Shown in pieces: positions 1 through 64,000 of a stretch of 64,000 nucleotides of DNA (position 1 is its first letter; each line of letters opens with the position of its first letter). The notes beneath the pieces are model-generated. The model made no database searches. It had not been told where the DNA came from and saw only the letters and a program-made list of their open reading frames with translations. This stretch comes from Bispira polyomma (lineage: Eukaryota). A program made the translations under genes and the position numbers. The stretch spans positions 53,196,001 to 53,260,000 of the forward strand of contig OZ287752.1 of NCBI GenBank assembly GCA_965649765.1, written 5' to 3'.

Positions 1-2248
1 CCAAATGGTATGCTATATATTGTAGAAAGTCTAGAAATTTCCATAGCTGATTGTGGGCCTATAATGGCTAATGTACTAAACACATTATCAGTGAAGGAAA
101 TTAAACATGCCAATAATTCATTCTACTTTTACAAGAAAGATCTGCAATGTATTAAAAGCAATGGTAAATATTTCACTAGTCATATTGAGAGGATTATTGA
201 TTCCTTGATTGAAGATTTTGATAATGTAACGCATGTTTGTAACAATGTCAGCGACATGAAGGCAGACATCACACATGGTACAGTCAGGGACACTGGCGGC
301 ATACAAGGTAAAATGTATGTTCACCGTGGTTCAGTCATAAACCCTTCTTCTTCTGAAAACTTTACTGAAATGATTCACACTGACAATACTAGCAATCAGG
401 CAAGCTACGGACTACAATGACAAAAGTAAGGAAGTTGGGTTTATAGCACTTTCACCCACCAAGTAAGTTACTTACTTTAGGGTTATTTTGACGAGTTATT
501 GATTCAATACATTACATTTGGCTTTCCCCTGTCAATAATGAACCAAACAATATCAGGAATGCTAAAGTCGAAAATCACTTTTTAGCTTTATAACATCCTA
601 AGTCAGTGAGTGAATATCTACAAAAAGAAATGTCCCTTGGGGCAATGTTGGGCCCTAGCAAAGATATCAACAATACTCATTACAATTGCTCTCCACTTTT
701 AACTAGGCCCAAGGATAAAACAAAACGTCGGGTAATTTTAAATCTTTCTCACCCATCTGGGGCTTCACTCAATAATAATGTCAACAAAGGGAAATTCTAC
801 AAGGTAGCCTTTACTTTAAAATTTCCAACTGAGAACGCAGTCTTATTTAAAATTGTCGTTTCGCGGGCGTCCCACAACTTGAGGGTCGACCGGATCGACG
901 CTGTCAAACTGGGGATATTCTGGGATGATGCTTACTACATTGATCCGGGAATTGCGTTTGGGTGGGTTCATGGCAGGGCAGGGTTTCAGTGCTGCACGGA
1001 CGCCATTACGTCACCTATGATGAAACAAGGTTTCCGAACATTCGGGTATATCGATGACTACATATGTGTGGCCCCTAAAAGCATAGCGCAGAAATGATTT
1101 GAAATTTTACATCGGCTCATGACAGAACTTGGCCTCCCCATGAATCTGGACAAATTAACTCCTCCAACAACCAAATTGACATGTCTGGGCATCGATTTTG
1201 ATATGGATAAGGGAACCATTTTAATTCAACCAGATAAGTTAACTTTAAAACATATAAGTGGAAAAACAGGCTAAGCAGTATATATATAAAAAAAGTTTTA
1301 GTTGTTATTGAGCAAACTGCTATATATCCATAAATGCATCCTCCCTGCTAGAATTTTCATTAACAGGCTGTTGAATTTCGGGCCAATCATACAGTTAACC
1401 ATTTTAAAGTAACTGTTGACATGAAAAATGACCTACGGTGGTTCATACGTTTCCTACAGAAATTCAATGGCATTACATACATTTTACATGACGTTATCCC
1501 CTTTGGCGAAGAATTACACCTGGACGCCTGTGAAGTATGTGCCACACCGTTCTATGACATTTTCAATGGTGAACTTACCATACACCTAGAAATGCTCAAC
1601 ATAATTATCGTGTTAAAAGCCTGGGCGGAACAGTTGAGACACAAAAAAATGAGCATCAATTTCGACAATATGGCTATGGTTTTGATAAAAAACTAGAGAC
1701 AAATTCCTTGCGTTATATCTTAGAAATATTTGGCTTATTACAGCGACATATGACATAAGACTAAGCATAAAGCACATTCCTGGTAAAAAGAATAACATTG
1801 CAGATGCTTTATCTAGAATTTATTCAAACAAAGACCTTTGTAGTGCAACTTTAGAAACTATCGTCAATAACTATATTTGGAATTTAGTTCCTCTCAAATA
1901 TTATAAGCTTAATTTATCTATTTAATAGCAGGTGACTTGTTAAGGCTGCCTTAGAGAAGGTTCTCACACACATTGGATTACAATATAGGTTCCATTGTTT
2001 TCACACATTTAGGAGGTCTGGGACAACCTTCGCTTTCAACCATAATGTATCCTTACAGAACATACTGGCACATGGTCTTTGGAGGTCTTTCTCAGTCTGG
2101 TCCTACCTTTAAAAACCTCTTAGGCTGTCTCCATAGTTTCCCTCACCTTTGCCTTTGCCATCTCTTCCTCCCTTTAGTTTGGCTTGGGGCTTTAAGCATT
2201 TAAAGCATTTTTATTAACTATCTAACTGTTAAATGTACATATAGAGAA

Positions 2249-3130
2249 ACTAATATGTAAATAATAACACCTCAAACAGAATCTTTCCATTACCTGTGTT
2301 ACACTACATATCATCTTACCAAAAAAATTATTAAATAATATCAACTTGACCCTGGCCAATATCACCTTTAAACTTGACACTACCTTGGGGACTGTGGTAA
2401 GCAGGACACCTTTAGGGCACTGCTACATCAGTCCACAGGTTAATACTTCTGTATAACCTTAAAACATTTATTTTGACTAGACTACTTTTATGCTGACCTT
2501 CTGTCAATCCACACTTCAACCAATCACAGCACAAGCTATTTAATTATGTTCCCGCTATTTTAAGCTTCCATATTGAAACTTGAATTTGAAGCAACAACAA
2601 GTACATTGTATTTTTCCCACCTACTCCCCTTCACCTCAGCTATCATGAAGTTGCCAGTATTTGAAAGTTATTAGATAAAAAAAATTGTGACAAATGTAGC
2701 AATGAATTTGCAGCGTCTCTCAGAATCCTATAGGGATTGCTGATGGCAGAGATGCACAACCATCACGTCTTGAGACATGACTTATGTTATGTTAAATTAA
2801 AGTATTTGAAAAATTGCCTTGGTAGCCAGAGCCTATAGCCCGTGTGGAAGATCCTGTCTCCTAAACTCCTTCTGAGCTACAAGTCTAGGGGTCAGGGTTG
2901 AATAGGAGCTCTGCGAGGCTGGTCCCTTTGCTAGGCGATTAGGTGCCCCAGGTCTTGAGTTTCTTGCACCAGGATAAAGTTTAAATAACGACACTAATAT
3001 GTAAATAATAAAACCTCAAACGGAATCTTTTCATTACCTGTGTTACACTGCAATCATCTACCAATAATATTAATATCAACTTGACCCTGGTCAATATCAT
3101 CTTCGAACTTGACACTACCTTGGGGACTGT
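2249..3130 (+). repeat. E1 3' split direct repeats: B1 2249-2395, A2 plus spacer 2396-2992, B2 2993-3130
   Basis: Two ~140-bp direct copies beginning actaatatgtaaataata and ending cttggggactgt. Confidence 0.85.
2820..2965 (+). ncRNA. Candidate structured RNA in E1 A2-B2 spacer
   Basis: Shares tcagggttSaatag...ctg...gctaggcgattaggtgcc..aggt with the E2 spacer; stems gatcc-t-gtctc/gaggc-t-ggtc and ctcct/aggag. Confidence 0.5.
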
Positions 3131-4753
3131 CCATCTAGATAAGCAATCAGCCACTTTATTGTTCAAACCATAAACATGTTCAAAACTAGTCGATTGTTAA
3201 TTAAGGCCACCATGAGACAATTATTTCTTGCACAAATTGTTAGTACTTGCATCTACAACAGCAGAGGTATACAAAACTGTTATCATAAGAACTTTTTTGT
3301 ATGTCAAGACCATATACTACATAAAAACACATAACCAACACAGAGCCTTTTAAAAGTCCTCATTCAGAAGATGAGTATATTATTAGGATTATCTTGAAGT
3401 AACTAAACCATTGTATTCAAGGACTGTGTAGCAGGATGTACTGTATGCTCGGATGACCATTTAAAATGGCGGTACTCAGTCACTGAGTACTACCTCCAGT
3501 GATAGATTAAAGATTTTGGGGGGCGTGGATAAATGATCATCCTGAAGCAAGCCTCGGTGCCTATAGTGGCAGCACATGAGGAAGCGCATTTAAAAGGATC
3601 CTGTGTTCTGTAAGTGCATTATAACAATAAATATAACAAGTGAAGGGAAGAATGAATGTGAGCCAACAATACAGAAATGTCGGGTGAAGAAATGTACTTG
3701 TTACACAGAAGTAAAATGATGTACTAAAACCATTTACATGCAAGTAAATAAAAAACGTGGTAATGTAAACATGTATGCAAAGGATTTAAATATATAAATC
3801 AATGTGTGTAAAAGTGTAGAAACTAAAATATCTTTTAAAATAACTTACTGTATATGTCCATGTTTCTACTACATTCACAATCAATCACTGTCCATTTGTG
3901 TTCATATCGCAGTTTGGTCATTACCATTCACAAATTAATAACACTTATGGTCTTAACAGGTAGTATAACCATGGTGATGGGTTATTAACAGATCCTTACC
4001 CAGCTCAGCCTACTGCCCTACTTGGTAATATAGCCTATTACTTATACACTTACTGCGAGGGTCTAAACCACCAGTTTACAAAAAAGCCTGCTAAACACAG
4101 TTTGTCTTGGCCTTGCTTGTTGCTTATGAGGTTTTGTGGCTTCCTGAAACTACAATAAACTTTCTAAAGGAAGGATAAAGGGCGAGTTGCAAATACACTA
4201 TCTCTCCAAAATGTTTATAATCAATAATGGCGCTTGTTTGCCGCCAAGCACTTTTATAGGCGGCCCCTGACTTGTGGTGGCCTAGTTACCCCATCTAGCC
4301 TGGTACCAGAACTGAGCGTGATGTTACTTTGGCTGCACCACACCAATACATTACAAAATATACAGACATACGCACATACATAAAGGAACAAAATACATAC
4401 TGATCATACATCTCTGTGAAAGTCTTGATTTAGTTCAATTCTATTCTTATCCTGACAGGTTCTTAATAGATTTAACATGCAATTCAGAATGTCTCTGGCT
4501 GAATGGATGATCTTGCTAACGTATACAAATTTTCATAACAAGAACTGTAACTAGTTCTTAGTTATCTGTGAAGACCCCGTTAATTTACGCAAGCTTCCTG
4601 TATTCTGAATTTCTCAGAACAGTTGCTTTGGGTACTATTAGAAAAATCTACATTAATTCATATGACTACTTGCAGATTGCACGACCTTGAGAGGGTAAAT
4701 AGGGAGTCTTAGCTCTCCTACTAGCTTATATAACCCTTTAAAACCGGTTCAGC

Positions 4754-4910
4754 TTTGTGTTTTACGAGGTAAGCGAACATGTCGTTTATATAGTTCTAGA
4801 CCTCATATCCTGCTTATTTCAATATGTGTTTTGTTTGTGTTTTACGAGGTAAGCGAACTTGTCGTCCATATAATTCTAGACCTCATATCCTGCTTATTTC
4901 ATTTTGTGTG
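4754..4910. repeat. Tandem duplication, 2 x ~80 bp
   Basis: tttgtgtt(t)ttacgaggtaagcgaac...tctagacctcatatcctgcttatttca occurs twice. Confidence 0.85.
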
Positions 4911-4924
4911 TAATCCGAAATTCT

Positions 4925-7900
4925 CTATAAGATGGATGGCCCATTAACCACACCAAATACTAGTGCTTTATCTACATAATATTTGTTGCCAACCTTGATC
5001 CCACATTGGATTGCATCTCTTGGGTCGACCCTGATATTTCTGAAAGCATGACTCACATCAGTTTTCACTGGTTTTGGTCCCCTGGGCAGTCTAATATGTC
5101 TCTTATCAAGCGATCTACCATTGGTAAGTCTACTATAAAGTGCAGGTCATCTTATGTTTATTTATTTGTGTGATGGTGTATTGCCTTATTCTCTGCATAT
5201 GATGAATCTATGATTATGCGTTTGGAGTCTGCACTTTTAGGCCTACTCATGAGTGGTGAACTGTGAAAAACCGTACGTGGTATTTCCTTAAATGGCCCTA
5301 ATAATGCCCCATGGTCCAATTCTGTTGCGATATATTTTGAGACTTGGTCAGGATAGTCAGTGAAACGTAAGGTTCTCTATTTTGACCCTGTTCAATTTCC
5401 CATTTGGTTATGCCTAATGAGAAACCAAATTTGCGCAGATTAACTACATGCTTGTATTTATAGTCTAATAACATTTTTTCCCATAATGCTATTTTTAAGT
5501 GTGCTTCTACTTGAATTTTAGCTTCGCTGTAATTAGGGAGGTCATGCTTATTAATTTCGGGCACTGCCATTAAATATTCATTCGCACTACAGTTGTTGCT
5601 TATGTGCGACGTATTCCCGAATTTTAGGCTTCTCAAATAAGAAACCAACCTTATTTTTAGCCTTTTCTGGATTATGTATTTGGGCTATACGCTCCTTAAC
5701 TTATTTTTAAAGAATCTTATCAACAGAACATTTTTTTTAAACTTTGAAATTGTACAAACATTGTGCCTAACTTTATTGTCTATACTCTCTTGCACAACCT
5801 TTAAATGTCCTGCGTGGTATTGTTCAGTGTTATTTTTGCACCTGCCACTCAAGGGACCACTTTCTGTTTGTGAGTTATATTTGTGGACTTTCCACCAGTT
5901 TATTATTAATATTATGCATTTTTAACGTGCCTTACTGATGCCAGGCATCTTCTAAAGCGCAACAGCAGAATCAGTGATCCAATCGTAAAGTCCATGGGCA
6001 TAGCAAGGTTGTAAGAGTAGGGTGGTTAACAGCTGGTTAATCAGCAAGCAACCAGATTGGATATTAACCCACCCCGTAGCATCCGGCGGCAAGGGGCGTA
6101 ACTTCCTTTCACGCTTCACATGGTGAAGGGTGCCGTAGCCCCGACCAACTGCCATTGACTAACTTATCTACATGTATGTTTATAGTTTTTTTAGGTTGTT
6201 TTACCATGTTTGGGGCTTAATTATTATTTCATTGCTTTTAACTTGCTCAACCAAAGTTTTATTCAGCCTTTGCATAATTAGTTCTGTATTGGCACACTGT
6301 GGTGAAAGTGCCCCCACAATGTATGTCTGTACCGTTAACAGTTCTGGCATTGTCAGCCCCTTTGTCACCCTGTGGTTGTTCCCGGTATTATACCCCTGTT
6401 AGGGGGTCAGATTGCCAAACTTGTTTCTCGCAAACTCCATATATGTACAAAAAACTTAATGCCTGGTGAATGGTTCAACTGGTGGCCTGAACTTGCAGGT
6501 CATATCGTTAAATAGTCTGCACGAATATTGGCACATTGCCGATTTGAAAAATTTTGCTCCCCTTTTACTTGACAGCATGGTCGCGTGCACACCAAATAGC
6601 CTAGTGTGTAACAGTTGGGTTCTATCTGACCATTAAATTTCCCGGTCACCTACCTGGTGCATTATTGAGGCAAAAACTGTTTTAGTGACACCCCAGTCTG
6701 AACTGTCTGCGCTTTTCACTATTTCTTATATTTGTCTTAAGATGTCGTTTTTTAATGGTTGTGTCCGTCCCCTTAAATTATGTACTCTGTAAATAACATA
6801 ACAAACTTATTAAGGGTTATGTTGTTGAATGACTGCCTGTTCTTGCCTGTTCTCCTTTGTAGATTTCAATAGGCCGGTAAATAGTTGGGTTTATTTCATG
6901 GGCACCTGAAATATTGAAACTGACTTCTTCTTTGTGTTAACTGTTAATAGTTCACCTCGAGTAGACCTCTCAAATAGTGCAATTCTCTCAGCCACCAAAC
7001 AGGTGCTAAACTTGTGGGTCCTTCCTCAGCTCTTGCAACATCAACGTCATCACTCCTTGTTGTTAAACTGTGTCTTGCCTGATAGCTGCTGCTGGATAAT
7101 ATGGTCTGGTTTGCGTTACCAAACTATTAAAAATGTTGTCTGGGAGCTCTGTTTGTTGTCTCTGCCACTGAATTGTGGGGTTCTGTACCCAGTCTGAGGG
7201 TTTGTTACCTACAATTGGGTTGCCAGTCCCATTGCACTTCTGGCTTGGTTAAAAAGTCTAGTTAAGTCCTCTTCGGCTATCTGCCATTTCCCCGTCCTTG
7301 GTTCTGTATTTTCTGGCTCACCTGCATATGCCAATAGCTGGTTCCAGGTCCCACCTTGCGGATTTCCGCTTTCAACCTGACCTATGTCCGCTTTCTTTTG
7401 CCTAATGGTTTACATATCAGGTTTTTCCTGTAGGATTTTTTGTGCCTGTGATTTTGGAATTTTTGGTACAGTTGCAGAGTATTTCTGCCTCGAGGTATTT
7501 ACCTTGACCACTGCATCCTTTGTTTCTCCCGTCCCTCCTAATGCACCCTTCAGCTGGTCTGTGCCATATGAGTTGACCCCGAATAGTGGTTAATGCTCTT
7601 AATGTCCTTTGCGTTTAAGTCTATTTCTGAAACGTCACTGTTTTTGAAAATGTCCCTAACCTTTACCATACTCGGCTGCTGATTCAGCCTGACTTTGTTC
7701 CTGGCTTTTCAGCCTTTTTAATCTTGTTGTTTACTGCAGTTACTTCCCCTTCTTTTGGTCTAGTCTTCTTGCTATCATGTTGAGTGATTTTAGCAAGGCA
7801 TGCATTATGTCATGGCCACCTTTGGCACCTTCAGCTGATCTTTTAACCTCTTCACTCAAGTAGGCCTTGGGCTCCTATCTCATCTCTGTCTTACACTAAT
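4925..7900 (-). mobile_element. E4: decayed DIRS-order element (gag plus RT N-half; truncated before YxDD)
   Basis: Minus-strand Gag remnants (PIEIYKG..SFNNITLNKFV..SSDWGVTK..WSDR..CRLFNDMTC) at ~6450-6900. RT remnants (PNYSEAKIQV..LWEKML..KFGFSLG, HSSPLMSRPK..KRIIID, DVSHAFRNIRVDP) at 4950-5650. Confidence 0.8.
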
Positions 7901-9435
7901 TTCACCGGTTGGGTCAACAGACGTTCACATTTACAATCTAGCGGTTTTTCGTGTTCACTCCTACATCTTTTGCAGATCCTCCCCCTTCAGAAACTGTTTT
8001 GCATAACACACATTCTACAAACTAATGTTTGTCTATTGGCAACATGTGCACTTTATAATTTAATGTTTGCTTAAAAAACAGTGACACCGCCATGCACCAA
8101 TGGCTTTTTGTGGTGCAATCTATTCCAGAATCTCTCCAAACATTAACATGGACCAGCTATTTATGCTGATTTTAGGATGATTCATTGCAGTAAATTCAAT
8201 GTACATGTAGTTCAAAGTATTTTTATAGAGACTTGTGTCAATCTCAACTCAGTATCCAGTGTTTAAAGTCACCATATCTCTGGTTCTGAAGTTAAGTAAA
8301 ATCTGACTGCATATTTGAACTTAGTCCTTAAATGATAGGTCACATGCATAGGTTTTTCAATGCACAAGTACTTCCACATAGCCTTTAGTTGATTCTGAGT
8401 TTGAACTTGAGTTTCTTTAAAGAATTAAAGAATTTGATGATGGATGTGAAGCACCACAGTTCAGTTTGACGAACATTTAGGTACAATTGGCCTGGTATCT
8501 AGGTTTGACCTTGCTGAAAGAACAAACCTTGAGTGGAAGAATTGGGTGAACTGTCGGTTCACATGCATAATACTAGTATAGTGTACAAATGCTGACTAAA
8601 ATTCCAAGGGGATTACAATCACTTTATGTGAATTTCACTGTGAATGTATCAGTGTTCAGGTTCAAGCCAAGCGTTAAACATCTTTTCACCCTCCCACCTC
8701 AGAGGGCTTACCCATATACTTTAGTTTAAAATGTTACCTTCCGGCCATTCTGAGGTTACACATACGCCTTTAAAAGTTATACTTTTATAATTTATTTCAA
8801 TAGTTTCACCCTCCAACCGAAACCCATACTAACTGTGGTTAGCATTATATTTTATTCATTAGTAAGCTTTTATACATTTTAGTCATGTTTTACAAATTTT
8901 AACCCTTGTATTTGGGGTATACCTACAAAAATTATGAAGTAAGACCTGTGGGTTGTAACCCCCGGGTATGCTTTAATAATACTCTTGTGAACTGCAACTT
9001 TGTCTTGCTATTGCAACATCACAAATAAGTACTAAATTTTGGACTCAGACTATGAGCCCAGCACACATCAAACCTCGGTGTTGTAATGATCAAGTGCTGG
9101 AAAACTGTCCGATTAGCAAAACTCTCCATCAGAATTTTACTGTAAAATAGGTGTACATTTAGAAATGAATATACCAGATCCAGTTATATTTATATATTTG
9201 CAATAAATTATTGTTATTCTGTATACAGTGGCCCAAAGTTGACATTTATTTCTGAAAATAGTGTAGATACTTGATACGTACATATATCGAGTTTATGTCA
9301 ATGATTTAATGCTTTTGTAAACTGTAATGGGGAAAAGAAAAAATGTGTAAATATAACTAGTTGACAAAGGACTCTTTTTAGTTTAATAGAAATAACAGAT
9401 CTACTTCCTTATTAGTCTCCAACCATAAGATTTGT

Positions 9436-9630
9436 GTTTAATCTTTCCAGTAAGGCAGACAGGGGACGGAGAGACTAGGATATAGGAGTTTCGGGGGCTT
9501 AAAGACTGTATGATTTGAATAGTGTGGATTTGGGTTTAATCTTTACCAGTAAGGCAGGTAGAAGAAGTAGAGACTAGGAAATAGAAGTGAGAAAGTTTAG
9601 GGGCTTAAATACAACTATGTAGTTTGAATA
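9436..9630 (+). repeat. Diverged ~98-bp tandem duplication immediately upstream of the receptor start codon
   Basis: gtttaatcttt(a)ccagtaaggcag...agagactagga...ggggcttaaa...tttgaata occurs twice. Confidence 0.75.
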
Positions 9631-9646
9631 TTATCATCATACCATC

Positions 9647-9729
9647 ATGACCTATACACACAATACCGTTGTGGGACTTCTACTGACTGTAGTAATCATC
9701 TTGTGTGTAACCACGGACACTGCATCTGG
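9647..9729 (+). CDS. Receptor exon 1, signal peptide MTYTHNTVVGLLLTVVIILCVTTDTASG
   Basis: ATG, hydrophobic core, small-residue cleavage site; donor gg|gtaagg is phase 2, matching the acceptor at 28646. Confidence 0.65.
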
Positions 9730-12700
9730 GTAAGGAATTCATTCATACATTAAGTAATGCTTAATAATAAAGAAATATGTATGTATAAGTTTAGATTTTG
9801 TAGAACTTGTAACTTGTACAAAATAAGCTGTACAAGTTAAGACTTGTGTGCAGAATTTATCAACACAGACATTTGTCATTAACTATAATAATATTCATAA
9901 TGCTCTGAACTGATGATATCTATTTAATTTTTATCATATTAATGATATCTATTTAATTTTTATCATATTAATGAAATTAATGTTTATCTTTAGATGTATA
10001 AGATAACATAACAATGACTGTTTCACTGGAAGTACAAAGGTTAAAGAGAAATATACATTCTACTTGATGTACGTCGTTATATATCTTAAAAGTATGTCAG
10101 TCATTTACAGAAAAAATCATAATTTGTTAGTTTATGCTAGGGGCTACTCCTTCAATAAATGTATAACGAATTAAACTTCATGTTTGTTTTTCTGATGAAT
10201 AATATAATAAAAAAGTATAGCTATGTTATAATTGATAAGTTTGTTCACATTTATTACAATCGTTCCATATTAATATGTAACTGTCTCTCACCTGTTAGGA
10301 CAATACATAAGTTGTAATGGTATTTGGGAAAATATTTATTTACCAGTGGTTTATATTATAAATATGAGTTCTTTTCTAGAACTCATTTTCTCTTCTAAAA
10401 TTCCAATGAAATGGTCAACACTAGTAACCGGGAACATGTTAGTTGGCTTGCATTTATTTTATATATATAACACTTAATGGTCAAAAATGATATATTATGG
10501 CTTGATTTCAGAACATAATGTTTCATCTGTACAAATATATCAGACAATATATTAATATTTAGGGATTATTACAAACCAAACGATAAAATACTTATTTCAT
10601 TGGCTGGTTTAAAGATTAATAAAGTATATCCAAAGGTATTCAAAACAAGTGTACTATTGGTTTGTGACAGAAACCAGTATAATGGATGAGAATTTTTTGA
10701 TTTGCTGTTGTCAAAGCTTTCATACATTTGCTTTATTATGTGTACTCACAAGTGTACTTACAAGTATACGGTTAGCCGACTATTCAAACTGCCAAACCGT
10801 TTTACCTTGAATTGACAAAGTTGTTTCAAGTGTTGTATAACCCAATATGTACAATATAATTAACACATAATCTTGACCTACCAATGTAAAATATCACATT
10901 TAACAGAAATAATCATGTTTAATTTAGTTTTAAAATTAAATTATATTGGACAACCGTCAGCTTTACCATTTGCTGGTTATACATGGAAACCACTAACTTA
11001 AAGAGACTTAGCGGAATAACCTTGATGCTCAATGTTTTGTATTAATGACTTAATTTGTATTACTTGGCTTATTTTCAGTATTAGGTAGCCCTCAGTTTGA
11101 TTATATATAAAACCAGCATGTATATATATATATATATATAAGCTACACAAGCTTATTCTAATACTGTTTTGTGTAATTACTTCCAACAAGGTTGTGTTGG
11201 GGGAGATATGCACTCTACTGGGTGCTTTATAATTGATATTTGTCATGATCCAGCAATATATATATATATATTTGTTGTGTCACTTCGTAGACGATCTAAT
11301 AATTAACTGTTTCCTATACAAGCTTATTCTAACAATCTTTTGTGTTTTAAAAGTTGTACAAGTAAACAACCCTTACATGGTGTAAAACCTATTGGACCCT
11401 GACAAAGGAGGCCTTTATCCAAAATAAACTTTCTAGATTCACTTCCTTATTATTATGTAAAGTGAGTTTTCATATATTATCTTCATTTTAAATGAATGGT
11501 GTATGTGTTTCTGCTTATTTCAAATGTATACGGTTGTGTATGTTTATCCAGACAAAGATTGTTGACATGATGACTTGCTCGATGTTGAGAGCCCCTCCAA
11601 AATGAGATTTTAAAATGTACCCATACTATAAAAACAAGTGTAAAGCCCACGTATGCGGACATAGTTAACATATAAAGAATAGACTAATATTCTAAAATAG
11701 TAATGGGACTAGTCCGAAATAATCATGTTAATTAAGTGCTAAGTAGCAGTACCTTTGACAGTTCATGATATAACTTCACACCCAAAAGTCTGGTATGATG
11801 CACTAATAATTATAATAATCACAATCACTGACATCATTCACCCTCACATTCATCAGTGTGCCATTAAGTGTAGCATTGGAACCCGTAACCTATGGCACCT
11901 AATCGCCTAGCGCAGAGGGGGTTCTGTCCCACAGCGCTTCTATTGAACCCTGAGTCCCCACAGAGGAAAGATTGAACGACAGAATCCTATCTCAACATTG
12001 TCCCGGGGTCAAATACTACCCAGAGTGTGAGTTACCGACACTATAGCAAATGCAAAGCCACATGCACCTGAGGTGCCAAGTATAATACTAAGGCATGTCA
12101 AACGTTTGAAATATAAAAAGTACAAAATGTTAGTTAAACACAATTTTTATACTGGAGGAAGAAACGGGGATGGGGGTGGGAATTTTCATAACATGGGTGT
12201 TTACCTTTGGAATATCTTTTCCAAAATGGAGAATGTTTGGGGGAGTGCCCACGCTAGTTTATGTGGGTCTAGTTACTAATTGTTTGCACAATTAATTAGG
12301 GATTGAAATTTTTCTGGAACAAGAATAGTTTTACAAAAGTGAAATTGGACAGGAGGTCAACTGAGGCATCAGTCCCCTAAAGTGGACTGCTGGGCACAGT
12401 TGCCAGGTTAAGTGGAATTGTTAGTTGTGAGGTGACCTTGAGAAGTAAACTACAAGATACCATTAGGAGATTTACTTATATACAGGAATTAGTATATATG
12501 TACAGAGTATAAAAGTAGGTTAAAATTTTAGGGTAAGAAACTTTAAAATGTACCGAAACCCAATCAAACGGAGGAAGGGATAATGGAAGAGAAGGTGGCA
12601 CGGAATGATAGAAGCTGCCTACGCAAGGCTGAACTACGCCATAAACCATGTGACATTATATTTTGGAGAGAAACGTTATTATTAAATGCCAGAGTGGCTC

Positions 12701-15700
12701 CAGATCTGTGAAATGTGTGGAAACCATAAATTTTCTGGTCAATGCCAATGTGTCGTAGGATGTTCCTAAGGACTGTCCTAATGTGTGAATGTAAGATGGG
12801 ATGGTGAGGAGATACTAAAGTAACAAATAAGGGGTAGTGTTCTGAAAGTTTTCTTGATCCAATAAATAGTCGAAGTGCTGTGACTGGACATAAGAGAGGG
12901 ATGTCAATCTTTGGGAGCTGAACTACGTGTGAGGAAGACCAATAGGCATGTTTTGGCCTATTTGAGAATTATGTGTGTCCCTGGTGGGCCAAAGACAACG
13001 TCTTGTCTAAGCAGATGTCTAGTTGAATCAAAATTAAGTCTGGAGTGGGGGGCAATATTTGACATTCGTAGGAAGCCATAAAAGGCTACCAGAAAAATGG
13101 CCCGGTAAAGCTGAGGGTCTGAGGAAATGCTACAAGCCTGAGATATTTGTAGTAATTGCTTGATTTGAAACACCCCTTTGACTGCAGGTCTAAAGGTAGA
13201 GTTTAAAGCAAGACTGTGTGTGAAAAGTGATATAGAATTGTGCTGGAATACATATGTATCCAGGTGGTATTTTTCAGCCATGAATTTCAGTGCTGAAATA
13301 TAATTGTTTATGACTTTTGGTGAAATGTTATTTTGAGTTAAACACTCCCAAAAAAGGTAAAATGGAGTGAATTGCATTATACTGCAAGAAAGAAAGAAAT
13401 GTTCTAAATTGACCAACATAAGCTGGGGTAGTTGAAGGTCTCAAATCTGAATTGATCCTTGAAATGGCTGCTAGCCCTAGCTGTTCTGATGAAGCAGTAG
13501 CACCTGAAATTAGATAATATAATTAAGGTTAAAGAAGTCTAACGGGACTGGTTTACAAATGTACTTACTAAGAGATTGCATTATATCTGCTCTAGGTGGG
13601 TTATTTGAATACATACACAAAACAGCGTCTGCATATACGTTCTCTTTATCCTTAATGTGTTGTATTGTAAAAGTTATGTACGGTGTAGAAGTAATGAGCC
13701 AAATGTTCCTTATACAAGTGGCGAGGAATGAGTCCCTCGTCTTGCTGTTTGTATGACCAATACCACAGCCATGTTGTCGCAGTTAAAAAATACCTTTTGG
13801 TGAGCCCAATCCTTACCCCAAACTCTTTAGGCGATAACGATGTTAAGCATCTCTAGCTTAGTTTTGGCCAACTGTTGTTGATATATGTTGTAGATAGGGG
13901 AATGGTAAACTTCAGAACCCCAAATTGCTCCAAGTCCTGTAAGGCAGGCATCTAGGTGTAGTTCTTGTCCTGATTTAATGCCCACTGGGTCAATATATGT
14001 GATTCCGTTGTAGGTTACTAGAAATTTTATAAACCAGTCTAAGTCCATTTTAATGTTGTCCGTGACCTTAAACCTTTTAGCGTTAGGTGAAGCTCTGAAT
14101 ACCGATAAAAGTTTGTTAATAAAGCACCTGGCTGGTCTTACAGATTTGTGAACGTAAACTACCTAAATTAGATTGAAATTTGCTACATGAGAGCCGTGAT
14201 TTGCTTCTTGCCTCTACACAAACGTTGTAAATTTTAAGTTGTCAGGGGCGTTGACCTTATCCTGGTTCATTGGAAGACTTGAATTGTAAGTAAGCTGTTA
14301 TCAACCAGCTGTTTAACACAAATTGTCATTATCCTGTTTTACAATTTCATAATTTATATCATGGATCAACTCAGTATAATCACAACCCCTAGTTTCACTA
14401 CATATCAGGTCCCTCCTGTGGTTGAAATATGTATTTTTTGCCTTAAGTACTTCCAGTACTGATGATGTATACACACTATGCATTTTATGCAGATACTTTT
14501 CCAGTGTTTGATTCCTAATGACCCTAATAAGGAAACATATTGCCAATATGGTTGTACATATATGTTCTAGTATTATTATCAAAAGAAATGTAACAGAAAC
14601 CTGACATGTCTTGAAAGTCAGGAAATTTCAAATATACCACTGGGTGGTTCTGATTCTCCTTAATCACGTGATAATCAATTACTGCTAATTCACATGTAAT
14701 AATCGACACTTCATTATAAAAAGTAACGCAAGTATTATCCTTATCAGTTTGCTTGGCTGCCAGACTTGACTTTTTGTGTCATTATGCACCCCTGCAGTGT
14801 CATTTAACATGGCAGTGAGCGGATTGGTATTTACTAAATCATACCATACACACTTGTCATTATCCTGAATCATGTTACACTCATTCACAGCATTACAGTT
14901 GTTATGCACAGTTTTACTATTATTATCTGAAATATGTATATTATTGAAATCGGGTTTCGCCCCTAAAAGTGAGAAATCTGATTGCTGATCATCACTTGCA
15001 GATCTATCATAACATTTCTCTATATTACTAGTTACGTTCATAAAATTGAACACATTAGGCTGTTTTACTTCAATTACACCTTGGTCGTACAGGTGATCCC
15101 TAGCTGGTGGGCAACTTGATGTAATTTGCAAGTTTTGATGAATTGGCATTAGCACATTTGAATTCTGGGTGGTTGCTGTCTTTGTTTAGTACGCGATGAC
15201 AATGACTGCAAATGTGCCTATACTGGCTGTGGTCATTTTCATGGCTACATGTACCGTTATTGTAGTATTTGCAGACCGTTTTTAGTTTCTGGGATTGCTG
15301 AGTTACCTTAGCAGTCTCACAAGAGAGCTGGTGGTAAATACTGGTCAAAATAGTATACTTGTATCTAGAGATTTTGACCTTTATTTGGAAGTAAAGATGA
15401 AGTGGTAGTGATATGTTGGATGTTGGAAAATCTGATGCTAGTTTGAAGAATTTTTATTTACAAATAATTTTTGTACAACTATACAAAAGTTTTAAAATAT
15501 ATGATTTTTAAAACTTTAACAGGCCATACGGCTTACTTGTAAGGCAAAAAAACCCATAAAATATAAACTAATAAGCGGCAAACCTTGTAACGTTAAGGTA
15601 GTCATCAAACAATCCCACAATATACGCGGGTTCTGTACATGTAATCATAAAATGTAACTAGTGTAATAAAGGATAAATCTTCTAACATTAAAGTAGTCCT

Positions 15701-18700
15701 CAAATAACATAATCCCACAGTATACGCAGGTTCTAACAACTGTAAACCTAGTATAGTTCACACTTTAAACCTGTTCATCTCAAAAGAAGTTACAACAAGT
15801 GTTCAAACATGATCCAAGCAATAAATCAATACATAAACTTGAATCATGCAATCCAAACAAGGATGGACTCGAAATCGGAACCTGTGGCACCAACACACCT
15901 AGCAATGGCCAATCCTTCCCCACAGAGGTCCGAATTCCTTTGACAGCCACGCCAAGGGCAAGTATATGGAGGAAAGGATTGCACCACTACACGGTTCCAA
16001 CGTCGAATCCGCCCAAGTCTGAGTTGCATGATTTTTAAAGAAGCAAATGATACCACTAAACACAGGGAGGGTGGGTGAGGTTAATTTTTAAAACATGTAT
16101 ACCCTTTGGCTGTGGGTTTAATAATGAAGAGAAAGATAAATAGACGGGGTGTGTTTATTGAACCCTAACGACCCTGAATGCATATTGGTCGCTAGGAAGG
16201 GTACAGTAAAGTGGCTAATTTGTGCGACTGACAAGACATGCCTTGAGGCAGTGACTCAGACAGTCTCACAAGATAGCTGGTGGTGAATATTGGTCAAAAT
16301 AGTATACTTGTGTCTAGAGATTTTGACCTTTATTTGGAAGTAAAGATGAAGTGGTAGTGATATGTTGGATGTTGGAAAATCTGATGCTAGTTTGGAGAAT
16401 TTTTATTTACAGATAATTTTTGTACAACTATACAAAAGTTTTAAAATATATGATTTTTAAAACTTTAACAGGCCAAAAAAAAACCCCAAAAATTTAGAGG
16501 GAAGGAGGATTGATAGCAGCGAAGGTTTCAGGAATAATTGAAGCTGCATGGGAAGTGGATTCTAAATAAGTCCAAATAGCATCTGATTTCCAACAACCAT
16601 GTTTTTGAATATTTTGAAGTTCAATGTTATTATTGAAGGCAAAGGAAGCACCAGATCTACGAAAGCAATGAAAAGAATGTCCAGAATGAGGAATGCTAAT
16701 CTGTGATAATATATTCTTAAGAGTAACTCTTAATTTTGTCTCAGTAAGACATTTGCCCCCAATTCTGGGATCAGCCAATAATGGAGCATGAGGTGAATTT
16801 GGATATTTAGAGAGTCTTTGCAGCCCTGACAGGGCAAAGCCAAGGATTTTTTAAAACTGGTAATTGAATTATATTCTGGTGCTGCCTGGTTTGATTTGTT
16901 TTAGACCATTTGAGAATCATATGAATGCCCGGTAGTGAAAATATAATGTCTGACCTTGTCAAATGTCCAGTAGAGTCAAACTCGAAATCCTCAAAAAACC
17001 AAAGAAGGCAAATAAAAAGGCTGTCCTGTATAATCCAGGAAAATCTAATAACTGACATTGACGCAAAATGCTATGCAATTGTGAGATGTCAAAAATGCCT
17101 TTTGGTTTAGGCTGAAATGTACAATTGATCATCAGTGACCTCTGATACAATGCAATTCTTTGATCATAAAGTTGAGAACTTTGAATATTGAAACTCTTTT
17201 CATAATATCTGATGGCAGCCAAGTAGTTGTTAATAACTTTGTAAGAAGAACCTGACTGATGTAAGTATTCCATGAAAGCTAAGACTGAGCTTAAAGTAAA
17301 AGTGTCTTCAAGGTTATAATAAATTATGAAAGCAAGAAAAAGACTCAGTTGACTGTCGTATTGTCATGTCCTTCTGGGTCTCAGGTTGTTTGCCATCTTT
17401 TTCATTGCCCCTTTCAGCAAAAGCTTGGCAGCTTCTGATGTCCCTAAAATTAAAAGTCATTTTTTAAGAAAAAGTGTGCTAAAGGAACTTTGCACATATC
17501 TAGTCTGCTAGTCATTAAATCCTTAATCTCACTTGTAAACTGTCCCAAATTATGCCATCTAGACAAGGTATCTGCAAGAATATTGTTTTTACCAGCAATA
17601 TGATCAATCTTAATATCAATATTATAATTTGCACAAATTAGCCATAAATTTCTCAAGCAAGTTGCCAACATTGAATCTTTAGTTTTTGACGACTTTATAA
17701 CAGACACTACAGCAATGTTGTCTGACTGTATGCGAATCCGTGAATCACGCCATTTATCAGCCCATAACCAAAAAACTACAAGTACACTTAGCATTTTGAA
17801 ATACACAATCGAATAGTCTTCTCTCATCCAATATGGTATTGGTGCTGTGAAAGCGTTTGCCTGTGAAATTCCTCCTATTCCTTGTAAGCAAGCATCGACT
17901 TGTAAGGAAACATTTTTAACAGAGTGTTTGTATTCATAAGTCATACTTCCGTTGAAACTAATCAAAAATTTATTGAACCAGTTTAAGTCCTTCTTAAACT
18001 CATCATTCAAAATTACATGTTTGGAACTGGTTGAATCTCTTAAAAGTTTAAGCATCCTGTTAAGAAAAATTCTAGATGGTTTAATGCATTTATGAATATA
18101 GAAAAGTTTACCAAACAACGACTGGTACTTGTTTTTCTTAACCTTTTACAAATTTCTGAAGTCTAAGCAAACTTTATGAATTTACAGTAATTTCTCTTCG
18201 TCTATACTTAAAGTGCCCTTTTCTATATCAATCGTGATACCCATGCATGTTACTCTGGTATCAGGGGGAACTAGTTTTTTCTGATTAATAGGTAAACCGA
18301 TATCATTCAGCACTTTCTGTAATAATTCGTATGCTAAGGTGGCCTTAGCTTTAGTTTCAATGATAATAAAGTCGTCGATGCAGTTGTATACTTTATATCC
18401 ATTTTGTTTTAAGATATAGGTAACTCTATCCGAAACTTGATTTGTAACCTAATTTCAAGCTATCATAAGGATCAACTCTCAAATTTCGGAAAGCGTGCGA
18501 AACGTCCACCTTTGCTAGTCTGGCATCTTTACCTATACTCTTAATGTCTTCAACTATTTGGTCTATAGTTGGTAATTTTAAAATAAAACTAAGGTCGTCA
18601 TATTTCTGCTTATAAGTAAAGTCATTGACAGATAGTCCTGCTGGGTAAGAAAGATTTAAGATTAAATGTCTTTGGTCCTCTCCTTCGGGAACTGTCAATA

Positions 18701-21700
18701 AAGGAGAACAATGAAATTCTTCTGTTAAGTCATTTTTAGACACAGTAATGATATTGCCCTTGTCTGTTTCTTCTACGAAATACCTGTCAATGTACTCAGG
18801 AAAAGCATTAGCAGAAAAATGATTGTCGATGTGCTTAACATCTAATGTGTCTTTCATGTAAAGAAATAGGAAAACCAAATTCTAGGTAATCCAGAACAAT
18901 CTTATCGTCATAGTCCTTTAAGTAAATTTTCCAAGGTTCTAAGTTAAGTCCTGAAACTAGAGGGGCACGAACTTCTCTGTAATTTGGTTTTCCTGTAGCC
19001 TTACTATGTCACTTACTCGAGTTAAAGTCTGGAAATCCTTAATGTCCACAGGCTCTCTGTCTGGTCCTATAAAGGAAAAATTTGACTTATGTGTAGATAT
19101 AAAACCATACTGTCTACTACCGTTATCCATAGACTTAATGTCGTCTTTCTTATCACTAGTACAGTCCAGAGTCAGCTCAGCCCTATCCAATTCTTGTGCA
19201 AGTACAGCCAATGTAGAAGAAGTATAATGACATGTCGTGGATTCTGAAACTTGACCTTGGAAAGAACATACTGAATCAAGTTTCTGACTTAATGAGTATT
19301 TTTGATGTTGTATTGTCTGTTTGTGTGCATCTGTATCAGGACGTTGAAACTGTTCTGTTGTTTCTAGCTTTTCTGTGTACAAAGTACAACGACCTGTAGT
19401 AGCAATTTCTGTATGTGAAGTATCAATATCTATTGTGTTACACATCTTATTAATCATATCTATATAGTATTGAGTACTGTGTACTTTCAATTCAGTATGT
19501 GATGTCTTCACTTTTTTGTTAGCATTACTGTTAAGATAAAGTTTTTCAATGTCTCTGTTAACGCTGACAATGTATACCATTGCCGAAGTAACAAAATTCA
19601 CTGGCCATATATCTGCCAATGTAATACAGGTATCCTTTAATACAAGGTTGCCACCTAAAATTTGACCTTGAAACACACCTTTTATATTTGGGTTAAGTTT
19701 GTCAATGACATAATAAATATTTTGATGAGTACTAGTGTTCTCACTTAAGTACACATCTGCATATGTCAGATATGAATTGGTGCTGACATTATTGTGAGTA
19801 TATATTACATCTTCAAAATTACACACAACAGGCTCATTCAAAGAAAATTCTGCAAATTTAAGAACATTATGATTTCTCTGAAACTTATTATCTATAATGA
19901 ACTTGTTCAAAGTACTTTCTGAAAATTCATGGACATTATGATTTAGTGAAAAATCATACGTCATAATGTCCTCAATTTTGGAATCTGAAAAAACGTTAGA
20001 ATAAACACGTTGGGGCATATAATTAAACATTCCAGTAGTTGAAACATTACATCTAGTACTATTCCGATTGTTATCTGGAATTATTTCACTGGTACTTATA
20101 TCTGTATTACCAGATGAAAAATATTCGTCTGTCACATCAGTAGATAATATGTTTAGCTTATCTAAAGTAAAAATTTCATTGTTTATCTTGCCAAACTCAC
20201 ATTTACAGTCCAAAATATAGTCACTACTCCTGGAAAATTCAGAAGTCTCATGATACAATTTCTTCAATTTATCTAAACTAGAAATTTCATTATTCGTCTT
20301 TCTAAAAACACATTTACTTTCTAAACTTAAGTCACTACTCCGGTAAAAATCACTAATCTCATTATGCCTTTCAAAATTGCTAACAATACCAACACTGCCT
20401 GTAACTGTCAGTCATCTCCTGTCCTATTGTCCCTGTCCCTGTGTGGTGGTAAGATTCGGTTTTCCGTGCAATTTGAAACATTTCATTTCCGGATGGACAT
20501 TCTCTATTCTGCTTGTATGAAAGCAATTAGCACAGATGTGCTTAAAAACTGTAGTCGCGTTCTCATGATCTGCATCCTGGTGACATTGGTTCCGCTGGTA
20601 ATGACTACAGGGAATCCGAGACTTGGGTTCCTGTGCTAAAAGTGCTGTGCGAAGTACCAATTGTGATGTTAGATGAGAGAAGAGCTTGAGAGTACAACAA
20701 GCGGTTCATTGTCCACTTGGTTTCGTCCAACCAAGTAAGTCGACCTTCTTCCATATCTGTCATATTCGTCACGTACGCGCCTCTGGCTACAGCCCATGAA
20801 ATGTTAGATGCATCCCTCAATGTGTCCCCTAGTTGTTTAAACATGGCCTGGGAAAAGTGAGTGTTTTTTACTTCTAAAATGTTCTGGATTTGACCAGCAG
20901 CAAACTGCGCTACTGTCAAATCGTCAAAGGAAACCCTCTTTTTGTTAATACCTGATAAGCAACCTTCATTCGGCCATCTGAATAAAGGGTTGGCAGTACA
21001 TGTGTCGGCTACATTATAACGTCCGGATTTTCTTTTTAAAAGGGACTTACCCTGTAAAAGTTGTTGAGCTGCTGCTGATTCGTACTGCTGTAGACGAGGC
21101 GAGACCTCATTCTGAATTAAAGCAGAATGCCTTAAAACGTCTGTTGTAGGCAGAATATCATTCTGTGAGACGCTAGACGAGTGAAACTGTGACACGGGTG
21201 GAAGTGGAGAAACGAACTGTCCCCCTGCTGATACTGAAGGTGTAGCTACCGAAGTGGTGCTGTTCCCAAATGCATTTTCAACTACATTCGACCTCTTCTT
21301 CACGACGGAAATGGGACGCGAAACTGCTCCTGGTATCTGATCAGACAAGTCAACTGTATTTTCTGTGAAATTAACTTGAGAACTGTTACCTTGTGACTTC
21401 AATTCTTCCACATCTTTCTGCAACTTCGTGACTAAGTGAAGTAACGTGTCCATCATGAACTGTTGTTTCGAAAACTTCTGTGCTCTTATTTGTCTTAACC
21501 ATAACAGTGTGAACTAATATGTGGAAAACAAAAATCACCTATTTTCTTACAAAAACAAATAAAAACTCATTCAAACCTTTTCCACAATATATAATAATGG
21601 ATATACTATCGTCTTTTGTTAAAACAAATGTAAAATATGTAAACTAAAAGCACTAAAATGATGTTTAATATATTTTTTCATATAAAATCCAATATGGCGG

Positions 21701-24700
21701 CGTTTAAAACGTATATCGCCTGCCTGCTGTTTTAATTTTTAAAACGTGTATACCCTTTGGCTGTGGGTTTAATAATGAAGAGAAAGAGAAATAGACGGGG
21801 CGTGTGTATTGAACCCTAACGACCCTGAATGCATATTGGTCGCTAGGAAGGTTACAGTAAAGTGGCTAATTTGTGCGACTGACAAGACATGCCTTGAGGG
21901 AGTGACTCCGAAATTTGCGAACACTAGCTGGGAAGTGCTAAGCCTGTTTAAATCCCATGTGCAGTGTTATCCCACTTTAACCATCCCTCCTCCACGTCCT
22001 GCATGTTTAGCGCTCATGCAGATCTGCCAGCCGGCCAGGGGAGGGAGGCTGCATCCCTTAAGGAAGTAAATTACCTGGTTAAGCATCTGTCGCATAACTT
22101 TATTGTTGGACACTTGATCAATGTTAAATAGTTGGCCAGCAGCCCACTGGGTAAGTGTTAACTCATCATACTGGGGGCGCTTTCGTGCCGTTCCACCGAC
22201 CCAGCCTTTGTTGGCCTAGCAAGACTGTGGGTCAACATTGCAGATATCAGTGGTATTAAATCTGCCAGATTTCTGACGCGGGGATGGCTTTCCTTGGGAG
22301 AAGTCCTGACAAAGCTGTACATCATAAACAGCTAATCTCTGGTTAACCGAGACCGCGCACTCTGGTATCGACTTTAGGACTTTCTGTAGAAGTTTACTTC
22401 TTTAAAGGCACACTACTTGACGTCCTGTAGAAGTTTTCTTCTTTAAAGGCACACTACTTGGCGTCTTGGTTTGTTTTGTTCTTCCCATAGTGTATAATAA
22501 GAACTAGTATAGTTAAAATCCCATCTAAAAACAAATAAACTCTTAAATATCACAGTTAATTCAATTTTCATAAAATGGATGTTTACCCTTGGAATATCTT
22601 TTCCAAAATGGAGAATGTGGGGGGGGGGGGGGAGTGCCCACGCTAGTTCATGGGGGTCTTGTAATTGGTGGCATAATTAATCAGGGATGGGAAATTTTCT
22701 GGAGCAAGAATAGTATGACAAAAGTGAAATTGGACAGGAGGTCAACTGAGGCATCAGTCCCCTAAAGTAGACTGCGGGGTACACTAGCCAACAAATGTTT
22801 GTGGTACATTAATTAGAAATATATTTCTTGACTTAAATATCAACTTTATGATATGTATTTAGTAAAATCAATTACATTTCAATGTAGAGAAAACATCCTT
22901 TTCATTACATTTGAGTGTAATTCAATTTTAGTCTGCTACCCGAAATTCAAACTAAAATGCAAGTTATGAAAATAGAAATTGATTTTTCCTACACATCCTG
23001 TGTGACATTGTGCATTTTCCCCTTTTAAATAAAAACTGTATCTTGTTAATGTTAATTTAAGTAATTAAACCAAGTCTTCGGTTACATAATGTTTTTCATG
23101 TCAATGCATAAATACTTCAACCTAGTTATAGGGGTGGTTACTTAATATGTATCAAAGGCTGTAGCTGAAAATATCAAGGCTATTTTAGTCATGAATCAGA
23201 ATTTTTTTGTGTCACCTCCTAGATGATCTAATAATTAACTGTTTTCTTGGCACCAGTCTTCTGCCTGTCTGAACTTAAACAGATCTGATATGTAACAGCA
23301 TTCCATAATTAGTACATAAAATTGAAAAACTTACATATTTTTTCATATGTTTAATACAGAACAACAATCATTATTTCTGGAAATGCCGTGGACAGAGCTC
23401 TACAGTGACTTGGATGAGTGATGATCTGACACAGTAACAAGATAAAGCTCAGGAATATTAGTTTATTCTAGTTTTAGTTCTACATTATATACATACTACA
23501 ACGGCTAAGGCCACCATATGAGAAAAGGGTGATCTTAATTTAAGTATCATCTAAACTCGAGTTTAAGGTTATAGTAAGGTTACCTCTAAGTTTAAGGTAA
23601 TCTTAACTTGCTTGATGCCTTTTCCAAGTCTGAGGTAACCTTTACCTGAGTTTAAATTTTTGGAATAAGTTTTATGAGTTAAGGTGGCCTTAGCCTAAAT
23701 TACATTGGATTTGTATTTTTATTTATATGCATTGATAATAATAAATAGCACCAAATCCAATTACGAGGTTGTGTTTGAAAGAAGAGACTGAAAAGCGAAG
23801 GCAACTTGATCTGAAGCTTGATGATCTCTGGTCACATATTTCCAGACACAATCAGAGGTCCATGTACCATGGCTCTGGATATCCTGAAGCGATACCTAAT
23901 TATTGAAGGCCAGAGTTGCCCCAGAACGTCCACCCTGGCCAGCTCTTCTGGTGCGGTGTAAGACGCTACTGTATGAGGGACCAAGTTTGAAATACAAAGG
24001 AAAGAAAAGAATGCTAGCAGATAAGCTGCCTTATATAACTGGCTTATAAACATTATAAACATAAAATTTGTAATCCTAATACTATTTATTGGTATGAAAC
24101 CCCCATAAATATTCATACCAGGGAAACCATAAATCTCCCCACCAGTGAACATATATATATTTTGAACGCATTATGTTCATGAAACCAATTTCTTTGGGCG
24201 TATTGTGGATAGAATATACACCATAATATTCTCTTTATTAATCCCAAAAGGTCAATAAATTGTCTGACTCCTCTAAACACATTACCTCAAAGGAGGATTC
24301 CATGACTCAAACGGAGGAAGCCATGGATCTGCCGGAGGCAACCGGAGGCAGTTTTAGTACTTCAAGGAAAAATTATAATCATTTATCAGCCTCTAATGAG
24401 ATTATCCATAAGATTATCGAAATATATATCAACAATAAAAGATATATATAAGGCATTTTGTTGGAGAAACAAATCTTCTCTCACACATAACACTTTATCT
24501 CTATATCTACTGGGTCATTATTAGTGTGAGTGATACTGCCCTGAGCACTGCTCTGAACCACTTAGAAGTGGACAATAACACATCGTTCAACACTCCAGCC
24601 ACAGGCACCCCAATCCCAGCTACCATGCTGAGCAGTTAAACACTTAACCTATTGGAAGAAGTGTCCATGAAACTGACCAAGCCTGAACATAAACCAAAGG

Positions 24701-27700
24701 ACCAGAAAAGAAGGAGGATTGATTCTCCCTCTACTGAGAGAAATAGCCTCAGCAGGGACAGATATTCCCCCCCCCCCAATTAAAACCACTGTATTTGAAG
24801 AGTAAAAACTTATACAGAAAGAAATTAAGTTTGGCAACCAACATCCATCTTATAAAAGACAACCTAAAGAATGGAAAGTTTCCAGTACAGGTGAACTTCA
24901 AGTGTACACCACTATCTCCAACAGATGAGGTCTTCAAAACTAAATGGACTGAAAGTGTTAACACTTGTAGAAGAGTGTTAACACTACAGCTAACTATTGG
25001 AGAAACCAAAAGACCATACTTTCAGACAAACAAATCCACTCCTGTCTCCAGGCACTTCACACAGAACAATCATTCTGTGAAACACATGGAGTTCAGCATT
25101 TTCCAGTGGATGGGAAAGGATAATACACCAGATTCCACTGAAAGGCGTAAACGCCAGGAATTATATTTAATCTGGGCCTTCCCAACCACATACCCAGCAG
25201 GCATCAATTTGTATGAGTTGTATGCCCTCTTATCACACCCATAACCCAGGTGTACCTGTTTTTATATAAACATTATAAACAGTGGAATATTTGACTGGGC
25301 AGAAATATATCTATTATTTTATTGATTTTGGCCCTAAAGAGTCTTAGCAGTGTAAGGGCTTTTTGAAAGTATTTTAGACGTGCATCAGCATACGCTGAAA
25401 TTTCTATCCTATGTAAGCTAAGTTTGGACTTTATAGCGGCTAGGTAATTAACTATAGAAGGTTGAGATACTTTGTTGGCTACTGACACTTGTAGGAATAG
25501 CAGTAATAGCAATGGAGAAATGTCATTTTTTTATTTTTAATTGGAATTTTAATCGTAGTGACTCAAAGGGCACTACATCCCATGTGGACTCTAAAATATC
25601 TTTGAGTTGAATTTTTGGTTGACCAACATGATAACTTTTCTTTGGTTGTTTAAAATTGAGCTTTTCCTGTCCTATGTTTAATAATTCCCAGGACAATATT
25701 TTGGGGAGTTTAAGGTCACTTAGTGGGATAAATCTAAATTTGCCTTGTACTTGCTGATTCCAACATTGAAGCACCTTGTTATTTTTGGCTTGTGTTACTA
25801 TGTCACGGTGCCGTTTTTTAACTTGTAGTTCCAAGTTTTACTTGTCTTCGTTAACACAATTGACATATTGTTCATACACAGGCACCTTTTGTGGTGTGTC
25901 ATTGTTGGTTGTGTTATCATTGTTCTCGATTTCTTTAGCTGGGCTAAAGTAGGTGTTTGTTTTTTTACTAGCCGATATTTGATGGGGGAACGGACTGGCC
26001 CGGTTTTGTGGTCCTGACCACTTCATTTGCACTTTTCTTGGAGGTGTAATTCTGACATTGTATTACCTCTTTATTTACATCGGCCCCACTGCACTTGAAA
26101 ATTTTGGCTTTTACATTATATTTGGTCTGCTTATTGTTCTCCCCTACCTAAAGGTTTCTGGCAGAATTGTTGACATATAAAATACTGTTTGCACCTTTAT
26201 TTTAGGGCCATGACTGGAGGGACCAAGATTAGCTTGCCTGTGGCCAACCTTCTTTAAACCTTTACTTAGTAGCTGAGCATATGATTTTTTTTGGACTTTT
26301 ATACACTCGGCCCTCCAGTTGTGGCTGACATTATGGTTAACATGTATATTATATATAAGTCTGATTCGTGTGTGACCTTCCCTGTCCATCGGGATTTGGT
26401 TATTTTGGAAACTATTTACATTACTTTGTTGCACTGCCCGATTGCAGTGCCCTATTCATTTTTTGTTGTACTGGCTCCTCCAGTTTTTCCTTTTCTGCAA
26501 TCTTTTGATGCATGATTATGGGATTTTCCAAAGGTCAGGCACTGACACCCAACCTAAACACCCAATGGGCCATGGAAATGCTGTCATAGTTTATTCTAGT
26601 TTTGGTTTGTTGGCCTAGAATATGGTTTTGAGGCAATGGAATTTGTTTACGCACCCATACAGTCGCAGAACCCCCCTCTGGGATTTGAAATTACCTGACT
26701 CATTGATGTCATGAAGTTCACAAAGTGTCACATCCACTGCTGTCTGGAGATGATCCAAATGCCTGAGCAAACTCATAGAGTTTACGCGGTGCCATTTTAT
26801 ATTTTTTATATCTCTGCAAAATAAAATAATCACAACATGCTTTGATATCTGTGTATATGTATAGGTTGAGGTTAAAATTAAGGTGTATAATAATGTAAAA
26901 TGACTAGAAACAACAGTTAAAATTGTTGCCTAAATAGACTAAAATACGTTCCTTAAAATGTTGCTCCCACAACCAAGCCAGACCAATATGCGCATGTATC
27001 AAAGCATTGATAATATGAAACACTGTAATCGGGATCCTCGTAGTTGGTCAAATCATCCATAGTATCACTGGTGAGTAAGTGTTCCTTTGTCAAATATTTT
27101 TTATAAGCAGATTTAAAAATTGCGTCTTGCCTCTTAAACTTCATAATTGGAAGTGAAGTCCCAAGGTTCTGAGTGGGAGATTCTTGCTAAGTAGATTAAA
27201 TTAAATCCAATTACATTCAAGGGCATAAAAACAAGAATGGCTTCTTTTTTAACTCATGTTAGCACTACCCCAATTAGCCCCGAGGGCTACCTTGCAAAGT
27301 GTCATCTTGTATTTGCCAATGGTCAACACTTCACACGTTTGAAGCAATGTTTTCAAAACCACCTCAGGCTCTGTGTTGAAGATAACACAACAGAAAAAAC
27401 AAACAGGTCTTACAAGATTAATAAAGTTTAATGTTAGTTTGATTTTCAATTAATAAACAGAAGGGTTAATTTAATATCAATCTTTTATCTTTTTGGTCAG
27501 CAGCAGGCTTGATTACTGCAACTCTCTGTTCCGTTCCTTATCTCGTAGTGATCTCAGATGCCTTCAGAATATCCAACACTCATTGGCACATATTGTTACC
27601 AAAACATCTAAATTTTCCCACATTACTCCTGTACTCAAGTCACTGCACTGGCTCCCAATAAAATATCGTGTTGATTTCAAAACAGCAACAATAATATATA

Positions 27701-30700
27701 AATTTCTAAATTCTGGATTACCCACTTATTTTAGCCCCCATCTATCCAAATATACATGCTCAGTCAGGACTAGGCGCAGTAACCCTGATAAATTATACCT
27801 TAACATTCCCACCTTCGACCCTCGCATCCACAAATCCAAAGTTCAGTTCAATCACTGCCTAGCTCATGATGGCCCCCTCATTTGGAACAGCCTACCTGAT
27901 CATGTTCGCCTGGCTCAAACTTTCTCCTCTTTCAGGAGTAAGCTGAAGGCCTATCTTTTTGAACAGGCTTTTCCACCTTAGCCGTCGCAACCATCTACGG
28001 TAGTCTCCCTGGTTACGACTTCCATCCGCCCACTATTTTTGATTTGCGATTAACGTTTTGGGTTTGTTGCGCCTTAGAATTTGTTGTACAAAGATTAAGC
28101 GCTATAAAAGTACGACTAGATTAGATTAAATTAGATTAGATCCAAATGTTAAACGAAGGTTAGTATCTAAAACATGGTTATAATAAACCATTGCTATTCT
28201 AAGTGATTCTGAATGAATGATAAACCATGAAAGCTTTTAGGGGGACATTATGAAACAAAACACACAGTATAGATTTAAACTAATATCAAAAACACATTTT
28301 ATCGCTCTCTCTTTACATATATTTGGTCCAGTTCCACTGTTACCTCCTTCCAAAAGCACTTCAAAAGTCACATATTTACATTATCCTCCCTACTTAATGC
28401 CTCCCAGGTCCAAGGTTAAAATCTCCCTGGATTACTAACCCTTTTATGACCCACAGGTTTCGAGTTTTCCGAAATTTTGGTTTAAACTTTGTCTTTTAAG
28501 ATATTATGTCTGCAAAGACTTATTCCTTACGAGTTCTATGTATTTTCTGTCACTCACAAGGACTAGCACAGAAGTGAGCACAGGTGTAAAATACCTCATG
28601 TGCAATGTAAACAACAGTAATTATACTTTAATATTATTTCCTTCAGAGACTTCTGTAATGAAGAATATGAGGTAACTGTTAGGACGATAACCTACTCCTA
28701 TGTGTGGAGAAACTGATGGTACTACAGACCCTGCCAATATTATTATTACTGGTGGTACTTCCATTACTACTGGAGATACTGGCACTGCAGGTAAGTTACA
28801 GCCTATGGGCTGACATAAACAGAAGATGAGCTGACAAATGTTTGAACATTGTCCTTGAACAAGTACAAACAAGGGATTGTATTTGTAGTTTAACCACAAC
28901 AACTAGCGACAGTGACTTTCTTGGTTAGATGATATTTGGCTAAATGTTGCTTTCAACACTTATGTTTTGTAAAGCACCAGGAAGTTCAGTGGTGGAGGGA
29001 ATCAGGGTAACTAATCAAAAAATTATGTTCTGCAGATGACCAGCCTTCAGAAAGTCTATTGTCAAAGACCTGAAATGTTTGAAATGTCACAACAGATTAC
29101 TGTGCGCTGCATACATCAAAGCTGCACTGTGACAATAGCATTTACTATAATGGCCCAATCTATCTGGTGATGCTATATCTTTCAAAAAGAAACTGTCAAC
29201 ATACCTCTTCAGCAAATTTTTCCCAACCTAACAAAGTTTTTCTGTGTTCAGAAATCAACGTGACATTTTCAACAATATTTCCAACCCTAGATGTTTCACT
29301 TCATCTGTATTGTTGGTTTTTACCTTTTGACATCCAATTGACCAATGATTTGTATAATATATCTTTTCATATAATGGTAAACAGTTTGCCCATTTTTTTC
29401 ATTTCAGATATCTTTACAGCTGCCGAAGATGGAGGGCTCATTATTCCTACAGGACAGAGACACGGACCAGAAAAGTCTGCTGTGAGGGTTACAAAGGGAC
29501 AAGATGTGACATACGTATGTATAGTACACTGCTATACATACATTATCCATTTAAATTTTTATCAAACATATATCTGTTAGTTGTAAAATAAGCATGGCAA
29601 TTCAACAGATGATTATTTTACAAATTAAATTGGAAATAAATTTATAAAAAGAATCAGGGAAATAACTGAATTCATGTTAAACCTGATCAAGGTTAAATTA
29701 AGAAACTCTAATTTTAATATAGCCTTAATACAAAATGCAAATAACAACCTAAAATAACAACCTCAGTGTGCCAGGTTTAACCAGTTGCATCATCCAATTT
29801 ATAGAATTGTCTCCTTTGTGCTATTCAATCTTTTTCTTCAAACTATGTCTGCAAAGCATATTCAACTGTGTCATAATCTCCTGACCATCAATGGCAGCAA
29901 TATTGTTTCAAGCATATTGCCAAATTATTAGAACCGATAGTACAAATAATTAGTACAAAGTAATAGTAAATAGAACAATATAAATGCTGTGTAATTGATT
30001 ATGTTGTATTTCTATCATATGTGTGTTTGCAGCAATTTGTACAGAATGCAAGAATAATGGTGTGTGCACTGCACCAGATGTATGTTTCTGCCCAGCGGGA
30101 ACAACAGGATCAAACTGTGAACTTAGTGAGTACATGAACACAACTAATCTTCAGTATTTTAGGCAGTATCATAATAGGCGGTATTTATGATAGTAATAAT
30201 GATAGACAGCCATTGTGTTAAATAGATTTGTGCTTGTGTGGTTGTCCATTATTCAACAAGAAATGTCATCCATTATTGATCAAACTAAGTACAAGTGTGA
30301 TGACTCTATTTCATTTTATGTACATGAGTATTACTATGGTATTTGGGTAATGTTGTTGCTGTGCCTCTCATTGTCAGAAACCTGTGGGGCAGACAATGAC
30401 TGCTATCCTGGAAATTGTGATACCAGCTCAAACCAGTGCATATGTGCTTCAGGATTTACTGGACCAAACTGTGAAAATAGTAAGGCTATCCAGATTCTTC
30501 TTCAAAATTACATATACATATGAAAATTTAACTATTTAGCTAATAAATTAGGAAATTATGATATGTGTTGATATTTCAGCTTTAAATTATACAAAAGTGA
30601 AAAGAAATTCCAGTAAACATCTTTACATAAAATTTAGAATTAGTAAAATGTTCTTTCAATCTAAAATTTCCACTTATGCAGTATATGCAATTTCTTGTAA

Positions 30701-33700
30701 TAAGTATGACAGCTCTATGGAACTTGTCTCATACTTTTACTAACATTGTGGGGGTTTCAGTGGTCCTTAATATATTAAAAAGAAGTACAACAAAGCCACA
30801 TGAACTATACTTAACAAATTAACATATTAAATATTTGTTTTTTTAAGAAACTATGAGATAACATTATTCAATGTTCTCACATGTAAATGGATTGGTATGA
30901 TGTATAATTGTGAGTAAAGACAATGCTTCTAGCTAAATTTCACCTGAAACTCTCTATTTACTATGGGAGTTTGGGTAAAACAGAATATTGCCAGAGTATG
31001 CCAGCAAATGTTTATATTTGAGTTTCTTATTCTGTCCTCAATTAGATAGTTGGTTTTCATTGATGAATATGTGAATCAATGTGTATTTTTAATTTAGTGA
31101 AGGATGCTGGAATATTGAAAGAGTGTAGTGTCCAATTTCAAAACGCAGCTTTGGAGGATATCCTTTCTGGGGAATGTGGTAAAGATACATACGGCAGAAC
31201 ACAACAGCATTATACAAGTGTGAGGCTACCCAAATGGCTGGTTGCTAACTATAAAGTGTCCTTCGACAATATCGATGATTTACCTGGAACGCCATCTTGG
31301 ATAAGTGAAGCACCCCTTGGCCTTACAGAATCTTATGTCACGCCATATCTATATAACACAGGTAAGAGTGTTTATATTATTATTTTATTATTATTGTTAT
31401 AATTGAGCATTTATGTAGCAATTATACCAGTCATTTATATACTGTTGAAATATCATACCCTAAGTTGCTGATTCTGTGAAATGGTGAGTTCTATGACATA
31501 AACCTGACATCATCAGTAAGCATCAGAATGCATTTGTGGGAGTCGAACCAGGCTTTTTTATCACCAGAACAAATCCCTAACCACTACTCCACAGTAAACC
31601 ACAAATGCCTTTCATTCAATGTTGTTTGTAAAAGTTTATTACAGGGGAAACTGGTAGAACTACTATGATGGTGGTCTACCTGATAACCCACAGACACATG
31701 GTGCCTTGGTTGACTACTTACAATGATAGCCCTTAGTTATTGGGTCTTTTCCTCCTTTGAAAAATGGTCATAACTTGTGGCTGCATTTAGGAAGTGGGGT
31801 GCGGTAAAAGTAAAAACATATAGTACTTTCTAATCTCAGAAAGCATAAAGTTACTTGGTGGTTTTCTCAATGATAGGCCAAAAAGTGTACACCTCTAGGT
31901 TAAATATGGTAAACAGATTATTAGTTACAGCAATACATTACACAATATTTGTCTTGTTTTAAATTTAAATAACAAATATCTAACATCAAAAATATTTTAT
32001 AAGTGATATTAAGGTCATTGACTGGCTAAATGACCACACTTTTTTACATTGACACACACATTTAGTAGTTAATACATTTTCATTGTTGTTTAAACAGATG
32101 GTACCAATATATGGACAGGAGAAAAGATCAAATGTGTAGTTGCTGGGGCTCAAGGTGAAAAGCAGCCAAGCCAAGATAATCCATATCTAACAATGAACTG
32201 TGACAATATCAAGGAGACTTGGGCATTCAATGTCGGGCACCAATACAAACTGACGTTAGAAATTGAATCCACTTCAGGTGGTTTTAAGAAATATCTGGCC
32301 GAGAATAATGTTGCAATGACAATGCCCTTTACCGGAACAACTGAGAGAGAAGAAGTGGTAGATATCATATTTGATCTGGAACCTCCAGTGCATTGTAAAA
32401 CAACAGGAACTTGCACAGATGAAAATGAAAACCCTTGTGAATTTTTTCCTGATATAACAAAGGTTAGACAGTGGGTTCAAAATAATTATACATGCTTCTT
32501 ATATGCAGATACTGATGTCATTTAGTTATCATTCATATTTACAAATATAAGTACAATACTTCTGAATTACAAATTACAAAGTAAACATTTCACTGTAAAT
32601 TGCCTTTTTTGAAATTATATTGACCTACTTAACAGAATATATTTTTTGGAATAAACAAGTAAGTCATACTGCATGTTTATCATATAAACATGTTTTTCAA
32701 ATTTTATACTTATTTTCCTGTAAAAATTATGCCTCAAAAATAAATATCTTTAAAATATAAAAATGTTGGTAGTTAGCACAGGAGAATGTATTTCCTCACT
32801 ATTAGCTGTTATTATTATTACTATTAAATCATTTTTAAAGTATCATATCAATGCATTATCCTCTACAGCACTTATTCTGTGAAAGAGATAGTCCTACAAC
32901 ACAGACTTGTATGTCATCAGTAGGGAATCACATATTCCCATATTGTTTGCGGATGTTATAGCCCAATGAACCTTATGGTATTATCAAGAGTGTATTTCTT
33001 GGGGCCTTACAATCATCAGACCAACTGCTCTAACTGAGAGTCGAACTGGACATTCTGGTCACCAGAAAAACTGATTTTTGATCACTCTTGATAATTTATT
33101 CATTATCTACATAACAATATACAATATATTGTGTTGTAATATATTTAATATACTTCTGTTTCACACAGCGTGGCAGTGTGTCACTAGAATGGGATGGGTG
33201 GAATGATACTGATTGTGGACTGGATTCCTACAGTTACACAGTCTACAAAATGGAGAAAGATGATAGTGGTCAGTTAATTGAAGGGGACAAATACATACCA
33301 AGAACCACACTGTCTGTTTTAGACTCTATGCCAGATGTATCACTAGACACACCAGGTAATTTGTCAAGTGGTCTGGTCATTTATCTGCCATAAGTTTTCA
33401 TACATTTACACAATATTGTTACAACCCTTATCAACTTTTGATACCATTGAAGATGGTTTACTTTTAGGCACTCTTAAACAGTGGTTAAGAGTTGATAGTA
33501 TTGTCCTTGATTGGAATTCGTCCTATCTTGCTCTCAGAACCAAAAACGCAAATTGGATTATCCCTTCTCACCCTCTTTCAGCCTACCTTTTAGATTACTC
33601 AGGGGCTGTTACTTGAATCTCTACTTTTTACACCCTACACATATCCTGTCAGCACTGTCTTCAATAATCATAGTGTTACACACCATGTGAATGCTTATGA

Positions 33701-36700
33701 CACACACATCTTTCTTTCTCCCTGCCGTTAAAATCCCCATTCAAATCTATGTCTACTTGTGGTCTCCCCTTTTGGAGAAATAACTCCAAATTGTAATTTA
33801 TTCTTAAGAAAACTAAATTTACTCTCATTAGGATCATTATTCTCCATTCCACTATTACCTTCTAATATTGTCACAAACCTTATGTTAATATAGTGTTAAT
33901 ATTGATTCTGATTTCGCTTTTGAAGTGCATCAGTAACTTTTGTCACTTGTAGTACAATAATATTTGTGATATAAAACAAATTAGAAATCACTTGTCATTG
34001 GATGCTGCTATTACTGCCGATACCGCCCTTGTAAGTAGCCACATTGACTATTCCCTTTGCTTTGGGATAAAAATACTCACACAAACTAATCCAAATCAGT
34101 TGCTTAAATGGGATAGAAGCGGGAAATAAGCATTGACATATTCGTCATTAGTAATTAAATGACTTAACCTGATTGTAAAAAAAATCACAGGTCTCTACAG
34201 TGTCATACTAGAAGTTACAGATGCTGTAGGGAATAGTTCCAAGGCCAGAAGTTTGCTTCTGTATGACAACTCTAGTGTCATTGAGGTGATCGATGACAAT
34301 CCCTTGAGTATATCCGGTGCCATATTAGTTGGATCTCATTACTGGATTGTGAACCCACAGGATAAACTGGAGATCAGGTGGCCAAATAGGTAGTCCATTT
34401 TAGAATTACACGAATACTACTACTGATAATACATCATTTAATTGCATTTATAATACGCATATATTAACTGTATACAACATATCATTCTATATAAATATTG
34501 TAAGGTCAGTATTTCATTGAAATGTCTAAGCAATGAGTGAAAAATGATATTGGCTATACTGGCACTAAGTAAACTACTTGATGAACACTTAATTAATTCC
34601 TCGCTATTTGTAGATATATCAACAGATTCCTCCATGACAATAGTTACTTGGTGGGGGTGAAAGGTATGGCAGGGGTCTTGGATGATAAATATGGAAATTT
34701 GACTACTGCCAAGATACCCAATTCTCAAGGAATAACCAAATTTGGAGTGCTTGTAACGTCAGAAGACAATACACCAAAGGAAGAAGATTTCAGTTCTGTT
34801 GATGTTACAAATCCTTTTTATGTCAGTTCCATTGAACAGAAATTAGGTTCGGTCATTTATGTCAATGTGTTCTCTAAAGATATCCTGGGAAATGCACAGG
34901 TATGACATTATAGACTTTTAGTAATAATAAACATATAACATGGCTTGTTTTGGGATAAATGGTTCAAATATGGACAAACTTTATTAAAGGTCAACTTGGA
35001 TTTATAATTTTTATTAATGGTTAAATGTCTGAGGCCAAATAATAACACAAGTTAGGAATATTTTTTGTAATACATTATGATACAGATGACTGTGGTGGTG
35101 TAATGGTGAGACACTCGCCTCCCACCTGTATCATGGGTTCTAATCTCAGCTCAAGCAAATGGGTGAGAAACTTTTTGGGGTGGAAATTTTTTTGAAGGTC
35201 GATGCAGAAAACCTTAACCAGTTATTTTGTTCTGATTTTCTCTACCAGTTAACTGCATATTGGCACAAATGTGTTGAAGGGGCATTGAATCAAAACTAAA
35301 CACGTTAACATAAAAAAATCTGGTGGTATTTTGGCTTAGTAAATTTCAAACCATTAAAATATTTCCAAAAAGATTTTGTTCTGCCTAAAAATAAAACAAT
35401 TTAAAACACAGATTTGCGGTAATCAGTACTGATGTTTAATTTATATGATTTGTACCAGGTTGAGAATGTTCCTATTGGAGTAGACATATCGAAAGCTGAA
35501 CTTGATGATCAGGAGGTTTATTTTACTAAAAATGAGAATGTCACAGTGGGTGATATACCTTATGTATCCAGGTAATCTTCAATTTGTTGTATAATACATG
35601 CTGAAACTTATTACAATATCTTCTTATGTACAAGTATAATAATTGTTACCACCTCTGCCATCTGGGTTCGAATCTCGGTCATGTATGCAGGAGAGTACCT
35701 GGCATGAGCAAGAAAATGTTTGACATCTAATGTTGCCAGTAAATGGTATGTTTATAAGAAGGCCACTATATCATACATCTTCAGTGTCAAATAAAAAGAA
35801 CCATAAATAAGATTCACTCCAAACTTTAGTTGGTTGTGAAATTCTGGTGGCAAACAATGTGCCACGATGCCTAAAATTTAAAAAAAAAAAACTTTGAATC
35901 CTCACTTTCTACTCAGATCAGCTATCAAATTTAATATATTCTTTTGTGGTCCATGCCCCATCCTTCCAACATATTTTATGTATAATTTCTTTTATTTTTG
36001 CTATAATTCTGGTGACAAACCCAAAACATTAAAACACCAGACACTGGTTAAAATATAACTTCTATTGTGTAGCTAAATATACATACACTGTAATAGTGGG
36101 AATTTTACTTAAAAAATTTGCTTTACATCTTACAAGTCATTCAATGTTTTTCATTTTCCTATTGGCTCAAATGTTCAATGCAATCTAACGTTCCTTGCCC
36201 AAGCTTATCTAATTTAGTTTGTCTCCTAGAAAGTACATTGCTAATGTTTAACATAACATATTCGAACCCACAATTCGAACTCACAGGTGAGAAAGAAGTG
36301 TGTTTGCAATACACTGCCGATGTCCAGCATTATCGTATGATGCTTTTTCACTATAAGTTGTGGAGACTGCTATTCAGAAAATGGAGAGGTTTGTAGGAAT
36401 TTTTGTTGAGAATGTACCTGTTTCTTTACAGTGTGTCTGTACAAGTTGAAGATGCACAAAGTGGAATCTTGTCCATAAATTATACAGTGCATGATGTTGT
36501 TGCTGATAATGCCATTATAATTGAGTCATCCCAGCTTGGCCAGCAACATAACAGGGTAACACAAGCATAATGCTATAATGACAAGTGCAGAAGTTTTACT
36601 CTGCTTTTACATTAGTTTTGCATGACTTTTTATGGACCTTGATTTTCATATTTTTAAGAAAGACATTTGCTGCTCATTAATAGTTGTAATATTCAAAAAT

Positions 36701-39700
36701 AATATGGAGTGATACTATTATTCACTGGAAAAGGACCATGTTGCATTCGTTCCGTGACGTTGCTTAACGGATGGTATCGTTTCGGAAACGGCTCTGTTTA
36801 GTTAGCTGCCACAATTTTTTTAAATAATCATGGCACAGCTCTCCGTTTCTAGAGGACGTCTCCACTTGTCTGTATAAGTAGCATAATGTATCAGTAAGTA
36901 GTGATATCGTCTCCACTCGTCTGTGTCCGTCATGTAACGTTTTACTAAATAGCAGAACGCAGCAGGACGCACTAGTAAGTAGCAATATAGTAGCTCTACG
37001 TAGTTGCAGGTAGTGATATCCTATTACCAAAGGGTTTCGATTTTGGCCCCCGCTCCATTTGTACAAGTACCAACATTGTCACAAAATGTCACAAAACGTC
37101 ACAATCGACTGCACCTTCATAAATATGACATCACTTTGATATGAAACAACCACGTTTTCAGTTCATATGACTTTGCTCTGTTGTGGGACGTCAACACTTG
37201 TAGGTATGACCTGGTCATGAAGGGGCTGTGAAAGTAAACACATAAACCGAGCGCCGATAAGCACGTTGTATGTGTTCAAGCTTCTGACAAACTTTTATTT
37301 TTGTGGCCTTAAACTAGATTTATGGATAACATATTTACATTTTTATGAGTTGAAATAATAAATAATGATTTTTATTTTACCTGTGTGCTGATTTATATAG
37401 GTATTTTGAGACACACAATACATGTAGCAGTGTCTAGTGTAAAATTGTAACAAATGTGGAGAATATTTTTTAAAGACATGGTTCACAAACGTGACACCAT
37501 TCCCACAAAAGAAGGAAACAATATTAAAATATTATACATTACTAGAAAAAGCAATACTTCAGCGTCATTTTGAATGATTTAAATTTTTGATTAAACACAC
37601 ACAGAGATAATTTTATGAAACCACTTTACATACTTTTATAAAATAAGGAAAATATTCAAAAAAGTAAATCACTCAAAATAATATAGATGTTTTCTTAAAG
37701 TAGGTTAGTTTACATAATATGTTGATACATGGTAAATCAATACACATAAAGTGTCACGATAGAAAGCCCTCTCTCTTAGATATGTTTACAAATATGACAT
37801 TCCACCATAGATTTGAAATTGTGTGACGTCACAATATATTTTAGAATATTTTAAACACTTTTTAACAAAATAATAAAGTTGTGAATATTATTTGCATGTA
37901 AAACTGTTAAAACTGTCAAAGAACCATTTTGAGGCCACTGTATGGGGTATATCTTCTAAAATTAAATTTGTAAACGCAGCATAATATCTCGGCAGCGCAT
38001 TTATGGGTTTACGTTCATAGCCCCTTAAATACAGCATCAATTGGGTTATTCATAAGTCATGTGACCAAACCACAGCTACTAACTGGTAGTGACCTAATAA
38101 ATGGCCTACTATGCCTTTCACGGATATAATATATATAATGATACTACCCCCCCCCCCCCTCCCCCCGTGTACTACTTGCTATGTATTCTGTTATTCCATG
38201 TAAGTATTTATTAGAAGCTTTATGTGACAGTGTGACAGTAAATTATAGGTAGACTGATTGCAAGACACTGATTTCAGCTGGATTTAGTGATAGTAAATAG
38301 AAGATTTGATAAATTATAGTTGTGATATGCCTAACACTTTGGTATCACAAATATTACCGGTTATCACATATATCTGTCACCGGCTTCATTTGCTCATTTG
38401 TGACTGATGGTGTGCCAGTCAGTCATGATATTTGTGATGGCAAAGTATCAACTATATAATAAACTACATGTATGTAATAATAAAACTAAACATGTGGGGT
38501 GACTTATAAAATTATATAAGAAAATATTTTAATAATACATGCCACAAGTTACTGTTTACTTAAATTTTTGTAACTATTTAACTAGAATTAATTACTGTTC
38601 ATGCTTTCTTTGTTTAATGTTTAAACACACCAATATTAACATACCTATGAAAAATATAAACAAACATATTATTGACATAAGGCGTATATTTTGTATAGTC
38701 CACACTTTGAGTAAATGTCTGTATAAAATCATGTAAAATGAGCTTTAAAGTCTGGGCAATTTCTGGAAATATTATAGTTTCATATCTATTATCAATTGAT
38801 ATAAAAATTCGATACAACAGTCCATTTACCATCATAGCAGAGATATTGGTAGACTCAATGAATTAATAAAGAAATAAAGTTCTGCTTTGAATATTACAAC
38901 ATCTCCTAAATTGTATGTATTTCTTCACCACAGCACAACACTGACGATGAATGTGCTTCCACTGGGGATTGTTACTGTGCATCACTGGGAGGCTGCTTCA
39001 ATAGGATCCAGAAAATTTGGCTCAATAACTGTAATCTGAAAGGTCTTGATGGACATGTATTCCAAATAGAGTTCTCAGTATACAATGGTGCTGGCATGGA
39101 AACTAGCCATAACTATTCTGTGAGGCTTTTATTTATTTTATATGCTAGCAATATCAAAATCCAATACTTTTTTAGTTTTTTTTCAAAGAATAATTGACAA
39201 TATACAAATATTGTTATACATACAGTTGCATAGAATATTATGAATTTTGTACAAGTACAACTTTATATGAAGTGTATTTACAAACACAGGAGCTATTGTC
39301 TTGTACAGCCACATTATTATTCTGTATCTTAACCTTTTAGATTGGTAAACTTGAAAACATTCAGGGTCCAGGCTACTGTAAGTATGTTTTTCTACTATCT
39401 TTGCTACATTGATCATTGTTGAAGCAAACTTTAATTTTTACTTAAAATTGATCTGTAACATGTAACTTTTCTGCATTTTGTTGTTGATCAACTAAATAAT
39501 TTAATGGATACAGAATCATACAAAATTCAATGAATGAGAAACATATTATCCCCATTTGTGAACAAGGCTATGGATCAAATTTGAACTCTATTTGTAATAT
39601 ATGACTTCCGTAACTTATAAGAACTAAACATAGGTGATACATGAATATAAATATTGGTATTATACAAATAGTATTTTATAATATTGACATTTTCTTGAAA

Positions 39701-42700
39701 TGGTGATAACAGATATAGGCTAAATTGGTTAATCATCCTTTGAAAATAACAAAAATCTTTGAAATATAAGTGTTTTCTAACAGAAATATAATAGTAAAAT
39801 TACCCGAGTGGTGTATATTAAAATATATTTGACAAATGAAGATAATACGAGCCTGGTAGGGTTGTTTTACATTTATCCATAAACTGATAATTATAATTAT
39901 TATGCTTTTTAGGTCAAAATAAAGCACAAATTCACGGCAATTTATGTAATACAAACTGACTCGTCACCTTAAAGAATTAGCTTCAAAAACATAATATTAA
40001 GGCACTAAAATCGAGTTTTGTGTGCAATAACATCACATAATGCTTATATTTTATACAAGTTTAAGTTTTAAACAGTTTAGAGATTTATTAGTTTACTATG
40101 ACCATATTAAAGCAACCCAAAAGTCTATATAGTTTTGTTTATGTTACAAAACCTGCCATTATGATGTCACAATGCAAAACTTATAGCCAAGAAGTACAGA
40201 GTTGTTGCCATAAATAATTAACTTCAAATGTGCATTTATAAAGCACTAAAAATTTAAGATGCTATTGTGTAGTTTAAGGTTGATATTTGTGTTACCCAAA
40301 CCTATTAGCAATTTTCTTTCTGAAATATTGCATAAAACTGAGAATAAAACCTTGTAATATGTGGTAAATACTGCAGTTTTATATACATATTCACAGGCGC
40401 TGGGTGATAGGGTCTGTTGTATTACACGGCCCGTGATCATCCACAAAAACGTCATAATGACGTCACAGTGAAAAATAAATAGTACAAACACATTGACAGC
40501 AAAAAAAGTGAACTATTATAATCTGACTCAGTTATAAACACCGAATCTACCTTTCAGCCAAGTTCATAAATTGTGGATAAGAACTAAAAGCTGTTGAAAG
40601 TCACAGTATATTTTCCATTTGTAGATCCTGCTCCACACAACGCCTCACATTTCATATACCCTGATGCCTTCTATAAAGTCACCCTGACTTGGGAGTATCT
40701 GCCCAGCTGTTACAAGGCCCAAACAGTGATCATCTTGTATACCACTACTTCTACCACTAATACAGAGACGGTGTCAGCAGAGGAAGTCACATTTGAAGTG
40801 GATAACGTCCTGCCAAACATGGAGTATGAGTTCCAGATGAAGATCCAGTATGAAGACGGCACACAGAGTCAAGTAGTCGTCATTTCTTTTACATCTCTGG
40901 ACTACCCAAACAAGAAGGAAACATCATCAGAGAATAGTGTGCCAGGTGGGCACTAGGGCATCATCCTAATATCAATTTGCTTTACAATACAAACTTTTCA
41001 TAATGTAGACTGTTACCCCATGAAAATAAGTTAAATCTGTTAGAATAGTAAAATGTAGACAATTTGTTTACAATAAATAATTAAATAATGTAACCCGTCA
41101 TTTGCTTTAAATTATATTAAATTCTGTCTAATGCAGAGGTTGCTGATGATACCACGATTGTGGATTACCCAAACAACAAGTAAACATCATCAGAGAATAG
41201 TGTGCCAGGTGGGCACTAGTGCATCATCCTAATGTTGATTTGCTTTTGCAGGCAAATTTAGTGCACAAATATACTGTTTGGAATTCTGGTATCAAACAAT
41301 ATAGTTACAATACAAACTTTTCACAATGTAGAGTGTTACCCCATGAAAATAAGTTAAATCTGTTAGAATAGTAAAATATAGACAATTTGTTTATAATAAA
41401 TATTTAAATAATGTGACCCGTCCTATACTCTATATTATATCAAATTTTGTCTAATGCAGAGGTTGCTGATGATACCACGATTGTGGATTACCCAAACAAC
41501 AAGGAAACATCATCAGAGAATAGTGTGCCAGGTGGGCACTAGTGCATCATCCTAATGTTGATTTGCTTTTGCAGGCAAATTTAGTGCACAAATATACTGT
41601 TTGGAATTCTGGTATCAAACAATATAGTTACAATACAAACTTTTCACAATGTAGAGTGTTACCCCATGAAAATAAGTTAAATCTGTTAGAATAGTAAAAT
41701 ATAGACAATTTGTTTATAATAAATATTTAAATAATGTGGCCGTATGCTTTAAATTGTGTTAAATTTTGTCAAATGCAGAGGTTGCTGAAGATACTAGTCA
41801 GTTCAGGTTTTTAGATTTATGTGAGAGAGATAGAAGTCATGTGTATATAGAATGTGATTGTAAATATAGTTTCTCATGTCCTTGATAAGGTTTCATTACA
41901 GTAAATATAAGTTATTTAAGTGTATTGTTACTAATTTGATCAGGTCATGTGATTTAAATCTGTTTTATTTTAAATATATGGTCATTTTAATTTCTGTTTA
42001 CCTTCATATAATTGTTTTTTAGTTTCACCTGCTGCAATAGCTGCTATTGCTGTGTCAACAGTTTTTATATTGTTTATTGCACTTGTATTGTTGATGCTGT
42101 TTTTGGGAATTCTTAATGTCAACAGAAACTTTTGTAATCGTAAGTAACATATATTCTTATTAATCACGAATGGTTCAGCTTCAACCACAAGTTGTGAGGT
42201 AAGAATGTTTTATTCCATACCTTTAAGTCTTAAATTCTAAGTTCTGACATTACACCAAATACTGTTCGAGATAAATATGATTATTTAATTGGCCAAAATT
42301 TTATTTTAGAGCTGACTAACTATATCATGGTTTTGATATATTCATGAAACATTTAGCTAAATAATACATACATATATATGTGTATCTCTTTGTCCCCTTC
42401 ATGTTTTATTCAACAGGAAAAAGACAGAATGAACAAAGGGATGAAAGGTAATAATTTAAATATGTTTGTTAATTTTCAAACTGAATTGTTTTTGTTTATT
42501 ATAAAGAGTTACTTTTGGTAACCATAAATTCAATAACTGTTGTACTGTGGTTATCTGTATTGTAGGACAAGTGAAGCGGTCTCTTTGGATAAAGGTAAAT
42601 ATTAAGATGATCAGTACAATCATAGGTTTAAACTATCCTTGACAATCACGCTCCATGGGATTCTAAAACCCTTTCTCCCACAAACCCCCATAAATGGACT

Positions 42701-45700
42701 AATGCCAGAGATGCCAAACGTTAGAAACGTTAACTTAAGCATCAATGGCGTCCCATCAAATCCTTGCTTGATAGAATACGGTATTGTAATGCCACAAATC
42801 ACTGACTTTCATTTTTAGCAGATAAATTTGGCTCATGTTTCATTGACAAAACAAGATACATTTGTGAGTTTTTATTATTTATTACAGGTCTCCAAATCGG
42901 GTTACAAGGTTTCTTCCACTGATTTTCTCATGAAGTCCTCTCCTATTATATCTTGTGAATTGCGTCCCATCCCATCCATTATTCTTAAGCAATGCCTGGA
43001 CATTCTAGTCACACCTAATTTCTCCTTTGCTAAAAAAGCCAGGGGTTGACAAAAACCAGATCAAAACTACAGAACAGTGTAAAATTTCCTTATATACAAA
43101 AAACCTTGTTGTCACATTCGTTTGACACTCATATTGCAAATTTCTGCCACTCCTTCTATTACCATATTCATAACATCAAAATAATCAGAAATCACTTGTC
43201 ATTCTTATCAATCACGAAGATTGCTATTACTGCAGCAAATGCCCTTGACTACTGCAATTCCCTTTGTTTAGAATAAACAAGCTGCAGTCTATTCAATACC
43301 ATCTATGCAGGGTGATTATTCGCCTGGGCACTAGCACCAATTCATTCAAGGCTGTAGTCCCTCAATGACCTACCTACCTCACTTCCCTTCTCGCTTTCAG
43401 TAATATGAAGAGAGGAAATAGACTTTCTGTTTCTACTGTTAAACCCACCAGGAAGACTGGATCCAGAGTTTTTTCCATTGCAGCCCCATTGTGATGGAAC
43501 AGTCAAACTCAGATTACTAGAAACAGTTTAGTAAAAATCTTAAAACCTATATTTTTAACCTTGCTTACCCACCTTAGTTCCGTCCAGTACATAATTGCTA
43601 TATGTACTTATGATATGTTGTATATTTGTACAGTTCTAATACTTGAAATGCATCCAATATAAGACATAATATGTTGTACAGGTCCTGGTGTAGCGTTTTC
43701 AAAACTTTTTTTGTTGTGCACTAGGTATCTTGAAACTTTTATAAATGCAAAATACATCAACAAGAATGTAATCTATGTACGAGTATTTATAAGACTACAA
43801 AAATCCCTATTTGCAATTTATTCATACTGTATTTAAAAAAAATACTCCCAGAACCTTAAATTTAAGCAACTGTAACAGTTATCACAAGTAAGAAAAAAAG
43901 GTATACTTATTATAGATGACCTTGTGCGAAATAACATCACATACTTCTCATTGTGATACATATTATGTCATTTGGGATCCTACTATTTACACAAATAAAG
44001 AGCATCCTTCATGAATTAAAAAGTATATGATATGGAACGATTATAATGGTATATGAAGTAAATATACATACACACAAAACCTTCCTGTTTGGCTCCAATA
44101 TCTTCACTATTATCAACTAATAAATCCACAACATCCTCATCATTATCAACTATACCTTCTGCCTCCTCAATTGCTACTTCATCTGAGTCACTTGGATCCA
44201 CTCTTAATGTTATCACAAGAGAAAGGTTATCCCTTTTCCTGCACTGTACTTCAATAACAGATCCATCCTCTGATAATATTTCATCATCAGATGCATCGGG
44301 ATCAGACCCAGTAACAACCAACTTCTTCACCGTAGCCTTTCTTGAGTTGCTTGGCACACGAGGCTGTGACTTGGTCAATAGCAATGCAGAAATGGGAAGC
44401 AAAAGATTCCTATGTAATGTTTTCACCTTCCCCCTACCAACCTCAGGTTTTACCTTGCACACTGGTATGTCCGGACAAGGTGGGTCAATCACCGCATACA
44501 TTTCACTACTCCATTTATCAGCCAATTTCTGCATACCTTTCAACCCCACTCACCTAACCAGAACCCTATCACCTCCAGCACTTTGGACTCACCAATCGTA
44601 TCATTTTTTTCTGAATACTTTGACTAGACCTAGACCTCGCTCAGCTTACTGATGTAATTGGTTGATTCATAATCGCTCTCATACCTTCCTAAAAAAGCGT
44701 TCACAGCAAGTCAAGGATGACATCCTAACATGAGATAATAAGGTAAGAAACCTATGGTGTTATGCTTGGTACAGTTATATGCATTTACTGAGTAACAGAT
44801 ATGACTTTTCCAGTCAATCTTCTGCTTAGGCTCCAAAGTACCTAACATATTAAGAGTTGAGTTGAACTGTTGTGCAATCCCATTTCCCATGGGGTGATAT
44901 GGATTGGTTCAACAATTGGTTATCAATACCAGACACCTTACACTTATATACTTTTTATATACAGTTTGTCAAAATGTCAGGGATTTTTTTTTTTTTTTTG
45001 GGGGGGAAGTATTTGTATTTTTTTAATTTCTTAACTGTATTGTAAGAGTGTGTTTTTGTGTATTGTGCTAATGTATATGTCATGAATAACAATAAAGAAA
45101 AAGAAAAAAACATGCCATAATAAATCTATGCATATACCTGAAACTAAAAAATGTGAGTATAAAACAGTCAAACATGAGGAACCAAGCATCAATTACATAA
45201 ATACACCAATGTAAAATACATCCACCAAAATACACAAATATTTACCAATGTAAACTAAATAACTGTAAACTACAACTTCCTTAAATTCCAACAACATACA
45301 TCTCCAGTGAAAGTATGTGCCTAAAACAATGATATAGATCAAAAACGCTATTTACTATGGAAGTACGTTGCTTCACAAAAAAATTTCTAAATTTTGTAAC
45401 CGTATAATTCTTAAATTTTACTCATACGCAGCCGTTTGAATAAAATGTAAATGATGCATGGTCACATAGGTTTACTATGCCAGTTGTTTAAATACTTACA
45501 AAAGTGAATTTGCCTTAACCTTCAATGTGGTTTTAATAGTTAGATTTTTTTATTTTAATAGACAATTGCTTTGTTTTATGTAAAATATTGCAGGCATTAT
45601 ATAGTTAGTTTGTGTATACACAGTGAATTGACTATATATATATATTGTTTGTTGATCAGATTTTAGTGAAATGGCACAGAGTCATAGTGAAGACCACACA

Positions 45701-45808
45701 TATGAGAAGCCCCATCCCCAGCATTATGAAAATACCGGATTTCAGCAGTATGAAACACTAGATAAGTTGGCGGGTCCCTCAACGGACTACATTGAACTAC
45801 ATGCATAA
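9647..45808 (+). CDS. Multi-exon type I membrane receptor: SP - EMI/CCxGY-like - 2 EGF - uncharacterised beta modules - FN3 - TM - Tyr-motif/ITAM-like tail (~984 aa; one in-frame TGA at 28714)
   Basis: GT-AG exons with matching phases: 9647-9729, 28647-28790, 29408-29514, 30033-30125, 30378-30479, 31098-31361, 32098-32462, 33169-33355, 34191-34389, 34614-34899, 35459-35571, 36432-36555, 38934-39119, 39341-39377, 40625-40945, (41460-41531), 41779-41796, 42023-42139, 42417-42447, 42566-42594, 45660-45808. Exon 1 and the micro-exons are least certain. Confidence 0.8.
11870..12060 (-). ncRNA. Candidate structured RNA in E2 A2-B2 spacer
   Basis: Sense stem ggattctgtc/gacagaacc, then gctaggcgattaggtgccataggtt; homologous to the E1 and E3 spacers. 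Confidence 0.55.
15842..16033 (-). ncRNA. Candidate ~190-nt rod-like RNA in E3 A2-B2 spacer
   Basis: Nested sense-strand stems: aatcatgcaa/ttgcatgatt, tcagac/gtttgg, ggattcga/tcgagtcc, ttggaacc/ggttccga, agtggt/gccatt, caatcctttcc/gggaaggattg, ccata/tgtgg; many G-U pairs. Confidence 0.7.
16494..17443 (-). pseudogene. E3 tyrosine recombinase (frameshifted)
   Basis: FAFFGFLRISS, LKWSKTNQ, CPVRA, HSFHCFRRSGAS, HGCWKSDAIWTYL catalytic boxes. Confidence 0.92.
17450..20420 (-). pseudogene. E3 pol: long N-terminal extension, reverse transcriptase, RNase H
   Basis: FHCSPLLTVP, HLILNLSYP, KVDVSHAFRNLRVDP; active site mutated to NCIDD; RNase H QVDACLQGIG..SDNIAVV..HIAGKNNILADTLSR. Confidence 0.92.
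20424..21502 (-). pseudogene. E3 gag-like ORF with C-terminal Cys/His zinc finger
   Basis: Coiled-coil start, WPNEG..FDDLTVAQF core, CSHYQRNQC..H..HICANC..HPEMKC; homologous in all sister elements. Confidence 0.85.
23503..23695. mobile_element. Short MITE-like inverted-repeat element
   Basis: 13-bp perfect inverted repeat ggctaaggccacc/ggtggccttagcc with internal aaggt..cctt subrepeats. Confidence 0.5.
23900..26830 (-). mobile_element. E8: heavily deleted DIRS-order element (gag, pre-RT, YR), split by a Penelope-like insertion
   Basis: Gag (NESGNFKSQRG..PQNHIL), pre-RT KFRFIPLS, YR NYLAAIKSKL (25273-25512) continuing as LYKAAYLLAFFSFLCISNLVP (23920-24044). Confidence 0.75.
24061..25264 (+). 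mobile_element. Penelope-like element relic (RT deleted; GIY-YIG C-terminus) with 16-bp TSD
   Basis: IGETKR..PVSRHF..HS..RRKRQELYLIWAFPTTYPAGIN matches the Penelope GIY-YIG pattern; flanked by tataaacattataaac at 24045-24060 and 25265-25280. Confidence 0.75.
27493..28140 (+). mobile_element. 5'-truncated L2/CR1-group LINE 3' end
   Basis: SRLDYCNSL..HITPVLKSLHWLPI..WNSLP..FRSKLKAYLF; 3' UTR gcgcctta..taagcgctataaa and a (tagat)n tail. Confidence 0.9.
28647..29514 (+). CDS. Receptor exons 2-3: EMI/Nimrod-like domain with aromatic insert
   Basis: DFCNEEYEVTVRTITYSYVWRN*WYYRPCQYYYYWWYFHYYWRYWHCRYLYSCRRWRAHYSYRTETRTRKVCCEGYKGTRCDI; CCxGY motif directly before the EGF repeats. Confidence 0.8.
30033..30479 (+). 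CDS. Receptor exons 4-5: two phase 1-1 EGF-like repeats
   Basis: PICTECKNNGVCTAPDVCFCPAGTTGSNCE and CGADNDCYPGNCDTSSNQCICASGFTGPNCE. Confidence 0.9.
31440..31595 (-). mobile_element. tRNA-derived SINE fragment (related copy at ~32900-33085, minus)
   Basis: Minus strand tggagtagtgg (A box) and ggttcgactcc (B box); second copy has gttcgactc and a shared ctggtga motif. Confidence 0.55.
33420..34060 (+). mobile_element. Decayed L2/CR1-group LINE RT fragment in intron
   Basis: FDTIED.LLL..LKQWL..VLDW.SSYL; similar at DNA level to 56730-56830. Confidence 0.7.
35090..35300 (+). mobile_element. tRNA-derived SINE
   Basis: tggtgtaatgg A box, ggttctaatc B box, gcctcccacc head and tgttgaa..g.cat tail shared with 57610-57825. 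Confidence 0.6.
37222..38024. mobile_element. Non-autonomous DNA transposon (MITE; possibly Kolobok-like, TTAA at right end)
   Basis: ~25-bp TIR ggggctgtgaaagtaaacacataaa versus tttatgggtttacgttcatagcccc; no ORF. Confidence 0.7.
40625..40945 (+). CDS. Receptor exon: fibronectin type III domain
   Basis: PAPHN..VTLTWEYLP..FEVDNVLPNMEYEFQMKIQY..S..ISFTS pattern; phase 1-1 exon. Confidence 0.85.
40898..41796 (+). repeat. Three tandem copies (~260-323 bp) of an exon end, intron and micro-exon in the receptor stalk
   Basis: tggaYtacccaaacaa...gtgccaggtgggcactag...aatgcagaggttgctga repeated at 40898, 41161 and 41484. Confidence 0.92.
42023..42139 (+). CDS. Receptor exon: transmembrane helix
   Basis: SPAAIAAIAVSTVFILFIALVLLMLFLGILNVNRNFCN, followed by basic RKR in the next exon. 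Confidence 0.85.
42630..43577 (+). mobile_element. Decayed, internally deleted L2/CR1-group LINE
   Basis: LDNHAP, SCELRPIPSIILKQCLD, ALDYCNSL, KNLKTYIFNLAYPP*. Confidence 0.8.
44090..44935 (-). mobile_element. Ty3/Gypsy LTR retrotransposon integrase C-terminal relic
   Basis: YHPMGNG..QFNSTL.MLGTL..W..NAYNCTKH..PYYLMLG and GDRVLVR..KLADKW..HRNLLLP. Confidence 0.85.
45660..45808 (+). CDS. Receptor last exon: cytoplasmic tyrosine motifs
   Basis: DFSEMAQSHSEDHTYEKPHPQHYENTGFQQYETLDKLAGPSTDYIELHA*; phase matches the upstream micro-exons. Confidence 0.75.
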
Positions 45809-48149
45809 CAGTGTATAAATGAAACCTATATTCAGTGTATCAATTTTATAACATCTTCAAAATGTATATTTAAGTATAGTAAGACATCTATATTCCAGTA
45901 GAGCAAGACATTCTTAATTAATGGATAATATTACCAGGAAAATGATCTAGCATTATAAACATTTAGAAGAGTTTTATTCTTGTATTAATGTAAGTATTAA
46001 TTATTTGATTGAGGAATGACAATTTTTCATGAATATCTATAGATTTGGCTTGTAGTTGGAATGCAATAATCTACACACATCTTTAGCTATGCTGATCATT
46101 GATTCTCTGTAAATTAAGGTTAAGGTTTGCAATAATTATATTGATATATGTATATAGAAATGTAGAGCTAGCTAATGCACTATGTTTATATGATTTAGCC
46201 ATTGGTTTTAAAATGTCAGACAATTGAAATATAATACTTCAATAGAAAACTGTTAATTTATTTTTATTCGATATCACAGATCCTTTTTAAGAAAACAGTG
46301 CATCAACTACTTATTAAAGTCTTTGTTGATTTGCTACACATAATTTATGATATAACCATCAGTTCTTGACCCGCCCGTTTGTAACGTCCAATCTTGCCTG
46401 AGCAAGGTCATGTCTATCCTTGAGGTTGTATTCGGCCAACACGGACATCACAGAAAGACTAGATAGAGTGGAATTGCATTCATGTAATCCCACTAGGATC
46501 ACCATCAGGAACCATATTGGAACAGTGGCAGATGGCTGAATTTGCATTACCTCCCCCTTTAATTGGCCCTTCACACTATTCCTTTTGCGCCCCCGTTGTC
46601 TAGCCGTTATGCAACAGGGGTCCATCGTCACTGTCTGCGTAATAACGTATCATAAAGGATAATTCTGTAACACTTCAGGAAGTGACCAGAAAGCTGTGCC
46701 GTTCTTGAAAAAATGTAAACGGTTTACAACAGATCTGCTCTTCTTCTCGTCGAAGTTGGACAGTGTCTGCCTTGGCTTGCTTTTGGAAGTACAAAGCTTA
46801 TCTAAAGCCTATCCTGAACAAACTGGGCCCATACATTACCCCAAAATATTTCCGAATACAACTTTGCGTGTCTATTTGTAACTTTTCTTCATTTATTTTA
46901 TCAGACACATTTCATGTACTATTGTCTGTCAGTGGGATTTTGTTTTGGATTTTATTGGTATGATTTTTTTAAATGGATTAAATATGTCAACTACAAATCT
47001 CACCTTTTGCACCAAATGGCCCAAGTATCAGTTGTTTTTTAATTGAAATCCAAATATATCAGGGCATTGTTTGGAGACAAAATGCAGTTAGATGTCAGGG
47101 CAATGGACTACATATATATATTTTACTTTACATAATCGAAAATACACCAATATTATGAAATAAAATTTTGATTAACCATACAGCCAGTTACGTGCGGCCC
47201 GTTGTTAAATCGATTGTAAGTCTTTGTGCTCTGGTATCCCTTCTTCGCTAAACAGTCACATTTTGATCACAATAGGAAGCCATAACGTTGGTGCTTCGTT
47301 GACGTTAGAATTCATCTGATACAAATACTTTTCTGTCACGAGAAATCTGTAGCCACTTCGGTGACGCGACATGGCATCCTGAGCCACCATTTCCCTCACC
47401 CCTCCACCCAAGTGATATCTGCACCAGGGAAGACTGGAGAATGAGGCGTTGGAGTAAGTGACATGATGGCCAAATGGATACTACCCAAGATGACCTTTTT
47501 GGAGAAACACGTGTATCCAAATGTATTGATTACTATTCAGTGACAAACTCAACACACCAAACCCACACTAAACCGAATAGGAAGAGGAAGACAACACGTC
47601 CTTCGACAGGGTTGTAAGACCCAGCGATTATTGACTAATTGTCAAAATAGGCTCTTTTAAGAGTCACCCAAATCATCCAAAAACATTCATGAGCTTGCTT
47701 TGTTCCCAAAAACCCACACACACCACACCACTTGAAACATAAATATATATAGGTGTCCCTGAAAAAAATACTAACATCGGTACAAAAAAGCCATACAATG
47801 ATACACAAACCCCAACCAAAATAGGGCAAAAGTAAAAGAAAGTCCCACATGTTTTTTCGTTGAAGTAAACCCCAAAAATAATATTTCACAAATATTAGTA
47901 TTTGAACCCAGCACCTTGCAGTTAAAAGTCGCAGTAATCAAGCAACAATGTCAAATAAAGAGGTCCTGTGTTGGTTCACAGCCCTTTTTGGTAAAAAGTA
48001 AAAATACAGTAAAAATACTATTCGTATAAGTATTCGTTTGGTATACAGATCACTAACGAATTGGCAACAGCATGAAAAGGGGGACATCAGAACAGAAACG
48101 TATAAGACGTGAAAAAAGGACAGAAATTGGAGACTTTCTCACAGCGCAG

Positions 48150-51100
48150 AGGTTTTTTTTTTATTTAGGGTCAAACAAGACCGAGCAACAGGGTAAAGCG
48201 AAGCGGATCCAGTGTAAAGGGAAAGTGTAAAGGCCCCATACCCATACCCATATGGGACCATACCCGCCATCCCATATACACGCACCACAGGAACCAAAGT
48301 CAACCTTAACTGACCTCACACGACTAGTACCAGAGGGATGGCATTATATCCAAAGTAGACATCTTAAACTCACGTCCCGAGTGACAGTGGTGTTTAATCA
48401 GCAAATAGCTTCAATGCATACTTAAAAAGCAAACTTACCCAAGGTAGGCCACTCCTACAACAAACGTTGGGTTGCTATAACACAACAAACATTGCTAATG
48501 TGGATCCACAACTCAGATGGCCCAATGAGGCGTATCTGGTTGTAAATTACTCACATTTGACAATATGTCACTACCACAATAGGCAGTCTGGTAGTTATTC
48601 ATCATTGCACAAGTGCAAGATCAGACATTGCTCAAGCTAATTACTAAGCTGATGCTAAATCAGGCGATTCACTCACTGGGGGCCTTCTTCTTTACCATGG
48701 CTATCAGTTAGAGCTGCTTTGACAGCAAACATTCAGGAGGTGGAGGAGGGGTAGCTTCACTAAAGCGATGCAACGCAATGGACGTTGAAGAACATAAACG
48801 TTTCTCAGCTAACGCTAATAGCCAACAGGCTTGGCCGACTCATAAAGTCAAACCAGTGTGTAGGTAAGATAACCTAGGCAAATGCCACCAGGAGATCACA
48901 GGTAATATCAACACTTTTTCTCTTATTGTCATAGAGTTCTCAATAATGATGTATCTCATCTGGCGGTCTAATGCGAAAGAAGTAATTCATCAAAGCAGCA
49001 GAATCAGAGTGTACAAATTATGTAGTGATAATCCAGATCAGTTTAAATGTAACAACATAATAACCAGTGAAAGTCTGAATAACGATATATGTTCCCTGAA
49101 CGATTTTTTCCAGAACACTTCTGTAAATTCTATAAACAAACATGTCATACATGAGGACATTATTTATTGTAATGTATTGGTGCATAATGATAACCAATTG
49201 CATAAGGAATATTGCAGAAATGTTGAAACGGTAAATAATGTATAGAATGTAGACAATTACCATTATGCTAACAATGATAATGTTACAACAAATAATAGTT
49301 TAAACTATACAGCTACAATGTCTGTATGCAACATGTAATGTGAAGACAGCTACGGAACTTGAAAACATTGTGTATTTTAATGTGCATGACTTTCCATGGG
49401 CTTCTGGTTTCTGTTACCAAGGATATGACTGTATTAATGGCACTTATTGGTTTGGTCCATGTACTCAAATATCTAATAAATTTTGCAAATTATTTATGTC
49501 ACAGAAGGGGCTATTATAATAGACCCTACTTAGTGAGCCTATAACCAATATATTGTAACCCCAAAACAACACGCCAATTCAGTCTATTATTACTATAGCA
49601 GAGTGCAGTGATACCCATAGCGGTGATTATACAGAGTATATCGAAAATATTTATTGATAAAATGATCAAAGTGAGAAAGTGATATTCATGAGGTCAGTCA
49701 TAATGAACACCATATCCAACACTAATGTCAAAGTTTGTAATGCTAATGTCAATATTCCACCCGTCCGTTCTTAATAACAGGGCACCGGGTGGGTGGGCGA
49801 CCACAATGGTCACCTTGATACTACAAACTATACAAGTATTACTGAGAATTACACAAGTTGAACCACTTTTACCAAAAATAAGGCTGTAGATATTCATGAC
49901 AAGTCAAAAGAAATAGGCTTTATTAAGCTCTCAGATGTCAACTATAAGTAAATTGGTACAGATAGGGAACCTGTAGCTATCACTAATGTCAGGGACATAC
50001 TACAAATAGCACAAACAATTAGAAAGACAGGATCAATTATAGATCTGCTAGAGAACCAATAAGTTATGGCCTCAATGTTAAGGCTTGGAAAGACATTCTT
50101 AAGGACCACCATGATAAACTAATACATAAAATAAAAACTACTACATAACATTAAGGCCACTAACCATAACTCTACCATGCAATACCCCAAATAGGTGTTA
50201 AACTATCTTGAAAAGGAAAAGTATCAGGGTGCCATATTGGGACCAGTTAGCAACATATACTTCCATGCCGCCCCCTGTTAACAAAGCCTAAGGACAGCAA
50301 TAAGAGTAGGATTATTTTAGACCTGTCATTCCCACACGACTAACTGTTAACAGTTGAACTGTTAAGATTCCCTACTAAAGAGCACATTATGGAAGAAAGT
50401 AAGATAACTATGCCTTCATCTGTACTAAAGATAAGGCAAATAAGGCCTATGCCTTCCTTCATGACTAAGTTCTGAAAGATGGCCTCTTCGTAAATGACGA
50501 CAAATCAGTTTCATCAGCCAATACTACTACATTCTTAGGTATAGACATAAATATTAAAGATGGCACAATCAGTATTATTCACAAAATACCAATCCAGTTC
50601 AAGAATACTCATATACATCCAAAAGTGTGTAAAGCCGGCCAGAATCTTCAACAATAGGCTTTGACCTGTCTTTAGAGACAATCCTCATGCCAAAAGATTT
50701 TAAATCACAAACAACATCAGGCAGGATTTATCCTGGTTCAACTCCTTTCTTCCGCGTCACAATAGCATTACCTACATATCTCCTAAGGACATTGATCACA
50801 TGCAAGAATTTCACCTGTATGCTTGCATTGACAGGTTTTGGCGTCATTTGGAATGATGAAGTGTATGACACTCCCATATACAACAGTTATAACTACAAAT
50901 TAGCCATTAGACAACTGGAAATGCTAAATATTATTAGAGCGTTATGGGGTAAGGACTGGGCCCACCAGAGAGTCAATGTTGTGTGACAATCTGGCCGTGG
51001 TGTTACTTGTTGACACTGGTAAAACAAGAGATCCTTTCCTTGCAACTTGAATAATGAATATATTTCTACTCATTTCCACATTAGACATTACTTTATGTTT

Positions 51101-51850
51101 TAAGCACATTAGGATAAAGCTAAACATTAAGGCAGACACGTTATCACACATATCACACGTATACATTCTGGTAACCCACCTAATGCATCTTTAAAGTCTT
51201 GAGTAAATAGCACTAGAGAAATGTTCCTACAATATCTATAACTGTAAGATAGCATTGCACAATTAGAAATCCTGAATATTATCATAGCTGTAAGGCTTGG
51301 GGACAAAGACTGGGCCCACCAGCGAGTCACAGTGAGGTATGACAATTTAGCCGTGGTGTTAGTTGTTGACACAGGCAAAACTAAGGATAATTTTCTAGCT
51401 ACATGCATCAAGAATATATGGTTACTAACAACTTTTGATATTACTTTTGATATTACTTTGCACATAGAGTACATTAGGGGCAAACATATATATTCCTGTA
51501 AACCATCTACTGGCCAAATAATGAAAGAACGGACCCAATGTTGTTGTTAGAACATACCATTTGATTTTTTTTCAACAAAAACAATACTATTTAATTGTAG
51601 GTTTCCCCCTCATCCACCATACACCTAGGTAGACATTTTTGTCATTTCTACATTATTCAGGCTTGCAGCAGGTCACAGTTTCCTCAGTGTCAACATTTCT
51701 AGAGTACCTAGCTCAAAACAACATTTCACCTGGAGTAGAAAATAACTACATGGCTGCACTAAAATTCATGTTTGTCAAATACAACTTAGACCTACAACCA
51801 CTCACACATAGCTCCATCTCACTGGTCTGTCGTAGTCTTGTAATATTTCT
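48150..51850 (+). mobile_element. E5: heavily decayed DIRS-order element with a duplicated RNase H segment
   Basis: Gag DPQLRWPNE..LPWLSVRAA..QEVEEG; pre-RT IGTDREP; RNase H copies ~50880-51140 and ~51230-51490; YR start FLEYLAQNNISP..NNYMAALKF. Confidence 0.82.
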
Positions 51851-52450
51851 GAATATGCTTGAGGTTTTATAGCACAGATACCAACAAAGGGCAACTTGTA
51901 TATAGAAATCATTTAAAGGCAAATACTGGAAAGAATTTTGAAAATCTTTATGGAGTTAAATCAGGAATGTTAACACCAAGCATCAAAGTATGATATCGCA
52001 ATTTACTTAAACCATTTTTATTTGTAGTTATCTAGACCCTCATACTGTATACCATTTACAAGACTTTAAATTTTTATCTTGGGTCTTTTTTCCTGATATC
52101 TTCAATAAACCACTGCAGATGTTAATGATCTCACTCAAAATTAAACTTAATTATTCAAATTTTGCGTTTTAAACTTAGAGACTGGGTTGGTCTTAGATCT
52201 CAATCTTATTTGAATGAATCAAAACTTCGAAGTTTAGTGGACAGCTTTGGCTCCATTAATTACATTACGTTTTTAGTTGGATTGCATATATCTAGCAAAT
52301 CTTCAATTCGTGTGATACACCACAACAACTTCATAATTTATGTGCTGATGATGCCTTTCAGTGCAAAGCCAGTTATTATTACTGGTAATTTTTAAAGTGC
52401 TTCATCAAAGAAAAATAAATAGGCTGGTGAGTGTAAAAACATTTAAAATA

Positions 52451-54950
52451 TGTGTCCAGCACGACCATTTTAGGGGCCTGCTGCCTCAGTTACAAAGTAC
52501 TACCCTAAATCATTTTCCACAGTCCTTTCTTTCTCTCTTTTCTGTCTATCCCACACTACCCCCTAAACCAATAGCAATTAACACCTAATTAATTATTATG
52601 TGAGGCACTACATTTGGGAGCGATATTGAAAATTGCTACCAACAAGGTAACATTCAGAAAAGTTTCAAGGATTTGTGAATGTTATAAATTTTATCTGTGT
52701 CTTTATTTTAGTTTTAGTTTGTTTTTATGACTTTAATTGTACATCATGGGGCATACAAAGAAGACACCCTACAATGTTCCTCAACTGAAAGAGAAGGCAA
52801 CTACAAAGAGAGCCAACAGCAGAACTGAAGGTCTAGTATCAGTATACTATCCTGTTGGAAGTAACCTACAGATTCCATTATCCGAAGCTGACACTAGCAC
52901 TGCAGCCCCAGACGCCCTCAAAGGGTTGCCCGAAGTAATGGGCATACTTCGCAGCCTTAAAGCAGCCAGTGCCCATATCAACAAAGGGCTGGACCAAATC
53001 GAAGCTAGAGCAACAACTTTAGTAGTACTCATCCGAACCTAAGCATATACTTAGCACAAGCATCTCCACTGTTACAACCAGCAGGTTTTCTGCCCTAGGC
53101 AACGCATGCGAGCCATTAAAAATTCCAACAGGACGGTATTATTCTTAAATTAGACGTTCTGAAATCAATGGCTGACGTCAACACGGCTGTAAATTAATGC
53201 TTGGCCATATATGACGCAAGACTCACTCAGACATAGATCCAGACGCTTGAAGACTATCCAGACGCTTGAAGACTACTGATATATGTCCCACTGAACCCAA
53301 GCGTCGCTGGCCACCATTTGATGAACTTTCTCTCGCTCAATAGGTGGCTGGTCAGCTGTTCTGATCAGCTGTCTGATATTACTCTCATGAAGCAAGTGAT
53401 ACTTCGGGTCACCTACTCACTTCGGGATGCAAAACTCACATGTAACACAGGGTACACAAAAACCAAAAGTCAGCTGCAAGTGTTTCAAATCTAGATCTTG
53501 TAGCCACGATAGCGACCACAGTTAGTGCAGACACATCTGCTCTCACTGTTTCAAGCATTTAAACAAAAAGAGCAATCACCCTGAATTTAAATGCTTGAAG
53601 GTGAACAGCTCTAAAACCACTAGTTAGGGCTTCTGTCGACCTCCTAGATCACTACCACACATAGACAATGACTCTAGTTTTATAATTTGTGAGGATATTG
53701 GTAAAAAATTTAATTTTGGTAAATATAACCAAAATTTATAATAATTCAAAACTGAACACAATTAAGGTTTCAGATAATAAGATTACTAGAACAAATGTAG
53801 ACAAAGGATGTGACGATGTGCATAATGTATTTCAGGAATTGCTGAATGTTGATTCTCACAATAATATGAATCCTGCTGATGTCATGAATAAGTGTTTGGG
53901 CAGTACAGCCTATTATGGAAACTTTAATGTTAATACTAACACCACAGACAACCCCACCGCTAATGTTGGTGGAGTACATAACAAAGGGTTAGGGGAAGTC
54001 ATCCAAAGGGTCAATGATTGCCAACTCAAATATAATGCTCATAACGTGTCCATGCAAGGTTTAAATCTCACCTGTGTCTGTAGAGTGTCGGTATTAGAAC
54101 CTCCCAGTTACTTTAATATATTTCTATGTATCCCATAATACACTGAATCCATTGAATCGTCTGAAGCCGTGTCAGGTTTTTATCATGAAATCGGCGACAA
54201 TGTGAATAATAGTATCACTTATTCAATTGTGAAGCAAATTCCTACCTTATCAATTAATATTGTGCATACGTAAAGGACTTAGACTGTGATAAACCTGAAC
54301 AAAAACAAAATTGGTGGTTACACCACTGAACAATTGGAAGAAGCCAACTCAGTGTGGTCAAATTATAATAAACATATTCGCAATATAATTGACGAGTTAA
54401 TCCTAGATAATCATTTAGGTGATGTATATACAAAACATGATAGCACCACAGGTGTTATAAATGGGAAAATAACAAAAGCTAATCTCACACAACGCTCTGT
54501 TTGTGACTTAATGGACAAGTCAAGCAGCTTGTCCATTAATTCTTATTCTTCTTCTGAAATTTACCAGGCTGAGATTTATATGATTAAAATAAAACAACAT
54601 GTTTTCTCAAAATGTCCGAAACCAAATTTGAATTTATTGGTCATAACAGGGAGTTTGTCCCCATCAAATCTGTGCAAAAAGCATTGAAAACAAAAGTACT
54701 TTAAATTACCAACTGTCTCTTATACCAATTAAATCGGACCTCAAATTCCTGCTTGGGAAAAATCACCCAAAATCATCCAGTCAATGTATTGTTTAATACC
54801 TCAAATATGGTTTCCCACTTTCACTTATAAACCCTCACGTTCTAGTCGATACAAACATTATTAATCATGCATCAGCTATACAACATGAAGAAGCAGTACT
54901 AGCCTACTTAACTAAAAAGAAACATGAAGGGGCGATATTAAGCACAGTTT
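52451..54950 (+). mobile_element. E6: 5' half of a DIRS-order element (A repeat, gag, pol N-extension, RT start)
   Basis: A-start motif shared with E1 and E2; MGHTKKT gag; zinc finger ..HICSHCFKHLNKKSNHPEFKC; IPIKSDL..YLKYGFPL..NHASA. Confidence 0.8.
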
Positions 54951-54964
54951 GCCAATGTCACAGG

Positions 54965-56207
54965 CAAACAAAAAATCCAGGTATTCATGGCAACAATTTT
55001 GGGACAACGTAATCTCAGAATTTAAAAGGACCTCAGCTTTCAGATTAGGCATACATATTTAGTTTGTTTCAGAGAGGAACCATTTGTAAATTAGTGTTAA
55101 TACAGCTAGAATTAAGGAAAAAACAGCCATTTTTCTGTTTTGGAGATCATCAAATTTGATTGAAGGGTCCATTATCACATATTTCTGGTTAATCAGTTTT
55201 ATCACTATTATACGTCTTAGTGGAATAAATTAAGTGATCTTATCAGCTGATTCATTGATGTATAGTTTTCGTTGTTTTTGTGAATGAAATTAGAGTACGG
55301 AGTAAGAACACAGGATTTATTGAACGTGGGCAGTGACACGATCGAAACCCTCTAATTTTTTTATTTTAGACCTACTAGACTAGGTTTGCATTCTCTCGAA
55401 CCCTAAACGCATATCTGTCAACAAAACCTGGATATTTGCAAATCAAAAATCGCTAGATCTGTGGGAAACTGTGATTGAACTTCAAAATATATAAAAGAAT
55501 TAAAATGGTAAAATGGCCGTTTAATCTTCTATTTGTGATGCTTTGATATTCATCCTTTTGATCCTGGAATGACATAACTGCACATAATGAAACATAGACC
55601 AATTGGTGTCGCAAAAATATCCTGGTATATGGCCGTAGTTTTCTTGATATTTTACTGCATTGAATGGTTTTATCTTCATCAAAACATTTAGCATTCACCA
55701 GGAGAAGCCGCTTTCCGAATTTGATCACAATATACAACACAAAAGGTTATATTTTATACACAATATTTTTGTTAATTTTGTTTTTCTCCTTTTAGTGAAA
55801 TTCCTGGTAATATTTACTAGTATCGCTGGTAAATACTTTTGTCAATTTTGTTGTTTTTCTTTTTGTGAATTTCCTGATAGTATAGTATCGGTGGTACACT
55901 TTGTAAATATTTTTAATCATGTTGAAAATACAGCTGCCATAGTTCATTCTAGTTATTACTAGGATCCTTTTCTGGAACTCTTGTCCAAATTTTCACCAAC
56001 AATATCCCTTCCAAATCAAAATGTGACGTCCTTTTATACCACCTTTAGACAACATAAATAATGCCTTCCTCTGTTTCAAAATCCACCTCTTTTGCCGTGC
56101 TAACCGGCGTGTTAAAAACCTATGGATTCCATTACTTTCAGCTCTCTGTGGCGATGTTCAAATGAACCCTCAGCCTTTCCAATCAAATAAAAAATTGGTG
56201 CCTTTAA
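54965..56207. mobile_element. Probable non-autonomous DNA-transposon-like insertion truncating E6
   Basis: Abrupt loss of RT homology, non-coding, ends in ggtgcctttaa; matching left TIR not found. Confidence 0.3.
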
Positions 56208-56221
56208 TGCCAGATCCAGCT

Positions 56222-56565
56222 TATTTGGAATTCTAATTATGTATTTGGAATTCCGAATAGCGTATTTAGAATTCTAAATATATATTTGGAATTCCAAATA
56301 GAGTATTAGAATTTTAAATACCTTTTTAGAATTCCAAATAGGGTATTTAGAATTCTAAATATGTATTTGGAATTCCAAATAGGGTATTTAGAATTCCAAA
56401 TACGTATTTGAAATTCCAAATAGGGTATTTAGAATTCCAAATAGCTTATTTGGAATTCGAAATACATATTTAGAATTCCAAATATGAATTTAGAGTTCCG
56501 AATATGTATTTAGAATTCCAAATACTTGTTTAGAATTCCAAATACAGTATTTTGAATTTTGAATT
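56222..56565. repeat. Minisatellite of ~17 palindromic 18-mers (consensus tatttRgaattccaaata) with 2-3 bp spacers
   Basis: tatttggaattccaaata is a perfect palindrome; period mostly alternates between 20 and 21 bp. Confidence 0.92.
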
Positions 56566-56589
56566 TGGTTGGTAGTTCTAGGCTTTTGT

Positions 56590-57140
56590 ACTAACTCCCA
56601 CCAATCTGAATACAGAATATTTCGCTCCGCGGAGAGTGCCTTGCTTTCAATCAGTGATGACATTAACCTTGCCCTGGATTGTGATGAAACTGTAGCCATC
56701 ATGCTTCTGGATCTTTCCGCAGATTTTGAGACCATCGACCATGACTTACTCTTTGACACCCTAAAACAGTGGTTTGGTCTTAAAAGTACTGTCCTTCATT
56801 AGATTAAATCGTACCTTGCTCTTAGAATCCTAAAAATCATATTGGGCGACCACTTTTCATCCTCTTTTAACCTACCTTTCGGAGTACCTCAGGGGTTGGT
56901 TATTGCCCCTCTACTTTTTAACCTCTACACCCATCCTCTTGGTGCACTCATCAATAATCACAATGTCAAACATCACATGTATGCTGATGACACTCAAATC
57001 TAATAGGACTTTAGGTAGGATTTAGTGAAAATCTATCTCTTTCTCTTAACCCTCATAATGCCAGAAACAACATGTATTTACTTGCTGATTGTCTCGCCTT
57101 AATTCAGGCGTAGATGAGCTACTCAAAACTGAAATTACAC
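56590..57140 (+). mobile_element. L2/CR1-group LINE RT fragment
   Basis: [45 protein letters not shown]. Confidence 0.9.
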
Positions 57141-57201
57141 CCGGTTTTATTGACTCAGTAATTTATTTAATCTGCTTGTAGGTATTTTTATATTTGTTCA
57201 G

Positions 57202-57998
57202 ATATATAAACAAATTTCTACATGACAAGAAATCACTCTCAGAAATAAAACATTTACCAAATATAATTGATGATGAGTATGGGAATTTTAGAAGTGCCAA
57301 AGTACCAAATGTTCAAGGAATTACTCAGTTTGGCATCTACATTTCTGAAACAAATAAAATTCCTAATGAAAAAAAAATATGCAAATATTGCGTTTGAAAG
57401 CTCAAACTATTACTGTGGTACTCTGTTAAATGAAGGAGGTGTTTTGTATGTCTTTATTTTGACTTCAGATATATTTCAGAATGCACAGGTATGGTATATC
57501 AATATATACATGCTTGTTTTCATTCTAAGGTGAATCTAATATGTAATCTGTTATTAATAATTGATCTTATCTTTTAAACATCAACTATGCTCCACAATAA
57601 GAAAACCTAGGGCCTCAGTGGAGCAGTGCTAACACAATGGCCTCCCACCACTATGGTCTCGGTTTGTATCTCTGCGGGACCTTTAAGTGGGAAAGATGGC
57701 AGTTACTTTGCCGATGGTTGGTTTCAAGTGAAAAATCTATACATTAGATTCCTCCAGCACTCAATACTCCTGTCAAGATATGATCTATAGAATCTGTTTA
57801 AAGCGACATTTAACCCAAAAATCAAATGCTCCACAAAAAGTGTTATAAAGTCTTTTGTAAAACTATTTTATTTGTTCTAAAGGCTGAGATAGTCACTGTG
57901 GGTGTGGACACGACAGCTGCACCAATTGTGAATAGACAAAACATCAACTTTATTGCAGAAGAATCTAGTCAAGTAGTTGACTTCCCATATGAATCCAG
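57202..57998 (+). pseudogene. Two-exon relic of a paralogue of the receptor (equivalent to exons 34614-34899 and 35459-35571)
   Basis: 57202-57488 YINKFLHD..DDEYGN..AKVPNVQGITQFG..DIFQNAQ (1-bp insertion in an A-run). 57883-57998 AEIVTVGVDT..PYESR (donor GT changed to AT). Same splice phases as the main gene. Confidence 0.85.
57610..57825 (+). mobile_element. tRNA-derived SINE
   Basis: gggcctcagtggagcagtg head, gtgggaaagatggcagttact core, gatatga..tgtttaaagcgacatttaacccaaa tail. Confidence 0.65.
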
Positions 57999-58079
57999 AT
58001 GGCTTTTTTGATTTGATTTAAAATGCAATAATATGTGAACAAATATTTATGCAGATTTTAAATAAATAGGGTGAGATTA

Positions 58080-61000
58080 TTGTGAGAGAGGCTGAATTCT
58101 TTTGTGCATTTTGTATGTGTTGAGTAAGCAACGCTGGTCAGTTGAAACGAAAAAATAAATAACCTTTTCCTAATGTTGGCTTGAAGGGGTTCAGCCTTCA
58201 CCTTAGAAATCCCAGTGCAGAAAGATTGAAAAATAAAGTATAAAAATACATATGATTAGCTCAGCTCTGTCTACTGTTCAACCAGGTGCTAGTAAGGTGG
58301 TAGGAATTTGGGGTTTTAACGTGCTAAACTAAATCAGTGCGAAGGTAGCCAGTGAGGGAGCAACATCTCTTTTCATTGCAACAAGGCGCGGCTTGTTGGG
58401 CTTAAAAAAAAGAGGCTCTGAACTAGAAATATCAAGGGGGGAGATTTGGAAAATTGCCTTAGTACACTTGATATTACTCAGACAAGCCAGGTTTTGTTGT
58501 GGGGAAGGAGATTCTTGTATAATTCCAGTATGTCTACATTCTACTGCAAAATGTGTTACCAGTTGGGAAAAGAACCCAAACATGTGCGACCTGTGGGGAG
58601 AAACTGCATGTAAATTGACCAGTAGCTGAACAAGAACAGGCTGTTACTAATGAGAGTGCCCAAGGTGAAGATAACCCAGTGGTAGAAGATCCCAACAACT
58701 CGTTGGCTGTAATTTTAGCAAAAATTACAGCTCTGGAAGAAAACAACAGAAGGTTAGAAACGAAGATTGATGTACAAAGTGAAAGATCTATCAGCGTGAT
58801 GTCGCATAGTTCACCTAAACGGGGGCATCACTGCTCCAAGAAGTGTAATGTGTCGTCTAGAAAGGCTCCCAGTGCTCAGGCTGACTTTTTTGATGAGGAG
58901 GACAGCGTGTTACCCGACCAGAACTTTCTGCGCACTAATGAGCAGATACAGAAGCAAGTGCAACAACAGATTAAACATTTGCAGGGAACAGAATGGGACT
59001 CAGGTACGAACAAGTTAAATTCTGGTCTTGTTAGAACAAATGAACAAAAAAGTAAAGTACATGTACCATGGCCACACGAGTTTTGCTATACCGGTATGAG
59101 TGGGAAAAATCCCAAATACGATGAGTTAACCCCCTTTCAGTTCATGTTTGGTTTTATCGGCTGTCTGCAAGAGGAAACTAGTAGGAAAATTAGAGATAAT
59201 ATGTTAGAATATCTCAAATTATTGATGCAGGATGCAATGGAAACTAACTGGGGAACAGTCAAAAGGGCCCATGGTGTAGTGTTACAAACCAAAGAAAGGG
59301 GTAAATGCACGTGGGTTGATTTTGAGATTATTGATAGAATACGCATGAGAAACACACAACGCACGTTACAGTCAAATGGAACCCAGCAATGGGGCAAGTA
59401 TACTGGGGGACAAGGGGGGTCTCAAGCAAAACGAGAAATCATTTGTGCAAAGTTCAATAGTAACATGTGTGCCTTTCTGATTGATCACACAGAAGGTAGT
59501 CAAGTTATGAAGCACGCATGTGCTTTCTGTTATAATGTAACAAAAAGATACTTGGCCCATAAGCAATGTGATTGTCATCGCATGTCAAAAAACAGGGAAA
59601 AGAAAAAGTACTCAACCCAGAGTTTAAAATATGTAAAAAGAAGTAGTAGGGAAAAATCTATTATTAGATGTATACATTTGAATGTATTTCAAGAATAAAT
59701 TAATGTGCCCAAGGTACATAAAGCGCAGGGCGCTCACCCCACCCCTTGGAGTAAACCTGTATATACAAATGCATGTTGCAAAAGTTTTATGAATTCAATG
59801 TGTAATCATGAAAAACATTCATGTGTAGAGCAATATAATTCTACACATGGAGTGCAATGTAAATGTGTAGAAAACAGGACCAGAGTATGGCCCCCTAGTG
59901 AAAACTGTGATGATAGTGAACACGTGTTTTATAATTCAGTGCACAATGACAGTAGTCTGTGCAGGAATTGTGACACGAGTGCAACAGCTGATTAGGTTAA
60001 TGGTACCAAAGTACGTGTTCTTCCCATAAGTGACAGTAGGCGACAACAACAATTGAATGACGTAGGGGGGGATTAATGATAGTTCATATGAACAACATAG
60101 TAACCCCAATACTATTTATAATGAAGTCAGTCACAAGGGGGAACAAAGTAACATGTACAAGGACAAACAACAGTTATGTAGTGTTATTGATACTGGCAAT
60201 GACAAGAATTTCTATTGTGTTGATAAATCAGATGGTGTTGTGGCAAGGCTACCTTCACACACAGATTTGTTGACTAATAACCAAGTTGATTTTAAACATA
60301 ATGAAATATGTCATACTTTGGTAAATTTTAACAACAGTACCAGTAACACTTATGGCTACAAAAGTAGTAATGAGGGCAATAAGCTACAAGATTTTAGCTT
60401 TAGTAAAAGACGTGGTACAACCACTGATTTTAATGACTTTGAACAAAGACAAAAATTTCCGGATCATAATGTACACATACAGACCAGTACTGGTATTAAG
60501 AAGAGCATTATGATACTAGATGGGTCCATGTGAGAGTGATATCTTTGCTGCATTGCATTATTCACCAATGTTATCGCGTACAAAGCCAAATGCGTCGCGT
60601 CGAATAATAATTGACTTAAGCTGGCCACATGGAGCATCTGTTAGTTCAGCCATAAGTGATGACATCTATGATGGACAAAAAAATGAGTTGAAATATCCAA
60701 CTATAGATCACATTGTTCAAAAAATCACACAAATAGAACCTCAAGCTCGGCTGTTCAAAACGGACATAAGTAGGGCTTTTGGAATATACGTTTAGACCCA
60801 GGTGACTATGATGTCATGGGTATAACACATTGAGGTAAAAGCTATGTAGATTTAAGTGTGGCTTTTGGGTTAAAGACCGGAAGTGCTATATGCCAGCGAA
60901 TCACGGACGTTCTACGTGACGTCAAGGTGTCACAGGGTTTCTGTGTTCTAAATTATATAGACGACGTAATCGGTATTGTGACGTCAGGAGACGCAGAAAA

Positions 61001-63000
61001 GGCTCATCAAAAATTACAAGATTTGTTCAAATATCTGGGTTGACCTATCAATCCTGACAAACTGGATCTGCCATCCACTGAGCTTATCTGTATGGGTAAA
61101 CACGTTAACGTTGCTACTGGTGTGATTTCCATTCCTGAAGATAAACTTGTAGAAATAAAGCAGGTCTGTTGAGAATGGACGGGAAAACCAGGGCTTTAAA
61201 AAGGGAAATGCAAAGTTTACTTGGCAGATTGTTGTATTTGCATAAATGTGTTAACCCTGCACGTCTGTTCGTAAACTGAATGTTGCAAACGTTGCGTAGT
61301 GTAAATAGTGCAGGTAAAGTCAAGCTCACTAAATCCTTTTTAGGGATCTTAGGTGGTTCAACAATTTCTTGCAGGATTATAATGGTAACATAGTTAATAA
61401 TGCGGCCAAACCACAAGAGGAAGTCTTTGTGGACCCGTCCTTAACAGGTATAGGGGCAAAATGTCAGGGAGATGTGTATGTAGCTGCATATCCTCCTGAT
61501 GCAATAAAAGGATTAACCATTGTGCATTTTGAGATCTTGAATGTGTTGGTGGCACTTAGGTTGTGGGCAAAAAATTGGCAAAATCAAAAAAATTGCGTGT
61601 GGTGTGATAACATGGCTGTTGTGCAGGCTCTGAATTCGGGTAGAATGTGGGATAATTTCTTGATGGCATGTGCCAGATCAATCTGGGCATTGGCTGCTGA
61701 GCATGACATTACTTTGGAATATAAACACAAAAATGGTTAACAAAATGGTCACGCTGATGCCCTATCCGGATGGTTTTCAGGAAAAACTTTAGATGTGTTT
61801 TGGCCTGATTTTACAATTTGATTTTAGGTACTGTAGCAGGCAACCAGCTGTTGCAAGGGGCTGCCTGCAGAATTAAGTCAGGTCTACAACCTCGTAAAGC
61901 CAACCCATATACAGAAAAATTTAATATATTTCTTGGGTTTGCCACTTATTTCAAGATTTCATATAAATTATTAACTGTTGTACTCATGTTCTTGGAATAT
62001 TTGGTTATTCAGGGCAATGCAGCGCAATCTTTACAAAATTATTTGTCTGCAATCAGGCATTTCTTTGGCATTTATGGCCTTTCACAGAAGTGCTTAGCAC
62101 ATAGGAAAATCAACTTATTTCTCAAATCTGTTGCAATGAATGCACCTTACAAACCAGTTATAAAAGGGGCCTTTACCATCAAAGACATAGAAAAAATTTC
62201 AGTAGCATGTAACCACGTTCGACATGGATTGGTCTATAGGGCTATATTTTTGATGGCTTTTATATTTTTTTCCCCTATCTAATATGGTGCCTAGTTTTAT
62301 GTACGGATTTGACGTTACAAGGCATTTTACAGTCAATGATGTGATATTTGCTCAACCAGGGGCTCACTTGGTGGTCAAGTAGCAAAAGGCCATGCAAGGG
62401 TCAAATAAAGTGCAAATTGTTCAAATTCATCAGCTGCATCAATCAGCTTTATGTCCTGTCTTTGCAATCAAACAGCATAATAGAAAAACAAAAATTTCAG
62501 GAGATGATCCTTTATTTGTCATATATAAAGGTATAAAGTTGGTACCAGCTACTGCCTATGAAGTCAGAAGAACTTTGGCTTACATTTTAGCACAGCTAAA
62601 CATTGATTACAAAAATTATGGATTTCATGCATTTAGGTGCTCAGGCGCCTCATTTGCATTTAACAAAGATTTGCAATTGCAAAGCATTCAGGCACACAGT
62701 GGTTGGAAAAGCCAGGCCATTTGGCATTACTTATAATTCACTCCCCAGGCAGGTGCATTAGTGGCTAATACGTTTAAAAAATATGTCACCACAACATGAT
62801 TGGGTTTGGGATATTTTTTTAATATATATGGACACTAATTTTAGAAATTAACAACTGTAGCTTGATGTTTTAACCCGTATGTGTAATACTAATAAAATGC
62901 CCCAAAGTGTTATTATATTGTTGTGTTATCATTAACAATAGCTCAAGCTATGTATCACACCAAAGGTCAAACATAATCTTGCAAGAATATCACTAACTTG
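58080..63000 (+). mobile_element. E7: DIRS-order element (gag, pol, YR present; A2/B2 not found)
   Basis: Gag 58540-59698 (WPHEF..YDELTPFQF..CAKFNSNMC..HACAFC). RT YSPMLSRTK..RRIIIDLSWP..FGLKTGS..NYIDDV. RNase H 61200-61820. YR 61828-62799 (YGFHAFRCSGAS, HSGWKSQAIWHYL). Confidence 0.9.
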
Positions 63001-64000
63001 GTTTTGAACTGAAGGACAGAGCCTGCTGGGGTAATTTTGACTTGTAGACTGATATGCATAACACACAGATGTTTTATCTATTCTCAAATATTAGGCTTGA
63101 ACTTGATAAAAAATACTGTAGCACCCTAGCCTAAATGATCTAATAGCATTTCTACATGGTTGTTTCATCACATAAAAAACATTCATGGTTACTGGATTTG
63201 CAAACTCAGTTTTATTTTTCTACTTCATTTATATAATGTACTTTGAATAATTAATTGGTCTGGTGCATACAACATAAACTTTGCCAGAATTTTTTTTATT
63301 TTTTTTAAATTGTGTTATCTTTATTGCAAGCTGATCAAAAATCCATGTATATATTTCAAGCCTTCTATCTGGTGTTTTTAGTGTATCCATCCTTGTTGTT
63401 AATAGTGAGTGTGAAATTCTCAGTATCAACTTTACTGTAACAAGTGGCAATGATGTGGTTGTTCAAAATGTTATTTAAAGTGGTCAAAGACATCAGCTGG
63501 TAATTGAATGTTCAAACGGCATATATTTCAACAGAGAAAATAACATTCATATACAAAATAGACCCCACCAATATGTATTAATACTCACACCACATATTTT
63601 TTGTGACCTTGTCATTAGGATTTTACTCTTGTTTGCAGAAAGTCAAGCTCACTGATAACGACCCAGGTTATGTTGTAGAACTATAAGTTTTAATTATCAA
63701 GCACCTTAGAGGATGATATAGCATGACACAATTGGTATTCAATAATAATAATATTCGTATAAGCGCATTTGAAATGTTATTACTACATATAAATCGCGTT
63801 ATATCAAATATATATGTTATGTTATGTTATTGAGACCATAAAAAGTGCCAGCCAATAAAAATTTCTTTAAAATATCCATCCTCTCTTTAAGCGTGTGTAT
63901 ACGTGTTTGATAATGGTAAATAGTTGTACCTTTTTTATATATCTTATACCCTGGTCCCACCGGCCGTCACGTTAGGAGTCGTGTGAAAATTAATTTGCAT

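Follow-up and report, generated by a model that had tools for sequence, protein, structure and literature searches.

A rod-like, covarying RNA structure in the A2-B2 spacer of Ngaro-type tyrosine recombinase retrotransposons of Bispira polyomma

A rod-like RNA structure occupies a fixed position in a number of diverged families of tyrosine recombinase (YR) retrotransposons of Bispira polyomma and, as evidenced by aligned copies, is maintained between families by compensatory changes. It was found in a window of 64,000 nucleotides (contig OZ287752.1, positions 53,196,001 to 53,260,000; assembly GCA_965649765.1), for which a sequence-only reading had proposed that three diverged YR retrotransposons, here called E1, E2, and E3, carry a conserved sense-strand RNA-type structure at the same position; our analysis supports that proposal. 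We consider it very probable that this rod is an RNA structure under selection on the sense strand and that it acts in cis. Our best explanation, held with about even confidence, is that the rod is a cis-acting structured RNA of one Ngaro-type group that selects full-length RNA as a template. As a defined, strand-specific motif supported by covariation and detected by a covariance model, the rod gives binding, probing, and end-mapping studies a concrete target.

The host elements share with Ngaro-type YR retrotransposons the order of their open reading frames (ORFs), namely, gag-like, RT/RNase H, and YR, as well as the repeat arrangement A1-ORFs-B1-A2-spacer-B2. Split direct repeats of this kind (A1 ... 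B1-A2 ... B2) were found in E3 and in four other families, and the tyrosine recombinase ORF lies downstream of RT/RNase H, as evidenced by the ORF order in tblastn. The parts of E3 and E2 that matter here are as follows.

15312..15526, minus strand: E3 repeat B2, the 3' end of the element (genomic copies stop at 15312; AATAAA on the sense strand)
15527..16080, minus strand: E3 unique spacer S, between A2 and B2 (repeat map; 554 bp)
16081..16260 (about), minus strand: E3 repeat A2, a copy of A1 (direct repeat with 21732-21911; start point of the solo units)
16261..16475, minus strand: E3 repeat B1 (97% identity to 15312-15526)
16497..21456, minus strand: E3 coding region, with gag-like part, RT fragment, RNase H, and tyrosine recombinase (broken in the window copy; ORFs and inter-element tblastn)
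21732..21911 (about), minus strand: E3 repeat A1, the 5' end of the element (direct repeat with A2)
12181..12396, minus strand: E2 repeat A2, which begins at the B/A junction (about 12396/12397; repeats with 22563-22790)

The repeat map bears out the spacer length that had been claimed for E3. E1 is a plus-strand element, with RT, RNase H, and YR in that order at 567-2109 (+) by tblastn. Pfam matches in the window copy of E3 are limited to a weak RVT_3 and a faint Phage_integrase; intact YR ORFs of 329-330 amino acids end in an H-x-x-R ... Y C terminus, YR homologues carry PF00589 or PF13495, and the adjoining pol genes carry PF00078 or PF13456. The lack of a methyltransferase domain is a feature that we take to set Ngaro apart from DIRS and PAT. 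No Pfam match to such a domain was obtained on the E3 ORFs, which are broken, or on homologous pol genes, an absence that constitutes weak evidence. All five families have an AATAAA in mid-B. A conserved, separate inverted repeat marks the B/A junction, and this junction, which is away from the rod, is likely the recombinase site.

Within the E3 spacer, a GC-richer island of ~190 nt had been predicted to fold into seven nested stems, and both its composition (GC content of 0.51 in the rod versus 0.34 in the remaining spacer) and its folding agree with that prediction.

15842..16033, minus strand (element sense): E3 rod, full 192-nt imperfect hairpin (MFE -87.1 kcal/mol, z -5.8)
15859..16011, minus strand: conserved core of the E3 rod (covariance model R1, 123.9 bits, E 1.9e-34; 33 of 35 consensus pairs formed)
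15886..15903, minus strand: most conserved motif, GCTAGGYG-4 nt-GGTGCC (possible 4-bp mini-hairpin at a three-way junction)

The predicted fold has 72 pairs, of which 14 are G-U, and consists of an apical part and seven main nested stems, which measure 10, 6, 3, 8, 9, 8, and 12 bp. None of 200 shuffles equaled the sense strand in energy. The antisense strand of the same interval yielded -68.2 kcal/mol and a z-score of -6.2.

The GCTAGGYG-4 nt-GGTGCC pattern occurs three times in the 64 kb, versus 0.1 expected, at 2930-2947 (+), 11894-11911 (-), and 15886-15903 (-), in each case on the sense strand of its own element. Likewise, the only matches to covariance model R1 in the window are the E1, E2, and E3 rod sites, at 105-124 bits. 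The conserved bases had been described as an unpaired 3' bulge. Their conservation stands, as evidenced by a motif that is near-invariant across 90 genomic copies, but they need not be unpaired, as they can form a mini-hairpin of 4 bp with a 6-nt loop (helix 5), a helix that is conserved without compensatory change and that has conservation as its support.

The sequence-only reading had also placed the same motif at the same position in E1 and E2. The corresponding core copies are as follows.

11867..12017, minus strand: E2 rod core, decayed copy (R1, 108.9 bits; 30 of 35 pairs formed; z -0.6)
2823..2974, plus strand: E1 rod core, decayed copy (R1, 105.1 bits; 30 of 35 pairs formed; z +1.4)

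The placement held, with all three sites on the sense strand, but the E1 and E2 copies in the window fold no better than shuffles (z of +1.4 and -0.6 on the exact match). The 1.04-Gb genome contains at least 150 full-length rod matches; families were sampled at 90 loci of Bispira polyomma, and fold z-scores were calculated for 65 genomic loci. E3-family copies reach z-scores of -5 to -10 on the sense strand, with weaker values on the antisense strand, while E2-like copies reach -3 to -5, and one E1-like copy reaches about -3. The same architecture, 150-200 nt in length, recurs across all families, including the better-preserved genomic copies of the E1 and E2 families. It comprises family-specific basal stems, in which structure is more strongly conserved than sequence; stems of 4 bp (conserved), 5 bp, and 12 bp (central); an apical hairpin beneath an internal loop whose purine-rich bases are conserved; and, on the 3' side, the highly conserved motif at a three-way junction.

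The covariation that had been noticed in the central stem proved real when alignments of 14 and 91 copies were compared with controls in which the pairing partners were slid. Among 14 representative copies, 18 of the 35 consensus pairs show compensatory change. When these copies were aligned by sequence only, 92% of cells pair, versus 37-47% with partners slid, and double changes occur in 19 of 35 pairs, versus 4-9 in the slid controls. The larger alignment likewise exceeds its controls, with 91.3% pairing versus 34-46% and 306 double-change cells versus 49-125 among 91 copies, although the compensatory events are fewer than these cell counts imply because the independent lineages are few (about 5-7 families). 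G·U pairs fill 589 cells versus 92 for A·C, and five pairs have a G·U majority, while none has an A·C majority; this excess argues for selection of the structure on the sense strand. When E1-type units are compared with E2-type units, nothing but the rod (76-80%) and the B/A junction can be aligned, and rod identity in the E1a-E1b comparison is 90%, versus 71-82% for A and B. Judged from these comparisons, the rod is, apart from the B/A junction, the sole noncoding island alignable between families.

Because the element encodes a tyrosine recombinase, a site acting at the level of DNA, as a cruciform or a folded single strand resembling integron attC, would be one use for such a fold. DIRS-1 makes single-stranded cDNA (PMC7192593), and a recombination site could also account for basal stems that conserve structure more than sequence. 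Nevertheless, the element ends are the start of A and the end of B, 200-600 nt from the rod; the conserved inverted repeat is found instead at the B/A junction; and G·U pairs are in excess on the sense strand, but the single-stranded intermediate that is known is cDNA of antisense polarity. We regard a DNA-level site as extremely improbable, and an attC-type recombinase site in particular, whose crossover point would fall inside the hairpin, was rejected, given that the boundaries are at the A start and B end and that the rod is internal.

Searches for known RNAs yielded no identity for the rod. At gathering thresholds, Rfam gave no match in the 64-kb window, and a permissive search of the window, eight loci, and isolated rods returned only subthreshold matches to miRNA-like hairpins (miRNA-precursor models at 12-23 bits, far under their gathering scores). 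These matches and the long imperfect hairpin itself might suggest a substrate for small-RNA biogenesis of the Dicer/Drosha type, serving as a host silencing trigger or an element-encoded regulatory RNA. We judge this very improbable; hairpins in general draw such Rfam matches, miRNA precursors do not feature conserved loops and a three-way junction, and an element's own silencing trigger is not expected to be conserved across diverged families. Rfam also revealed no hammerhead or other ribozyme core and did not uphold a resemblance to the 3' portion of 5S rRNA or to the signal recognition particle (SRP) Alu domain, and ARAGORN detected no tRNA or tRNA-like gene. A tRNA primer-binding site would follow the 5' repeat directly and consist of TGG plus the complement of a tRNA acceptor 3' strand. 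In the E1 and E2 families, the sequence is ..TTAGGTGCC.. and lacks TGG, and the motif lies 220-460 nt past the start of A2; because TGG is missing in these two families, a tRNA primer-binding site was ruled out.

Related elements outside this genome provide a further comparison. Those in ENA ERZ22147071 look intact, and their YR is 50-60% identical; neither they nor one Logan contig gave a match to the rod, with search filters at default or disabled. The spacers of these relatives contain GC-richer islands, with z-scores never below -2.6. Because related elements of another assembly are without a detectable rod, the rod is not a general requirement of the group. A scan of metagenome contigs for the motif gave no match. 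Also, for YR retrotransposons as a whole, no conserved RNA structure is cataloged in Rfam or was found in searchable papers. The searchable Ngaro papers cover the repeats and describe no conserved structured RNA between A2 and B2, and in this respect the present elements differ from Ngaro-type elements as those papers describe them.

Retroviral packaging signals and the RT-recognized 3' untranslated region (UTR) stem-loops of LINEs (R2 and stringent type) are structured RNAs that act in cis in template choice. From sequence layout, we read the rod as located in the 3' untranslated spacer of the full-length transcript, between A2 and B2. With an AATAAA in every family's B, transcripts could end at B1 or at B2. 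The B1-A2 junction, which the standard model requires to rebuild the element ends, would be present only in read-through transcripts, and a signal between A2 and B2 would tag exactly the complete templates. On the basis of the AATAAA in B, the junction expected in read-through RNA alone, and the A2-B2 placement, we propose that the rod may be bound by the element's Gag or RT, such that full-length RNA would be chosen either for packaging or to begin reverse transcription. The logic would be that of a retroviral packaging signal, which is placed where unspliced RNA alone carries it. The rod resembles these signals and the LINE stem-loops in being a structured RNA that acts in cis from an untranslated retroelement segment but has no sequence or Rfam similarity to them. 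Taken by itself, the template-selection role is a tentative suggestion to which we give somewhat less than even weight. Any specific role in RT priming, packaging, or recombinase assistance as a cofactor is conjecture.

Simian type D retroviruses likewise have a rod-like RNA, the constitutive transport element (CTE), downstream of their last gene and before the 3' repeat; its extended stem has two identical internal loops that bind NXF1 and are related by twofold symmetry. By analogy, the rod might be a 3' UTR element that binds host factors for the export, stability, or translation of a long unspliced RNA. Its similar size and its position after the last ORF and before the 3' repeat fit this idea, as do the sense-strand structure with conserved unpaired bases and the restriction to Bispira polyomma families, which could reflect adaptation to the factors of one host. 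However, the CTE's defining pair of symmetric internal loops was not seen. In the rod, the conserved unpaired parts comprise a single apical internal loop and a single junction motif that do not resemble each other, and no Rfam match was obtained. A host-factor role seems to us unlikely.

According to PMC7192593, the primer of YR retrotransposons and their way of choosing an RNA template are unknown. A hairpin that Poulter and Goodwin noted at the 3' end of DIRS-1 mRNA has been proposed to serve in the start of reverse transcription, as cited in that article. The hairpin resembles the rod in lying close to the 3' end of an RNA from a YR retrotransposon, but it is about 14 nt long and at the extreme 3' end, whereas the rod spans 150-200 nt, has a junction and covariation, and is separated from the downstream terminal repeat by 200-600 nt. 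Because of this distance from B2, the rod cannot be the physical start of the first strand unless the 3' spacer is copied otherwise. The RT might still dock on the junction motif of read-through RNA, with the rod as a cis signal for initiation by a non-tRNA primer mechanism, which we think unlikely; if true, the priming step of the DIRS/Ngaro order would become directly testable. That the rod itself primes first-strand cDNA, by self-priming after cleavage or from a protein or 2'-OH, as in hepadnaviral epsilon or retron msr, in which cDNA is covalently begun at or templated by a particular base of the structure, is decidedly improbable. The undefined YR retrotransposon primer, the suggestion made for the DIRS-1 hairpin (PMC7192593), and the conserved unpaired bases that adjoin a helix would suit it, but the 200-600 nt of unique spacer up to B2 would go uncopied, the motif in E1 and E2 is not complementary to a tRNA 3' end, with TGG missing, and neither ARAGORN nor Rfam found a tRNA-like fold.

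Genomic context bears on whether the rod belongs to these elements and on how it spreads. Every rod copy examined sits between A and B, either of an element or of a solo A-spacer-B unit, and a free SINE or MITE, whose copies would lie mostly outside the elements and have their own termini, was thus rejected, with no free-standing rod among the examined copies. It had been suggested that A2-spacer-B2 is a second transcription unit, in which A2 would drive a noncoding RNA ending in B2 that serves in trans as an RT primer, packaging partner, or recombinase cofactor. Both the ORFs and the spacer have an A before them and a B after them, B carries an AATAAA, and solo A-spacer-B units and a tandem array of them exist, all of which would be expected of such a unit. 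Nevertheless, the solo units, which account for about half of the copies, are interspersed on the tree among full-length copies and enriched among the oldest, a pattern that points to products of recombination, not to separate propagation. We find a second unit decidedly improbable, and the tree gives no support to a separate nonautonomous lineage of solo units. Instead, a solo unit looks like the 3' module left by recombination between A1 and A2. Solo long terminal repeats (LTRs) are similarly scattered among full copies and enriched among old ones, but A-spacer-B is a 3' module and not a terminal repeat. The rod can also serve as an annotation marker for both these elements and their solo remnants.

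The window is a piece of a 1.04-Gb eukaryotic genome and contains a cluster of tyrosine-recombinase (YR) retrotransposons, including three diverged Ngaro-type elements, E1, E2, and E3, with the layout A1-ORFs-B1-A2-spacer-B2.

Mapped parts of E1, E2, and E3
21732-21911 and about 16081-16260, minus strand: E3 repeat A (A1 and A2), from the repeat map
16261-16475 and 15312-15526, minus strand: E3 repeat B (B1 and B2), from the repeat map
Between A1 and B1, minus strand: broken E3 frames (gag-like, RT, RNase H, YR), from ORFs and protein comparison
15527-16080, minus strand: unique E3 A2-B2 spacer, 554 bp, from the repeat map
14162-12570 and 22347-21880, minus strand: E2 ORF remains, from ORF comparison
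12181-12396 and 22563-22790, minus strand: E2 repeats A2 and A1, from the repeat map
567-2109, plus strand: E1 RT, RNase H, and YR, from ORF comparison
2232-2395 and 2976-3130, plus strand: E1 repeats, from the repeat map

E2 (11300-22790) hosts E3 (15312-21911) as a nested insertion, with E2 A1 (22563-22790) and gag-like remains (21880-22347) upstream of the insertion and E2 RNase H and YR remains (12570-14162), A2, and the rod, an imperfect hairpin in the spacer, downstream. Pfam matches in the decayed window copy are weak (RVT_3, E 0.0012; Phage_integrase, E 0.25). The element type is settled by sister copies, which carry intact 329-330-aa YR frames, and by homologues in another assembly, which adjoin RVT_1/RVT_3 pol genes and upstream ORFs of 418-425 aa.

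On the element sense strand, E3 15842-16033 folds into a 72-bp rod (-87.1 kcal/mol, z -5.8) with seven main nested stems and 14 G-U pairs; the antisense strand gives -68.2 and z -6.2. GC content is 0.51 in the rod versus 0.34 in the remaining spacer. Against an expectation of 0.1, the window has three occurrences of GCTAGGYG-4 nt-GGTGCC, the conserved motif, one in each of E1, E2, and E3 and always on the element sense strand. The homologous E1 and E2 stretches of the window fold no better than shuffles, and window evidence alone would not settle the claim of a conserved rod. R1, a covariance model of the conserved rod core built from a sequence-only MAFFT alignment of 14 representatives, matches the window at the three known places only; two further elements, at 48431-51845 and 60532-62790, have no match.

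Used as DNA queries against the genome, the three rod stretches yielded 153, 71, and 207 candidates at first look; 90 loci were examined, with alignments built on natural copies throughout. R1 has at least 150 full-length matches in the genome. Across the 90 loci, the motif is near-invariant, with departures that are mostly CpG-type transitions, and the better-kept copies of all families have a single fold architecture in common.

Parts of the shared rod architecture
Basal stems, family-specific
4-bp stem, ACCG with its 3'-side partner GGTY
5-bp stem
12-bp central stem
Apical hairpin that varies in sequence and sits beneath an internal loop holding conserved bases (GGGTTGAATAGRAGC-type)
Conserved motif on the 3' side, with a possible 4-bp mini-hairpin (6-nt loop) at a three-way junction

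On the sense strand, z is -5 to -10 across E3-family copies, -3 to -5 across well-preserved E2-type copies, and about -3 in one E1-type copy. Antisense folding is weaker than sense folding in most copies (in the E3 family, all but L023 and L025). Folding better than shuffles holds for E3 and the better-kept genomic copies and fails for the window copies of E1 and E2.

Covariation supports a selected structure. RNAalifold predicts 35 pairs on the 14-copy alignment, of which 18 show compensatory change. In that alignment, 92.0% of cells pair, and sliding the 3' partners by 1-3 columns lowers this share to 36.6-47.2%. Double changes fall in 19 pairs versus 4-9 after sliding, and the covariation score is 0.444, which 0 of 500 shuffles reach, versus 0.08-0.17; the covariation claimed from the first inspection is thereby borne out. 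Among 91 R1 matches in the loci, whose alignment is fitted to the model, 91.3% of cells pair versus 34-46% slid, and 306 cells show double changes versus 49-125. These copies represent perhaps five to seven lineages, and independent events are far fewer than the cell counts. Helix 5, the mini-hairpin, is conserved without compensatory change, and its pairing is therefore not proven.

Within the 35 pairs there are 589 G·U cells and 92 A·C cells, with G·U in the majority in five pairs and A·C in none. Neutral decay would produce G·U and A·C alike, and a DNA cruciform would tolerate neither; the excess of G·U therefore indicates selection on the element sense strand, which points to RNA. That the rod is a recombinase site acting at the DNA level is exceedingly improbable. 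The rod is an RNA-type structure of the sense strand, under selection and fixed between A2 and B2.

In 39 of the 90 loci, a YR frame lies upstream and the B1/B2 direct repeat flanks the rod. Wherever the remaining loci can be aligned with a reference full copy, their limits coincide exactly with its A start and its B end; these are solo A-spacer-B units, about 900-1450 bp long and lacking ORFs. Such units make up about half of all rod copies (L006, L007, L009, L011, L012, L020-L027, and many E1/E2-type loci). No free-standing rod occurs among the loci examined, and identity as a SINE or MITE, raised in the sequence-only reading, is rejected, as no copy was seen outside an element or solo unit. 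The E3 family comprises 13 full and about 11 solo copies, which intermix on the A-spacer-B tree with six state changes, the oldest branches all being solo. This pattern is expected if solo units originate by A1 x A2 recombination, much as solo LTRs arise by recombination. With solo units scattered among full copies, a second, separately propagating A2-spacer-B2 cassette finds no support, and it is improbable that the rod belongs to a separate RNA driven by A2.

L038 (63-2092) is a B-A-spacer tandem array with a period of 949-950 bp at 98-100% identity and two rods 950 bp apart. In L025 (2058-2154), a near-perfect 97-nt AT-rich hairpin adjoins an E3-type solo unit; it has sub-threshold matches to miRNA-precursor models (mir-1972, 41 bits; gathering 90) and is probably a MITE-type foldback. 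An additional plus-strand element at 60532-63010 has RT, RNase H, and YR, followed after the YR stop by a B-like start (GGGTTTGGGATAT...) that reaches a ...GAACTG end near 63018, with no recognisable A2, rod, or B2 after the B-like stretch. This element may represent an A-ORFs-B form, which B1 x B2 recombination would yield as its reciprocal product.

Beyond this genome, identity to the closest YR proteins of the protein collection is 50-60%. The loci long enough to examine all come from one ENA assembly, ERZ22147071; another hit is a short Logan contig. The ERZ22147071 elements look intact and share the repeat layout of the window elements, and R1 found nothing in them, even with filters off; their spacers hold GC-richer islands only, with z no lower than -2.6. 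For instance, in L091 (4459-4761), from another species, the A2-B2 spacer of a related intact element has a GC-rich, duplicated unit about 165 nt long; its folding is moderate (z -2.5 sense, -1.0 antisense), and it bears no similarity to the rod. On the YR tree, whose forks are weakly supported, the ERZ22147071 clade is placed next to the families of E1 and E2, and E3 falls outside. Because these elements and the two further window elements lack the rod, it belongs to one group of families and not to all Ngaro-type elements.

Only two non-coding stretches can be aligned between E1-type and E2-type units. First, the 3' half of the rod aligns over 70-75 nt at 76-80%; between E1a and E1b, identity is 90% in the rod and 71-82% in A and B. 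Second, 42 nt align across the B|A junction, examined at window 12362-12400 (E2) and in L055, L045, L065, and L086. B always ends in ACTG, and A of the E1 and E2 types opens on a short inverted repeat made up of AGCAGTCC, 8 nt, and GGACTGCT; this repeat has the form expected of a YR core site at the circle junction and is a candidate for one. A sense-strand AATAAA lies mid-B, 70-130 nt before the B end, in five of five families (window 15312-15526 and the same four loci), and may be a poly(A) signal, carried by B1 as well as B2.

In the accepted model, the B1-A2 junction is used to rebuild the element termini. With a poly(A) signal in B, transcripts could end at B1 or B2, and only read-through RNA would hold the junction; a signal in the spacer, where the rod lies, would thus mark exactly the complete templates. 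Element Gag or RT may read the rod, either in packaging or to be recruited to the template, a role that we propose tentatively, at less than even confidence. The selected sense-strand structure might otherwise be a host-factor element acting in export, stability, or translation, which we consider unlikely. That the rod is the priming site itself is distinctly improbable, and awkward given that 200-600 nt of unique spacer separate the rod from B2. According to Malicki et al. 2020 (PMC7192593), the DIRS-1 reverse transcription primer is unknown, and a small 3' hairpin noted by Poulter and Goodwin might prime reverse transcription. The searchable literature describes the split direct repeats but not a structured RNA in the A2-B2 spacer. 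A search of Rfam 15, proposed along with the first description of the rod, returned no matching family, and no tRNA-like gene was found. Small-RNA processing of the rod is very improbable.

Finally, several local features mark the window copies. The E1 rod directly adjoins B2 at 2975-2976, versus about 520-600 nt from rod to B2 in sister copies, so the E1 copy has lost the spacer's 3' portion. E2 B2 starts (GTATGGGTACATTTTAAAATC...) at about 11600-11630, but only its first 25 nt or so follow the family; E2 is truncated or interrupted at this 3' end. Toward its 3' side (15555-15734), the E3 spacer contains an internal tandem duplication, diverged and of about 85 nt, that most family copies share. 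At 56222-56567, a tandem repeat of about 17 units of 20-21 bp contains GAATTC-centred palindromes (TATTTAGAATTCCAAATA-type) and can be read also as nested inverted repeats.
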